Shown: positions 1 to 64,000, numbered from the stretch's first letter. The stretch: DNA of 64,000 nt from Gammaproteobacteria bacterium (GCA_022826245.1 JAJDVG010000005.1:10837-74836), one strand, 5' to 3'. Notes: generated by a model from the sequence alone, not told the origin. A program made the numbers and translations.

Positions 1-224
1 AGCACGACGTCGGGCCGATCCTGACCGAGACGCTCGAGGCCGAACACGCCGCGCTCAAACTCTACTACGAGTTGCTCGCGATGGTTGAAGGCAAGCACGT
101 ACCGCTCGAGGAATATGCGCGCAACCTGATCCTTCAGGAGGAAGCGCATATCGACGAAATCGACAAGATGCTGCGCAATCCGGGCGATGTCGGCATCAGC
201 AAGGCCGCGCTCGAACTCGCCTGA
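1..224 (+). CDS. ferritin-like / bacterioferritin-family protein, C-terminal fragment (5' end outside window)
   Basis: Frame 3 is open from the window edge to TGA at 222-224. The translation ...ARNLILQEEAHIDEIDKML... has the E-E-x-H-I-D helix pattern of bacterioferritin-type di-iron four-helix bundles. Confidence 0.5.
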   Translation, partial: HDVGPILTETLEAEHAALKLYYELLAMVEGKHVPLEEYARNLILQEEAHIDEIDKMLRNPGDVGISKAALELA

Positions 225-249
225 ACAGGCATCAAACAGGGAGAAGGAA

Positions 250-1035
250 ATGGATCTTGGACTGAAGGGCAAAAATGCGGCGGTTACCGGCGCAAGCCAG
301 GGTATCGGTTACGCGATCGCGAATGCGCTGGCGCAGGAAGGCTGCAACGTCGCGCTCGCGGCGCGGGGCGAGGAACGCCTGAACCAGGCTGTCGCCGACA
401 TGCAGGCGCACGGCGTGACCGCTGTCGGGATCGTCGCCGACCTTTCCAACGAAGACGGCTGCAAGGCCTTCGCCGATGGCGCGGCCGAACAGCTAGGCGG
501 GATCGACATCCTCGTCAACAACGTCGGCGGCATGATACCGGGCACGCTCGACAGCCTGTCTCCGGACGACTGGGAGCGCGTTCTGAACGTGAACCTCATG
601 GCCGCCGTCAGCATGACCAAATACGCCCTGCCCCATCTCAAGCAAGGACGTTCGCCGCGAATCCTGAACGTCTCCGGCGTTTCCGGTACGCAACTGCTGC
701 CGGGCGCGCTCACGACGACGATTCCGAACGCGGGAATCATCGGTTTCTCGAAGGTCATGGCCGGTGAACTGGGGCCTGCCGGCATCACCGTCAACAACAT
801 CTGTCCGGGGCTCACGAGCACCGAATCCTGGGGACCGCGCGCCGAAGCCATGGCCAAGGTCCGCGGAGTGACGGCCGACGACGTGCGTGCGGCGATCGCC
901 GGCCAGACGCTGCTCGGCCGCTGGGCGGAACCGGAGGAGATCGGCAACGTCGCGGCTTTCCTCGTTTCGGAAAAGGCCAGCTACATGACGGGAACGACGG
1001 TCGAGGTCTGCGGCGGCTTTACGCGCTACATCTGA
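250..1035 (+). CDS. SDR-family oxidoreductase (FabG-like short-chain dehydrogenase)
   Basis: Internal ATG at 250 of ORF 187..1035 is preceded by GGGAGAAGGA. N-terminal TGASQGIGYAIA Rossmann motif, NNVG motif, and a C-terminal YMTGTTVEVCGG tail typical of classical SDRs. Confidence 0.85.
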   Translation: MDLGLKGKNAAVTGASQGIGYAIANALAQEGCNVALAARGEERLNQAVADMQAHGVTAVGIVADLSNEDGCKAFADGAAEQLGGIDILVNNVGGMIPGTLDSLSPDDWERVLNVNLMAAVSMTKYALPHLKQGRSPRILNVSGVSGTQLLPGALTTTIPNAGIIGFSKVMAGELGPAGITVNNICPGLTSTESWGPRAEAMAKVRGVTADDVRAAIAGQTLLGRWAEPEEIGNVAAFLVSEKASYMTGTTVEVCGGFTRYI

Positions 1036-1071
1036 CGCTTCGGGGAGCCCGCCGCCGGCGCAGACCGGCGG

Positions 1072-2499
1072 CTACCACCAGTCTGCGCGCTCGCGTACCG
1101 CGGCCTGCGCGCGTTGCGCCGCGTCGATGACTTCGTCGACGTCGATGTCCGTCAGGCGGCCGTCGCGCTTGAGAATCCTGCCGTCGATCATGACCGTATC
1201 GACGTTCGCGGGCTGCGCGGCCTCGACGAGCATGTGCGCGGGCTCGGTGAATACGCCGAGATTCAGTGCGCGCGTGTCCACCATGATTAGATCGGCACGC
1301 TTGCCCGGGGTCAGCGAACCGATGCTGTCATCGAGCCCCATCGAACGCGCCCCCTCGATCGTCGCAAGTTCGAGCACGCGCCGGGCCGGGAGCCGGAATT
1401 CATCCTGCGTGCGCGAGTTTTCGACGTTCTGAATCCCCTTCATGATGGCGAACATGTCGGCGTTGCCCGCCAGCGTCGGCGTATCGACCGACAAGCCGAC
1501 GGGGATGCCGGCATCGAGAAAGTCGCCGGTAATCGGAAAGCCGAAACCGATGCGCAGTTCCGTCCAGGGAGACAGGCTCACCGACGCGCCGCGCCGCGCG
1601 AGCGCCTCGATTTCCTCCGGACTCGTCCAGATCGCGTGGATGACCTGCACGTGCGGCCCGAGCATCCCCGCTTCCTCGATGGCCGCGATGCCGCCCCGAC
1701 TGGTCGGAAAGTTGTTGACGTGCACGGACACCGGCAGATCCAGCTCCCGTGCCGCCAGGTAATCCTGCCGGGACGCTTCCGTGCCCGCGCCGCGCCACGC
1801 CAGACCGAGCGTCAGCAGGCCGTTGTTCGAGTAGTCGTTCCAGGCTGACGCAAGGCGCGCCACATCCGCCATGTCGAGCGGCGAATCGTTCGACGCGCCG
1901 GTCGGCGATCCATAGGCGAAGCGCGCGCGGATGCCGGTGTCGGTCAGCGCCCTGAGATCGGCTTCGGCGTAGGCGGGATCGCGCACGTTGTGGCACCAGT
2001 CGTGCACGAAGGTGATGCCTGAGTGGATGGCTTCCGCAGCCGAAAGCCGCGTGCTGGCATACATGTCATCGGCTACGTAATGCGCGCCGATGCCGCGCGA
2101 GGTCGGGAAGTAGCCGTGCTCGGGCACATCGCCGGCCATGCTGCGCAGCATCGACGTCCACATGTGCCAGTGAGTTTCGATCAGGCCCGGCAGAACGAGC
2201 ATCTCGCCGGCGTCGATCACCGTGGCATTCGGAGCGTCGATCGCCTGCCCGACCGCGGCGATCTTCCTGCCCCTGATGTGCACGTCGGCATCGGCCAGGT
2301 CGCCGAGCGCCGGGTCCATGGTCAGAACGTAGCCGCCCCGGATCAGGTACTCACTGTTTGCCGGCATGGCGCCGCCCCCGTTGTCGCCGTCCTGCGCAGA
2401 TGCGAGCCGCCAGCCGCCGGCGCCGACTGCGCCCGCGGCCATGGCTGCGCCGATGAAGTCACGTCTTCGGATCGATGCGTCGCCGCGGTACCTTGTCAT
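1072..2499 (-). CDS. Tat-exported metal-dependent amidohydrolase (chlorohydrolase/aminohydrolase superfamily)
   Basis: ORF 1072..2691 trimmed to Met65. Twin-arginine signal MTRYRGDASIRRRDFIGAAMAAGAVGAG, H-x-H metal motif (IETHWHMW), and amidohydrolase-like C-terminal half (GSLTPGKRADLIMVD). Confidence 0.8.
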   Translation of the reverse strand: MTRYRGDASIRRRDFIGAAMAAGAVGAGGWRLASAQDGDNGGGAMPANSEYLIRGGYVLTMDPALGDLADADVHIRGRKIAAVGQAIDAPNATVIDAGEMLVLPGLIETHWHMWTSMLRSMAGDVPEHGYFPTSRGIGAHYVADDMYASTRLSAAEAIHSGITFVHDWCHNVRDPAYAEADLRALTDTGIRARFAYGSPTGASNDSPLDMADVARLASAWNDYSNNGLLTLGLAWRGAGTEASRQDYLAARELDLPVSVHVNNFPTSRGGIAAIEEAGMLGPHVQVIHAIWTSPEEIEALARRGASVSLSPWTELRIGFGFPITGDFLDAGIPVGLSVDTPTLAGNADMFAIMKGIQNVENSRTQDEFRLPARRVLELATIEGARSMGLDDSIGSLTPGKRADLIMVDTRALNLGVFTEPAHMLVEAAQPANVDTVMIDGRILKRDGRLTDIDVDEVIDAAQRAQAAVRERADWW

Positions 2500-2581
2500 G
2501 GCGCCTCCCGCCAGTTGTCGATGCCCCCTGCCTTGCCAACGCTCCCGCCCCGGCGCGCGGTGGGCCGGAACGCGCGCCGGC

Positions 2582-4090
2582 TCAGACGAGCATGCAGACG
2601 GACTGCAGTTCCGTATACATCTCGATCCCCGTGCGGCCGTGCTCGCGGCCGAATCCCGATTGCTTGAAACCGCCGAACGGCATGTTGGCATCGACGAAAC
2701 TGTGGCAGTTGACCCAGACCGTTCCGGCCTTGACCTTCGGCACGAGGCGGTGCACGGCCCTGAGGTCGTTCGACCAGATGCTCGCGCTCAGGCCATACGG
2801 CGTCGCGTTCGCGAGCGCCGCCACTTCGTCGATATCGTCGAACGGCTGCGCAACGAGCACCGGACCGAAAATCTCTTCCTGAACGACCCGCATGTTCGCA
2901 TTGACGTTGGCGAGCACGGTCGGTTTGACGAAGCAGCCCGGATGCTCGAGCGACTCGCCGCCCGTGACCAGCTCCGCGCCTTCCTCGCGGCCGGAGTCGA
3001 CGTATCCCATGACCCGGTCCTGTTGCTCGCGAGAGACGAGCGGACCCATTTCGGTCTCGGGGTCGAGGCCGGGGCCGAGCCTGATCGCATCCGCGGCGGC
3101 GCTCACCCCCTCGACGACCCGATCGTAGATCTTCTTGTGCGCGTAGAGCCTCGAACCCGCTGCGCAGACCTGGCCCGCGTTGAAGAAGATCGCCTGTGCC
3201 GCTCCACCGATGACGGTTTCGACGTCGGCGTCGGGCAGGACGATGACCGGGGATTTGCCGCCGAGTTCCAGCGAAACGCGCTTGAGCGTGTTCGTCGCCG
3301 ACTTGTTGATGATCTTGCCTACTTCGCCCGAACCAGTGAATGCGACCTTGTCGACACCGGGATGGCTTACGAGCGCTGCACCCGCCGTCTCCCCGTAACC
3401 CGTGAGGACGTTCACGACTCCGGGCGGAAAACCGGCTTCCATGACCAGCTCGCCGAGGCGCAGCGCCGTCAGCGGCGTCTGCTCGGCCGGCTTCAGAACG
3501 CAGGTACAGCCGGCTGCAAGCGCGGGACCGAGTTTCCAGGCCGCCATGAGCAGCGGAAAATTCCACGGGATGATCTGCGCGACGACGCCGACGGGATGAC
3601 GCCGCGTCGAGGTTTCGAAACGGGATCCGGGCGGCGCGCCAACGGATATATCGAAGGTCGAGCCCTCGATTTTCGTCGCCCAGCCGGCCATGTAGCGCAA
3701 ATACTCGCGCGTGGCCGGGATGTCCACGACACTCGCCATGAACTTCGTCTTGCCGTTGTCGATGCTCTCCAGTTCGCAGAGTTCGTCCGCGTGCTGCTCG
3801 ATGAGATCGCCGAGGCGCCATATCAGCGCCTGACGCTCCGCGGGTAGCATGCGCGGCCAGGGTCCCTGCTCGAATGCTTCTCTCGCGGCGGCGACGGCCC
3901 GATCTACATCGGTCCGGTCCGCATCGGCGACGCTCGCGACGATCGCTCCGGTAGCCGGATCCACGACCGAAATCGTCCTGCCGGACTCCGACTGGACCCA
4001 TTCGCCTCCGATCAGCAGGCGTGCGGGGCGGTCAAGAAACGAAACTGCACCGACGGACGGCGCGGGTTGTGCTGCAATGGCGACGCTCAT
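2582..4090 (-). CDS. NAD(P)-dependent aldehyde dehydrogenase
   Basis: ORF 2582..4219 trimmed to Met44 (GAGGAAACC Shine-Dalgarno upstream). Motifs FTGSGEVGK, ELGGKSP and catalytic Cys context NAGQVCAAGSR. Confidence 0.9.
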   Translation of the reverse strand: MSVAIAAQPAPSVGAVSFLDRPARLLIGGEWVQSESGRTISVVDPATGAIVASVADADRTDVDRAVAAAREAFEQGPWPRMLPAERQALIWRLGDLIEQHADELCELESIDNGKTKFMASVVDIPATREYLRYMAGWATKIEGSTFDISVGAPPGSRFETSTRRHPVGVVAQIIPWNFPLLMAAWKLGPALAAGCTCVLKPAEQTPLTALRLGELVMEAGFPPGVVNVLTGYGETAGAALVSHPGVDKVAFTGSGEVGKIINKSATNTLKRVSLELGGKSPVIVLPDADVETVIGGAAQAIFFNAGQVCAAGSRLYAHKKIYDRVVEGVSAAADAIRLGPGLDPETEMGPLVSREQQDRVMGYVDSGREEGAELVTGGESLEHPGCFVKPTVLANVNANMRVVQEEIFGPVLVAQPFDDIDEVAALANATPYGLSASIWSNDLRAVHRLVPKVKAGTVWVNCHSFVDANMPFGGFKQSGFGREHGRTGIEMYTELQSVCMLV

Positions 4091-4215
4091 GGTTTCCTCT
4101 CGATGAATTCTTGTACTTGCGGGCGCAATATGCGCAGAACGCGAGTGTAGAACCGGCTTGCGGCGCCGACAAGGGAGCGCGAATTCCGCCGCCCCTGGTA
4201 CAAGCCTCGCTGCAC

Positions 4216-5076
4216 TCAACCCAGCTTGAGCAGCGTCTTCGCGTTCTCCTTGAGGATCAGCGGCCGGACCTCGTCGCGGATGTCGATGTCCTCGAAATCC
4301 GCAAGCCAGCGGTCCGGCGTGATGAGCGGGTAGTCCGTGCCGAACAGCACCTTGTGCCTGAGTTGCGTGTTCGCGTAGTGAACGAGTTGCGGCGGGAAGT
4401 ACTTCGGCGACCAGCCGGACAGGTCGATGTAGACCTGCGGCTTGTGCAGGCAGATCGACAGCGCCTCGTCCTGCCAGGGCCAGGAAGGATGCGCGAGGAT
4501 GATCGGCATGTCGGGAAAGTCGACGGCCACATCGTCGACATCCATCGGGTTGCCGTACTTGAGCCGTATGCCCCCGCCGCCCGGCATGCCGGTCCCCATG
4601 CCCGAATGCCCGGTATGAAAGAGCGCGGGCAGGCCGGCTTCGGCGATCACCTCGTAGAGCGGGTAGGCGCTTCGGTCGTTCGCATGGTATTCCTGGTACT
4701 GGGGATGGAACTTGAATCCCCGGATGTCGTAGTCGTCGATGAGCCGCCGCGCTTCCCTGATGCCCTCCCGCCCGCGCGCCGGATCGATGCTCGCGAACGG
4801 GATCATGATGTCGCTGTTCTCGTGGGCGAGTTCGGCGACCTCCTCGTTCGGCACGGGCCGGTCGCCGCGCGCATGTTCGCCATCGACCGGGAAGATCACG
4901 CAGGCGATCTTCCGCTCGCGGTAGTAGTCGGCAATCTCCGGGATCGTCGGGCGCGCGTGCTCGTGCCGGAAATAGTTTTTCGCGGCTTCCTGGAATGCGG
5001 TCAAGGGCTGCGGGTCGCGCGAGGACACCTCCGCGTGCGTGTGCACATCGATCGCGACCAGGGCATCGACATCCAT
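4216..5076 (-). CDS. amidohydrolase-2 family metal-dependent hydrolase/decarboxylase
   Basis: ORF 4216..5211 trimmed to Met46, so that it starts 14 nt after the upstream GST stop. AIDVHTH H-x-H motif, HTGHSGMG, and C-terminal FGTDYP motif of the ACMSD-like TIM-barrel hydrolases. Confidence 0.75.
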   Translation of the reverse strand: MDVDALVAIDVHTHAEVSSRDPQPLTAFQEAAKNYFRHEHARPTIPEIADYYRERKIACVIFPVDGEHARGDRPVPNEEVAELAHENSDIMIPFASIDPARGREGIREARRLIDDYDIRGFKFHPQYQEYHANDRSAYPLYEVIAEAGLPALFHTGHSGMGTGMPGGGGIRLKYGNPMDVDDVAVDFPDMPIILAHPSWPWQDEALSICLHKPQVYIDLSGWSPKYFPPQLVHYANTQLRHKVLFGTDYPLITPDRWLADFEDIDIRDEVRPLILKENAKTLLKLG

Positions 5077-5089
5077 CGCGCGAGCCGGG

Positions 5090-5767
5090 TCAGACCAGGA
5101 TGCCCTGCGCCCTGTCGACGGCCTCGTCGGCCTTTCTGAGCATCTCCTCGAGATCGGTCGGCACCGGAACGTCCTGGCCGCGCCTGACTGCAGGCCGCTC
5201 GCCGATCGCATCGAGCCACCGCTCGAGGTTGTCGAGACCCTCGATGTCTACGCCTGCCCACTTGTAGCCGCGAACCCAGGACCAGTTCGCGATATCGGCG
5301 ATCGAGTAGTCGCCGGCCAGGTATTCGCTTTCGGCGAGCCGCATCTCGAGCACTTCGAGCAGCCGGCGGACCTCGCGCTGATAGCGTTCGATCGCGTAGG
5401 GGATGCGTTCCGGCGCATAGCGGTAGAACACGTTCGCCTGCCCCATCATCGGCCCGATGCCGCCCATCTGGAACATGAGCCACTGGATGGCGAGCGATCG
5501 CCCCTTGACATCGGTGGGCAACAGGGCGCCCGCCTGCTCGGCCAGGTAGAGCATGATCGCCCCCGATTCGAACACGGCGAAACCGCCGTTGTCGTGATCG
5601 ACGATCACCGGGATGCGCCCGTTCGGATTGAGCTTCAGAAACCACGGCTCCTTCTGCTCTTTCTTCTCCATCTCGATATGGCGCACGCTGTACTCGATGC
5701 CGAGTTCCTCGAGCGTGATGGACGCTTTCCAGCCGTTGGGCGTGGGGGAAGTCAATAACTCGATCAT
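5090..5767 (-). CDS. Nu-class glutathione S-transferase (YfcG-like)
   Basis: ORF trimmed to Met15 (GGAG upstream). Near-colinear resemblance to E. coli YfcG as recalled: [48 protein letters not shown]. Confidence 0.85.
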
Positions 5768-5958
5768 TGCCGGCTCCTGGCGCTCAGTCGCAAATGTGCG
5801 TGTCTGCACGATTGGGCGCGTATTCTAGACAGGTTTCGATTCCGTTGCCGATGCGCGGCGTGCGGCGCCGCGCAGAGCGCGCGGCACGACCGCACACTTG
5901 CGCAGGGGTCACGGAAGCTGCATCGTGGCGCTGCAGATTCGCCCGCAAGCGTGCGGCG

Positions 5959-8451
5959 TCAAACGCCGCGCAGCGTCGCGACCGGCGATTCGTTGACCAC
6001 CGATCTCACGGCGAGCGTGCCGCTTACGCCGACGATGGCGATTCCGGCGACGACGCCCGCGATCGGCAGCCACAGCCCGGGCACGTAGTCGAGTTCGAAC
6101 ACCTGCGTGGCGAGCACGTAGCCGATGACTCCGGCGCCGACCGCGGCCAGCGTACCGGCGAGCAAGCCGAGCGCCGTGAACTCCGCCGCGACGCCCTGCA
6201 GCACGATGCGCCGTTTGGCGCCGAGCGTGCGCAGCACCGCGCTTTCGAACATCCGTTCGTCGCGCGTGGCCTGAATCGCGGCGAAGAGCACCGTCAATCC
6301 GGCTGCCAGGGTGAACATGAACACGTACTGCACCGCGAGCGCCGCCTGGGTCATCGCCCGCCGCACCTGGTCGAGCACGGCTTCGATGTCGATGATCGAC
6401 ACGCTCGGAAACTGCCTGACGAGATCGATCGACACACGCCGCTGCGCCGGCTCCACGAAGAAACTCGTGATGTAGGTATGCGCGAACTCATCGAGCATGC
6501 CGGGATTCACGACCATGAAGAAATTCGGCTGGAACGTGTCCCACTGCACACTGCGCACGCTCGTGATCCGGACCGTCAGCGCTTCCCCGCCGATGCTGTA
6601 GGTCAGTTCGTCGCCGAGTGCGAGGCCGATTTCCTCAAGCAGCGACTCCTCGATCGACAACTGCGGCTCGGTATCGCCCGGCGACCACCATTGTCCCGCA
6701 ACGATCGCATTGTCGGGCTTCAGGTCCGCCGCCCAGCTCAGGTTGATTTCGTCGTTGAGTTCGCGCCGCGCCCGCCGGTCCCTGGCCGGATACTCCGCAA
6801 CCGGCACACCGTTGACGTGGCTGATCCTCGCTCGCGCGAGCGGCGTGAATTCCGCGTCGTCGAGATCGTAGTTCGCGAGCACGCCGCGGACATCGTCAAG
6901 CTCATCGGGCTGGATGTTGATCAGGAACTGGTTCGGCGACTGTTCCGGCAGCAGGCCCTGCCATTCCTCCATGAGTTCGCCGCGAACCACGGTCAGCAAC
7001 AGCAGCACCATGATGCCGAGACCGAAGGCCACGACCTGGACGCTGCTTTCGCGTCCGCGCCGGGCGACATTGGCTATGCCGTAGCGCCAGGCGACGCCGA
7101 CGCCGCCGCGCAGATGTTGCAGCGCCCACACCAGCCCGAGTCCCGCCAGATAGAGGACCGCGAACGTCCCGACGGTGCCGCCCACCACATAGGCAATGAG
7201 CTCGAAGTCGCGGAAGATCAGCGCCAGCATGCCGGTGACCGCTGCCCCGGCGATGCCGTAGACGGTCAGATAGCGCAACGGCGGCGGGTCAATGTCCTGG
7301 CGCAGCACGCGCGCCGGCGGCACGCCGCCGAGCTGCAGCAAGGGCGGAAGCGCGAAACCGACCGCGACGGTTATCGCCGTCAGCGGGCCGAGCACGACGC
7401 CCCGGAGATTCGGCGGCGGCAGATCGGCCTCGACGAAGTCGGCGAGCAGTGCCGTCAGGCCGAACTGCGCGAAAAACCCGATGACGCTGCCGATCACGCC
7501 CGCCGCAAGCACGAGAATCAGCAACTGGGTCAGATTGAGCCTGAGCACGTCGCGGTGCCGGGCGCCGAGACATTTCATCATCGCAACGCCGTCGAGCCTG
7601 CGCACGACGAAGCGGCGCGCCGCCATCGCGACGGCAACGCCGCCGAGCAGGACGCCGACGAGCGCCGCAAGCACGAGGAACTGCTCGGCGCGGCGCACGG
7701 AGGAGCGGACCTCCGGCCGGCCGTCCCGAAAGTCCTCGAGCTCGTGTTCGGCGGCAAGTTGAGGTTCGAGTTCGGCCCTGAAAGCGGCGATTCGCGATTC
7801 GCTGCCCGCGAACAGTAACTCGTACTCGGCCACGCTGCCCGGCTGCAGGAGCTCCGAGGCGTAGACATCCTCGATATTGAGCAGCACGGTCGGCGCGATT
7901 TCCATGAAGCGCCAGCCTTCGTCGGGACGAAACTCGAGCGTGTGGCCGACGAGCAGGTTCAAGGCGCCGATGTCGATCCGATCGCCGACTTCAAGCCCGA
8001 GGCGCGCGAGCAGGCTCGGCTCCGCCCAGACCTCGCCGACCGGCGGTACGCCCTCGGCCGCATAAGGCGTGCCCGACAACTCGTCCGCGATTCGTACCTC
8101 GCCGCGCAGCGGGTAACCGGGCGACACGCCGCGCACATCGGCGAGCGACGTGGAAGTCCCGGCCACGACGACGCTGCGAAAATGGACGATATCGGCGGTT
8201 ACCACGTCGTTGGACGCGGCGATGGTCCGGAACGCATCCGGCAGGGGATTGACCGATTCAATCCTGACGTCGGCCGCCAGGGCCTCGCCGGCCTGCTGGG
8301 ACACGGCCTGTCTGACGCGGTCGGTAAAGAACGACACCGCACTCATTGCGGCGACAGCGACGATGAGCGCGGCCACGAGCACGATGACCTCGCCGGAACG
8401 CCAGTCCCTGGCGAGCAGGCGGCCGGCGAGACTCCAGGGAACCTGCTTCAT
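5959..8451 (-). CDS. FtsX-family ABC transporter permease, double-FtsX YbbP-like (830 aa)
   Basis: Two blocks of 4 TM helices, each preceded by a large periplasmic domain. N-terminus LARDWRSGE is typical of YbbP-type permeases. No ATPase gene is adjacent. Confidence 0.8.
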   Translation of the reverse strand: MKQVPWSLAGRLLARDWRSGEVIVLVAALIVAVAAMSAVSFFTDRVRQAVSQQAGEALAADVRIESVNPLPDAFRTIAASNDVVTADIVHFRSVVVAGTSTSLADVRGVSPGYPLRGEVRIADELSGTPYAAEGVPPVGEVWAEPSLLARLGLEVGDRIDIGALNLLVGHTLEFRPDEGWRFMEIAPTVLLNIEDVYASELLQPGSVAEYELLFAGSESRIAAFRAELEPQLAAEHELEDFRDGRPEVRSSVRRAEQFLVLAALVGVLLGGVAVAMAARRFVVRRLDGVAMMKCLGARHRDVLRLNLTQLLILVLAAGVIGSVIGFFAQFGLTALLADFVEADLPPPNLRGVVLGPLTAITVAVGFALPPLLQLGGVPPARVLRQDIDPPPLRYLTVYGIAGAAVTGMLALIFRDFELIAYVVGGTVGTFAVLYLAGLGLVWALQHLRGGVGVAWRYGIANVARRGRESSVQVVAFGLGIMVLLLLTVVRGELMEEWQGLLPEQSPNQFLINIQPDELDDVRGVLANYDLDDAEFTPLARARISHVNGVPVAEYPARDRRARRELNDEINLSWAADLKPDNAIVAGQWWSPGDTEPQLSIEESLLEEIGLALGDELTYSIGGEALTVRITSVRSVQWDTFQPNFFMVVNPGMLDEFAHTYITSFFVEPAQRRVSIDLVRQFPSVSIIDIEAVLDQVRRAMTQAALAVQYVFMFTLAAGLTVLFAAIQATRDERMFESAVLRTLGAKRRIVLQGVAAEFTALGLLAGTLAAVGAGVIGYVLATQVFELDYVPGLWLPIAGVVAGIAIVGVSGTLAVRSVVNESPVATLRGV

Positions 8452-8562
8452 CGATTCAATCCTTCGCTTGGCCCGGCTGGACCCTTGGACAGATCCGGAT
8501 CATTGTATGCGAAGCGGGCCATGGCTGACCGCGCCCTCTTGCGGAAGCCTCCGGTTCGCCGA

Positions 8563-10731
8563 TTACCAATTGAGGCGAAGCTGTGCGAAAGCGTTCATGC
8601 CGGGTCCGGGCAGGCGGGCGCCGAAGGGCACATCGGAATCGGCCACACGGTTGAAGCCCGCCAGGTGATTCGTGTAGTGCCTGTCGAGCACGTTTTCGAT
8701 TCCGACCCGAACCTGGACGCGATGGCCGGCTTCCCATTGACCGTAAAGGTTCAAAAGGCCGTAACCCGGTGTCGATGCGTTGCTCGAACGCGTTTCACCG
8801 TGGACGATCGTCGCTGAAATACGGTCCTGTTCCGCGACGAGTACGGCCTCCGTCGTCAGGGACCAGCGGCCGCGTTCCGTCGTCAGTGCGACGCGCGCAT
8901 TGAGCGGCGCGATGCGATACAGATCGTCGTCGATGTCAGCGCGCTTGCCGCGCACGTAGCTCAGGGTCGCATCGAGGCGCAGCCGCTCGGAGACGCTGTA
9001 ACGCGCGACGACATCGAAGCCGTAGAGTTCAGCCTCGACGTTCGCGAATTGCAGGGGCGTCGGATCGCCGTTCGCGTTGCCGCTCACCGCAATGACTACA
9101 GGGTCGACAACTGCGACGCCCTGAATGTAGTCATCCACGGACCGATAGAACATCCTGGGCGCCAGGAACCCCCTGTCGAACGTCCAGTCCAGGCTCAACT
9201 CGAACTGGTCGGAGACCTCCGGAGCCAGATCGACATTGCCGACGTAGTTGTTGAGGTCCCCGAGCCCTGAATTGATCTCGAGCGGAATCCAGAGATAGCG
9301 CTCCACGTACATCGGCGATCGGGTCTTGCGGGCGTAGCCGATGCCGAACATGAGCGCGTCGCCGATCGCCCTATCGAACTTGAGCACGGCATCGATGTTG
9401 TCGTCCCTTACCCTGCGTTCGGCCGCGTTGAATCGGTCCCTGAGAACCTTTACGGCGGACGGTGGCGTGCCGCGCGGGAACGCGCCGGGATGCATGTCGG
9501 CAAGCCGCGCCGGGAACGCGTCGATCGCGCCGGAAGAGGATTCGACCTGCATGTAGCGCACGCCGGCCTCCATGGACCAGAGGGCTCCGAGGTTGCCGAA
9601 CCATTCCGTGAACGCTCCAAGCTGATCCTGTTCGGAGTCGTTGAAGTTGTTGACGAAGAATGGGGCGAAGTCGGGATCGAGCACTTCGGCGGTATGCGTC
9701 TCGAGGTTGCCGTCGAGCCCGAAAGCGACCTGGCCGCTCCAGAGCGCTCGCGACCCGGACACGACGAAACCGGTCGCATCGGCAACGACATCGACGAAAC
9801 GCCGCTCCTCGTCCGCGAAAGGCGGCAGGGGAAGTTGCGATAAATCAGGCGCGTCGCGCAGCAGGAAGTTGTTCATGCCGTGCCGCACGTCCGTTCGGAA
9901 CACTCGGGCGGAGATGTCGGTGTCCCCGATGCGTATCCGGAACTCGGCGTTCACGCGGTCCGTGTCGAAGAAGTCGATGTCCAGCGGCAGTGCCGGGGTC
10001 CCGGAGGGATCGGTATCCGTATGCGACAGGTCGATCCCGAACTCGCCGTTCCGCCACCTGAAGCCGTAGCCTGCGCCGTAGGTCTGGCGGCCGTATTCGG
10101 TCGCGCTGACGGTTCCGGAGCCGGATTCGATCGCGTCGCCCTCCTCGCTGCTGGCGATGACATGGAAGCGGTGTTCAGAGTTCGAGACACCGAGAAAGGC
10201 GGCGACGGCGCTGCCGTCGTTGCTCATCGCCGAGAGCGCGGCGTCGCCCGCAAGTTCGAAATCGCGCGCGGCGACGAACTCGCTGTGCCGGGATTCCGCC
10301 TGAATCAGCCCGCCGATGCCGGGCCCGGCGCTGACCGGAGCAATGCCGCGGGTCATGGTGACGCGGTCGGTCAATGCGGCCGGCATGTAGTGCAGCGGCG
10401 CATCCATCCAGTTGGGTCCGCCTGGGGTGACGCGCATGCCGTCGACCGTGACGGTCATTCTCGGGCCGAACAGGCCGCGGTATTGAGCCTGGCCGCTCAA
10501 CGCGCCGTTGCGGTTGACGCTCGCCCCGGGCATCCGCGTCAGGATCTCCATGGCATCGGGCACCGGCGCGGCACTCGTGCCCGGGGTGATGTCGATGGTC
10601 TCGACCCGATCGGCAGAGCCGATAACGACGATCTCGGGGACGAGTGAGCGCGTCGGCGGCGCATTGTCCTGAGCATGTGCGGCCAGCGCGCCCGCCACGA
10701 GTCCGCACATCGATACAAAACGCATGTACAT
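8563..10731 (-). CDS. TonB-dependent outer-membrane receptor (possibly copper/metal type)
   Basis: ATG preceded by AAGGAG, signal peptide ending AHAQD, plug-domain motifs (PGASVNRNGALSGQAQYRGL), long beta-barrel region, and C-terminal aromatic residue (...AQLRLNW). Confidence 0.85.
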   Translation of the reverse strand: MYMRFVSMCGLVAGALAAHAQDNAPPTRSLVPEIVVIGSADRVETIDITPGTSAAPVPDAMEILTRMPGASVNRNGALSGQAQYRGLFGPRMTVTVDGMRVTPGGPNWMDAPLHYMPAALTDRVTMTRGIAPVSAGPGIGGLIQAESRHSEFVAARDFELAGDAALSAMSNDGSAVAAFLGVSNSEHRFHVIASSEEGDAIESGSGTVSATEYGRQTYGAGYGFRWRNGEFGIDLSHTDTDPSGTPALPLDIDFFDTDRVNAEFRIRIGDTDISARVFRTDVRHGMNNFLLRDAPDLSQLPLPPFADEERRFVDVVADATGFVVSGSRALWSGQVAFGLDGNLETHTAEVLDPDFAPFFVNNFNDSEQDQLGAFTEWFGNLGALWSMEAGVRYMQVESSSGAIDAFPARLADMHPGAFPRGTPPSAVKVLRDRFNAAERRVRDDNIDAVLKFDRAIGDALMFGIGYARKTRSPMYVERYLWIPLEINSGLGDLNNYVGNVDLAPEVSDQFELSLDWTFDRGFLAPRMFYRSVDDYIQGVAVVDPVVIAVSGNANGDPTPLQFANVEAELYGFDVVARYSVSERLRLDATLSYVRGKRADIDDDLYRIAPLNARVALTTERGRWSLTTEAVLVAEQDRISATIVHGETRSSNASTPGYGLLNLYGQWEAGHRVQVRVGIENVLDRHYTNHLAGFNRVADSDVPFGARLPGPGMNAFAQLRLNW

Positions 10732-10810
10732 TGCAGAAGCTCCTTGATCGAGAGCAATGCAGGGATTGCAGCCGGCCGAAGTCGAGCTTCGAATGCGGCT
10801 GTGGAAACGG

Positions 10811-11215
10811 TCAGATCAAGGATGGGTGGGGAGGAGCCCTGGAGTTGAACCCGATGGCGATCCAGGCGAGCGAAACGGGCGTGTAGAGCGTGAAGTCCGG
10901 GCCTGTGTCCGGAAACGGAACCTGCAATCCGGAATCGCCGTCAATGGCGGCGATGGAAAGCAGGACGCCGAAGGAACAGTGTTCCCATGCCAGTTCGTGA
11001 TTGCCGTCGGGGTCGTGGTGATCGTGATGGTCGTCGTGACCGGATTCCGGCGACAAGGGACCTTGCGGGAAGCCGGAGCTGCAGACCTGTATCGGCCAGC
11101 CTTCGCCCAGGGAAGCCGGCATGTAGCCTGCCGGAATGAGCAGCCTGCACACCAGCGCCGCATACGCGAAAAGCAGCAGCGGTCGCCGTAGCTCTTTGAG
11201 CGATCGAAGGCCCAT
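10811..11215 (-). CDS. small His-rich envelope protein, DUF2946-like (tentative)
   Basis: 134 aa with an N-terminal hydrophobic segment, HDDHHDHHD tract and WEHCSFG motif followed by a hydrophobic stretch. It sits immediately upstream of a TonB-dependent receptor, as DUF2946 genes do. Family assignment is from memory of the motif, not from a search. Confidence 0.4.
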   Translation of the reverse strand: MGLRSLKELRRPLLLFAYAALVCRLLIPAGYMPASLGEGWPIQVCSSGFPQGPLSPESGHDDHHDHHDPDGNHELAWEHCSFGVLLSIAAIDGDSGLQVPFPDTGPDFTLYTPVSLAWIAIGFNSRAPPHPSLI

Positions 11216-11248
11216 GGGCGGATTATTTTAGGTCTTTGGGCCGCATTT

Positions 11249-11267
11249 GCAAATCATTCTCATTACC
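11249..11267. promoter_or_regulatory. Fur-family-like box (GCAAATCATTCTCATTACC) upstream of the 10811..11215 gene
   Basis: 13 of 19 positions match the classical Fur box GATAATGATAATCATTATC. It lies 34 nt upstream of the start codon at 11215 and downstream of the preceding receptor gene. Confidence 0.3.
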
Positions 11268-11281
11268 GTTTGGCACGTCCG

Positions 11282-11307
11282 CGTGCCCATGCAGTCGCAT
11301 GGGCACG
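11282..11307 (-). terminator. perfect 11-bp stem / 4-nt loop hairpin after the receptor stop codon
   Basis: CGTGCCCATGC-agtc-GCATGGGCACG lies 12 nt downstream of the stop at 11319-11321. There is no U-tract, so it may be an attenuating or processing hairpin rather than a canonical intrinsic terminator. Confidence 0.35.
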
Positions 11308-11318
11308 CCGTCCCCCGC

Positions 11319-13862
11319 TCAGAAGTGCGAGCGGAACCCCAGCGCAACGTTGCGGCCCGGCAGAGGCACCGTGTCCTTCACGAACGAGGTGTGCCTGCGC
11401 GCATCCTCGTCGGCGAGGTTGTGCCCGTGCACGAAGACCTCGAACGTCGTTCCACCCGGAGTCTCGACGGTCCAGGTGAAGTCCGCATTGACCATCGTGT
11501 AACCCTCCGTACGCGTTTCGATCGCTGCGATGTCGTCCTGGTCGTCATAGACCGTTACCTCGAAACCCGCGAGGAAACGGTCGTTGTGGAACTGGATCCG
11601 CGAGCCGTAACGCAATGGCGGCATTCTCGGCAGGTGTTCCCCGTTGCTGAGCTCGCCGTTGACGTAGTCGGCAAAAAGACGCAGATCGACCTCTGCGCCG
11701 CCGCGTTGGAAGATGGGCGTGAAAAACTCGGCCTCGATCCCGGTGAAGTCCGCGTCCCGCTGCACAAAGTTGTAAATCGGCAATTCGCCGTCCAACTCGC
11801 CGGAGTCCTCAAGGTAGATGAAGTCCGTGTAGTCGGTCTGAAATGCGGTGAGGCTCCAGTTCATGTCGCCTTGCGTTCCGCGAATCCCGATATCCATATG
11901 CCGGGACGTTTCCACGCCGATGTCCGGATCGCCGATCTCGACCGATTGGGTCGCCAGGTGCGGTCCGTCCGCATAGAGTTCCTCGGCCACCGGCAAGCGG
12001 TCCGCGAGCGCCGCATTCAGCACGAAAGAGAAGCCGTCGCCGAAGTCGCGGATTCCCGCGACCGACAGGTTCGTCGCGGTGTCGCTGATTTCCGGCAGGC
12101 CTTGGGAAGGCTCCTGTTTCTGGTAATCGAGACGGCCTCCCAGCGAAACATTCCAGTTGTCGAAGTCCCGCTGCTCAATGATGAAGGCGCCGTAGCTCGA
12201 CGTGTCGACCGGCGGCACGAAAGCCTCGGCCCCGACCGCTGAGAACTGCCGCTCGTTGAGCTGCACGCCGTAAGCGCCGTCCCAGGCGCCCCAGGGCGCA
12301 TGCATGAACTCGATCCGCCCTTCCCAGGACTCGTTATCGAAGCGGGTACCGATTTGATCGCCTTCCAGTTCCAGGTGCTCGTAATCGGTAAAACCGAACC
12401 TGAGATTGATCGCCTCCACTGGACCTGACAGGTCGAACCAGCCGGCCTTGAGGTCCACCCGCATCTGCTTGAGCTTGATGCGCACGGCCTCTTCCTCGGC
12501 CCCGTGCTCGTCATGGTCGTGATCGTGGTCGTCCTCATCCTCGTCGTGGTCGTGGTCGTCCTCATCTTCGTCGTGATCGTGGTCGTCCTCGTCCTCGTCG
12601 TGGTCGTGGTCGTCCTCATCCTCGTCGTGGTCGTGGTCGTCCTCATCCTCGTCGTGGTCGTGGTCGTCCTCATCCTCGTCGTGGTCGTCCTCGTCGTGGT
12701 CGTCCTCGTCGTGATCGTCCTCGTCGTGATCGTCTTCGTCGTGATCGTCTTCGTCGTGATCGTCTTCGTCGTGGTCGTCCTCGTCGTGGTCGTCCTCGTC
12801 GTGGTCGTCCTCGTCGTGATCGTCTTCGTCGTGGTCGTCTTCGTCGTGGTCGTCTTCGTCGTGGTCGTCTTCGTCGTGGTCGTCCTCGTCGTGATCGTCC
12901 TCGTCGTGGTCGTCTTCGTCGTGGTCGTGGTCGTCCTCGTCGTCGTGATCGTGGTCGTGTTCGTCGCCTACCATCACTTCCGCGTGGTGATGATGATGGC
13001 CGGGAATGCCGTAGTTCGTATCGAAGCCACTCACCGAGACACCGATGAAACCGTTGCCCCCGAGCCAACTGCCGCCGATCGAGTACGCCTCGCCGTCGAG
13101 CGAGCTGTTCTCGAGGATCTGACGCACCGTCAGTTCACCGTCGTCCTCGTGGTCGTCTTCGTGTTCATGGTCGTCGTGGTCGTCCTCCTCTCCTATCCCA
13201 AGGTCCGCGGGACCCGGAATCTCGTAGTCTTCCGACCTGCGGCTCACCGCATCGAAGTGCCAGGCGAAATTGTCGTTGCCGCCGTCGAGCGCGATCAGGC
13301 CGCTGCGGGAGTCCGCGACGGAATCGCCCTTCAGCTCGAATATGCCCTCGAACCCGTCGTCCGGAGCAAACGCGGGGATACGATTGGTGATGACGTTGAC
13401 GACTCCGCCAACCGCAGCGGTACCGTAAAGCAGACTCGTCGGCCCCCGGAAAATCTCTATCTGTTCGGCCACGAGCGGATCGACGCTCACGGCATGGTCG
13501 ACGCTGATCGTCGAGACGTCCATGGTGTCCAGCCCATCTTCCATCGTCCGCACGCGTGGACCGGCCAGCCCGCGAATGATCGGCCGCGAAGTGCCCGCGG
13601 CGAAGGACGAAGCGCTTACGCCGAGCTGGTCGGCGAGCGTTTCGCCGAGTGTCGAACGGCGAACGCGCTCGAGCGCCTGCTCTCGAATGACCGTGATCGA
13701 CTGGGCCAGCTCGTCGGCGGATCGCTCGCGCAGCACGCCCGTGACATGCACCTCCTCCAACGGGTGGACGGTATCGGCCTGTTCGTCCTGCGCCGCAACG
13801 ACACAGGGAAAAACCAGTGAAACAGCCTTCACCAGCATTCGAAAGCACTTGGAAGATCCCAT
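11319..13862 (-). CDS. TonB-dependent receptor with giant His/Asp/Glu repeat loop (ZnuD-like metal receptor)
   Basis: ORF 11319..13931 trimmed to Met24 (signal peptide MGSSKCFRMLVKAVSLVFPCVVAAQDE). Plug motifs (RGPTSLLYGTAAVGGVVNVIT), barrel, and C-terminal ...GFRSHF. Two metal-ligand-rich insertions: EEDDHDDHEHEDDHEDD, and GIPGHHHHH followed by ~165 residues of H/D/E. Confidence 0.85.
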   Translation of the reverse strand: MGSSKCFRMLVKAVSLVFPCVVAAQDEQADTVHPLEEVHVTGVLRERSADELAQSITVIREQALERVRRSTLGETLADQLGVSASSFAAGTSRPIIRGLAGPRVRTMEDGLDTMDVSTISVDHAVSVDPLVAEQIEIFRGPTSLLYGTAAVGGVVNVITNRIPAFAPDDGFEGIFELKGDSVADSRSGLIALDGGNDNFAWHFDAVSRRSEDYEIPGPADLGIGEEDDHDDHEHEDDHEDDGELTVRQILENSSLDGEAYSIGGSWLGGNGFIGVSVSGFDTNYGIPGHHHHHAEVMVGDEHDHDHDDEDDHDHDEDDHDEDDHDEDDHDEDDHDEDDHDEDDHDEDDHDEDDHDEDDHDEDDHDEDDHDEDDHDEDDHDEDDHDEDDHDEDDHDEDEDDHDHDEDEDDHDHDEDEDDHDHDEDEDDHDHDEDEDDHDHDEDEDDHDHDHDEHGAEEEAVRIKLKQMRVDLKAGWFDLSGPVEAINLRFGFTDYEHLELEGDQIGTRFDNESWEGRIEFMHAPWGAWDGAYGVQLNERQFSAVGAEAFVPPVDTSSYGAFIIEQRDFDNWNVSLGGRLDYQKQEPSQGLPEISDTATNLSVAGIRDFGDGFSFVLNAALADRLPVAEELYADGPHLATQSVEIGDPDIGVETSRHMDIGIRGTQGDMNWSLTAFQTDYTDFIYLEDSGELDGELPIYNFVQRDADFTGIEAEFFTPIFQRGGAEVDLRLFADYVNGELSNGEHLPRMPPLRYGSRIQFHNDRFLAGFEVTVYDDQDDIAAIETRTEGYTMVNADFTWTVETPGGTTFEVFVHGHNLADEDARRHTSFVKDTVPLPGRNVALGFRSHF
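12504..12998 (-). repeat. in-frame coding tandem repeats: 6 x 27 nt (12519-12680) plus 16 x 15 nt (12676-12915) encoding (DEDEDDHDH)6 and (EDDHD)16
   Basis: Units were counted directly in the sequence. The 15-nt units vary only at two positions, both synonymous third-codon positions (GAC/GAT and GAG/GAA). Confidence 0.9.
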
Positions 13863-13937
13863 GGACTGCTCCGGTAACTCATACGACGAAAACCCGGGGA
13901 CAGGACATCGCCTGGCTCCCGGGAGACACAACGAGTT

Positions 13938-14228
13938 TCAGGAAGCGGTCGGTGGGGCGCGTGCGGGATGGGATTTGGGGAAACCGTCCGGAGTTGCGCG
14001 GTCGTTGCCCGAATCGGGTACGCGGGCGGAAACCGTCAACGGAACAACGACCTTGACGGGGGCGACGTTGGCGCTGGCCAGACTGGCGCCCGCGATGCAG
14101 AACTCGCAGACGGTGTCCGGGGCGTGGCCCTCGTCAGCCAGATCGTGATTCAGAACGACCAACTGCGCGGCGCATAGAAGCACTGCGCACACCGTGGCGA
14201 CCAATGCGTCACGGTCGGGTCGAAACAT
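13938..14228 (-). CDS. small DUF2946-like protein with CxxC motif (leader gene of the receptor)
   Basis: ORF 13938..14282, with likely start at Met19 (GGGAG 10 nt upstream). Hydrophobic N-terminus ALVATVCAVLLCAAQLVVL, then HAPDTVCEFCIAGASL (CxxC followed by a hydrophobic stretch). It ends 6 nt before the receptor ORF region. Confidence 0.45.
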   Translation of the reverse strand: MFRPDRDALVATVCAVLLCAAQLVVLNHDLADEGHAPDTVCEFCIAGASLASANVAPVKVVVPLTVSARVPDSGNDRATPDGFPKSHPARAPPTAS

Positions 14229-14392
14229 CCTGAACCATCTCCCGTTCACACGCGGAGTATAGGCACAAGCCCGCAGCGTCACAATCCACGACCGGCCTGT
14301 TACGCCACTGTGAACCGGAATTGCTAACTGTCATAATCGGAGCGAACGTTCGATGCGGGCGGAACGACTCCGCTCCGATGTAAGGTGAACCC

Positions 14393-16756
14393 ATGCGTGC
14401 GTCCCGTCTCAGTTGCCTGATTTCCCTGTTGATCGCGGGCCACAGCAGTGCCCAGCAGGCGCCGGAAGTCGTCGAGGTCGTCGGTCAAACCCCGCTCGGC
14501 GCTGGTGTCGATGCGGACCGGGTCGCTGCCAACGTGCAGTCGGCAACGGCCGAGGAACTTCGCGAGCAGCGGGCGCTGGATCTTGCGGATTTCATGAAGC
14601 GGAACCTCGCGAGCGTATTCGTCAACGAAGCGCAGAACAATCCGCTGCAACCGGACGTCCAGTACCGTGGCTTCGTCGGCTCCCCGCTTCTCGGGCTGCC
14701 GCAGGGCATAGCCGTGTACCAGGACGGCGTGCGCATCAACGAGCCGTTCGGCGATACCGTCAACTGGGCGCTCATTCCCGATTCCGCCATCGAGACGGTC
14801 TACCTGATGCCGGGGTCCGACCCGCTGTTCGGCCTCAACGCACTCGGCGGTGCAATCGCCATCGAAACAAAGACCGGATTCTCGAGCCCCGGAACGCGGG
14901 CGCAAATACACGGAGGCTCTTTCGGGCGGCTCGGGCTGCAAGCGGAAACGGGCGGTTCGACCGACGATCGTTTCAGCTACTTTCTGACGGGCTCGTACCT
15001 CGAGGAAGACGGCTGGCGCAATTATTCGCCGACGGAAGCAACCCAGTTCTTCGGCAATCTCGGCTGGCAAACCGACGCCGCGAGTCTCGATCTGAACGTG
15101 ACGCTGGCCGACACGAACCTGATCGGCAACGGCGCGGCGCCGATCGAACTGCTCGAGGTCGACCGCGCAGCGATCTTCACGCGTCCCGATCAGACCGAAA
15201 ACGAGCTCGCGCTGGTCAATCTGATCGTCGAGCGCGAAGTCTCGAGCAGCCTGACCCTGACCGGCAACGTCTACGTGCGGCGCAGCGACATCGGCACCTA
15301 CAACGGCGATGACTCCGATTTCGAGGAGTGTGATTTCCATCACGGCTTTATCTGCGAGGAAGCCGAAGGCGACGACGATGACGACGACGAGGATGAGCAC
15401 GAGCACGAGCACGGGGACGGCGACGATGACGATGACGATCACGATCACGACGAAGACGACGACGAGCACGAGGAAGAAGTGGTCCTCGACGCCAACGGCA
15501 ATCCGATTCCCGAGAGCGATGCGGTCGAGGGCGCGACCGTAAACCGGACCAACACGCAGCAGGACGGCATGGGCTTCGGCCTGCAGGCCACCTGGACCGG
15601 CGAGTTCGGCGGTCGCGAGAATGTCTTCGTGCTCGGGCTCTCGCATGACGACAGCGACATCGATTTCGACGCGAGCACGGAACTGGGCCGACTCGACGCC
15701 ACGCGGCTTGCGGTTCCGAGCGGCGTTTTCGTTGGCGAATCGTTCACCCGGATCAACGCCGAGACATCGACGACGGGCGTCTACGTGTCGCACAACTTCC
15801 TGGTTTCGGAGACCGTCGCCGTGACGCTCTCGGGCCGCTACAACAACACAAGTGTCGTGTTGCGCGATCTGCTGGGCACGGCGCTCAACGGCGATCACAG
15901 CTTCGGCCGATTCAATCCGGCCGTGGGCGTAACGGCGAATCTGCGCGACGATATGACGTTCTACGCGAGCTACAGCGAATCGAATCGCGCGCCCTCCCCT
16001 GTCGAACTCACCTGCGCCGACGAGGACGATCCCTGCCGGCTGCCGAACGCGTTTCTGGCCGACCCGCCGCTCGAGCAGGTCGTTGCCAGCACGCTCGAGG
16101 CCGGTCTCAGGGGCGACTGGTCCGGCGGCGACTGGCATGCGGGCGTCTTCCGCACCACCAATGAGGACGACATCCTGTTCATCAGTGCCGGCGCGCTCAC
16201 GAATGAAGGCTTCTTCGACAACGTGGGCAGGACCCGGCGCGACGGCATCGAGGTCAACCTGAACGGTCGGGCCGGGAACAACATGACCTGGTTCCTGAAT
16301 TACACCTTGCTGGACGCCACCTTCCTCGAGACGCTCGCATTCCCGAGTCCGAACAATCCCGCGGCAATCGAGGGCGAAGTGATGGTTTCCCCGGGCGACC
16401 GCCTGCCGCTGATTCCCGGACAACTCCTCAAGGGCGGGTTCCGGGCCGCGATCGGCGATCGCCTGACGATCGGCGGCGGCATCGTCGCGGGCGGCGACTT
16501 CCACATGCGCGGCGATGAGGGCAACGATGTCGGGCGCATCGGCGAGTATGCGGTCCTCAACCTGCGCGGCGACTACCGTATCAGCGACAGTGTCCGCCTG
16601 TTTCTGAATGTCGACAACGTGCTCGACGAGGAATACGAGACCTTCGGCCTCTTCGGCGAAGCCGACGAGGTGCTCGGCGACGATTTCGAAGACAGCCGCT
16701 TCTTCTCGCCGGCCGCGCCGCGGGCCGCCTGGGTGGGCGTGGAAGTCGACTTCTAG
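14393..16756 (+). CDS. TonB-dependent receptor with acidic/His-rich insertion
   Basis: ATG preceded by AAGGTG. Signal peptide ...IAGHSSAQQ, plug motifs (NEAQNNPLQPDVQYRGF), and C-terminal ...VGVEVDF. Insertion 15356-15478 encodes EEAEGDDDDDDEDEHEHEHGDGDDDDDDHDHDEDDDEHEEE, preceded by CDFHHGFIC. Confidence 0.85.
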   Translation: MRASRLSCLISLLIAGHSSAQQAPEVVEVVGQTPLGAGVDADRVAANVQSATAEELREQRALDLADFMKRNLASVFVNEAQNNPLQPDVQYRGFVGSPLLGLPQGIAVYQDGVRINEPFGDTVNWALIPDSAIETVYLMPGSDPLFGLNALGGAIAIETKTGFSSPGTRAQIHGGSFGRLGLQAETGGSTDDRFSYFLTGSYLEEDGWRNYSPTEATQFFGNLGWQTDAASLDLNVTLADTNLIGNGAAPIELLEVDRAAIFTRPDQTENELALVNLIVEREVSSSLTLTGNVYVRRSDIGTYNGDDSDFEECDFHHGFICEEAEGDDDDDDEDEHEHEHGDGDDDDDDHDHDEDDDEHEEEVVLDANGNPIPESDAVEGATVNRTNTQQDGMGFGLQATWTGEFGGRENVFVLGLSHDDSDIDFDASTELGRLDATRLAVPSGVFVGESFTRINAETSTTGVYVSHNFLVSETVAVTLSGRYNNTSVVLRDLLGTALNGDHSFGRFNPAVGVTANLRDDMTFYASYSESNRAPSPVELTCADEDDPCRLPNAFLADPPLEQVVASTLEAGLRGDWSGGDWHAGVFRTTNEDDILFISAGALTNEGFFDNVGRTRRDGIEVNLNGRAGNNMTWFLNYTLLDATFLETLAFPSPNNPAAIEGEVMVSPGDRLPLIPGQLLKGGFRAAIGDRLTIGGGIVAGGDFHMRGDEGNDVGRIGEYAVLNLRGDYRISDSVRLFLNVDNVLDEEYETFGLFGEADEVLGDDFEDSRFFSPAAPRAAWVGVEVDF

Positions 16757-16804
16757 GCGCCTCCACCGCAGGCTCCTGATGCTCGAGCGGCGCAGTCCCG
16801 GTCG

Positions 16805-16819
16805 GCTTAACGGTTAAGC
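16805..16819. promoter_or_regulatory. 15-bp perfect palindrome GCTTAAC-G-GTTAAGC, followed by two further CTTAAC copies (to 16841)
   Basis: Seen directly, 49 nt after the receptor stop and about 185 nt upstream of the next gene. The 1-nt centre makes a hairpin unlikely, so a dimeric protein-binding site is the more natural reading. Confidence 0.3.
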
Positions 16820-16894
16820 AACGGTTCTTAACGCGCTTAACCTTGGTTTGCGGAGCGCACACCGATAGGCTCGCTAAAGACGGTCGCGCACCTC

Positions 16895-16923
16895 TTCACC
16901 CACATGTGTCCGGCCAGTATATT
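16895..16923 (+). promoter_or_regulatory. candidate sigma70 promoter TTCACC-N17-TATATT
   Basis: Hexamers with 17-nt spacing lie 82 nt upstream of the ATG at 17005. The palindrome CACATGTG sits in the spacer. Confidence 0.3.
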
Positions 16924-17004
16924 GGGCCGCGCCAGGAATGAAGCCGGGCAGCGCGACAAACGATCGCAAACCGTGCGTCTCGCACGAACTGAGGGAGCCT
17001 CGAA

Positions 17005-17325
17005 ATGAAAGTGATCGGAACGCCAATACCCGTGCTGCTCGCCGGACTGCTTGCGCTGGCGGGACCGGCGCTCGCGCACAGCCCGATCTGCAACTGCTAC
17101 GACAACGGTGACGGGACGGTAACCTGCGAGGGCGGTTTTTCCGACGGCGCATCCGCCGAAGGCGTTGCGATGCGCATCGTCGATGACAGCGACCGGGTGC
17201 TCACGGTCGGCGAGATGGATGCTGACAGCACCTACACCTTCGACCGCCCGGATGACGAGTTCCACGTCATTTTCGATGCGGGCATGAGCCACATCGTGAC
17301 CATCTTCAGCGGCGATATCGAGTAA
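17005..17325 (+). CDS. small secreted Cys/His protein (hypothetical, 106 aa)
   Basis: GAGGGAG Shine-Dalgarno 7 nt upstream. Signal peptide ...LALAGPALA, then HSPICNCYDNGDGTVTCEGGF, then a beta-rich region. No family recognised. Confidence 0.55.
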   Translation: MKVIGTPIPVLLAGLLALAGPALAHSPICNCYDNGDGTVTCEGGFSDGASAEGVAMRIVDDSDRVLTVGEMDADSTYTFDRPDDEFHVIFDAGMSHIVTIFSGDIE

Positions 17326-17329
17326 GCGA

Positions 17330-18178
17330 ATGCGTTGGCGCACGAAGATAATCAGGCACGGGACTACAGCCCTCGCGACCGCCGGTACCGCGTTGCTGAT
17401 CGCGCCTGCCATGGCGCACTTCCAGATGCTGTACACGCCGGAAATGGCCCTGTCCTCGGGACAGGCGACGCAATTGCTCATGCTGTTCACCCATCCCGCC
17501 CACGGCGGGCCCAACATGGCCATGGGCACGCCCGAGGCGTTCTACCTGATCAGCCAGCGCGGCGACGCCGCGGAGCCGGTCACGACCGATCTGCAGGAAT
17601 ACCTGGAGCCGATCGCCTGGCACTCGGAAAACGGTCCGGTGGACGCGTTCGAGGCCAATCTGCCGCGCAATCTGACCCGGTCGCTCGGCGACTACGTCTT
17701 CGTGCTCGAACCGAGCCCGTACTACGAACCGCAGGAAGACAAGTACATCCAGCAGTTCACGAAGACGATCATGAACATCGCAGGCGTCCCCGGAAACTGG
17801 GCCGATCCCGTCGGGCTGCCTGCGGAAATCCTGCCGCTCGACAAGCCTTACGCGAACTGGACGGGCGGCGTGTTTCGCGGCATCGTTATTGCCGACGGCG
17901 AACCGGTCCCGTATGCGGAACTGGAGATCGAATACATCAACCACGCACCGGACCTCGCCGAACGCCGTTTCGCGACGGACGCCGAGGTCGATTACCCTCA
18001 GGACTCGTTCGGAACATTGTCCATACGCGCGAACGCGCAGGGCGAGTTCACGATCGGCCTGCCGCGGGCCGGATGGTGGGGCATCTGCGCGCTTGAAGTA
18101 GGCGCCGACACCGAGCACGAGGGCAAACCGCTGTCGCAGGACGCGGTGCTGTGGATTCAGGTCAAGGACATGCAATGA
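17330..18178 (+). CDS. DUF4198-like periplasmic protein (nickel/cobalt-uptake-associated family)
   Basis: Starts 4 nt after the previous stop. Signal peptide ...LLIAPAMA, then HFQMLYTP (mature N-terminal His, typical of this family as recalled). C-terminal beta-sandwich pattern GGVFRGIVIADGEPVPYAELEIEY...GEFTIGLPRAGWW. Confidence 0.6.
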   Translation: MRWRTKIIRHGTTALATAGTALLIAPAMAHFQMLYTPEMALSSGQATQLLMLFTHPAHGGPNMAMGTPEAFYLISQRGDAAEPVTTDLQEYLEPIAWHSENGPVDAFEANLPRNLTRSLGDYVFVLEPSPYYEPQEDKYIQQFTKTIMNIAGVPGNWADPVGLPAEILPLDKPYANWTGGVFRGIVIADGEPVPYAELEIEYINHAPDLAERRFATDAEVDYPQDSFGTLSIRANAQGEFTIGLPRAGWWGICALEVGADTEHEGKPLSQDAVLWIQVKDMQ

Positions 18179-18816
18179 GCGGGAACCGCGAAATCATCGA
18201 GCCTGCCGGCGCGCGCGGCGAAACGCTTGCGATCGCCGGAGTCGTCGCGGCGGTCCTCGCCCTCGGCGGCTATGCCGTGAGCCAGCGCCAGGTCGAAGCG
18301 ACGGAATCGAGGCTGTTCGACTGGCAGATCAGCGCGTTCCACGACATGAGCGATGCCGATCAGGCCATCTATAACGCGCTGTCCACGGCCTCGGTCGAGC
18401 TGTGGTGGATCCACGGCGATCTGCTGTACTTCGCGGGCGAAGAACGCGCCCAGGATCCGTGGCCCTACATCGAGGAGCTCGACGAGGACTACGCGATGCC
18501 GCCGTTCGTACGCGACGTGGCCTGGCGGCAGCATGGCGAGGTGAACTGGCAGCGCGTCGCCTCGTTCTCGTTCGAGGGGTCGACGGTCTACCACGGCAGC
18601 GGCGGCACGCTTCCCGGGCAGAGCGCCTGGCTACTCATGCTGTCGCACGTGCACAAGGGCGCGAGCTTCACGGACGGCGCGACGATCTGGATTCACCCGG
18701 ATCCCGATGCCCCGGCGCCGCAAACGATCAAGCGCGATTCGCTGATCGTCAACGGCTGGAAAGAGGTCGTGCCGTATACCGGCGCCATGGAAGTGGAACG
18801 CCTGCAGGGCGCCTGA
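18175..18816 (+). CDS. membrane-anchored hypothetical protein (single N-terminal TM helix, periplasmic domain)
   Basis: ORF 18151..18816 trimmed to the ATG in an ATGA overlap with the upstream stop. TM segment LAIAGVVAAVLALGGYAV. No recognised motifs. Confidence 0.55.
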   Translation: MSGNREIIEPAGARGETLAIAGVVAAVLALGGYAVSQRQVEATESRLFDWQISAFHDMSDADQAIYNALSTASVELWWIHGDLLYFAGEERAQDPWPYIEELDEDYAMPPFVRDVAWRQHGEVNWQRVASFSFEGSTVYHGSGGTLPGQSAWLLMLSHVHKGASFTDGATIWIHPDPDAPAPQTIKRDSLIVNGWKEVVPYTGAMEVERLQGA

Positions 18817-18819
18817 AGC

Positions 18820-19806
18820 ATGCGGAGCGTGACAATGAGCCAGGGGACGGCGATATCGAATCACCGTGTCAGCCAATCCCCGCCGCGCAGACTCCGTGCG
18901 TACCTGCGGTCGCTCCTGCTTGCCTGCGCGTTGAGTGCGGCGTACGGCAGCGCGGCCGCCCAACCGCTGCGCATCGGCATCACGCTTCACCCCTACTACA
19001 GTTTCGCCGCCAACATCGCCGGCGAGCGCGCCGAGATCGTGCCGCTCATCGATTCAGGCAGCAATCCGCACAACTACACGCCGCGGCCCGACGACATGCG
19101 GCGCGTACTGGAACTCGACGCGCTGATCGTCAATGGCATCGGTCACGACGAGTGGGCCTTCGAAATCGTTGCGGCAGCCGGCCGCGACGACGACCTGCCG
19201 CTGATCTACGCCAACGACGGCGTGGCGCTGATCCCGATCGCGGCCGACGAAGGCGACGCCCGAGTCGTCAACCCGCATACCTTCGTATCGACCACGGCCG
19301 CGATCCAGCAGATCTACACGATCGCCCAGGAACTCGGCGCGCTCGATCCCGGCAACGCAGACTTCTACCGCGACAACGCGCGTGCGTACGCGGCGAAGAT
19401 TCGCAGGCTCAAGGCCGGATTCATGGCGGAACTGCTCGAACTTGATGTTTCCGACTTTCGCTGCGCGACCATGCACGGCGCCTATGGCTATCTGATGCAG
19501 GAATTCGGCCTGCAGGTCACGGCGGTCATCGAACCGCGCCACGGCGTGGAACCGACCGCCCGGCAACTGGCCGACACGATCGAGAAAATCCAGTCCGCCG
19601 ACGTCAATGTGCTCTTCGCCGAGAAGTACTTCACGAGCCGCCTGTCGGAGACGATCCGCGACGCCACGGGCGTGAGCATGTACTCCTTCTCGCATATGTC
19701 CGACGGCGAGTTCGTGCCCGAACTGTACGAGCGCGAGATGCTCGCCAACCTCGAAACGCTGGTGGCCGCGGTACGCACTGCCGTCGACGCCGACAAGGGC
19801 CAGTGA
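18820..19806 (+). CDS. metal ABC transporter substrate-binding protein (ZnuA/TroA cluster A-I type)
   Basis: Signal peptide ...AAYGSAAAQ. Conserved metal-ligand contexts LHPYY, NPHNYTP and VNPHTF. An alternative ATG at 18835 has a GGAG upstream. Confidence 0.8.
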   Translation: MRSVTMSQGTAISNHRVSQSPPRRLRAYLRSLLLACALSAAYGSAAAQPLRIGITLHPYYSFAANIAGERAEIVPLIDSGSNPHNYTPRPDDMRRVLELDALIVNGIGHDEWAFEIVAAAGRDDDLPLIYANDGVALIPIAADEGDARVVNPHTFVSTTAAIQQIYTIAQELGALDPGNADFYRDNARAYAAKIRRLKAGFMAELLELDVSDFRCATMHGAYGYLMQEFGLQVTAVIEPRHGVEPTARQLADTIEKIQSADVNVLFAEKYFTSRLSETIRDATGVSMYSFSHMSDGEFVPELYEREMLANLETLVAAVRTAVDADKGQ

Positions 19807-19868
19807 ACACTGTGCGAGACAGCTCTGCCGAATCCATGGTCTTGCCCGGCGTACACAGCCCCTGAACC

Positions 19869-20597
19869 ATGCGCGGACCGGGCATCCGCTTCGACGCGGT
19901 CGGGCTCAGCCTCGGCGGCAACGAAATCCTGAACGGCATCGACTTCGAAGTCGCGCCCGGCGCCGTCCACTGCCTGATCGGTCCGAACGGCGGCGGCAAG
20001 ACTTCGCTCGTGCGCTGCCTGCTCGGGCAGATGCCGCACACGGGCACGATCTCCGTCGACTGGCAGGATAACGGCGTTATCGGCTACGTGCCGCAGTTCC
20101 TCGACTTTGACAAGTCGTTGCCCGTGTCCGTGAACGATTTCATGGCGATGGTCTGCCAGAAACGACGGCCCGCTTTCACGGGATTGAGCAAGCACAACCG
20201 CGCGCTGACCGACGCGGCTCTCGAGCGCGTCGGACTCGACGGCAAGCGCGGGGCCAGACTCGGCAGCCTGTCCGGCGGTGAGCGCCAGCGTGTGCTGTTC
20301 GCTCAGGCGTTGATCCCGGATCCTGCGCTGCTCGTTCTCGACGAGCCCATGAGCAGCATGGACGAGGTCGGCGCCGAGTGTTTCGAAGCCATCATCCGCG
20401 AACTTGCCGCCGGCGGCGTCACGATCGTCTGGGTCGCGCACGATCTGCGGCAAGTCGAGGAGATGGCGGATGCCGCCACATGCGTCAACCGTACGGTGCT
20501 CTTCACCGGAGCGCCTGCCGACGTCCTCGTCGGGCATGAGGCCGAGGCTCTGTTCGCGCGCGCAGGTGAGGCCGAGCCCGGGGATGCAGCGCCATGA
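19869..20597 (+). CDS. metal ABC transporter ATP-binding protein (ZnuC-like)
   Basis: Walker A GPNGGGKTS, signature LSGGERQR, Walker B LLVLDEP. Confidence 0.9.
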   Translation: MRGPGIRFDAVGLSLGGNEILNGIDFEVAPGAVHCLIGPNGGGKTSLVRCLLGQMPHTGTISVDWQDNGVIGYVPQFLDFDKSLPVSVNDFMAMVCQKRRPAFTGLSKHNRALTDAALERVGLDGKRGARLGSLSGGERQRVLFAQALIPDPALLVLDEPMSSMDEVGAECFEAIIRELAAGGVTIVWVAHDLRQVEEMADAATCVNRTVLFTGAPADVLVGHEAEALFARAGEAEPGDAAP

Positions 20598-21499
20598 CCG
20601 CGATCTACGACTGGATTCGCGACACGCTCATGAACCTGGCCTTCGAGGGCACGCTGCCGCTCGCCTTCCAGTACGGCTTCGTCATCAATGCCCTGCTCTG
20701 CGCGCTGCTGATCGGGCCGGTACTCGGCGGTGTCGGGACGATGGTCGTCACCAAGCGCATGGCGTTCTTTTCCCAGGCCGTGGGCAATGCCGCCATGACG
20801 GGTGTGGCCATCGGCGTACTGCTCGGCGAGTCCTACACGGAACCCTACATCTCGACCTTCTCGTTCTGCATCCTGTTCGGCCTGGTACTGAATTACACGA
20901 AGGGCCGAACGGCGCTTTCCGCCGACACGCTGATCGGCGTCTTCCTCTCGATCTCGCTTGCCGTGGGCGCCTCGTTGCTGTTGTTCGTCTCGGCGCGCGT
21001 GAACACGCACATCCTCGAGGCGGTGCTCTTCGGCTCAGTGCTCACGGTAAGCGACACCGACATCAACGTGCTGCTCGTCGTGACGATCGCAACCGTCCTC
21101 GTCGGCGTTCCTCTCTTCAACCGCCTGCTGCTTGCGAGCCTTAACCCGAGCCTCGCCGACGTGCGCGGCGTGCCGGTACGGGCACTCGAATACGTCTTCG
21201 TGCTCATGATCACGATTCTGACGGTCGCCTGCCTCAAGATCGTCGGCGCCGTGCTCGTCGAGGCGCTGTTGCTCATCCCGGCGGCGGCCGCGCGCAACGT
21301 CATCCGGTCGATGAAGGGCTTCGTTTTCCTGAGCATGGCGATCTCCACGGTCAGTTGCGTCGCGGGCGTGCTGCTGCCGATGCAGCTCGACCTGCCCCTG
21401 CCGTCAGGCGGCGCCATCATCATGATCGCGGCAGGCTTCTTCGTCCTGACCTTCCTGATACGCGTTACCATTTCCCGATTCAGGGAAGCGCAGCCATGA
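20594..21499 (+). CDS. metal ABC transporter permease (ZnuB-like)
   Basis: ATGA overlap with the ATPase stop. Multi-TM protein of ABC-3 family appearance (FQYGFVINALL..., LLIPAAAAR). Confidence 0.88.
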   Translation: MTAIYDWIRDTLMNLAFEGTLPLAFQYGFVINALLCALLIGPVLGGVGTMVVTKRMAFFSQAVGNAAMTGVAIGVLLGESYTEPYISTFSFCILFGLVLNYTKGRTALSADTLIGVFLSISLAVGASLLLFVSARVNTHILEAVLFGSVLTVSDTDINVLLVVTIATVLVGVPLFNRLLLASLNPSLADVRGVPVRALEYVFVLMITILTVACLKIVGAVLVEALLLIPAAAARNVIRSMKGFVFLSMAISTVSCVAGVLLPMQLDLPLPSGGAIIMIAAGFFVLTFLIRVTISRFREAQP

Positions 21500-22482
21500 A
21501 GACGAATCGCGGCTCGGGGATCCCAGCGCTAACGGTCGCGGGCCTGCTGCTCCCGGCCTTGCCAGGCCATGCCCAGGACGACGAGATCCTCGTGCTGACG
21601 GCCTTGCCCTCGACGTACTCGGTCACCCACGCGCTCGCCGAGGGCACGAGCATCGTCGTCGAGAATCTGCCCGAGCGCGGCCGGCGCATGAGCGCGCTCC
21701 CGAACCTCCTGCGGCAATCCGCTGACCGCTACGCCGACACGCTGGCCAGGGCCGATGCCGTCGTGACCATCGGCAAGCTCTGGCGGGACGATCCGCTCTT
21801 CATCGCCGCGCGCAGCTACAACGTACGAGTCGTCGATATCGATGCGACCAAGCCCTGGTCGACCACGCTCGAAGGGATATCCGTGGCGCTCGAGCCGCGT
21901 CGCAACGCACCCTGGGCGGAGGCAGACGATTCCCCGCGTGAACCGTCCGTCCACTACTGGCTCAGCCCCGCCAACGGCGCGCGCATGGCCGAGATCATCG
22001 CGAGCGACCTGGCGCGCCTGGCGCCCGACGACCGCACGATCGTCGAAACGAACCTCGCTGAACTCAGGCGCGAACTGCTCGGTCTCAAGGTCGAATACGA
22101 ACTCAGGTTCGCGGAACTCGCCGACGTGACCGTGTTCGCCCTGGCGTCCGAATTCGTCTACCTGACCAGCGACATGGGCCTCTACGTGGACGGCTGGTTC
22201 GTCAAGCAGGACATCGACTGGACGGATGCGGACCTGGCGGCTTTCGGCGATTACCTGCGCGACAACGGCATCGGCGTCGCCATGCACAAGTGGGAACCGG
22301 ACGAGCGTATCCGAGCCGTCATCGAAGCGGCCGGCGCGCGGCTCGTCGTCCTCGACACGCTCGATGCGGGCATCGTCGAGGACGGTCGCCTGATGCCCGA
22401 GAGCTACCTCGAACTCATGCGCGACAACCTCGAGTCCCTCCATGCGGCGCTCGCGGCGCACAACGCGGGACAGCCGGAATGA
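21496..22482 (+). CDS. second ZnuA/TroA-like periplasmic binding protein with degenerate metal site
   Basis: ORF 21355..22482 trimmed to the ATG in an ATGA overlap with the permease stop. Signal peptide ...LPALPGHAQDD. Retains the HYWLSP context but lacks the other canonical His contexts. Confidence 0.6.
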   Translation: MKTNRGSGIPALTVAGLLLPALPGHAQDDEILVLTALPSTYSVTHALAEGTSIVVENLPERGRRMSALPNLLRQSADRYADTLARADAVVTIGKLWRDDPLFIAARSYNVRVVDIDATKPWSTTLEGISVALEPRRNAPWAEADDSPREPSVHYWLSPANGARMAEIIASDLARLAPDDRTIVETNLAELRRELLGLKVEYELRFAELADVTVFALASEFVYLTSDMGLYVDGWFVKQDIDWTDADLAAFGDYLRDNGIGVAMHKWEPDERIRAVIEAAGARLVVLDTLDAGIVEDGRLMPESYLELMRDNLESLHAALAAHNAGQPE

Positions 22483-22627
22483 ACCACCGTGCCGCAGGAT
22501 GGCTTTCTTAATATCGTTTATGGAATAGTTTCATAAACTTCTGTTTTATATATTTTTTCTGAAAAGATGATCGATACCGAGACTTGGCAAACTTGCGGAA
22601 CCTGAAGCGGCCGAAAACCACATCGAC

Positions 22628-23185
22628 ATGAAATTCGTACCCCTCCCGAGAAGGCCGTCGATAACAGCGAAGCAGTTCCGCAGCGTCGGGCTTGCCGCCG
22701 CGCTATTGTGTTTCCTCGCGGGAGCGGCGCAGGCACAGGTTCTATCGGCCGTGAGCAGTGAAGGCGATGTGCTGGTCATGCCGGGCACGCCGATGCCTGC
22801 CGCCGCCATCGTCGACGGCGTGCGGCTCAGCGTGGCGGACGAGGGCAACTTTCGGGTCTACAGGGCGACGCTGAATGGCGACACGCATACCGCCCGCATT
22901 GCACTTGACGGTCCGACGAGGCACATGGCCTTCGACCGGCAACGCGAGCGGTTCCGCGAGCTGACACCGAGCGTGATCGTCGAGTTGCGCGACTATGCCC
23001 GGCTCGACGAGATCGTCGAATCCGCGGGCGCTCTCGGCGGCAAGGCCTATCCCGAACTCGGATTCGCCATCGTGCAGTTGCCCGAAACGACCAATCCGGC
23101 CGAAGCCGCACGCGCCTTGCTCGGCCATCCGGCAGTCGATGCCGCCCGCGTGCAACTGGCTGGTCCGCTTCGCGTACCGCTATAG
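22628..23185 (+). CDS. secreted hypothetical protein with C-terminal subtilisin-propeptide (inhibitor I9)-like domain
   Basis: Signal peptide ...LAGAAQAQV. The C-terminal ~70 aa (VIVELRDYARLDEIVESAGALGGKAYPELGFAIVQLPETTNPAEAARALLGHPAVDAARVQ) follow the beta-alpha-beta-beta-alpha-beta spacing of S8 pro-domains. The start codon has no clear Shine-Dalgarno. Confidence 0.45.
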   Translation: MKFVPLPRRPSITAKQFRSVGLAAALLCFLAGAAQAQVLSAVSSEGDVLVMPGTPMPAAAIVDGVRLSVADEGNFRVYRATLNGDTHTARIALDGPTRHMAFDRQRERFRELTPSVIVELRDYARLDEIVESAGALGGKAYPELGFAIVQLPETTNPAEAARALLGHPAVDAARVQLAGPLRVPL

Positions 23186-23229
23186 ACGGCTGGCCCTCCT
23201 GGAAATATACGGGCTCGCGCAGACGCCAA

Positions 23230-23339
23230 GGGCAGGTGCACCACGGGCCGCTTGAAACCCTCGCGCGCAGGGATGCGCGCGCGGAGCCTACAGGGATGTA
23301 TTCACGACGTGTTTCAAGCGGCCCGTGGTGTACCTGCCC
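23230..23339. repeat. 29-bp inverted repeat (1 mismatch) with 52-nt loop containing a nested GC palindrome
   Basis: GGGCAGGTGCACCACGGGCCGCTTGAAAC (23230-23258) pairs with GTTTCAAGCGGCCCGTGGTGTACCTGCCC (23311-23339). The loop holds CGCGCGCAgggaTGCGCGCG. It lies between convergent genes. Confidence 0.8.
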
Positions 23340-23384
23340 GCAACCAAAGACAGAACCACGCGCCTCTGGCGAAGCGGCCGGCAC

Positions 23385-26255
23385 TCAGGGATGCTCGCCT
23401 ACCGAAAGCGTCAGCATCCATTCATCGAGGCTGCCGACACTGCCCGGCGCGGCATCGATAACCCTGAGCGTCCAGTCGCCGTTCGCGGGCTCCCCATAGA
23501 ACGCATTGCTGAGCAGCGACCAGCCGAGTAGCCCGGGTTCCGCGACCAACGGGTCGTTGTAGACGGGGTTCAGAATGCTCTCGGTACCCGAGGGCGAGAT
23601 GAGCGTGACGCCGAGATCGTTCGGGAACGGGTGATCCGCGAGGATCGCAAGTTCGACCGCCTCGACATTGGCCGTGTCGCTGATACCGCTCACCGTCAGC
23701 ACCTGTGAAACGCCGCCGCCGTCGTTGTCCGGAATGGTCTCCGTCGCGGCGTGCTCGAATGCCATCTGCGTGAACGGGCCGAGGCTGTCGGCCGTGTAGC
23801 TGCGCGTCAACTCGAGCGCGGCATCCACATCCACGGCGCCGAAGCCGTACCAGTTGTGGAAGTTGTAACCCGCGGCGTTGGTGATCCATCCGTGCTGCAA
23901 CACGACCGGCTTGCCGCCGAAGGCGATACGCACCGGCTCCGCGCCCGGATCGATCATCCTCGCGGTCCTCGCCAGGATGTGCTTGACGTCGCGCCAGGTC
24001 AGCCCGGGTTGCGCATCGAGCATCAGGGCGATGGCGCCGGAAGTGTTGGGGGCGGCAGACGACGTGCCGCTGAAACTGCTCGTATAGTCGCCATCATGTT
24101 CGACGGGGTCGCCGGTAAGTTCGCTGCCGAACCCCAGGCGCGCTTCGCCGCGGTGCGGACCGGCCTGGTCGGTGGTCACCATGGCGGGAGACAGGAAACC
24201 GCCCTCGCCTGCCGGAGCGCTGACCCAGAGGTTCGAACCCGCGGACGAATAGCTGGCCCGTTTTCCGTGTGCATTGAATGCACCGACGGTAATGAGGTAC
24301 GGCAGATTGTTGTAAGCATCGATATTGGCCGATACGCAGCCGAGCGAACGGTTCGGGCTGTAGGCATCGGGCCGGTCCGGGAAGACATGCTCGCGCATCA
24401 GTGAGGGACACAGGTCAAAGAAATTGCCCGCTGCCTTGACGTAGAGCGCACCGCGACCGTCGCGCAGCTTTTCCACGCCGTTCCTGAACACGCCCACACT
24501 CTCGGGCGTAGCGTTCGATAGCGGCGCCCCGAGGAATCCGTAGCTCATGTTGAAGATGTGCGCTCCGCTCGAGTCCGGGTTGCTCGTGCTCGCCCCGAGC
24601 GCGTCGTATTCGACGGCCGGACCGCTACCGCCGTCTACGGCGGACAGCACGTTGTAACCGCGCAGCCGGGCGCCGGACGCCACACCGCGCACCCCGATGC
24701 CGTTGTTCGCAGTCGCGGCGATCAACCCGGCGACGCTCGTGCCGTGGTCGCCGCTCGCGGAAGGATTGAACGGGTCCGTGGCGATCGAACCGGGCCACGC
24801 GAGCGTGTTGAAGTTCCAGGACGCACCGGCGGAGATATTGTCGCGAAGGTCCGGGTGACAGACCTCGAGGCCCGTGTCGACCACGGCCACCTCGACGCCG
24901 GCGCCGGTGGGGCCGTCCGCGAGCGTCTGCGCCATGCGCAGATCTTCGCCCGGGACACCGCCCGCAGCGGCGAACGCTGTCTGACCGGTGTTGTTCAGGT
25001 TCCACTGCTCGGCGAGCAGCGGGTCCTCCGTTCCGGGCGACACGGGTCGGCTGAACTCTTCGCACTCGAAAGGGTTCCGCCCGCCCACGGGGATCAGGAT
25101 CGAATTCCCGTCGGCATAGCCGCCGAACGGCGCAAAGAAATCGTCCGGCGGTGCGGTGATGAACGCGCTTGCCGTATAGATGGCTGGTCCGCGCTCCTCG
25201 ACGACCTCCTTCGGGAGCGTCAATGTGACACCCAAATAATCGCGCGGCGCAAGGGGCGGAACATCGACGCTCTGCGAGGTCACCGGAGCGCCGATGAGCG
25301 TGCCCGGGGCGAAGTCCTCGAAGTCGACCCGCATCATCAGCGACGTGCTGCCGCTCGTCTTCGCACCCAGGTTCAGGATTCCGAAACCGAACTCGTAGCC
25401 GCGGTCGCTCGTCCGCATTCTCTCGAACAGCACGAGCAGCGCTGACGTCAGGCCCTGCTTGGCGGAAGCGAACATCGCGCCGGCGTCAAGCACCTCGATG
25501 TCGACGGCTGGCGCTGAGTCATCGAAGAGGTTGGCGTCCACGGATTGCACGGCGACCCCGATCGATTCCGTGCCCTCGCCCTCAAAATCGGGGACGGAGC
25601 GCAGAGACAACGTTGCGCTGTCCGCGCCGGCTTCGATGGTCACCTCGGCGCCGTCGACGAGCGCCGCAGCGGAATCGCCCATCTCGCCTCCCGACAATTC
25701 ATAGTCTCCACCGTCCGTGGCCGTCCCGGAGGTTGCGAACCGGACGGTGGCTTGTCTCGGCGCCGGCGTCGAGAGACGAACCGTGATTTCGGCGCCCGAA
25801 TCGTTCCATTCGGCGATTTCGGTCGCGCCCGCCTCGAGTGTGATCGAACTCACACTGATCGCGAACGTGAGGCTCGCCGTGTCACCGTTGTTATCGCTCA
25901 CCGAATAGGTGAACGTCGTCTCGTCGAACGTTTCCGTCGGAGTGCCCGACAATGTGCGGGTTGTCGCGTTGAAGGAGACACCGGCCGGAAGTGCGGGCGT
26001 CAGCGTGTAGGACAGAGGCAGGTCCCCGCCCGTGGCTTCCGGCAACCCGACACCGATACCGGCCACGAAGGCCCGCTCGAAGGCCGGGAGGGCGCCAATC
26101 GCGGCGCCGCGAATGTAGAACTGCCGCTCGATCTCGACATTGCCGAACCTCGGCACCCGATCCGGACGCGAACTGCCGCCGCAGGCGCCAAGTACGAGGC
26201 TCGCGATGAACAGCAATGCGGGTGGGCGGAAGCCCCGTTTGAGAGTTTCAAGCAC
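23385..26255 (-). CDS. S8 subtilisin/kexin-like serine protease lipoprotein with cadherin-like, Calx-beta-like and C-terminal P (proprotein convertase) domains
   Basis: GTG start and lipobox LVLGAC. Catalytic contexts VAVVDTGLE (Asp), DHGTSVAGLIAA (His) and SGTSSAAPNTSGAIALM (Ser). PLSYTLTPALPAGVSFNATTRTLSGTP Ig-like repeat, GTATDGGDYE Calx-beta-like motif, and C-terminal GDWTLRVID...DEWMLTL P-domain pattern. Confidence 0.85.
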   Translation of the reverse strand: MLETLKRGFRPPALLFIASLVLGACGGSSRPDRVPRFGNVEIERQFYIRGAAIGALPAFERAFVAGIGVGLPEATGGDLPLSYTLTPALPAGVSFNATTRTLSGTPTETFDETTFTYSVSDNNGDTASLTFAISVSSITLEAGATEIAEWNDSGAEITVRLSTPAPRQATVRFATSGTATDGGDYELSGGEMGDSAAALVDGAEVTIEAGADSATLSLRSVPDFEGEGTESIGVAVQSVDANLFDDSAPAVDIEVLDAGAMFASAKQGLTSALLVLFERMRTSDRGYEFGFGILNLGAKTSGSTSLMMRVDFEDFAPGTLIGAPVTSQSVDVPPLAPRDYLGVTLTLPKEVVEERGPAIYTASAFITAPPDDFFAPFGGYADGNSILIPVGGRNPFECEEFSRPVSPGTEDPLLAEQWNLNNTGQTAFAAAGGVPGEDLRMAQTLADGPTGAGVEVAVVDTGLEVCHPDLRDNISAGASWNFNTLAWPGSIATDPFNPSASGDHGTSVAGLIAATANNGIGVRGVASGARLRGYNVLSAVDGGSGPAVEYDALGASTSNPDSSGAHIFNMSYGFLGAPLSNATPESVGVFRNGVEKLRDGRGALYVKAAGNFFDLCPSLMREHVFPDRPDAYSPNRSLGCVSANIDAYNNLPYLITVGAFNAHGKRASYSSAGSNLWVSAPAGEGGFLSPAMVTTDQAGPHRGEARLGFGSELTGDPVEHDGDYTSSFSGTSSAAPNTSGAIALMLDAQPGLTWRDVKHILARTARMIDPGAEPVRIAFGGKPVVLQHGWITNAAGYNFHNWYGFGAVDVDAALELTRSYTADSLGPFTQMAFEHAATETIPDNDGGGVSQVLTVSGISDTANVEAVELAILADHPFPNDLGVTLISPSGTESILNPVYNDPLVAEPGLLGWSLLSNAFYGEPANGDWTLRVIDAAPGSVGSLDEWMLTLSVGEHP

Positions 26256-26446
26256 CGCAGCCGTTACTCAAGTCAATAGCCTTGTGACTAATAGTTGACG
26301 GGATCGATCAGGCGTGTCGGCGGCGCGCACGGGACGGCCGATGATGGCACTTCGTCAGTGCCGTGTCCAAACTGCCGAATAGTTGATATGGGCCAACGTA
26401 TAGCCCATGTTAGCGCCCATTGTCATGACCATGCACAGGAGCAGGA

Positions 26447-27733
26447 ATGTCACTCGAGATCGTTTTGGCGGCCGCCGCCCTTGTCGCACTCGCCGGAATT
26501 GTCGGCTTCGTGCTTGGCAGTCGGCGCGTCAACCGACTGAGCAGCGAGAACGCGAAACTTCAGGCGCGATTGGAGGAACGCGACAGGAATCTTGCCGACC
26601 AGCGCGCCGGATTCGACGAACAGAAGAAGCAACTCAAGACCGAATTTGAGAACCTGTCCAATCGCATCTTTGACGCAAAAGGCAGGGATTTTGCCGAGCG
26701 CAGCAAGGCCAGCCTTGATGAGCTGCTGAATCCGTTCAAGAAGCAGATCGATGATTTTCGCGCGAAGGTTGAAGACATTCACACGAAGGAAACCGGTCAG
26801 CAGGAGGTATTGAAAGCTGAACTCGCCCGCCTGCAGGAGATGAACCGGCAAATCACCCAGGACGCGCAGAATCTGACTACTGCCCTCCAGGGCCAGAAGA
26901 AGATGCAAGGCAACTGGGGCGAAATGATGCTCGAGAGTGTCCTCGACCGATCCGGGCTGGTGGAGGGCAGAAACTACCGCCGCGAAATGTCCATAAGCAC
27001 CGAAGAAGGCAGGCGGCGGCCGGATGTAGTGGTATTCCTGCCCGATGCCAAGCACCTCGTCATCGACGCCAAGGTGTCATTGAATGCCTATACGCGCTAC
27101 GTCAATTCCGAAGATGACGGCGAACGCAAGCTGGCCCTGCAGGAGCACACCCGAGCGATCACGAACCACATCGAGGAACTGGCAAGACGTGACTACGACA
27201 AGCTCGACGGCTTGAACTCTCCGGAAGTGGTATTCATGTTCGTCCCCATCGAATCGGCCTTCGTCGAAGCCATGAAGGGCGACGAGAGCATCTTCCAGAA
27301 GGCCATCGAGAAGCGTGTGCTCGTCGCCACCCCCACGACGTTGCTCACGAGCCTGAACATCGTGCGTCAGCTCTGGCGCTTCGAAGACCAGAACAGGAAC
27401 ACTCAGGAGATCGCCGACAAGGCCGGGCGCATCTACGACAAGCTGCGCACCTTTGTCGACAGCTTCGAGGGCATCGGCAAGTCCCTGGAAAGTGCCCAGC
27501 AAAGCTTCAGCAAGGCGAAAGGACAACTTGTCGACGGTCGCGGCAACCTCATCAAGCAGGCCACCGAGTTCAAAAGCCTCGGCGTCTCGGTGAAAAAAGA
27601 CCTTCCCGCGGAATACACGGACATGGCGGAATCCGAACTCACGCGTCAGCCCGTACTGGTCAGCCAGCAAACGCCGGAACCCATCCAGCAGGAATCCGAA
27701 CACGAGCAGGATGAAGTTTCATCGGAAACGTAA
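26447..27733 (+). CDS. rmuC: DNA recombination protein RmuC
   Basis: AGGAGCAGGA upstream. N-terminal TM helix, long coiled coil, and RmuC core (RPDVVVFLPDAKHLVIDAKVSL..., EVVFMFVPIESAF, LVATPTTLL). Confidence 0.9.
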   Translation: MSLEIVLAAAALVALAGIVGFVLGSRRVNRLSSENAKLQARLEERDRNLADQRAGFDEQKKQLKTEFENLSNRIFDAKGRDFAERSKASLDELLNPFKKQIDDFRAKVEDIHTKETGQQEVLKAELARLQEMNRQITQDAQNLTTALQGQKKMQGNWGEMMLESVLDRSGLVEGRNYRREMSISTEEGRRRPDVVVFLPDAKHLVIDAKVSLNAYTRYVNSEDDGERKLALQEHTRAITNHIEELARRDYDKLDGLNSPEVVFMFVPIESAFVEAMKGDESIFQKAIEKRVLVATPTTLLTSLNIVRQLWRFEDQNRNTQEIADKAGRIYDKLRTFVDSFEGIGKSLESAQQSFSKAKGQLVDGRGNLIKQATEFKSLGVSVKKDLPAEYTDMAESELTRQPVLVSQQTPEPIQQESEHEQDEVSSET

Positions 27734-27813
27734 CGAACGGGCGCGACTCAAGCGAATGTGACGCAGCGGAGGTGATCGTCCTCGCACATAGGCAACATGC
27801 TCCGCGCGCGCTA

Positions 27814-27830
27814 AGCTATCGGCGATAGCT
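27814..27830. promoter_or_regulatory. perfect palindrome AGCTATC-ggc-GATAGCT upstream of the flavoprotein gene
   Basis: Seen directly, about 100 nt upstream of the ATG at 27928. Candidate operator. Confidence 0.25.
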
Positions 27831-27927
27831 GTATACGGAGCGTCGCTCGTGCCTACCCGAAGAAACATCCTCCGATCCGCCGGCGTGCTCTCGGCCGCGT
27901 AACACACGACCTGACTGGAGATACCAA

Positions 27928-29457
27928 ATGGCCCTCCCCCACGGCGTAAGCGAAACAGACTTCACACACGCACTGGACCGGTTCCGCACCGCGGTCGGTG
28001 ACGAGTGGGTGTTCAGTTCGGACGAGGACGTCGCGCTCTATCGCGACGCCTATTCGATCTACTGGGACGAGCCCGAGGAACGCGTCGCCTCCGCGGCGGT
28101 CGCACCGGCAACGGTCGAGGAAGTGCAGGCCGTCGTCCGCGCCGCGAACGAGTTGGGGATTCCGCTCTACCCGATTTCGACGGGACGCAATCTCGCTTAT
28201 GGCGGCTCGGCGCCGATGTATTCGGGCAGCGTGGTGCTCGATCTGAAGCGCATGAACCGCGTGCTCGATGTCGATGAACGCAACGCCTGGGCGCTCGTCG
28301 AACCCGGCGTCAGCTACTTCGATCTCTACAACCACATTCAGGAGCGCGGGCTGGATCTGTGGATCGATCCGCCCGATCCGGGCTGGGGCAGCGTCATCGG
28401 CAATGCGCTCGATGGCGGCGGAGGCTGGACGGCCTACCCCTTCCGCGACCACTTCGGCGCGCACTGCGGCATGGAAGTGGTGCTCGGCGACGGGGAGATC
28501 GTCCGCACGGGCATGGGCGCGGCGCCGGGCGCGAAGACCTGGCAGGAAAACAAGTGGGGCTACGGCCCCTGGGTCGACGGGCTGTTCCGCCAGGGCAATA
28601 TGGGCGTCGTGACGAAAATGGGCTTCTGGCTCATGCCGAGGCCCGAAGCGCTGATCACCGGCAGGGCGACCGTGGCGAGCGACGACGGGGTCGTCGGGCT
28701 CATCGACACGCTGAACCTGCTCGAGAACCAGCAGATGGTCAACGGCTCCACGCAGTTGAACAGCGGAGGCAGTGGCGGTTTCGGATCCCCAGGCTGGTCG
28801 CTCGATGTCCCGATCTACGGGCCGGTAAACGTCATCCGCGAGCAACTCGCCTACGCACGCTCGAAGTTCGAGCAAATCGACGGCTGCACGTTCAGCGAAT
28901 CGGAACTCATCATGACTCAAGGCCCCGGAGAGGACGCACCTCCGGGCGTCCGTCTCGTGAATTTCGGCGTGCCGAACCTGTCGACGTTCTCACTGCTCGG
29001 GCGCAGCCCGTTCCAGCCGAATCCGGCCGGCGGACACATCGGGTTTTCGCCGATCCTGCCAAGGCGCGGCGAGGAACTCATCCGCTTCCGCGACTGGTAC
29101 CGGGCCAATTCGGCCGAGGCCAGCCAGGGCGAGGATCTCGGCATCATCGGCCCGGTCTTCATGACCAACTGGGAGCGCTCGCTCGTCGGGCTCATCATGT
29201 TCCCGGTCGCGAAAGACGCCGGGTACAACTCCAGGATACGTGCAGCCTTCGAACGCTGGGTTGAACTCGCAGCAGCCGAAGGTTGGGTGGAGTATCGCGC
29301 TCCGACGGTCTACCAGGATCTCGTGGCACAGACCTACTCATACAACGACAACGCGCTCAAGAGGATGCAGGAGAAGATCAAGGACGCCGTGGACCCCAAC
29401 GGCATCCTCGCGGCGGGCCGTTACGGCGTGTGGCCGAAGCACCTGAGGGACGCCTGA
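27928..29457 (+). CDS. VAO/PCMH-family FAD flavoprotein, p-cresol methylhydroxylase PchF-like subunit
   Basis: CTGGAG upstream. The N-terminus LPHGVSETDFTHALDRFRTAVGDEWV and PISTGRNLAYGG parallel the PchF N-terminus as recalled. FAD-binding PCMH-type domain pattern. Confidence 0.8.
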   Translation: MALPHGVSETDFTHALDRFRTAVGDEWVFSSDEDVALYRDAYSIYWDEPEERVASAAVAPATVEEVQAVVRAANELGIPLYPISTGRNLAYGGSAPMYSGSVVLDLKRMNRVLDVDERNAWALVEPGVSYFDLYNHIQERGLDLWIDPPDPGWGSVIGNALDGGGGWTAYPFRDHFGAHCGMEVVLGDGEIVRTGMGAAPGAKTWQENKWGYGPWVDGLFRQGNMGVVTKMGFWLMPRPEALITGRATVASDDGVVGLIDTLNLLENQQMVNGSTQLNSGGSGGFGSPGWSLDVPIYGPVNVIREQLAYARSKFEQIDGCTFSESELIMTQGPGEDAPPGVRLVNFGVPNLSTFSLLGRSPFQPNPAGGHIGFSPILPRRGEELIRFRDWYRANSAEASQGEDLGIIGPVFMTNWERSLVGLIMFPVAKDAGYNSRIRAAFERWVELAAAEGWVEYRAPTVYQDLVAQTYSYNDNALKRMQEKIKDAVDPNGILAAGRYGVWPKHLRDA

Positions 29458-29822
29458 TGAAATCGGCGAAAGCCGCGTTCACTCTCGGCGCCGCATGCCT
29501 CGCGGGCGCCGTGTTCGCGCTCGGGTCCGTCGCGACCCTGGCGCAGGCACAGGACACTGCCATCGAACGCGGCGAACAGGTTTACGACTACTGGTGCGCC
29601 CCCTGCCACGACCCGGGACCGGGCCATCCGGGCACGCAGAGCCTCGCGTTCAGGTATGACGGGACGGAGATTCCCGCTGTACTCGAGGACCGGACCGACC
29701 TGACGCCCGAATTCGTCAGAACGTTGGTCCGTCAGGGCATGTTGTCGATGGCCCCGTTCCGAAAGACGGAGATCACGGACGCGGAACTCGACGCTCTGGC
29801 TGCGTATCTGTCCGGGCAGTGA
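29457..29822 (+). CDS. c-type cytochrome (PchC-like partner subunit)
   Basis: ORF 29283..29822 trimmed to the ATG overlapping the upstream TGA by 1 nt. Signal peptide ...ATLAQAQD, single haem motif CAPCH, and distal Met candidate (GMLSMAPF). Confidence 0.8.
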   Translation: MKSAKAAFTLGAACLAGAVFALGSVATLAQAQDTAIERGEQVYDYWCAPCHDPGPGHPGTQSLAFRYDGTEIPAVLEDRTDLTPEFVRTLVRQGMLSMAPFRKTEITDAELDALAAYLSGQ

Positions 29823-29912
29823 GTCGGACTGGCCTGGAACGCCCCGCGTCCCGAAAGTCTAGAGCGAGGAACGCTCCATCGAGCGTGATCGGCATCGCCG
29901 ACGCCCTCCTGG

Positions 29913-29960
29913 CCTCAACGTGATATGTCGATATGTTGTCATTTCATCGACACGTTGAGG
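29913..29960. other. imperfect hairpin CCTCAACGTG(ata)TGTCGAT ... ATCGACACGTTGAGG, part of a cluster of TCGA(C/T)A motifs extending to 29985
   Basis: Seen directly. The 10-bp palindrome CTGTCGACAG follows at 29965-29974. Confidence 0.6.
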
Positions 29961-30187
29961 TGACCTGTCGACAGAATCGACATGTTCGGAAATCCGCGGT
30001 AGCGAGCTTGTCGTTCCGGTAGTTCGTGTCGCTCACGGCTGGAAGGCTTATCGACGGGCATCGTCATGAGCCATCGGAACACGTCGCAAGGCGATCACAT
30101 CTGTTCCGTAAACGGATCGCCAAGCCATCTCACGTTCCATTTGTTGAACGCGTACTTCCCAACCCGCTTGAAATCCGCTAGATTGAT

Positions 30188-30228
30188 TCATAAATAAGTC
30201 AGAATAGCTTTTTATAACTTATTTATGG
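30188..30228. promoter_or_regulatory. inverted repeat TCATAAATAAGT-N17-ACTTATTTATGG immediately upstream of hipB (candidate HipB operator/promoter)
   Basis: 11 of 12 positions are complementary. The repeat ends 8 nt before the hipB ATG, in an AT-rich patch. Confidence 0.4.
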
Positions 30229-30235
30229 AACACCG

Positions 30236-30574
30236 ATGGCGAAGTCCGCACACAGAAGCCATTCCCGCTATGCCCGCGAAGCCGTAGAGCTTCTCGGGCT
30301 GATGATCCGTACCGCGCGCATCGAACGCAACATGACGGTAACCGATGTCGCCGAACGCGCCGGAGTTTCGCGCGGCCTTGTGCACCGCATCGAGAAAGGC
30401 GAAATGGGCTCCTCCATCGGTGCGGCCTTCGAGGTAGCCGCCATTGTCGGGCTGCGCTTGTTCGAAGCCGAACCGACAACGCTGACGCGCCATCTGTCGA
30501 TGGAACGCGGCAAGCTCACCCTGCTGCCGCAATCCGTCCGCACCGGAACGACGAAAGTGAATGATGACTTCTGA
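30236..30574 (+). CDS. hipB: XRE-family HTH antitoxin (HipB-like)
   Basis: HTH pattern IRTARIERNMTVTDVAERAGVSRGLVHRIEKGE. It overlaps the following hipA by 14 nt. Confidence 0.8.
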   Translation: MAKSAHRSHSRYAREAVELLGLMIRTARIERNMTVTDVAERAGVSRGLVHRIEKGEMGSSIGAAFEVAAIVGLRLFEAEPTTLTRHLSMERGKLTLLPQSVRTGTTKVNDDF

Positions 30575-31844
30575 TCGCCCCGACAGGAAAGCGCCGGAGG
30601 AAGCCTATGTCTGGATATGGCTCCCGGGAGCGACGGCGCCGGTCGTTGCTGGCCGCATATCGCGTGACGGCGAGCGGCTGATCTTCAACTACGGTCGGAG
30701 CTACCTGGACTCGAATGACCGCATTCCAATCCACGAGCCCGAACTGCCGTTGCGCAGCGGTGCGATCACGCCCGAAATCGGGCTGAGCATGGCGGGATGC
30801 CTGCGCGACGCCTCGCCCGATGCGTGGGGCCGTCGCATCATCCTGAACCGGGCCTTCGGCCGCAAGGGCAAGGATATCGATACCACCGCGCTCGACGAGC
30901 TGACCTATCTGCTGGAATCCGGCTCCGACCGCATCGGCGCTCTGGACTTCCAGCACTCCCCTTCCGAGTATGTGCCGCGCACCGCTCAATCCGCGCCGCT
31001 CGAGGAGCTGCTGAGCGCCGCCGGGAAAATCGAGAAAGGCGAGCCGCTGACGCCCGATCTCGACCAGGCGCTGCTCCACGGTACGTCGCTCGGCGGCGCG
31101 CGTCCGAAAGCGATGATCCAGGACGGCGACACGAAGTTGATCGCCAAGTTCTCTTCTTCGACCGACACCTACAACGTGGTGAAGGCCGAATACGTCGCCA
31201 TGCGCCTTGCGGCCAGGGCGGGGCTCGACGTTGCCGCCGTACGTCTTGAGCATGCCGCCGGCAAGGACGTATTGCTGGTCGAGCGTTTCGACCGCGCAAA
31301 GACGGTGGGCGGCTGGACTCGCAAGGCGATGGTCTCGGCGCTGACGCTGTTCGGTCTCGATGAAATGATGGCACGTTACGCCAGCTACGAAGATCTCGCG
31401 GAAATCATCCGTCACCGCTTCACCTCACCGAAGGCGACTCTGCACGAGCTGTACGGACGGCTCGTATTCAACGTCCTGTGCGGCAACACCGACGATCACG
31501 CCCGCAACCATGCGGGCTTCTGGGACGGCAAACACCTGACCCTGACGCCTGCCTATGACATCTGCCCGCAAAGCCGTTCCGGCAATGTGGCCAGCCAGGC
31601 CATGCTGATCGTCGGAGAAAATCGGACAAGCACGCTTGCGACCTGCCTTGAGGCCGCACCCAATTTCCTGCTCGGCCAGAACGCCGCGAAGGACATCATC
31701 GCCCGGCAGGTCGCCGCCATCCGGCACGGATGCGACCACGTCTGCAAGGAGGCCGCATTGACCGAAGTCGAGCGCAACCTGTTCGCCCAGCGCATGTTTC
31801 TGAACGACTTCATCTTCGAAGGCGCGGCGGAGAGCTTGCGGTGA
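30561..31844 (+). CDS. hipA: type II toxin HipA-family serine/threonine kinase
   Basis: N-terminal coupling domain (VWIWLPG...LIFNYGRSYL), GGARPKA P-loop-like motif, and catalytic GNTDDHARNH motif. Confidence 0.9.
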   Translation: MMTSDRPDRKAPEEAYVWIWLPGATAPVVAGRISRDGERLIFNYGRSYLDSNDRIPIHEPELPLRSGAITPEIGLSMAGCLRDASPDAWGRRIILNRAFGRKGKDIDTTALDELTYLLESGSDRIGALDFQHSPSEYVPRTAQSAPLEELLSAAGKIEKGEPLTPDLDQALLHGTSLGGARPKAMIQDGDTKLIAKFSSSTDTYNVVKAEYVAMRLAARAGLDVAAVRLEHAAGKDVLLVERFDRAKTVGGWTRKAMVSALTLFGLDEMMARYASYEDLAEIIRHRFTSPKATLHELYGRLVFNVLCGNTDDHARNHAGFWDGKHLTLTPAYDICPQSRSGNVASQAMLIVGENRTSTLATCLEAAPNFLLGQNAAKDIIARQVAAIRHGCDHVCKEAALTEVERNLFAQRMFLNDFIFEGAAESLR

Positions 31845-31853
31845 TGAAGACGC

Positions 31854-31906
31854 TAACGAGGCGGTAGCGGAAACGGTAACGAGGCGGTAGCGGAAACGGT
31901 AACGAG
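31854..31906. repeat. 23-bp direct tandem repeat TAACGAGGCGGTAGCGGAAACGG x2 plus a 7-nt partial third copy
   Basis: Exact copies at 31854-31876 and 31877-31899, and TAACGAG at 31900-31906. It lies between the hipA stop and the tRNA 3' end. Confidence 0.9.
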
Positions 31907-31966
31907 CGAGATCGATTATCCCGAACCGACCGTGTGTGCCTGGCGAGGGACGGCCCCTTGTCCCGG

Positions 31967-32043
31967 TGGTAGCGGGGGCAGGATTCGAACCTGCGACCTT
32001 CGGGTTATGAGCCCGACGAGCTGCCTGACTGCTCCACCCCGCA
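31967..32043 (-). tRNA. initiator-type tRNA-Met (CAU)
   Basis: 77-nt cloverleaf folded by hand. Anticodon loop CUCAUAA, three consecutive G:C pairs in the anticodon stem (GGG/CCC), A11:U24, T-loop TTCGAAT, and encoded CCA. Near-identical core to E. coli tRNA-fMet as recalled. Position 1:72 is unpaired (U:U). Confidence 0.88.
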
Positions 32044-32182
32044 CCGGAAGGGCAGGATCATACCGAGGCCGAAAAACCGCCGCAAGACGGAATGTGGCGG
32101 ACCGATCGGGCAATCCCGCACGAAGACGCAAGGCGGAGTCGTATCCCGTCGACTTCGATCGGCTCAATCCGGCGCGCCGATG

Positions 32183-32581
32183 CTACTCTGCGGGTCTTGG
32201 TTTCAGGTCTGCCGGCGCAAAGAACTCGATATGAGAGGAATCTACGAGCGCCTCGACTTCATGCACCGAATACGACGGTATGACGATGACGTCACCGACT
32301 TCCAGCACGTGGTCCGTGCCTTCAACCGCGATTCGATAGCGTCCGGACCGCACCATGAGAATCTGCTCGTTGACGTGACTGTGGGCCGGAAAAATCGTTC
32401 CGGCCGCGTAACGTACGATGTTCATGCGCCCAAGTTCGCCCGGAAACTGCTTGATCGTGACGCCGTCCCGACTGCCTTCGCTCCATTCGAGATCGTCCGA
32501 GCTGACGATCGTCGGATCGGGCGGTGCGGCGAATGCGACCGTTGCAACCAGAACGCCAAGCAGAGTCATCGTTGTTTTCAT
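32183..32581 (-). CDS. secreted cupin-domain protein
   Basis: Signal peptide MKTTMTLLGVLVATVAFAAPP. Cupin motifs GTIFPAHSH and GDVIVIPSYSVHEV. ATGA overlap with the upstream gene. Confidence 0.75.
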   Translation of the reverse strand: MKTTMTLLGVLVATVAFAAPPDPTIVSSDDLEWSEGSRDGVTIKQFPGELGRMNIVRYAAGTIFPAHSHVNEQILMVRSGRYRIAVEGTDHVLEVGDVIVIPSYSVHEVEALVDSSHIEFFAPADLKPRPAE

Positions 32582-33621
32582 AGCGTCGACTCATCCCACT
32601 GACACTCGTAAGCCTGGACTTCCTCACCGGCAAGGTCGGCAAATCGCCGGTCAAGTACCACCGGTTCCGTGAACACGGCTTCGTCGACCACGGTCGCGAT
32701 GTAATCCAGGAATTGGCCGTCCAGGCTCGGAGTGAATCGCTCCAGGATTTCAGTGTTCTCCGTCAACGGGATGCCGTCCTGATCGAACCAGGGCCAGTCG
32801 ATCGCGACGGTCCGAACAACGAGCGACTCACCGTCCCAGCGGCCGGTGGAATAGCCGTAAGGGCCGGGAGTCGGCGATCCATCCGTCTCGGCCATGACTA
32901 TCAGGCGTCGCGCATCGAGTTCCTCGAAGCGAAGCACGACATCGTCGCCGTCTCTGACGAACTCCATCGGGATCGGCGTATCCATGATCGCCGGCATGCC
33001 GTTCGCGCAGTTCACGTAAGGATTCTCGGCGCCGTTGCCCCAGGTACGCTGCATCTCCCTGGCGAACTCCGTGAGCGGATAGCTGTCGTTCCAGAGCGGT
33101 CGCGGCGGCCCCGTTTCGGGCAGCGTCGATTCGTCGAGACTCCATACCTTGAAGATTCCGGGACCGGCGTTCGATTCCGCCGGAGGTGCAGTCGTCCACG
33201 ACGTCCCCACGAGGTCTGCCGTCCACCGAGGCTCGATCGCGCGTGACGATCGCCATTCGCGGCCGTCGGCGAGCAGAAAGTTCTGCATGAAGATCGCGTT
33301 CGTATTTCTGCGGCCCCGATAACCCGCAGCGCGTACGGTGTCACCCACGGAAACCGAGTCGCGTTCAACGCCCGTGCGCAGAATCATCGCAGCAGCCGCC
33401 GCTTCGATGCGCCACTCGGCCTCGATTCCCCCGTCCTCACTGCCTTCAACCGTAATGACCGTGTGCGGATTCGCCCACTGTACGCTGGTCACTCGCCCGG
33501 CCACTTCGGCGATATCGGTCATGTCGTAGTGGATGCTCGCCGCGTGATGCGAGGAGCCGAACTGCGGTAGGAAGAAACTCGGTAGAGCGAAAACGCTCGC
33601 GCGAACAAGGCTTCTGATCAT
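32578..33621 (-). CDS. secreted hypothetical protein with N-terminal DUF6152-like domain
   Basis: Signal-like N-terminus. The pattern HHAASIHYD...VAGRVTSVQWANPH...VGDTVRAAGYRGR resembles DUF6152 proteins as recalled, followed by ~220 unassigned residues. Confidence 0.5.
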   Translation of the reverse strand: MIRSLVRASVFALPSFFLPQFGSSHHAASIHYDMTDIAEVAGRVTSVQWANPHTVITVEGSEDGGIEAEWRIEAAAAAMILRTGVERDSVSVGDTVRAAGYRGRRNTNAIFMQNFLLADGREWRSSRAIEPRWTADLVGTSWTTAPPAESNAGPGIFKVWSLDESTLPETGPPRPLWNDSYPLTEFAREMQRTWGNGAENPYVNCANGMPAIMDTPIPMEFVRDGDDVVLRFEELDARRLIVMAETDGSPTPGPYGYSTGRWDGESLVVRTVAIDWPWFDQDGIPLTENTEILERFTPSLDGQFLDYIATVVDEAVFTEPVVLDRRFADLAGEEVQAYECQWDESTL

Positions 33622-33703
33622 GACACCCCCCGTGACGCCAGAGTCGTGAGCCGTCTCAGACCTTCATCATAACGGCTTTGGGCGGCACAGTTTCAACAAC
33701 CGG

Positions 33704-35125
33704 CTAGAGGACCCGCATGCAAAGCTCGAGCAGATAGCCCGGAAACACGCCGAGCACGAGCAGTCCGAGGCCGTTGACGCTTAGCACGACGCGCATGCCG
33801 CCGGGCGCGGCGATCGGCGCCTCGTCCAGCGGATCGTCGAAGTACATGTACCAGACGACGCGCAGGTAGTAGAACGCACCGACGACGGCCATGAGCACGC
33901 CGAGCACGGCGAACCAGACAAGCCCGGCGTCGATGAGGCTGCCGAGCACGAGCAGCTTGGCATAGAAGCCGATGAACGGCGGCACGCCCGCCATGCTGAA
34001 CATGATCATGAGCATCACGAAGGCGAACCACGGGCTGCGCGCGTTCAGGCCCTTGAAATCCTCCAGTTGCTCGGCCTCGAAACCCTCCCTGCTCAGCAGC
34101 AGGATCATGCCGAACGCGGCGGCGGCCATGATGACGTAGCTCACCGTGTAGAACAGCGCCGCACTGAGCGCATCGTCGCTGCCCGCGATGAACCCCATGA
34201 GGATGAACCCGACGTGCGAGATCGTCGAATAGGCCAGCATGCGCTTGAGATTCGTCTGTGCGATCGCGACGATGTTGCCGATCGCGAGCGACAAGATCGA
34301 CAGCACGATCAACATGCCCTGCCAGCTCGCATGCGCGTCGCCGAGCCCTTCGACGAGCACCCGCCAGGCCAGCGCGAACGCCGCGATCTTGGGCGCCGAA
34401 CCGATGTAGAGCGTCACCGGGGTCGGCGCGCCCTGGTAAACGTCGGGCACCCACATGTGAAACGGCACGGCGCCGAACTTGAACGCAACGCCGACGACGA
34501 TGAACGCGAGACCGACAAGCGCCGGAATGCCCATGCCGTCGGGGCCGGACAGGCGTTCTGCGAGCGTGCCGATCTCGAGCGTCCCGGTAACGCCATAGAG
34601 CAGGGAGATGCCGTACAGCAACGTGCCCGAAGCGATCGCGCCTAGCACGAAGAATTTCATCGCCGACTCGGCCGCCGTCGCCGACTCACGATTGAACGCC
34701 ACGAGCGCATAGAGCGACAGCGACAGGAGTTCGAGGCCAAGATAGATCGTCAACAGGCTGTGGGCCGAGACCATGACCATGATCCCGAGCAGCCCGAAGA
34801 GCCCGAGAATGAAGAACTCGCCCTTGAACAGGTTTCGGCGGGCCAGATAGTCGCGCGAGTAGACAAAAACGAGGGCGACGGCCACGTAGGCGACGAGCTT
34901 GAGCACGCCGGATGCCGCATCGGCCACGAAGCTTCCGAAAAACGTCGTGACCGGTTCGTCCACGAAGAACAAGGCCGAACAGGCGGCCGTGCCGAGCAAC
35001 GCGGCCAACGACAGCCAATAGGTGATCATCCGCTGCTCGTCGCGCAGGAACACGTCGACGAGCAGCACGACGCAGATCGCCGTGGCGAGAAATATCTCCG
35101 CTGCTGCCGGGTAGTAGTCGATCAT
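33704..35125 (-). CDS. nuoN: NADH-quinone oxidoreductase subunit N
   Basis: Antiporter-like multi-TM protein in the last position of the nuo operon. Confidence 0.92.
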   Translation of the reverse strand: MIDYYPAAAEIFLATAICVVLLVDVFLRDEQRMITYWLSLAALLGTAACSALFFVDEPVTTFFGSFVADAASGVLKLVAYVAVALVFVYSRDYLARRNLFKGEFFILGLFGLLGIMVMVSAHSLLTIYLGLELLSLSLYALVAFNRESATAAESAMKFFVLGAIASGTLLYGISLLYGVTGTLEIGTLAERLSGPDGMGIPALVGLAFIVVGVAFKFGAVPFHMWVPDVYQGAPTPVTLYIGSAPKIAAFALAWRVLVEGLGDAHASWQGMLIVLSILSLAIGNIVAIAQTNLKRMLAYSTISHVGFILMGFIAGSDDALSAALFYTVSYVIMAAAAFGMILLLSREGFEAEQLEDFKGLNARSPWFAFVMLMIMFSMAGVPPFIGFYAKLLVLGSLIDAGLVWFAVLGVLMAVVGAFYYLRVVWYMYFDDPLDEAPIAAPGGMRVVLSVNGLGLLVLGVFPGYLLELCMRVL

Positions 35126-35138
35126 CTGCCGCCCATCG

Positions 35139-36647
35139 CTATAGCTTCGATTCCATTACGTGAGCAAGAAGCTCGCGCAGGGTCGTGTCCATTGCCTCGA
35201 CCAGAGGATCCGGCCACACGCCGAGCGCCAGCACCGACACGGCGAGAATCCCGAGGATCAGGAACTCGCGCCGTCCGACATCCTCGAGCGCCGCCACGCC
35301 GTCGTTGCCGACTTCGCCGAAGATCACGCGCTTGACCATCCACAATGTGTAGGCCGCACCGAACACGAGGATCGTCGCCGCCGTGAACGCAAGCCAGAAA
35401 CTCGCGTGGAAACTGCCGAGAATGACGAAGAACTCGCCGACGAAACCGGATGTGCCGGGCAGGCCGGCGTTGGCAAGCGCGAACAGCACGACGAACGCGG
35501 CGAACTTCGGCATCGTGTTCGCAACTCCGCCGTAGGCGCCGATCTCGCGGCTGTGCAGTCGGTCGTACATGACGCCGACGCACAGGAACAGCGCCCCCGA
35601 GATCAGCCCGTGCGAAATCATCTGCACCATGCCGCCCTGCAGCGCCAGCATCGCGCCGGCTTCGTCCTGGGAATTGGCGATCGTCGCGAAGATCACGAAA
35701 AAGCCGAGCGTGACGAAGCCCATGTGAGCGATCGACGAGTAGGCGATGAGCTTCTTCATGTCCTTCTGTACGAGGGCCACGAAGGCGATGTACACGATCG
35801 CGATCAACGACAGCCCGATCATGAGCCAGGCGAGCGACTGGCTCGCATCGGGCGTGATCGGCAGACTGAAGCGCAGGAAGCCGTAACCGCCCATCTTGAG
35901 CAGCACGGCCGCCAGAATCACGGAGCCGCCCGTGGGCGCCTCGACGTGCGCGTCCGGCAGCCAGGTGTGGACCGGCCACATCGGCACCTTGACCGCGAAG
36001 GCGATCAGAAACGCGAGAAAGATCAGGATCTGCTCGTTCATGCCGAGCGGCAGCTCGTGGAACGCGAGGATCGAGTAGCTGCCCGCCTGCAGATACATGT
36101 AGATCAGCGCCACCAGCATGAAGACGGAGCCTAGGAAGGTGTACAGGAAGAACTTGACGGTCGCGTAAATGCGCCGTTCCCCACCCCACACGCCGATGAT
36201 GATGAACATCGGTACGAGCATCGCTTCCCAGAACACGTAGAACAGCAGCGCGTCGAGCGCGCAGAAAACCCCGATCATGAGGCCTTCGAGCAGCAGGAAA
36301 GCGGCGAAGTACTGGGCGGGCCGGGTCTGGATCACCTCCCAGCCCGCGATGACCACGATCGGGGTCAGGAACGCGGTCAGGAGGATCAGGGGCATCGAGA
36401 TGCCGTCGACGCCGAGCTCGTAGAACGAGTTGAAAGCGCCGATCCAGGGCATGCGCTCGACGAAGTGCATGCCTGCATGGTCCGGGTAGAAACCGATATA
36501 CAGATGAATGGCGACGACAAACGTCATGAGCGAAACGCCGAGCGCGACCCATCGCGCCAGTTCCGCCCGCCGCGAACCGAGCAGCAGCACGGCGACCGCC
36601 CCCGCGATGGGCAGCCAGATCGAGATGCTCAGGAGCGGCACGTACAT
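35139..36647 (-). CDS. nuoM: NADH-quinone oxidoreductase subunit M
   Basis: Antiporter-like subunit (VKVPMWPVHTWLPDAHVEAPT motif), in operon position. Confidence 0.93.
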   Translation of the reverse strand: MYVPLLSISIWLPIAGAVAVLLLGSRRAELARWVALGVSLMTFVVAIHLYIGFYPDHAGMHFVERMPWIGAFNSFYELGVDGISMPLILLTAFLTPIVVIAGWEVIQTRPAQYFAAFLLLEGLMIGVFCALDALLFYVFWEAMLVPMFIIIGVWGGERRIYATVKFFLYTFLGSVFMLVALIYMYLQAGSYSILAFHELPLGMNEQILIFLAFLIAFAVKVPMWPVHTWLPDAHVEAPTGGSVILAAVLLKMGGYGFLRFSLPITPDASQSLAWLMIGLSLIAIVYIAFVALVQKDMKKLIAYSSIAHMGFVTLGFFVIFATIANSQDEAGAMLALQGGMVQMISHGLISGALFLCVGVMYDRLHSREIGAYGGVANTMPKFAAFVVLFALANAGLPGTSGFVGEFFVILGSFHASFWLAFTAATILVFGAAYTLWMVKRVIFGEVGNDGVAALEDVGRREFLILGILAVSVLALGVWPDPLVEAMDTTLRELLAHVMESKL

Positions 36648-36653
36648 GGCCGG

Positions 36654-38612
<1,959 letters not shown>

Positions 38613-38628
38613 GCCTGCGTCCCCGTAC

Positions 38629-38934
38629 CTATCCCTTCAGCGTGTCCATCTCGTCGACATTGATGCTGCGCGTGTTGCGGAACAGCACGACGAGGATCGC
38701 AAGCCCGATCGCCGCTTCGGCCGCGGCCACCGTCAGGATGAAGAACACGAACACCTGGCCGAGCGTGTCGCCGAGCAGGCGCGAGAACGCGATGAAGTTG
38801 AAGTTCACGGCCAGCAGCATGAGCTCGATGCACATGAGCAGCACGATCACGTTCCTGCGATTGATGAAGATGCCGGCGACGCTCACGCTGAAGAGCACGG
38901 CAGCCAGGACGAGGTAATGGGCGACGGTGACCAT
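38629..38934 (-). CDS. nuoK: NADH-quinone oxidoreductase subunit K
   Basis: 101 aa, 3 TM helices, [12 protein letters not shown] motif. Confidence 0.93.
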
Positions 38935-38938
38935 GCGC

Positions 38939-39538
38939 TCAGTCCTTCGTCGGCTCGACCTTGACGAGGCGCACGCGGTCTTCGCGCCGGACGGCGACCT
39001 GCTTCGCGACGTTCTGCGCCTTGAGGCCGGGACGGCGGCGCATCGTCAACGTGATGGCAGCGACGATCGCGAGCAGCAGGATCACCGCGGCGATCTCGAA
39101 CGCGTAGACGTGCTCGGTATAGAGCACGCTGCCGAGTTCGCGCGTATTGCTGTAGTCGGCGGGGAACGGCTCCGGCGTCGACAGGAACTGCATGCCCTCG
39201 CTGCGGAACCACACGACATGACCGATCTCGACAGCCACGAGCAACGCGACGAGCCCGCCGATCCACACGTATCGCGTGAAGCCCTCGCGCATCGTCTCGA
39301 CGTTGATGTCGAGCATCATCACGACGAAGAGCAACAGCACCATGACCGCGCCGACGTAGACGAGCACGAGCACTATCGCGAGGAATTCCGCCTCCATGAG
39401 GAGCCACAGCGCGGCGCTCTGCACGAAGGCGAGCACGAGGAACAACGCCGCGTGCACGGGGTTGCGCGCCGTGATCACGCCGAACGCCGCGATCAGCAGG
39501 ATCGCCGCGAAGGCATAGAACAGAATCGTCGGAATCAA
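38939..39538 (-). CDS. nuoJ: NADH-quinone oxidoreductase subunit J
   Basis: TTG start, 199 aa, TM-rich, in operon position between nuoI and nuoK. Confidence 0.88.
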
Positions 39539-39571
39539 GGTCTCGTCACTTTCCTTGCCGGATCCGCCCGC

Positions 39572-40051
39572 TCACCGGTAGTCGGCGTCGGCCGACTTGT
39601 CCGCGGCGATCATCGCTTCGTACTTGTCGCCGACCGCGAGCAGCTTGTCTTTCGTCATGATGTTCTCGCCGCGGGCTTCCATGTGGTACTCGTGGATGCG
39701 CGTCTCCACGATCGCGTCGACCGGGCAGGCCTCCTCGCAGAACCCGCAGTAGATGCACTTGAAGAGATCGATGTCGTAACGCGACGTGCGCCGCGTGCCG
39801 TCCGGTCCGACCTCCGACTCGATCGTGATCGCAAGTGCGGGACAGACCGCCTCGCAAAGCTTGCAGGCGATGCACCGTTCCTGGCCGTTCGGGTAGCGGC
39901 GCAGGGCGTGCAGGCCGCGAAACCGCGGCGACTGAGGAGTTTTCTCTTCCGGGTATTGGACCGTGATCTTCTTCACGAACAGGTTGCTGAACGTCAGGCG
40001 AAGCCCCCTGGCGAGTTCCGTCATGAGGAATGTCTTGACCGGATTCCGCAC
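39572..40051 (-). CDS. nuoI: NADH-quinone oxidoreductase subunit I
   Basis: GTG start. Two 4Fe-4S ferredoxin motifs: [12 protein letters not shown] and [12 protein letters not shown]. Confidence 0.93.
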
Positions 40052-40060
40052 GTCGACCTC

Positions 40061-41158
40061 CTAGATGCCTGCCGCCCACGGCCCGATCTCGAACGCCGCC
40101 ATGACGCCTTCCACGGCGATCCAGACGATCGTGATCGGTATGAAGACCTTCCAGCCGAGCCGCATGATCTGGTCATAGCGGTAACGCGGGAAGGTCGCCC
40201 GGAACCAGAGGAAGCAGAAGCTGAAGAACGCCATCTTCGCCGCGAGCCAGCCGAAGCTCGGCGCGGCGATCCAGGTTTCAGCGAGCCCCGGCACGCCCGC
40301 GAACGGCGAGAGCCACCCGCCGAGAAAGAAAGTCGCCGTAAGCGCCGTGATCAGGATCATGTTCGCGTATTCGGCGACGAAAAAGAGCCCGAAGCCGATG
40401 CCGCCGTACTCGACGTGAAACCCCGCGACGATTTCCGATTCGCCTTCCGCGACATCGAACGGCGAGCGATTCGTTTCGGCAACGCCGGAAATGAAATAGA
40501 CGAGAAACAGCGGGAACAACGGCCACAGGAACCACGACAGCACGCTCGTGCCTTCCTGGGCGCGCACGATATCCCCGAGATTCAGGCTCCCGCCGGCCAT
40601 CAGCACGCCGACGAGCGCGAATCCCATCGCGATCTCGTAAGCGACGATCTGCGCCGCGCAGCGCATGGCGCCGAGAAAGGCGTACTTCGAATTCGAAGCC
40701 CAGCCGGCCAGGATCACGCCGTACACTCCCATCGAGGTCAGCGCGAGCACGTAGAGGAGCCCGGCGTTGATGTCGGCGATCACGAACGACTCGCTCATCG
40801 GTACGGCCGCCCACACGGCGAGAGCAGGTATCAGCGCGACGATCGGCGCCAGCAGAAACAGGAAGCGGTTCGCATTGCCGGGAACGATGACCTGCTTGAA
40901 CAGCATCTTGATCAGGTCGGCGAAGGGCTGCAGAACGCCTTCCCAGCCGACCCGATTGGGGCCGAGGCGGTTCTGTATCCAGCCGATGATCCTGCGTTCC
41001 CAGTACGTGAAATAGGCAACGGCGATGAACAGCGGAACGACGACGACCAGGATCTTGAACAGGTCCACGAGCACGAAGCGGACGAACTCCGGCAAGGCTG
41101 CCCACACGGCGGTGAGCCGGAGTTCGGTGTCGGCGAGCATGCCCGTGAGCCAGTCCAT
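40061..41158 (-). CDS. nuoH: NADH-quinone oxidoreductase subunit H
   Basis: ORF 40061..41581 trimmed to Met142, whose ATG overlaps the nuoG stop by 1 nt. [19 protein letters not shown] motif. Confidence 0.92.
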
Positions 41159-43368
41159 CACGACGCGCTCGCTGCCAGGGGTTCTTCGGATTCGTCCCGA
41201 GCGCGGCCGAGAACCGTCTCCTGCAAGGGCTCGGAGCGGCGTACGACCGCATCGACGGCGTAAATCGGGACATCGAGTACGGCCGGGTCGACATCGACGG
41301 GCTCGAGCGCCGCGATGCTCAGGCTGCCGCGATAGCTGTTGTCCGGCGGCGGTGCTTCGCCAAGTTCCCGACGCAGCGCATCGCGCACATCCGCGGCACT
41401 GCGGTAGTCGAAGTCGGCCAGGCCGAGCGCATTGCCGAGCACGCGCAGCACGCGCCAGCCCGGCCGCGCGTCGCCGACCGGGTCGGCCGCCGCATCGAAA
41501 CTCTGCCAGGCGCCTTCGGCGTTGACGTAAGTGCCGGCCGTTTCGGCAAACGTGCCGATCGGCAACAAAACGTCCGCGCATTCCAGCAACGCATCGTTGA
41601 CATACGCCGTGAAACCCACGACTGCATCGGCCGACATGAGCGCGGCCTCGGCCAATTCGCTCTCGGCCATGTCGCGGTCCGGTTCGATCCCGAACAGAAT
41701 GTAGCCGCGCCGCGGTGAACTCAGCATGCCGTGGACATCGTAGCCCGCGGCTTGCGCCGCAGTGCCGCCGATGCCGCGGTGCGGCAGGCAGCCGGCGAGC
41801 GCGGCGCCCACTGAATTCGCGCTTTCCGGAAGATAGCCGAGTTGACCGCCCACGAGTTCCGCAAGCGCGGCGGCGAGCACGCGGATATCGGCAAACCGCG
41901 GGTGCCGCTGGGCGATGTGGCCGAGCAGCACGAGCGTACGTTCCTTGCCGAGCAGCACTCTCGCTGCCGCACGATGTTCGGCTTCCACGACTGCGCCGGA
42001 CACGGCTTCGGCCACATGCTCGGGAGCCGGCTTGTCGAGATCTTCTGCGGCCGCGGCCAGCACGCCCGCCAGCGAACGCGTGAAGTCCGCGAACGGCGCT
42101 TCGACGAAGGCCGAGTCGAACAGATACTCATAGTCGCAGGGATTGACGAACCCGACGTCGGCGCCGGCGAGCGCGGCCTTGCGGACGCGATGCGCAAGGA
42201 TCGGCACCTCCGTTCGCAGGTTCGACCCGACGAGCAGTATGCCCTCGAGTTGCTCGAGCCCCGCGATCGACGAGCCGAGCCACGGCCAGACCGGATCCGC
42301 CTGCTGGTCGCGGAAGTCGGTCCGCCGCAACCGGTGATCGAGGTGAGCGGTGCCAAGGCCCGCAGCCATGCGCTGGAGCAGGTACAGCTCCGCGAGCGTC
42401 GAACCGGGCGAAGCGAGGATGCCGAGCCCGTCGCCTTCGTCCGCCACGGCGCCCGCAATCGCTTCCGCGGCGCTCGCGAGCGCTTCCTGCCACGTCACCT
42501 CGAGCCATTCGCGATCGCGCTTGATCATCGGGACGTTGAGCCGATCCTCGGTGTAGATGCCATGGCAACTGTAGCGGTCGCGGTCCGCTATCCACGTCTC
42601 GTTGATCGCCTCGTTCTCGCGCGGCACGACGCGCTTGAGCGTCCCGCGCAGCACGTGGCCGTAGAGGTTCGACCCCGCGCAGTCGTGCGGGGAGATCATC
42701 GGCCTGACGGCCATCTCCCAGGCGCGTGCGCTGAAGCGGTAGGGCTTGTTGTTCAGGGCGCCCACGGGGCAAAGATCGATGATGTTCCCGGAAAGCTCGT
42801 GGTCGACGCTCTGCTCGATGTACGTGCCGATTTCCATGTGCTCGCTGCGGCCGACAGCGCCAAGTTCCTGAATTCCCGTAATTTCCTGCCCGAAGCGGAC
42901 GCAGCGCGTGCAGTGGATGCAACGGGTCATGTCGGTCGAGACGAGCGGCCCGAGGTTCTTGTCGGCCACGACACGCTTCTTCTCCGTGTAGCGCGATACG
43001 CCGCGGCCGAAACCGAGCGCGAGATCCTGCAGCTCGCATTCGCCGCCCTGGTCGCAGATCGGGCAATCGAGCGGGTGGTTGATGAGCAGGAACTCCATCG
43101 TGGCCTTCTGCGCGGAGATCGCGCGCGCGGAGCGCGTGGAGACCTTCATGCCGTCGGTGACCGGTGTCGCGCAGGCTGGCAACGGCTTCGGCGCGCGCTC
43201 GACGTCCACGAGACACATGCGGCAGTTCGCCGCGACCGAGAGCTTGCCGTGATAGCAGAATCGCGGCACGTAGATGCCGATGCGATCGGTGACATCGATC
43301 AACATCTGCCCTGCGCGCGCCTCGACCGGCTTGCCGTCGACTTCGATGCTGACTGTCTTTTCGTCCAT
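41158..43368 (-). CDS. nuoG: NADH-quinone oxidoreductase subunit G
   Basis: N-terminal 2Fe-2S and 4Fe-4S Cys clusters ([37 protein letters not shown]) and a molybdopterin-oxidoreductase-like body. Confidence 0.93.
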
Positions 43369-43395
43369 GCTCGGGTCCGTGCCGGGGTCGCCGGC

Positions 43396-44700
43396 TCAGG
43401 CTGCGGCCGCGTCGGGCGCCGCAACGATGCTTCTGCCGCCGTGGTCGATCATGTACTCGAACTCATGACGGAAGTGCTTGAGGAAACTCTGCACCGGCCA
43501 AGCCGCGGCATCGCCGAGCGCGCAAATCGTGTGACCTTCGATCTTGTTGGCGACATCGACGAGCATGTCGAGATCGGCATGCGTCCCCGTGCCCTCCATG
43601 ACCCGCGTGAGCACCCGGTAGAGCCAGCCCGTGCCTTCCCGGCATGGCGTGCACTGCCCGCAGGACTCCGCGTAGTAGAAGCGCGAGATGCGCCGCAGCA
43701 TGCCCACCATGCAGGTCGTCTCGTCCATGACGACGACGGCGCCCGTGCCGAGGCTCGAGCCCGCCGCCTTGATCGCGTCGAAATCCATCGTCGCGTCGAT
43801 AATGTTCCCGGCCGGCATCACGGGCACGGAGGAGCCGCCGGGAATCACGGCCTTGAGCTCCCGGCCGCCGAGCATGCCGCCGGCGATCTCGAGCAGCTTC
43901 CGAAACGGTATCCCGAGCGGCAGCTCGTAGTTGCCCGGTCTCTCTACGTGGCCGGAGATCGAGAAAATCGCCGTGCCGCTCGATCCCTCGACGCCGACGT
44001 CGACGAACCACTGCGGCCCCTTGAGGATGATCGTCGGAATCGAGGCGAGGCTCTGGGTGTTGTTGATCGTCGTCGGTGCGCCGTAGAGTCCGTGCTGCGC
44101 CGGAAACGGCGGCTTGAAGCGCGGCTTGCCGGGTTTGCCTTCGAGCGACTCGAGCAAGCCCGTCTCCTCGCCGCAGATGTAGGCGCCGGCGCCGACGAAG
44201 GTATGGATATCGACATCGATACCCGAGCCCCGGATATCCTTGCCGAGCCAGCCCGCGTCGTAGGCTTCCTGCAACGCGGCCTCGAATCGCGGCACCGGCT
44301 CGTCGATGAACTCGCCCCGGATGTAGTTGTAGGCCACCGTCGCGCCCATCGCGTAGGCGGAGATCGCCATCCCCTCTATCAGGGAGTGGGGGTTCAGCCG
44401 CAGGATCTCGCGATCGTGGCAGGTGCCGGGTTCGCTCTCGTCGGAATTGCACACGAGGTATTTCTGCATCGGCGCTTCGCGCGGCATGAAGCTGTGCTTG
44501 AGCCCGGTCGGGAAGCCTGCCCCGCCCCGGCCGCGCAAGCCCGAGGCCTTGACCTGCTCGATGATCGCCGCGCGGTCGAGCTCGCCGTCGAGGACTCTCT
44601 GCCACGCCCGGTAGCCGCCGACGCTGAGGTAATTGTCGAGTGACCACGGCTCGCTGTCGAAGCCGCGCGTCGCGAAACAGACGAGATCGTGTTCAGGCAC
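43396..44700 (-). CDS. nuoF: NADH-quinone oxidoreductase subunit F
   Basis: GTG start. GLRGRGGAGFPTG, FMN/NADH motif GAGAYICGEETGLLESLEG, and the 4Fe-4S motif ESCGQCTPCREG. Confidence 0.95.
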   Translation of the reverse strand: MPEHDLVCFATRGFDSEPWSLDNYLSVGGYRAWQRVLDGELDRAAIIEQVKASGLRGRGGAGFPTGLKHSFMPREAPMQKYLVCNSDESEPGTCHDREILRLNPHSLIEGMAISAYAMGATVAYNYIRGEFIDEPVPRFEAALQEAYDAGWLGKDIRGSGIDVDIHTFVGAGAYICGEETGLLESLEGKPGKPRFKPPFPAQHGLYGAPTTINNTQSLASIPTIILKGPQWFVDVGVEGSSGTAIFSISGHVERPGNYELPLGIPFRKLLEIAGGMLGGRELKAVIPGGSSVPVMPAGNIIDATMDFDAIKAAGSSLGTGAVVVMDETTCMVGMLRRISRFYYAESCGQCTPCREGTGWLYRVLTRVMEGTGTHADLDMLVDVANKIEGHTICALGDAAAWPVQSFLKHFRHEFEYMIDHGGRSIVAAPDAAAA

Positions 44701-44702
44701 GG

Positions 44703-45203
44703 TTAATCCAACCCGTCGAGCACTTCATCGACCGCCGCCGGCGTCAGGTTTTCGTAGTAGCGGTGATCGACCATCATCATCGGCGCGCCGCAGCACGCGG
44801 CGAGGCACTCTTCCTCCTGTTTGAGATAGAACCTGCCGTCCGGTGTGCTCTCCCCAGTCCTGATGCCGAGCCGGTTCTCGATATGGGCGACGATGTCGTC
44901 GGCGCCGCGCAGCATGCAAGAGATGTTCGTGCACACCGAGATGCTGTGCCGGCCGACGGGCTTCGTCTCGAACATCGAGTAGAACGTCGCGATCTCATAG
45001 ACCTGGATCGGCGGCATCTCGAGGTAGTCGGCCACCGCGTTCATGAGTTCCGGGGTCAGGTAGCCGCCGTTCTCGTGCTGCACGGCGTGCAGGGCCGCGA
45101 GCACGGCCGAGCGCTGCCTGCCTGCGGGGAACTTCCCGACCCAGCGGTCGATCTCCGCGCACACCTGCGCGGACAGTTCCGGAGTGAAGGCTCTCGCGCT
45201 CAT
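44703..45203 (-). CDS. nuoE: NADH-quinone oxidoreductase subunit E
   Basis: ORF 44703..45560 trimmed to Met120 (ATGA overlap with the nuoD stop). Thioredoxin-like 2Fe-2S motifs (VCTNISC ... CLAACCGAP). Confidence 0.92.
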
Positions 45204-46462
45204 CGGTCGATCTCGCCGAACACGATGTCCTGGGTGCCGATGACGGCAACGACATCGGCCAGCATGTGGCCCTGCACCATCTCGTTCATCGACGCCAGGT
45301 GCGGGAAGCCCGGCGCCCTGACCTTGAGGCGATACGGCTTGTTCGAGCCGTCGGAGACGAGATACACGCCGAACTCGCCCTTCGGGTGCTCGACGGCGGC
45401 GTAGGCCTCGCCTTCCGGGACGCAGTAGCCCTCCGTGAACAGCTTGAAGTGATGGATCAGCGACTCCATGTCGTCCTTCATCTCGATGCGTCTGGGCGGC
45501 GTGATCTTGCGGTCCTCGAGCACGACGGACCCGGGGTTGTCCCTGAGCCAGTCCACGCACTGCCTGATGATCTTGGTCGACTGGCGCATCTCCTCGATCC
45601 TGACGAGGTAACGGTCGTAGCAGTCGCCATTGACGCCGACCGGAATGTCGAAATCCATGCGGTCGTACACTTCGTACGGCTGCGTCTTGCGCAGGTCCCA
45701 GGGGATGCCCGAACCGCGCAGCATCGGGCCTGAAAAACCCAGTTGCATCGCCCGCTCGGGCGGGACGACGGCAATGTTGACCGTGCGTTGCTTCCAGATC
45801 CGGTTGTCGGTCAGCAGCGTTTCGTATTCGTCGATACGTGCGGGAAACCCGTCGGCAAACGCTTCCACGAAGTCGAGCAGCGAGCCTTCACGCGCCTCGT
45901 TGAGCCTTGCCATTTCCTTGGCGCTGCGCTTGGCTGACTTCTGGTACTTCGGCATCTGCTCCGGCAGATCGCGGTACACGCCGCCGGGCCGGTAGTAGGT
46001 TGCGTGCATGCGCGTGCCCGACACGGCCTCGTAGCAGTCCATGAGGTCCTCGCGCTCGCGGAAGCAATACAGGAACATCGTCATCGCGCCGATGTCGAGC
46101 CCGTGGGCGCCGAGCCAGATCAGGTGATTCAGGATGCGCGTGATCTCGTCGAAGAGCACGCGGATGTACTGAGCGCGTTCGGGCGGCTCGATGCCGAGCA
46201 GCTTCTCGATCGCGAGCACGTAGCCGTGCTCGTTGCACATCATCGAGACGTAGTCGAGCCGGTCCATGTAGCCGATCGACTGGTTGTACGGCTTGCTTTC
46301 AGCCAGTTTCTCGGTCGCCCGATGCAGGAGACCGACGTGCGGATCCGCCTTCTGGATGACCTCGCCGTCCATTTCGAGCACCAGTCGCAGCACGCCGTGC
46401 GCGGCCGGATGCTGCGGCCCGAAATTCATCGTGAAATTCTGAATCTCAGGCATCGCCCCCAT
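45200..46462 (-). CDS. nuoD: NADH-quinone oxidoreductase subunit D
   Basis: [15 protein letters not shown] motif and C-terminal DIVFGEIDR. The start may be Met4 (46453). It overlaps the nuoC 3' end and is a separate gene, not a nuoCD fusion. Confidence 0.93.
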
Positions 46463-47204
46463 CCTTGAGGCCGCTCTCGTAACGCGCGTCGTCGCGAATG
46501 ACCTTGGGTACGAGCGTGCGCGGCTCGATGCTGACGGGTTCGTAGACCACCCGCCCCTTGTCGGGGTCGTAGCGCATCTCGACGTTGCCGATGAGCGGAA
46601 AGTCCTTGCGGAACGGATGCCCGATGAACCCGTAGTCCGTCAGCAGTCGCCTGAGATCGGGATGGCCGCGAAACAGGATGCCGAAGAGATCGAAGGCTTC
46701 GCGCTCGTACCAGTCCGCGGATGCCCAGATTCCCGTGACCGAATCGAGCATGGGCGCCGCGGCGTCCTGGCAGAACACCTTGAGCCGCAATCGGTGGTTG
46801 CGGGTGATCGAGAGCAGGTGATAGACGACCGCGAACCGTGCCGGCGGCTCCCAGGCCGCGCCCGCCATGTCGAGCGGCTGCCCGTCGTCTCCGGCGGCTT
46901 CGAATACGCCGCGGCTGAAGCCCGTTGCCGTGGCGCCTTCGGTGCGCCACTCGTCGTGGCCGTACTGCGAATAGTCGACGCCGCAAAGGTCCATGAGCAT
47001 CTCGAAACCGAGAGATTCATCGTCGCGCAGTTCCCGGCAGCACTCGAGCAGTGAGCCCGGTTCGACCACGTAGGTGAGCTCTCCCGGACTGTCCGTCATT
47101 CGGGACAGGCGTTCGCCGAACCGGGAAGCGACCGTCTCGGCGAGGCGCGAGTAACGTTCGGTGAGTTGTGTTCCTGCCATTCGATCAAACGCTCGCGCGC
47201 TCAA
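46446..47204 (-). CDS. nuoC: NADH-quinone oxidoreductase subunit C
   Basis: The track start is TTG at 47204, and an ATG alternative lies at 47180. [24 protein letters not shown] motif. Confidence 0.9.
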
Positions 47205-47243
47205 GCGGAGTGACCCGCAAACCTTGCCAAGCGCCGCCTCTTC

Positions 47244-47765
47244 CTACCGGGCTATCGTGTGCGTGCGCCGTATCTTCTGCTGCAACTGGATGATGCCGAA
47301 CAGCAGAGCCTCGGCCGTCGGCGGGCATCCCGGCACGTAGACGTCGACCGGCACGATCCTGTCGCAGCCGCGCACGACCGAGTAGGAATAGTGGTAATAG
47401 CCGCCGCCGTTGGCGCACGAACCCATCGATATCACCCAGCGCGGCTCCGGCATCTGGTCGTAGACCTTCCTGAGCGCCGGCGCCATCTTGTTGACGAGCG
47501 TGCCGGCGACGATCATGACGTCGGACTGGCGCGGACTCGGCCGGAACATCACGCCGAAGCGGTCGAGGTCGTAGCGCGATGCGCCCGCGTGCATCATCTC
47601 GACCGCGCAACAGGCAAGGCCGAACGTGACCGGCCACAAGGAGCCCGTCCGTGCCCAGTTGATCAGCGCGTCGACCTTCGTGACGACGAAGCCGCGGTGC
47701 ATGACCTCGGCCGTATCGAACGGCGCCTCCTGGGTCAATCCCATTCCAGCGCCCCCTTTCGCCAT
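47244..47765 (-). CDS. nuoB: NADH-quinone oxidoreductase subunit B
   Basis: [18 protein letters not shown] and GCPP motifs. The start is probably Met8 (47744), overlapping the nuoA end. Confidence 0.93.
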
Positions 47766-48091
47766 TCGTAAACGAAGCCGACGACCAGCACGGCCAGGAA
47801 AATCCCCATCGCGACGAGGCCAAACAGACCGATGCGGTCAAGCGACACGGCCCAGGGAAACAGGAACGCGATCTCGAGATCGAAGATGATGAACAGGATC
47901 GCGACGAGGTAGTAGCGCACGTCAAAGCGCATGCGCGAGTCTTCGAAGGCTTCGAATCCGCACTCGTAAGGGGACAGTTTCTGCGGGTCCCGCGAGCCTC
48001 GGCCAAGCGCGAGGCCGAGCGCCAGCAACACCACACCGAAGCCTGCAGCGACGAGCAGGAAAATGAGCACCGGTGCGTAAGTCGCGAGCAT
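47735..48091 (-). CDS. nuoA: NADH-quinone oxidoreductase subunit A
   Basis: 118 aa, 3 TM helices, YECGFEAF motif, first gene of the operon. Confidence 0.93.
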
Positions 48092-48167
48092 CTTTCACCA
48101 GCCAATCGGTCGGCGCGAATTGTACCAGTCTGCCCGCCGAAATGGGGCGGATTTACGGCGATCGAAT

Positions 48168-48252
48168 TGGTGCGGATGGCCGGACTCGAACCGGCACGGC
48201 TTGCGCCACTGCCCCCTCAAGACAGCGTGTCTACCAGTTCCACCACATCCGC
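48168..48252 (-). tRNA. leuU: tRNA-Leu (GAG), class II with long variable arm
   Basis: 85-nt hand fold. Acceptor GCGGATG/CATCCGC, anticodon loop UUGAGGG, encoded CCA. It lies 2 nt after the secG stop, the conserved secG-leuU arrangement. Confidence 0.88.
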
Positions 48253-48254
48253 AT

Positions 48255-48665
48255 TCAGTTGTCAGCAGGCTCCGGGGCGAGTTCGGGCAGGGCGGGCAGT
48301 TCGCCGCCATCAGCGGGGAGCGCCACATCGTCGACGGTGGGCGCCGCATCTTCGGTTGCCGGATCGACCGCGGGAAGCGTTGTCGCAGAACCGTCGAATA
48401 CCGAACCCTCCAGCAGGCTCTCGGGCTCCGTGCTCTGCGTGGACAGGTACGCGAGCGTCAGGCTGGTCGCGAAAAACAGGGCGGCGAGTACGGCGGTCGT
48501 GCGCGAGAAGAAGTTCGCGGAGCCGCGCGAACCGAAAACCGTCCCCGATGCGCCCGCGCCGAAGCCCGTGCCCGCATCGGCGCCCTTGCCGCGCTGCAGC
48601 AGCACGAGCACGATGATCAGCAGGGCAACCGCCAGGTGAGCCATCAATGCGACCGTGAGCGTCAT
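48255..48665 (-). CDS. secG: preprotein translocase subunit SecG
   Basis: ORF trimmed to Met12. LLQRGKGADAGTGFGAGASGTVFGSRGSANFFSR is the SecG signature region. Confidence 0.9.
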   Translation of the reverse strand: MTLTVALMAHLAVALLIIVLVLLQRGKGADAGTGFGAGASGTVFGSRGSANFFSRTTAVLAALFFATSLTLAYLSTQSTEPESLLEGSVFDGSATTLPAVDPATEDAAPTVDDVALPADGGELPALPELAPEPADN

Positions 48666-48698
48666 TACGTTGCGTTCCGCCTGATTCCCGCCGGGCAA

Positions 48699-49469
48699 TC
48701 AGCCCGATGCGGCCTGAAAAATGGTCAGGAATTGCGACGCGTCGAGCGATGCGCCGCCTACGAGGCCTCCGTCGATGTCTTCGCGAGCCAGCAGTTCCGC
48801 GGCATTGCCGCCATTGACGCTGCCCCCGTAGAGGATCCTCAATCCGGCGGCGATTGTAGCATCTTGCGCAGCGATCAGCCCTCGAATCAGCGCGTGTACC
48901 TCCTGCGCCTGATCGGGGCTTGCCGTCCTCCCCGTGCCGATGGCCCAGACCGGTTCGTAGGCGACGACAGCCGAAGCCAGCACGCCGGCTCCAAGCGTCC
49001 CGAGCACGGCATTGACCTGCCGCGTGACGACCGCCTCGGTAAGCCCCTCCTCGCGCTCTTCAAGCGTCTCGCCGACGCAGAGGATCGGCCCGAGCCCGGC
49101 CGTCCGGGCCGCGCGGAACTTCGCGACGACCTGCTCGTCGGTTTCGCCGTAGAGCGTCCGGCGCTCCGAATGACCGACGATGACGTAAGCGCAGCCGACG
49201 TCCGCGAGCATCGCGCCCGAGACCTCGCCCGTGAACGCGCCCGGATCGACCTCGCTCGCGAGATTCTGGGCGCCGAGCGCGATCGGCGTCGCTTCGAGCC
49301 ACCGCGCGGCTGCAGCGAGATAGACGTAAGGCGGACACAGCAGCATCTCGGCCCGGCCGCCCTGCCCGACTCCGGCTGCAAGTTCGGCAACGAGGTCGCG
49401 GCTCTCTCGCAGAGCGCCGTTCATTTTCCAGTTGCCCGCAACGAGCGGGGTGCGCGTGCCCGTGCCCAT
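48699..49469 (-). CDS. tpiA: triose-phosphate isomerase
   Basis: ORF 48699..49823 trimmed to Met119. Motifs AGNWKMNG, IVGHSERR and YEPVWAIGTG. Confidence 0.93.
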   Translation of the reverse strand: MGTGTRTPLVAGNWKMNGALRESRDLVAELAAGVGQGGRAEMLLCPPYVYLAAAARWLEATPIALGAQNLASEVDPGAFTGEVSGAMLADVGCAYVIVGHSERRTLYGETDEQVVAKFRAARTAGLGPILCVGETLEEREEGLTEAVVTRQVNAVLGTLGAGVLASAVVAYEPVWAIGTGRTASPDQAQEVHALIRGLIAAQDATIAAGLRILYGGSVNGGNAAELLAREDIDGGLVGGASLDASQFLTIFQAASG

Positions 49470-49474
49470 GCCGC

Positions 49475-50809
49475 TCAGCCGCACGCGGCGCGGACGGAAT
49501 CCGCGAGGCGGGATGCCAGTGTCCGCACCACGGCCTGGTCCTCGCCTTCCACCATGACGCGGATCACGGGCTCGGTACCCGAAGCCCGCAGCACGACGCG
49601 GCCCGTCTGCCCGAGCTCCGACTCCACGGCCTCGACGGCGTCGGAAATCGCGGCCTTCCCATCGATCTCGACGGGTTCGCCCACCTCGACGTTCACGAGC
49701 GTCTGGGGCAACTGCGGCATGCCCGCCACGAGCTCGCTCAGCGGGCGCCCCGTCCGGCGCATGATCGAAAGCACCTGCAGCGCCGTGATCAGGCCGTCGC
49801 CGGTGTTGATCCTGTCCAGGCACAGCACATGCCCCGAAGGCTCGCCGCCGAGTATGCCGCCGCGCTCCTTGAGCGTTGCCCGCACGTTGCGATCGCCGAT
49901 CCGGGTACGCAGGAACTCGATGCCGCGTTCGCCGAGCGCGCGTTCGAGACCCAGATTGCTCATGAGCGTGCCGACGACGGGCCCCGCGAGGCTGTTCGTT
50001 TCATGCCGGTCGCAGGCCAGGACATAGAGCAGCTTGTCGCCGTCGACGAGATTGCCGAGTTCGTCGACCATGACGAGCCGGTCGCCGTCGCCATCGAGCG
50101 CCACGCCCACGTCGGCGCGCACGCCAACGACGTTGAGCTTGAGCAGGTCGGGGCGCGTCGAACCGCAACCGTCGTTGATGTTGAGACCGTTCGGCGAACA
50201 ACCGACGGGGATCACCTCGGCGCCGAGATCCGCGATGACCTGGGGAGCGACCTTGTAGCCTGCGCCGTGCGAGGCATCGACCACGATCTTGACCCCGCTG
50301 AAGTCCATGCCGTCGGGAATCGTCCGTTTGCAGAACTTCGTGTATTCCTCGCGCGCGAACGAAGCGATCGTGGCGCGTCCGAGCGACTTGGAGTCACTGG
50401 TCCTGGGCGGCGCTTCGAGTTCTCGCTCGATCGCTTCCTCGACCTGTTCGGATAGCTTCTCTCCCTCGACGTCGAAGAACTTGATGCCGTTGTCGTAGTA
50501 GGGATTGTGCGAAGCGCTGATCACGATGCCGAAGTCGGTGTCGGTGACGCTCGTGACGTAGGCGATTGCCGGCGTCGGCAGCGGCCCGGTCAGGAGCACG
50601 TCGACTCCGGCGGCGACGAACCCGGCCTCGAGCGCCGATTCGAACATGTAGCCGGACACGCGCGTATCCTTGCCGATCATCACCTGGCCGCCTGCGGGCG
50701 TGAGCACGCGCGCGGCGGCGCCCGCAAGGCGCAGCGCGAAATCGACGGTCATCGGGCTCTTGCCGACGCGGCCGCGGATTCCGTCCGTGCCGAAATAGCG
50801 CCTCGCCAT
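49475..50809 (-). CDS. glmM: phosphoglucosamine mutase
   Basis: ORF trimmed to Met29 (GAGGGA upstream). YFGTDGIRG, phosphoserine loop SASHNP, DGDGDR metal loop. Confidence 0.94.
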   Translation of the reverse strand: MARRYFGTDGIRGRVGKSPMTVDFALRLAGAAARVLTPAGGQVMIGKDTRVSGYMFESALEAGFVAAGVDVLLTGPLPTPAIAYVTSVTDTDFGIVISASHNPYYDNGIKFFDVEGEKLSEQVEEAIERELEAPPRTSDSKSLGRATIASFAREEYTKFCKRTIPDGMDFSGVKIVVDASHGAGYKVAPQVIADLGAEVIPVGCSPNGLNINDGCGSTRPDLLKLNVVGVRADVGVALDGDGDRLVMVDELGNLVDGDKLLYVLACDRHETNSLAGPVVGTLMSNLGLERALGERGIEFLRTRIGDRNVRATLKERGGILGGEPSGHVLCLDRINTGDGLITALQVLSIMRRTGRPLSELVAGMPQLPQTLVNVEVGEPVEIDGKAAISDAVEAVESELGQTGRVVLRASGTEPVIRVMVEGEDQAVVRTLASRLADSVRAACG

Positions 50810-50837
50810 GAACGCTTCCCTCGTGCCCGGAATCGGG

Positions 50838-52751
50838 CTAGTGCTGGCTTGCCGGTCCGCCCAACGGCGTCGTGCGCTTGTCGTCGGCCTCAAGGGGCTT
50901 GCCGGGCTCGGACGGCTCGTCCCAGTCTTCCGGCGGCCTGGGCTCGCGCCCGGCCATGATGTCCTTGATCTGATCCTCGCTGATCGTCTCGTACTTCATC
51001 AGGGCATCGGCCATCACGTGCAGCTTGGGCTCGTTGTCCTTGAGAATCTCCCGGGCATCCCTGTAGCAGACATCGACGAGCTCGCGTACTTCCTTGTCGA
51101 TCGCATGCGCCGTACCGTCGGACACCTGCTTGTGCCGCGTGACGCTGCGGCCGAGAAAGATCTCGCCGTCGTCCTCGCTGTAGGTCAACGGCCCGAGACG
51201 ATCCGACAGGCCCCACTTCGTCACCATGTTGCGGGCGATGTCGGTGGCCCGCTCGATGTCGTTGGACGCGCCCGTGGTCACGTAGGCCGGGCCGAAGATG
51301 AGTTCCTCGGCGATGCGCCCTCCGAACAGGCTCTTCATCTGGCTCATGAGCCGCTGCTTGGAGTAGCTGTAGCGGTCTTCCTCGGGCAGGAACATCGTCA
51401 CGCCGAGCGCCCGCCCGCGCGGAATGATCGTGACCTTGTAGACCGGGTCGTGGTCGGGTACGAGCAGACCGACGATCGCGTGGCCGGACTCGTGATAGGC
51501 GGTGAGCTTGCGCTCGTCCTCGCTCATGACCATGGAGCGGCGCTCCGTGCCCATCATGATCTTGTCCTTGGCCTTGTCGAACTCCTCCATCGTGACCGTG
51601 CGCTTGTTCGCGCGCGCGGCGAGCAGCGCGGCCTCGTTGACGAGATTGGCGAGATCGGCGCCCGAGAAGCCCGGCGTGCCCCGGGCGATGATCGAAGGCC
51701 TCACGTTGTTGTCGATCGGCACCTTGCGCATGTGCACCTTGAGGATCTGCTCGCGGCCGCGCACGTCGGGTACGGGCACGACGACCTGGCGGTCGAAGCG
51801 TCCGGGGCGCAGCAGTGCGGGATCGAGCACGTCGGGACGGTTCGTCGCGGCAATGACGATGACGCCTTCATTGCCCTCGAAACCGTCCATCTCGACGAGC
51901 AACTGGTTGAGCGTCTGCTCGCGCTCGTCGTGTCCGCCGCCGAGCCCGGCGCCGCGATGACGGCCGACTGCGTCGATCTCGTCGATGAAAATGATGCACG
52001 GCGCGTGCTTCTTGGCCTGGTCGAACATGTCCCTGACCCGGGAAGCGCCGACGCCGACGAACATCTCGACGAAATCCGAACCCGAGATCGTGAAGAACGG
52101 CACCTTGGCCTCGCCCGCGATCGCCCGCGCGAGCAGCGTCTTGCCGGTGCCCGGCGAGCCGACCATGAGCACGCCCTTGGGAATCTTGCCGCCGAGCCGC
52201 TGGAACTTGCCGGGATCCTTGAGGAAATCGACGATTTCGACGACCTCTTCCTTGGCTTCCTCGACGCCGGCGACATCGGCGAACGTTACGGTGACCTGAT
52301 CCTCGCCCAGCAGCCGCGCCCGGCTCTTGCCGAACGACATGGTGCCGCGCCCGCCGCCCGCGCCCTGGATCTGGCGCATGAAGTAGATCCAGATCGCGAT
52401 GAACAGCAGGATCGGGAACGACGAAATGAAGAGATCGAGCAGGAAGGAGCGCTCCCTGGGCGGCGTCGCCTCGATCAGGACGTTGTTCTCCTCGAGCGTG
52501 CCGATGAGCGCGGTGTTGTCGGTCTCCGGGTTGTAGGTCACGAACTGCTCGCCGTTGCGGCGGCCGGTGATCGAACCCGTCTCGTTGTCGAACGCCACTT
52601 CCTCGACCGAGCCGTCCTCGACGTAGCTCAGGAATGTCGAGTAGGGAATCGGCTGGACGCGGTTGTCGTTGGTCCCGAAGCTCTGGAATACCGAGAGCAG
52701 CACGACCGCGATGACGATCCACAGGATGACGTTCTTGGCCAAATCGTTCAA
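50838..52751 (-). CDS. ftsH: ATP-dependent zinc metalloprotease FtsH
   Basis: Likely TTG start at 52751 (GAGG 7 nt upstream), giving [11 protein letters not shown], the usual FtsH N-terminus. The track ORF extends to 52787. Walker [12 protein letters not shown] region, and HESGHA zinc motif. Confidence 0.93.
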
Positions 52752-52799
52752 TGCAATACCTCGCGGATGGGGCGCGACGCGACCCACTTTGGGACCCTA

Positions 52800-53423
52800 C
52801 TACATCCGATAGTCGCGTGCCAGCAAATAAATCTCGCGACTTTGCGCACGAGAGGCCCTGGGCTTGACCCGCCGCACCTTCCCGAAAGCGCGCTCGGCCG
52901 TTCGCGTGAATCCGTCGATGCCCGAACCCTGGAACAGCTTGACGACAAAGCCGCCCCCGGGGGCCAGCACCTGCCCGGCGAACCCGAGCGCCTTCTCGGC
53001 CAGCGCCATGCTGCGCGGCTGATCGATCGCCCTGTTACCACTCATATTGGGTGACATGTCGGACATTACAAGGTTCACCCGACGCTCACCGAGCAACGCG
53101 CCGATCGCCTCGACGGTCTCGGGTTTCGTGAAGTCGCCCTGGATGAACCGGACACGGGGAAGCGGATCCATCGGCAACAGGTCGACGGCGATCACTTCAC
53201 CGGAATCCCCGACGATGCCGGCCGCATACTGGCTCCAGCTCCCCGGGCTCGCCCCGAGGTCGACGCAGATCATGCCCCTGCCGAGTATCCGTTCCTTCGC
53301 CTGGATCTGCTCGAGCTTGAAGACGGCGCGCGAGCGAAATCCCCGCCGAACGGCCTCGTCTACATAAGGATCCTTGTCCTGGCGCATGCGCCAGCGGCTG
53401 CCGGACCCGCCGCGCCGACTCAT
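52800..53423 (-). CDS. rlmE: 23S rRNA (uridine2552-2'-O)-methyltransferase RlmE/FtsJ
   Basis: ATG at 53423 (the track ORF starts at a GTG at 53432). SRAVFKLEQI, SAM motif DLGASPGSWSQ, VMSDMSPNMSG. Confidence 0.9.
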   Translation of the reverse strand: MSRRGGSGSRWRMRQDKDPYVDEAVRRGFRSRAVFKLEQIQAKERILGRGMICVDLGASPGSWSQYAAGIVGDSGEVIAVDLLPMDPLPRVRFIQGDFTKPETVEAIGALLGERRVNLVMSDMSPNMSGNRAIDQPRSMALAEKALGFAGQVLAPGGGFVVKLFQGSGIDGFTRTAERAFGKVRRVKPRASRAQSREIYLLARDYRM

Positions 53424-53512
53424 GGAAAGCACCCTGAAGTCATTGAGGACATTGTCGAACGCCGGAAAATCGATCGTTCGGCGCGATCAGCCGCACTGCT
53501 GATACGACTCAT

Positions 53513-53985
53513 TCAGATGTATTCCACCTCGGCGATCTCGTAGCTGCGCTGCCCGCCGGGCGTACTCACCTCGACCGTGTCGCCCTCCTGCCGGGCAACG
53601 AGGGCCCTGGCGAGCGGAGAGCCGATGGACAGGAGGCCGTTCGTGATATCGGCCTCGTCTTCCCCGACGATCCGGTAGCACACTTGCGAATCGTCATCGA
53701 TGGCGACCAGGTGCACGGTCGCGCCGAACACGACCCGGCCGTTCGGCGTCAGCCGCGTCACGTCGACGATCTGCGCGTTGGAAAGCTTGGCCTCGATGTC
53801 GCGCACACGCGCCTCGATCAGGCCCTGCTGCTCCTTGGCGGCGTGGTATTCGGCGTTCTCGCGCAGATCGCCGTGCGCCCGGGCCGCGGCGATCGCCGCC
53901 ACGATGCGCGGACGCTCCTGCGTCTTGAGCCGCTTGAGCTCCGCCCTGAGCTGCTCCGCACCGCGCACGGTCAGGGGTACCCGAC

Positions 53986-53989
<4 letters not shown>
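53513..53989 (-). CDS. greA: transcription elongation factor GreA
   Basis: C-terminal 158 codons of ORF 53513..55828. The ATG overlaps the carB stop (ATGA). [17 protein letters not shown] motif. Confidence 0.93.
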
Positions 53990-57210
<3,221 letters not shown>

Positions 57211-57260
57211 TTTCTCACTCGAACTTCGGATGGATTGCCGCGGCCATTGAGCGTCCCGAG

Positions 57261-58415
<1,155 letters not shown>

Positions 58416-58529
58416 TCTGAGCCCCTGGAACTGGTGCCTTGCCTTATCCGGGCGGGACGTCTGCAAGGCGCGCGACCTGTCCTGCCGAGCAACTTTCAAT
58501 GGGTGAAGCTCAGGACGCGATTGTAGCCG

Positions 58530-59345
58530 CTACGGCCGGTCGCTTGCGAGCCCCAGAACGTCGGCCATCGAGTAAAGGCCCGGCGGCTGCTCCGCCGCCC
58601 AGCGCGCCGCGATCAGCGCGCCGCGTGCGAACGTCTTTCTGTCCTGCGCCCTGTGAGTGAATTCGAGCCGTTCTTCGGGGCCTGCGAACATCACGCTGTG
58701 CTCGCCGACGATGTTGCCTCCGCGAACGACCGAGAAGCCGATCTCACCGGCCGTGCGCGGGCCCGTCCGGCCGTCGCGCGACCTGACGGCCACCTCGTCG
58801 AGGCGGCGCCCGGCCGCCCCGGCAATCAGGTCGCCGAGGGCGAGCGCCGTACCGGACGGCGCATCGACCTTGAATCGGTGGTGCGCTTCGACGATCTCGA
58901 CGTCGTAAGCGTCGCCGAGCACGGCGGCAGCGCGCGCGACCAGGTCCATGAACACGTTGACACCGACGCTCATGTTGCGCGCATAGACGAGCGGGATGCC
59001 TCGCGCGGCGCTCTCGAGCGAGCGCAGTTGACCGTCGTCGAGCCCCGTCGTGCCGACGACGAGCGGCGTGCCGGCAGCTTCGCAGGCAGCGAGGTTGGTC
59101 TCGAGCGCGGCCGGCAGGGTGAAGTCGATGGCGACATCGGCGCCGCTCAGCGCCTCGTTCGCGTCGTCGCTCAATGCGACGCCGAGCGAACCGAGCCGCG
59201 CGGCTTCGCCTGCATCCGTGCCGAGTAACGGGTCGCCGGGCTCCGTCAGGGCGCCAACGACGCGCATGTCGCCGGTCCCGGTCAGGCAGGCGAGAATCGC
59301 ATTGCCCATGCGTCCCGCTGCGCCCAGCACTGCCACCTTCAACAT
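58530..59345 (-). CDS. dapB: 4-hydroxy-tetrahydrodipicolinate reductase
   Basis: N-terminal VLGAAGRMG Rossmann motif and EAHHRFKVDAPSGTA motif. It starts 3 nt after the dnaJ stop. Confidence 0.93.
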   Translation of the reverse strand: MLKVAVLGAAGRMGNAILACLTGTGDMRVVGALTEPGDPLLGTDAGEAARLGSLGVALSDDANEALSGADVAIDFTLPAALETNLAACEAAGTPLVVGTTGLDDGQLRSLESAARGIPLVYARNMSVGVNVFMDLVARAAAVLGDAYDVEIVEAHHRFKVDAPSGTALALGDLIAGAAGRRLDEVAVRSRDGRTGPRTAGEIGFSVVRGGNIVGEHSVMFAGPEERLEFTHRAQDRKTFARGALIAARWAAEQPPGLYSMADVLGLASDRP

Positions 59346-59348
59346 GAC

Positions 59349-60482
59349 TCAGGCTCCCATGCGGTCGAAGAACCGCTTCACGCCGTCAAGCCAGGACGTC
59401 GCGCGCGGATTGTGACTGGCGCCGCCCTGCTGCACCGCGGCATCGAATGCCTCGAGCTTCGCCTTCTGGTCGGCGGAAAGCTTGACCGGCGTTTCGACCT
59501 GGACGCGGCAATACAGGTCGCCGACGCCCGAAGCGCGCACCGAGCGAACCCCTTTCCCGCGCAGGCGCAGGATCTTGCCCGACTGAGTCTCGGGCGGCAC
59601 TTTCAGCACGATCTGTCCATCCAGCGTCGGCACTTCGATCGAACCTCCAAGCACGGCCGTGGCGAAGCTGATCGGCACTTCGCACTTCAGGTCGCGGCCT
59701 TCGCGGCCGAAGATCGGATGATCGCGCACGTTGACGTCGACATACAGGTCGCCGGGCGGCCCGCCGTTGCGTCCGGCCTCGCCCTTGCCGGGCAGGCGGA
59801 TCCGGTCGCCGTTGTCGACGCCGGCCGGTATCTTGACGGACAGCGTGCGCTGCTGACGGACCCGGCCCCGTCCGCGGCAGTCCCGGCACGGCTTGTCGAT
59901 GGTCTTGCCGGCGCCGCGACAGGACGGACAGGTCTGCTGGACGGTGAAGAAGCCCTGCTGGACGCGAACCTGCCCGGCGCCGCCGCAGGACCTGCAATCG
60001 ACCGGTTGCGTGCCGGGCTCGGCGCCCGAACTGCCGCAGCGCTCGCATGCGACGTTGGTCGGTATGTCGATCTTGACGGAGTCGCCCCTGACCGCCTGTT
60101 CGAGCGAAAGGTCGAGTTCATAACCCAGATCCGCGCCGCGGTAGACGTCGGTGCGCGCGCCGCGCCGCCCGCCGCCGAAAATGTCGCCGAACACGTCGCC
60201 GAAGATGTCGCTGAACGCCTCGGCGCCGCTGAATCCGCCGTCCGCGCTGTTGCCGGCCTGCACGCCCGCGTGACCGAACTGGTCGTATGCCGCGCGCTTG
60301 CGGCTGTCGCTGAGAATGTCGTGCGCTTCCTTGGCTTCCTTGAAACGGGCCTCGGCTTCGGGATCGTCGGGGTTGCGGTCGGGGTGGTACTTCATCGCCA
60401 GCCGGCGATAGGCGCTCTTGAGCGCGCTCCCGTCGGCGTCGCGGCCGACGCCCAGCACCTCATAGTAGTCGCGTTTCGCCAT
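59349..60482 (-). CDS. dnaJ: molecular chaperone DnaJ
   Basis: Trimmed to [13 protein letters not shown]-domain HPD (KYHPDRNP), Gly-rich region, and four CxxCxGxG zinc-finger repeats. Confidence 0.95.
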
Positions 60483-60589
60483 ACGAGAGCTTCCCGTCAC
60501 CCACAGTCGAAGGCGCGCACGTGCTCACGCACGCGCACGCGACGCAGTTCGCGTCATCCCGAACCGGCCAGGGAGCCCGGGCGACCGGA

Positions 60590-62524
<1,935 letters not shown>

Positions 62525-62567
62525 ACCTGCAAATCTCCACGTTCAAAGGTTGTTCAGGCCCACTGCC

Positions 62568-62598
62568 TAGATGGGGTGCCGCGCGGCGCAATTCAAGG
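62568..62598 (-). promoter_or_regulatory. sigma32 (RpoH) heat-shock promoter of dnaK
   Basis: The minus strand reads CCTTGAA-N15-CCCCATCTA, matching the consensus CTTGAA-N13-17-CCCCATNT, 44 nt upstream of the dnaK ATG. Confidence 0.7.
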
Positions 62599-62631
62599 CA
62601 TCGCGCCGCACGATTCGGAGTCACGCGGCGG

Positions 62632-63285
62632 TCATTCCCCGTTGCCGCCGCCGTCGCCAGGCTCCTGAGCCACGATCACGCGCGCCGGGCGGAGCAGCCG
62701 TTCGTTCATCTCGTAGCCTTTCTGGATGACCTCGAGCACGCTGTCGGGCTCGACGGCGTTCGACGGCAGCACGCTCATCGCTTCGTGCTTGTTGGGGTCG
62801 AACGGCGCACCCTGCGGGTCGATTTCCCGGACGTTGACGCTCTCGAGCGCCTGATCGAGCAGCCTCAGCGTCGCGCGTTCGCCTTCGAGCAGGGTGGCGA
62901 CATCGGCGCTGTCTCCGGCGGCAAGCGCCGCCTCGATACTGTCGCGAACGGGCAGAACGGCCTGCGCGAAGCGTTCCACCGCGAACTTGTGGGCGTTTTC
63001 GAGTTCCCGGGCGCTGCGCCTGCGCAAGTTGTCGAGTTCAGCCGCCGCACGCACATACCTGGTCCAGTTGTCCTCGGCCTGCTGACGCAATTCGGCTAGC
63101 GTCGCATCGTCGGATTCGGCCGGCTCCGGCGTTTCACCGCCCGCCTGCGATTCCGGAGACGGTTCCGCAGCGGCCGACTCCGGCGCCTGACCGTCATCGC
63201 CCGATAACGTGCCATCGCCGTCGGACGGCGCCCCGGTGGATTCCGATGGATCCGCCTGAGCGGCATCGGCAGCTTTCTTGCTCAT
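62632..63285 (-). CDS. grpE: nucleotide exchange factor GrpE
   Basis: ORF 62632..63498 trimmed to Met72 (GAGGAAGG upstream). Acidic N-terminus, coiled coil, and C-terminal beta domain (FDPNKHEAMS). Confidence 0.92.
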   Translation of the reverse strand: MSKKAADAAQADPSESTGAPSDGDGTLSGDDGQAPESAAAEPSPESQAGGETPEPAESDDATLAELRQQAEDNWTRYVRAAAELDNLRRRSARELENAHKFAVERFAQAVLPVRDSIEAALAAGDSADVATLLEGERATLRLLDQALESVNVREIDPQGAPFDPNKHEAMSVLPSNAVEPDSVLEVIQKGYEMNERLLRPARVIVAQEPGDGGGNGE

Positions 63286-63335
63286 GGAAACACCTTCCTC
63301 GACCAAGGCGGAAAACGGGTGAGTGGACCTGTCAG

Positions 63336-64000
63336 TTATGAGGGCTGACTTTGGGACTTCAAGGCCCGGCCGAGCAGTTTGGCGGTGACGTCGACGATCG
63401 GGATGACGCGCTCGTAGGCCATTCGGGTCGGTCCGATCACGCCGAGCACGCCCATCGTTTCGTCGTCGGTCGCGTACGGCGCCGCGACGATGCTGCACGA
63501 GTCGAGCAGCTCGTAGCCGGACTCCTGGCCGATGAATATCCTCACGCCCTCGGCGTGCAGGCTCCGATCGAGCAGGTGCAGGATGTCGCGCCGCTGGTTG
63601 AAGGCTTCGAACAGCGCCCGGAGCTTGTCGAGGTCGGCGAGTTCCTCGAGCCCCATGAGGTTGGTTTCGCCGGCCAGCACGTACTGCGAGTCGGGCAGCG
63701 TATCGGGGAACACGGCCTGGGCCATCTCGATCGTCTGCGTCATGAGCGCATTCATCGACTCGCGGGTGTTCTTCATTTCATCGAGAAGACGACGGCGGAC
63801 TTCGTAAATGTCGCGGCCGCGGAACTGTTCCGTCAGGTAGTTGGCGGCCTGTTTGAGCTCGCTCTCGGTGTAGTCGCGCTTCACGTCGAGAATCTTGTTC
63901 TGTACTTCGGAGTCGTTGACGACCAGGATCGCGAGCACGCGCCTTCCGGACAACGGCAGAAACTCGATCTGGCGCAGCGACGGATGCGTGTGCCTCGGGA
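63336..64000 (-). CDS. hrcA: heat-inducible transcription repressor HrcA (5' end outside window)
   Basis: The frame stays open to the window edge; the track M at 63953 is an internal TTG. The C-terminal domain pattern ...GRRVLAILVVNDSEVQNKI...GVIGPTRMAYERVIPIVD is typical of HrcA. Confidence 0.88.
   Translation of the reverse strand, partial: PRHTHPSLRQIEFLPLSGRRVLAILVVNDSEVQNKILDVKRDYTESELKQAANYLTEQFRGRDIYEVRRRLLDEMKNTRESMNALMTQTIEMAQAVFPDTLPDSQYVLAGETNLMGLEELADLDKLRALFEAFNQRRDILHLLDRSLHAEGVRIFIGQESGYELLDSCSIVAAPYATDDETMGVLGVIGPTRMAYERVIPIVDVTAKLLGRALKSQSQPS
63337..63363 (-). promoter_or_regulatory. sigma32-like promoter for grpE overlapping the hrcA 3' end
   Basis: The minus strand reads CTTGAAG-N12-CCCTCATAA. 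The -10-like element overlaps the hrcA TAA stop. The match is weaker than the dnaK promoter. Confidence 0.4.

Follow-up and report, generated by a model that had tools for sequence, protein, structure and literature searches.

The window, a 64-kb stretch of DNA from an uncultured gammaproteobacterium, was analysed by Pfam and other profile searches of its ORFs. All genes placed between 8563 and 22482 by the preliminary description were present at the positions and in the families it gave, together with the repeats, and its metal theme was correct. Three TonB-dependent receptors are encoded (8563-10731 and 11319-13931 on the minus strand, 14393-16756 on the plus strand). The flanking genes encode an FtsX permease, a GST, an amidohydrolase, a prodomain-like protein and an S8 protease; no regulator gene was found among these neighbours, and the earlier statement that no Zur/Fur/CueR-type regulator gene lies in or beside the region was upheld. 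The features, with the evidence for each, were as follows.

8563-10731, minus strand: OprC-like receptor TBDR_C, 722 aa (Pfam Plug and barrel)
10741-10822, minus strand: candidate anti-SD helix, cruR2/TBDR_C (predicted fold, z -1.0)
10811-11215, minus strand: cruR2, His-rich single-Cys DUF2946 leader (Pfam PF11162, E 2.4e-5, 25.5 bits, above cut-off)
11225-11253, minus strand: cruR2 promoter-like site TTTGCA-17-TAAAAT (promoter scan)
11319-13862 (ORF to 13931), minus strand: ZnuD-like receptor TBDR_B (ZnuD structure 4RDR, E 2.5e-62)
12489-13001, minus strand: TBDR_B His/Asp loop, 171 aa (TRF)
13866-13947, minus strand: candidate anti-SD helix, cruR1/TBDR_B (predicted fold -45.9 kcal/mol, z -2.0)
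13938-14228, minus strand: cruR1, CruR-type leader with CEFC, 45 residues, RAPP, TAS, stop (read from sequence)
14256-14284, minus strand: cruR1 promoter-like site TTGTGA-17-TATACT (conserved in relatives L006 and L007)
14328-14339, plus strand: candidate extended -10 for TBDR_A, conserved CTGTCATAATCG (alignment of three relatives)
14393-16756, plus strand: TonB-dependent receptor TBDR_A, 787 aa (Pfam)
16805-16842, plus strand: candidate operator GCTTAACGGTTAAGCAACGGTTCTTAACGCGCTTAACC (enrichment upstream of cassettes)
16895-16923, plus strand: cassette promoter-like site TTCACC-17-TATATT (-10 conserved in L006 and L007)
17005-17325, plus strand: fpvJ-like protein, secreted, 106 aa (P. aeruginosa FpvJ by phmmer, E 2e-31)
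17330-18178, plus strand: DUF4198 periplasmic protein (Pfam, 156 bits)
18175-18816, plus strand: fpvK-like membrane-anchored protein, DUF6162 (Pfam DUF6162)
18820-19806, plus strand: fpvC-like cluster A-I binding protein with six-His site (PDB 6R3Z/6RU4, E 5e-87)
19869-20597, plus strand: fpvD-like ABC ATPase (Pfam ABC_tran; E 3e-81 to P. aeruginosa operon ORF)
20594-21499, plus strand: fpvE-like ABC-3 permease (Pfam ABC-3; E 7e-102 to P. aeruginosa operon)
21496-22482, plus strand: fpvF-like second binding protein (weak ZnuA Pfam match; E 2e-40 to FpvF ORF)

Sequence comparison showed homology of the plus-strand operon 17005-22482 to Pseudomonas aeruginosa fpvJ-fpvK-fpvCDEF; the counterparts of FpvJ, K, D, E and F were identified by phmmer against the fetched P. 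aeruginosa operon. The block, whose envelope genes were earlier regarded as uncharacterised and the combined architecture as undescribed, is thus homologous to part of a described system, fpvGHJKCDEF (PA2403-PA2410), which strips pyoverdine of its iron and takes up Fe(II) (PMC6954188, PMC13119372). The J-K-C-D-E-F order and a second binding protein after the permease are common to both. In contrast to the P. aeruginosa operon, the window cassette lacks FpvG (PepSY_TM) and FpvH, has a DUF4198 gene between fpvJ and fpvK, has no pyoverdine context and is preceded by the element TTAAC-N-GTTAA. The five tight junctions reported previously were read from the sequence as gaps of 4 nt (17325/17330) and 3 nt (18816/18820) and ATGA overlaps at 18175-18178, 20594-20597 and 21496-21499.

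The FpvJ-like protein has the mature N-terminus HSPICNC, matching the H-x-P-I-C-x-C of P. aeruginosa FpvJ. Its His25, Cys31, Cys41 and His96 were at least 98% conserved across 55 cassette loci, and its AF2 model (pLDDT 89.9) was a generic Ig-like sandwich. The DUF4198 protein begins, when mature, with HFQ; among the cassette loci the N-terminal His was 96% and His55 100% conserved. It belongs to the same periplasmic fold family as Zcp, IsDUF4198 and the NikK/NikL proteins of ECF nickel transporters, shares the N-terminal His of IsDUF4198 and is likewise paired with a NikL-like domain; however, it is encoded within an Fpv-type ABC operon and is too divergent to align by sequence with the solved Zcp/IsDUF4198 structures. 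P. aeruginosa FpvK matched Pfam DUF6162 (E 6e-46) and is therefore a member of the same family as the window protein, which matched FpvK at E 3e-10. In cassette relatives H158 and H160 of the FpvK-like protein were invariant, as was an SHVHKG motif absent from P. aeruginosa FpvK; its AF2 model (pLDDT 88.5) gave no PDB fold match.

The FpvC-like protein retains the same six His as P. aeruginosa FpvC, those swapped to Gly in 6R6K, all at least 98% conserved in the 55 loci. The cassette was initially called ZnuABC-like, and it does have a cluster A-I binding protein, an ABC-3 permease and an ATPase in common with the zinc importers ZnuABC and AztABCD; however, the binding protein is neither a ZnuA nor an AztC equivalog, scoring 56 bits against the NCBI ZnuA model (cut-off 268). 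The Vibrio zinc importer ZrgABCDE was considered as a relative and rejected, since it uses different proteins (DUF2796, DUF2607 and DUF3299) and a MacB-type permease. The FpvF-like protein was the least conserved cassette member, with a single conserved His and no conserved metal-ligand set among the cassette loci.

The seven-gene order was kept in approximately 50 of the 55 loci, which come from Gamma- and Alphaproteobacteria and Acidobacteriota. A TonB-dependent receptor lay within 6 kb of the cassette in seven loci and was absent in the other 48; receptors adjoined the importer only in close relatives. TBDR_A has an acidic/His insertion (15356-15478) and only distant PDB relatives (5NEC, YncD and PqqU, approximately 1e-9); apart from the window, L006, L007 and L142 alone have it beside the cassette.

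Between TBDR_A and fpvJ is a gap of 248 nt (16757-17004) which carries its own promoter-like site and the candidate operator, so that the plus arm probably consists of two units rather than one. The single plus-arm operon proposed earlier thus stands for the tightly packed 17005-22482 block, while TBDR_A would form a separate unit under its own promoter. The TTAACNGTTAA site occurs once in the 64 kb. Of the 54 regions upstream of cassettes, 43% had an operator match of at least 9/10, compared to 0.29% of 3093 control windows, an enrichment of approximately 150-fold, and the TTAAC-N-GTTAA element was conserved upstream of the proteobacterial copies. A regulator binding these tandem sites may set cassette expression. 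The operator's distance from the predicted -35, which is 45-90 nt downstream of it, would be unusual for a simple repressor. As to the Zur and Fur boxes suggested as candidates for the intergenic regions, no Zur-like box was present in any of them, and a Fur-like sequence (14/19, at 11249-11267) overlaps the cruR2 promoter-like site and is not conserved in relatives.

The cassette would act as an Fpv-type importer from periplasm to cytoplasm. In the proposed order of hand-off, the FpvJ-like and DUF4198 proteins, both secreted with His as first mature residue, would pass a divalent metal together with the FpvK-like protein to the six-His FpvC-like protein, which would supply the FpvD/FpvE-like ABC transporter. 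The FpvF-like protein may bind a non-metal ligand or serve as a partner. Judged by the related operons, the imported metal is most likely Fe(II). Shinella has a complete fpvG-to-fpvF set. In Vibrio profundi, genes for ExbBD-TonB, FhuF-like, PepSY_TM_like_2, DUF2271 and DUF4198 proteins lie directly upstream of fpvJKCDEF, and a Fur-box-like sequence precedes the cassette in Hydrogenophaga. The iron reading is weakened by two results: no FpvG/FpvH, PepSY or DUF2271 reductase was detected in the window or, to a distance of 10 kb, in the metagenome-derived loci, and no Fur box at the cassette promoter. The six-His site of FpvC is reportedly able to bind several divalent metals.

One alternative, which we consider doubtful, is that the cassette takes up metal freed from an organic metallophore imported by TBDR_A, with the FpvF-like protein binding the metallophore. 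In P. aeruginosa, pyoverdine is a ligand of FpvF (PMC6954188), and the low conservation and missing ligand set of the FpvF-like protein are consistent with such a role. TBDR_A also adjoins the cassette in four related genomes, and the operator motif precedes a receptor gene in locus L011 and precedes or is shared with one in L033. However, no metallophore biosynthesis genes were seen in the window, and the missing reductase and the 48 receptor-free loci argue against it.

Nickel, cobalt or zinc is a possible cargo, because DUF4198 members bind Zn or Ni and the FpvJ-like protein resembles the N-terminal half of NikL. Taken further, the cassette could be a nickel/cobalt importer in which the FpvJ-like and DUF4198 proteins form a NikL/NikK accessory pair and an ABC transporter replaces the ECF transporter. 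DUF4198 was earlier annotated as NikK/NikM, IsDUF4198 of Ideonella binds Ni at 18 nM via an N-terminal His (PMC12537917) that is conserved here, and the operator resembles neither a Fur nor a Zur box. We regard this as unlikely: the NikL match, confined to the N-terminal half, reached only 44 bits (cut-off 100), there are no NikR, urease or hydrogenase genes nearby, the characterised homologous operon deals with iron, and related cassettes accompany iron-reduction genes.

The two minus-strand units each consist of a small exported DUF2946/CruR-type leader with RAPP near its end and a receptor 75-79 nt downstream. The same arrangement of an exported small first gene followed by a TonB-dependent receptor is seen in Bordetella pertussis cruR(bp2923)-bfrG-bp2921 and Rhodobacter capsulatus cutFOG, although the window modules lack a downstream PepSY_TM gene and have shorter intergenic gaps. 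The ORF of cruR1 spans 13938-14282 on the minus strand with a likely start at 14228. Its match to DUF2946 was weak (E 0.027, 15.7 bits, under the Pfam cut-off); however, like the Bordetella and Rhodobacter leaders, it has CxxC, 45 residues and then RAPP, three residues ahead of the stop as in Bp2923. These motifs and their spacing were kept in L006 and L007 and agree with the family hallmarks (PMC9426467).

Its receptor, TBDR_B (likely start 13862), is homologous to Neisseria ZnuD (4RDR) in barrel and plug and shares its His/Asp-rich extracellular loops, but scored 409 bits against NF038289 ZnuD (cut-off 950). The 171-aa loop derives from a 15-bp tandem unit repeated 30.2 times (12523-12966); orthologues have loops of approximately 40 aa in L006 and L007, and that of L142 is 984 aa in total, so loop length is hypervariable. 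The cruR1 leader precedes a ZnuD-like receptor rather than an OprC-type one as in the known system; a copper-type leader ahead of a supposedly zinc receptor counts against our preferred explanation.

The homology of TBDR_B to ZnuD, the His/Asp-rich loops in two receptors, the ZnuA Pfam family of the binding proteins and the Zur-regulated, Zn-binding DUF4198 protein Zcp of Neisseria (PMC12663993) could together indicate one coordinated zinc island of ZnuD-like receptors, a ZnuABC-like importer and a Zcp-like helper under a distant Zur. This is improbable given the lack of a Zur-like box in every intergenic region, the CxxC/RAPP leader before the ZnuD-like gene, the FpvC-type six-His site in place of a ZnuA site, and the confinement of receptor-importer linkage to one clade.

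For cruR2, the leader contains HDDHHDHHD, WEHC and RAPP plus five residues before the stop, with one Cys and a His-rich tract where the CruR family has CxxC. Its subfamily comprises 406 clusters; among the best 151 short relatives, after removal of an unrelated repeat protein of 1644 aa, CxxC was present in 0/151 and R[AG]PP near the C-terminus in 141/151, and the majority were His-rich. The receptor TBDR_C matched the OprC structures 6FOK/6Z8Y (E 1e-34) and scored 158.8 bits against TIGR01778 TonB-copper (cut-off 472). The P. aeruginosa OprC copper ligands C143/M147/H323/M325 correspond to G/M/H/M (GGPNWMDAP, RHGMNNF), so that the Met and His-x-Met ligands are retained and the Cys is Gly, as in all four related receptors checked. 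In L143, a cruR2-type module adjoins copB and genes for a multicopper oxidase and a copper P-type ATPase. The FtsX gene, once thought a possible extension of this module, is a chance neighbour; Usp and patatin genes intervene in L142.

Both leader ends are predicted to pair with the downstream Shine-Dalgarno (SD) sequence, a possible counterpart of the cutF-cutO stem that masks a ribosome-binding site. For cruR1, CGCUUCC (13947-13941, before the stop) pairs with GGAGCAG (13872-13866), the TBDR_B SD; for cruR2, the last codons UCCUUGAUC (10822-10814) pair with GAUCAAGGA (10749-10741), the TBDR_C SD. Fold z-scores were modest. The cruR1 arms were invariant in four relatives while the intervening sequence varied, and both cruR2 arms were conserved in four loci, including L143, where the leader is only 42% identical; neither helix showed covariation, since both arms are invariant.

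The suggestion that the DUF2946 genes are copper-linked leaders is supported by published work (PMC9426467). If the window modules work like Bordetella CruR-BfrG and Rhodobacter CutF-CutO, a shortage of copper would let the ribosome pause on RAPP and cover the last leader codons, freeing the SD for receptor synthesis. Copper on the nascent leader would lift the pause, and re-formation of the helix, or Rho termination, would switch synthesis off. The first leader would sense via CxxC, controlling the ZnuD-like receptor, whose (DHDED)n capture loop is hypervariable, and the second via His-rich/His-Cys ligands, controlling the OprC-like receptor. It is very improbable that the small ORFs instead encode conventional copper-binding proteins of the periplasm that are expressed along with the receptors, as their export signals, potential metal ligands and receptor gaps shorter than the 162 nt of Bordetella might suggest, given the fixed RAPP-to-stop distance, the 45-residue spacing that fits the arrest-peptide family, the conserved pairing of leader end and SD, and the failure to detect the mature Bordetella protein (PMC9426467).

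The single two-armed system first envisaged is not supported by these data: each of the four transcription units has a promoter-like site, receptors are rarely near the importer, and the cruR2/OprC-like module is inverted even among close relatives. From the observed homologies, motifs, gene-order conservation and operator enrichment, the region is more plausibly four neighbouring metal-uptake units under separate control, forming a clade-specific cluster, with Fe(II) the most likely cargo of the fourth; we hold this reading with moderate confidence. Rather than one new machine, all four units are variants of systems that were described recently. Of these results the most useful is the conservation of the seven-gene importer in approximately 50 mostly uncultured bacteria.

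The ZnuA-family binding protein encoded at 18820-19806 matched PDB entries 6R3Z and 6RU4, annotated as 'probable adhesion protein', with ~60% identity (E 5e-87). These entries we take to be P. aeruginosa FpvC (PA2407). In the mutant entry 6R6K six His of the wild type are replaced by Gly, and the protein of the window retains all six. The importer had been described preliminarily as ZnuABC-like; its binding protein reached 56 bits against the ZnuA equivalog cut-off of 268 bits and carries the six-His site of FpvC instead. The P. aeruginosa operon used for comparison was taken from metagenome contigs encoding a 100% identical FpvC.

Genes of the cassette (17005-22482, plus strand) with counterparts in the P. 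aeruginosa Fpv operon
17005-17325 (+), small secreted protein: FpvJ, E 2e-31; mature N-terminus H-x-P-I-C-x-C in both
18175-18816 (+), DUF6162 protein: FpvK, E 3e-10
18820-19806 (+), ZnuA-family protein: FpvC, E 1.8e-92
19869-20597 (+), ATPase: FpvD, E 3e-81
20594-21499 (+), permease: FpvE, E 7e-102
21496-22482 (+), second binding protein: FpvF, E 2e-40

As in P. aeruginosa, homologues of FpvJ and FpvK were encoded directly upstream of the FpvC-like gene, and the ATPase, permease and second binding protein downstream of it; unlike the P. aeruginosa operon, the cassette carries a DUF4198 gene inserted between its fpvJ and fpvK counterparts. The product of this gene matched PF10670 above threshold (156 bits) and has a His immediately after the signal peptide; a search of its sequence against the PDB gave zero matches. 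When the predicted models were used for fold searches, the FpvK-like protein had no PDB match and the FpvJ-like protein had generic Ig-like matches only. Vibrio ZrgABCDE was ruled out as a model for this arm by its differing protein families and permease type. In P. aeruginosa, FpvK corresponded to Pfam DUF6162 (E 6e-46) and FpvG to a PepSY_TM protein. No homologue of FpvG or FpvH was present in the window, leaving the FpvGHJKCDEF set incomplete there. In the P. aeruginosa model, FpvG and FpvH reduce ferri-pyoverdine, FpvJ forms a bridge to FpvC and FpvF, and Fe(II) is taken by FpvC and imported by FpvDE (PMC6954188, PMC13119372). Within the window, no genes for pyoverdine were noted. Judged by sequence, the cassette is an Fpv-type importer without the reductase and with a DUF4198 component.

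A scan of the genome collection, seeded with the DUF6162 alignment, returned 55 loci. The order FpvJ-like, DUF4198, FpvK-like, FpvC, FpvD, FpvE, FpvF was found by tblastn in ~50 of them, bearing out the conservation of the 17005-22482 block, and was backed by pre-computed Pfam calls on independent contigs. The hosts included uncultured Gammaproteobacteria (SAR86, Porticoccaceae, Cellvibrionales and Steroidobacteraceae) and, outside that class, Rhodospirillaceae, Bauldia and Terriglobia/Acidobacteriota. The seven-gene form also occurs in 'Gammaproteobacteria bacterium 50_400_T64' (L017), and related forms occur in Vibrio profundi, Shinella zoogloeoides, Cohaesibacter and Rhodovulum strictum. 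The nearest relatives (loci L006 and L007), with 92% identity in the DUF6162 protein, were from metagenome-assembled unclassified Gammaproteobacteria. A search of the plasmid collection gave a single match, in Shinella, which was unannotated. Across the 55 loci the six-His metal site of the FpvC-like protein was at least 98% conserved. Family-wide, the FpvC-like protein kept seven His as candidate ligands, FpvJ its N-terminal His and a pair of Cys, the DUF4198 protein His55 and its own N-terminal His, and the FpvK-like protein H158 and H160 (HxH); no conserved ligand set was present in the FpvF-like protein across the family.

Among the loci, an FpvH homologue was found in L061 only. Outside L061, the only FpvG matches were weak (E ~1e-7) and fell on a PepSY_TM gene of the SAR86 locus (L003/L004/L018); this gene lies on the other strand, ~6 kb downstream from the cassette. 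No PepSY_TM_like_2 or DUF2271 reductase gene was found in the window or, in the metagenome-derived loci, within 10 kb of the cassette. The fpvG-to-fpvF set was complete in Shinella; in Vibrio profundi, fpvJKCDEF was directly preceded by genes for ExbBD-TonB, an FhuF-like protein, PepSY_TM_like_2, DUF2271 and DUF4198; and a Fur-box-like sequence was present upstream of the Hydrogenophaga locus. These related forms tie the Fpv module to iron reduction.

No regulator gene was found among the conserved neighbours of the cassette, the recurrent neighbour being DUF6152. In ~17 loci, proteins of this family were encoded at most a few kb from the cassette (L034 1050-1427, L026 7483-7932 and L051 7355-8521, among others), and the window has one at 32578-33621 (-), ~10 kb away. 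Their signal peptide is followed by a mature N-terminus beginning with His-His, and they contain a W-x-NPH motif. Two contigs, L001 and L002, share an identical DUF6162 protein; in L002 the operon is split by an rve-family transposase (7728-9220) inserted between the fpvJ-like and DUF4198 genes.

All ORFs, families and junctions of the preliminary description proved real, and its reading of the parts as metal-uptake components stood, these being close to known kinds. The proposal of one two-armed island was not supported. Four promoter-like sites were present, which fit four separate units, and no receptor lay within 6 kb of the cassette in 48 of the 55 loci, where the cassette stands alone.

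Units of the region
10811-11215 (-), leader cruR2, with the OprC-like receptor TBDR_C
13938-14228 (-), leader cruR1, with the ZnuD-like receptor TBDR_B
14393-16756 (+), TonB-dependent receptor TBDR_A
17005-22482 (+), the cassette

All four units are clustered in the window and in L007 and L142, and for the most part in L006; the orientation of the cruR2 module was inverted between genomes. The FtsX gene, tentatively placed in the minus arm, was ruled out as a member by synteny and adjoins it by an accident of rearrangement.

The window is chromosomal, with ~65% G+C and two tRNA genes, beyond which no riboswitches or other known RNAs were detected; intrinsic terminators were fewer than expected by chance. 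Just 3' of the fpvF-like stop, ~100 nt (22500-22600) are strongly A+T-rich in this 65% G+C genome and could be the next gene's promoter or a recombination scar. This is followed by a gene (22628-23185, +), also found after the cassette in L006 and L007, whose secreted 185-aa product contains a fervidolysin-prodomain-like region, and by an adjoining gene (23385-26255, -) for an S8 subtilase of 956 aa bearing Ig-like and P domains. From ORF sizes alone, the run at 33.7-48 kb looks like the NADH dehydrogenase (nuo) operon.

Upstream of the cassette, one to three TTAAC-N-GTTAA units spaced ~11 bp apart were present in most proteobacterial loci. A match of at least 9/10 to this candidate operator was found in 43% of 54 cassette upstream regions compared to 0.29% of 3093 control windows, and the site at the window cassette (16805-16842) was the sole one in 64 kb. 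The element was also found upstream of a receptor gene in L011, and in several loci was common to the cassette and divergently transcribed DUF6152 genes. It is unlike Fur and Zur boxes, and its sole literature match was the AdcR/ZitR motif TTAACNNGTTAA, which has the same half-sites and a spacer one base longer. An 11-bp direct repeat is an alternative reading of the motif. Six Terriglobia loci (L001, L009, L012, L013, L024 and L005) lack the palindromic operator upstream of the cassette and share GAAATTCATTAACTTTTCAGTAACC, with TAAC elements 11 bp apart. The search for classical Fur or Zur boxes, suggested earlier, covered six intergenic regions and gave nothing notable at either the divergent promoter or that of the cassette. 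A Fur-box-like sequence (11249-11267, -; 14/19) overlaps the cruR2 promoter-like site; it was not conserved in L007, L142 or L143 and may be due to chance or specific to the rearranged window copy.

In both minus-arm units the leader is the first gene and is followed by a TonB-dependent receptor gene, the order of an arrest-peptide operon. The cruR1 product exhibits exactly the hallmarks reported for the copper-responsive Bordetella leader CruR (CxxC, ~45 residues, RAPP near the stop): C41-C44 (CEFC), 45 residues, RAPP (R90-P93), then three residues before the stop. These motifs were kept in L006 and L007; its score of 15.7 bits is below the PF11162 gathering threshold of 23.7. The cruR2 product scored above it (25.5 bits) and has RAPP with five residues to the C-terminus; it differs from the CruR/DUF2946 family in having WEHC and a His-rich tract in place of CxxC. 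A full HMMER scan gave 406 clusters of cruR2 relatives, the top match, P0244, being set aside as an unrelated 1644-aa repeat protein. Among the best 151 short relatives, CxxC was found in none and R[AG]PP in 141, with a single Cys ~46 residues upstream. The literature already describes the metal sites of DUF2946 proteins as 'mostly Cys and His'. One cruR2-type module adjoins copB and genes for a multicopper oxidase and a copper ATPase, supporting a link to copper.

The final codons of each leader are predicted to pair with the Shine-Dalgarno sequence of the receptor gene that follows. The pairing arms were kept in four loci per unit with varying intervening sequence; since there was no covariation, we infer an anti-Shine-Dalgarno read-out from conservation only. 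On sequence grounds, the two units are CruR-type leader/receptor modules.

TBDR_B is a homologue of ZnuD and homologous only, at 409 bits against the curated ZnuD cut-off (NF038289) of 950. Thirty copies of a 15-bp repeat expand its loop to 171 aa, and its orthologues have either 984 aa or, by the ORF lengths as listed, 786-789 aa. Directly 3' of its stop, a perfect 10-bp inverted repeat, GTGCCCATGC-GACT-GCATGGGCAC (11283-11306, -), lacks a T-run and may serve as a hairpin that ends or stabilises the transcript. TBDR_C, a homologue of OprC, retains three of the four copper ligands (M, H, M); the Cys position is Gly in 5/5 receptors checked (TBDR_C and four related). Its CxxxM-HxM copper site is thus incomplete, and it scored 158.8 bits against the TIGR01778 (TonB-copper) cut-off of 472. 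TBDR_A had only distant relatives in the PDB; its acidic/His insertion (15356-15478) differs in length and composition among the window, L006 and L007 (roughly 27-41 aa).

In a joint reading that we regard as rather doubtful, the cassette would be a widely distributed, undescribed periplasmic metal-relay importer for a non-iron metal in uncultured marine and soil bacteria. Its regulon would comprise the cassette operator, DUF6152 with its His-His N-terminus and some receptors, under a regulator with half-sites similar to those recognised by AdcR/ZitR, the zinc repressor of Gram-positive bacteria. If this relay reading were true, FpvJ and FpvK would have a siderophore-independent role in metal hand-off.

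In ~50 genomes FpvJ and FpvK travel with FpvCDEF without an adjacent reductase gene (pyoverdine genes were checked in the window only), and this co-occurrence, together with the invariant candidate ligands, suggests that the two proteins serve more generally in metal hand-off.

By analogy, the leader modules would bring a His-rich, single-Cys subfamily (at least 406 clusters) and a ZnuD-like receptor within the range of the CruR mechanism, and they suggest a concrete anti-Shine-Dalgarno read-out. The repeat-expanded loop of TBDR_B offers a natural case in which the metal-capture loop of a receptor varies in length. The cassette allows a common unannotated operon of SAR86, Porticoccaceae, Steroidobacteraceae, Rhodospirillaceae and Acidobacteriota to be named and searched for by its pattern, and in the groups that bear it trace-metal uptake is ecologically important.
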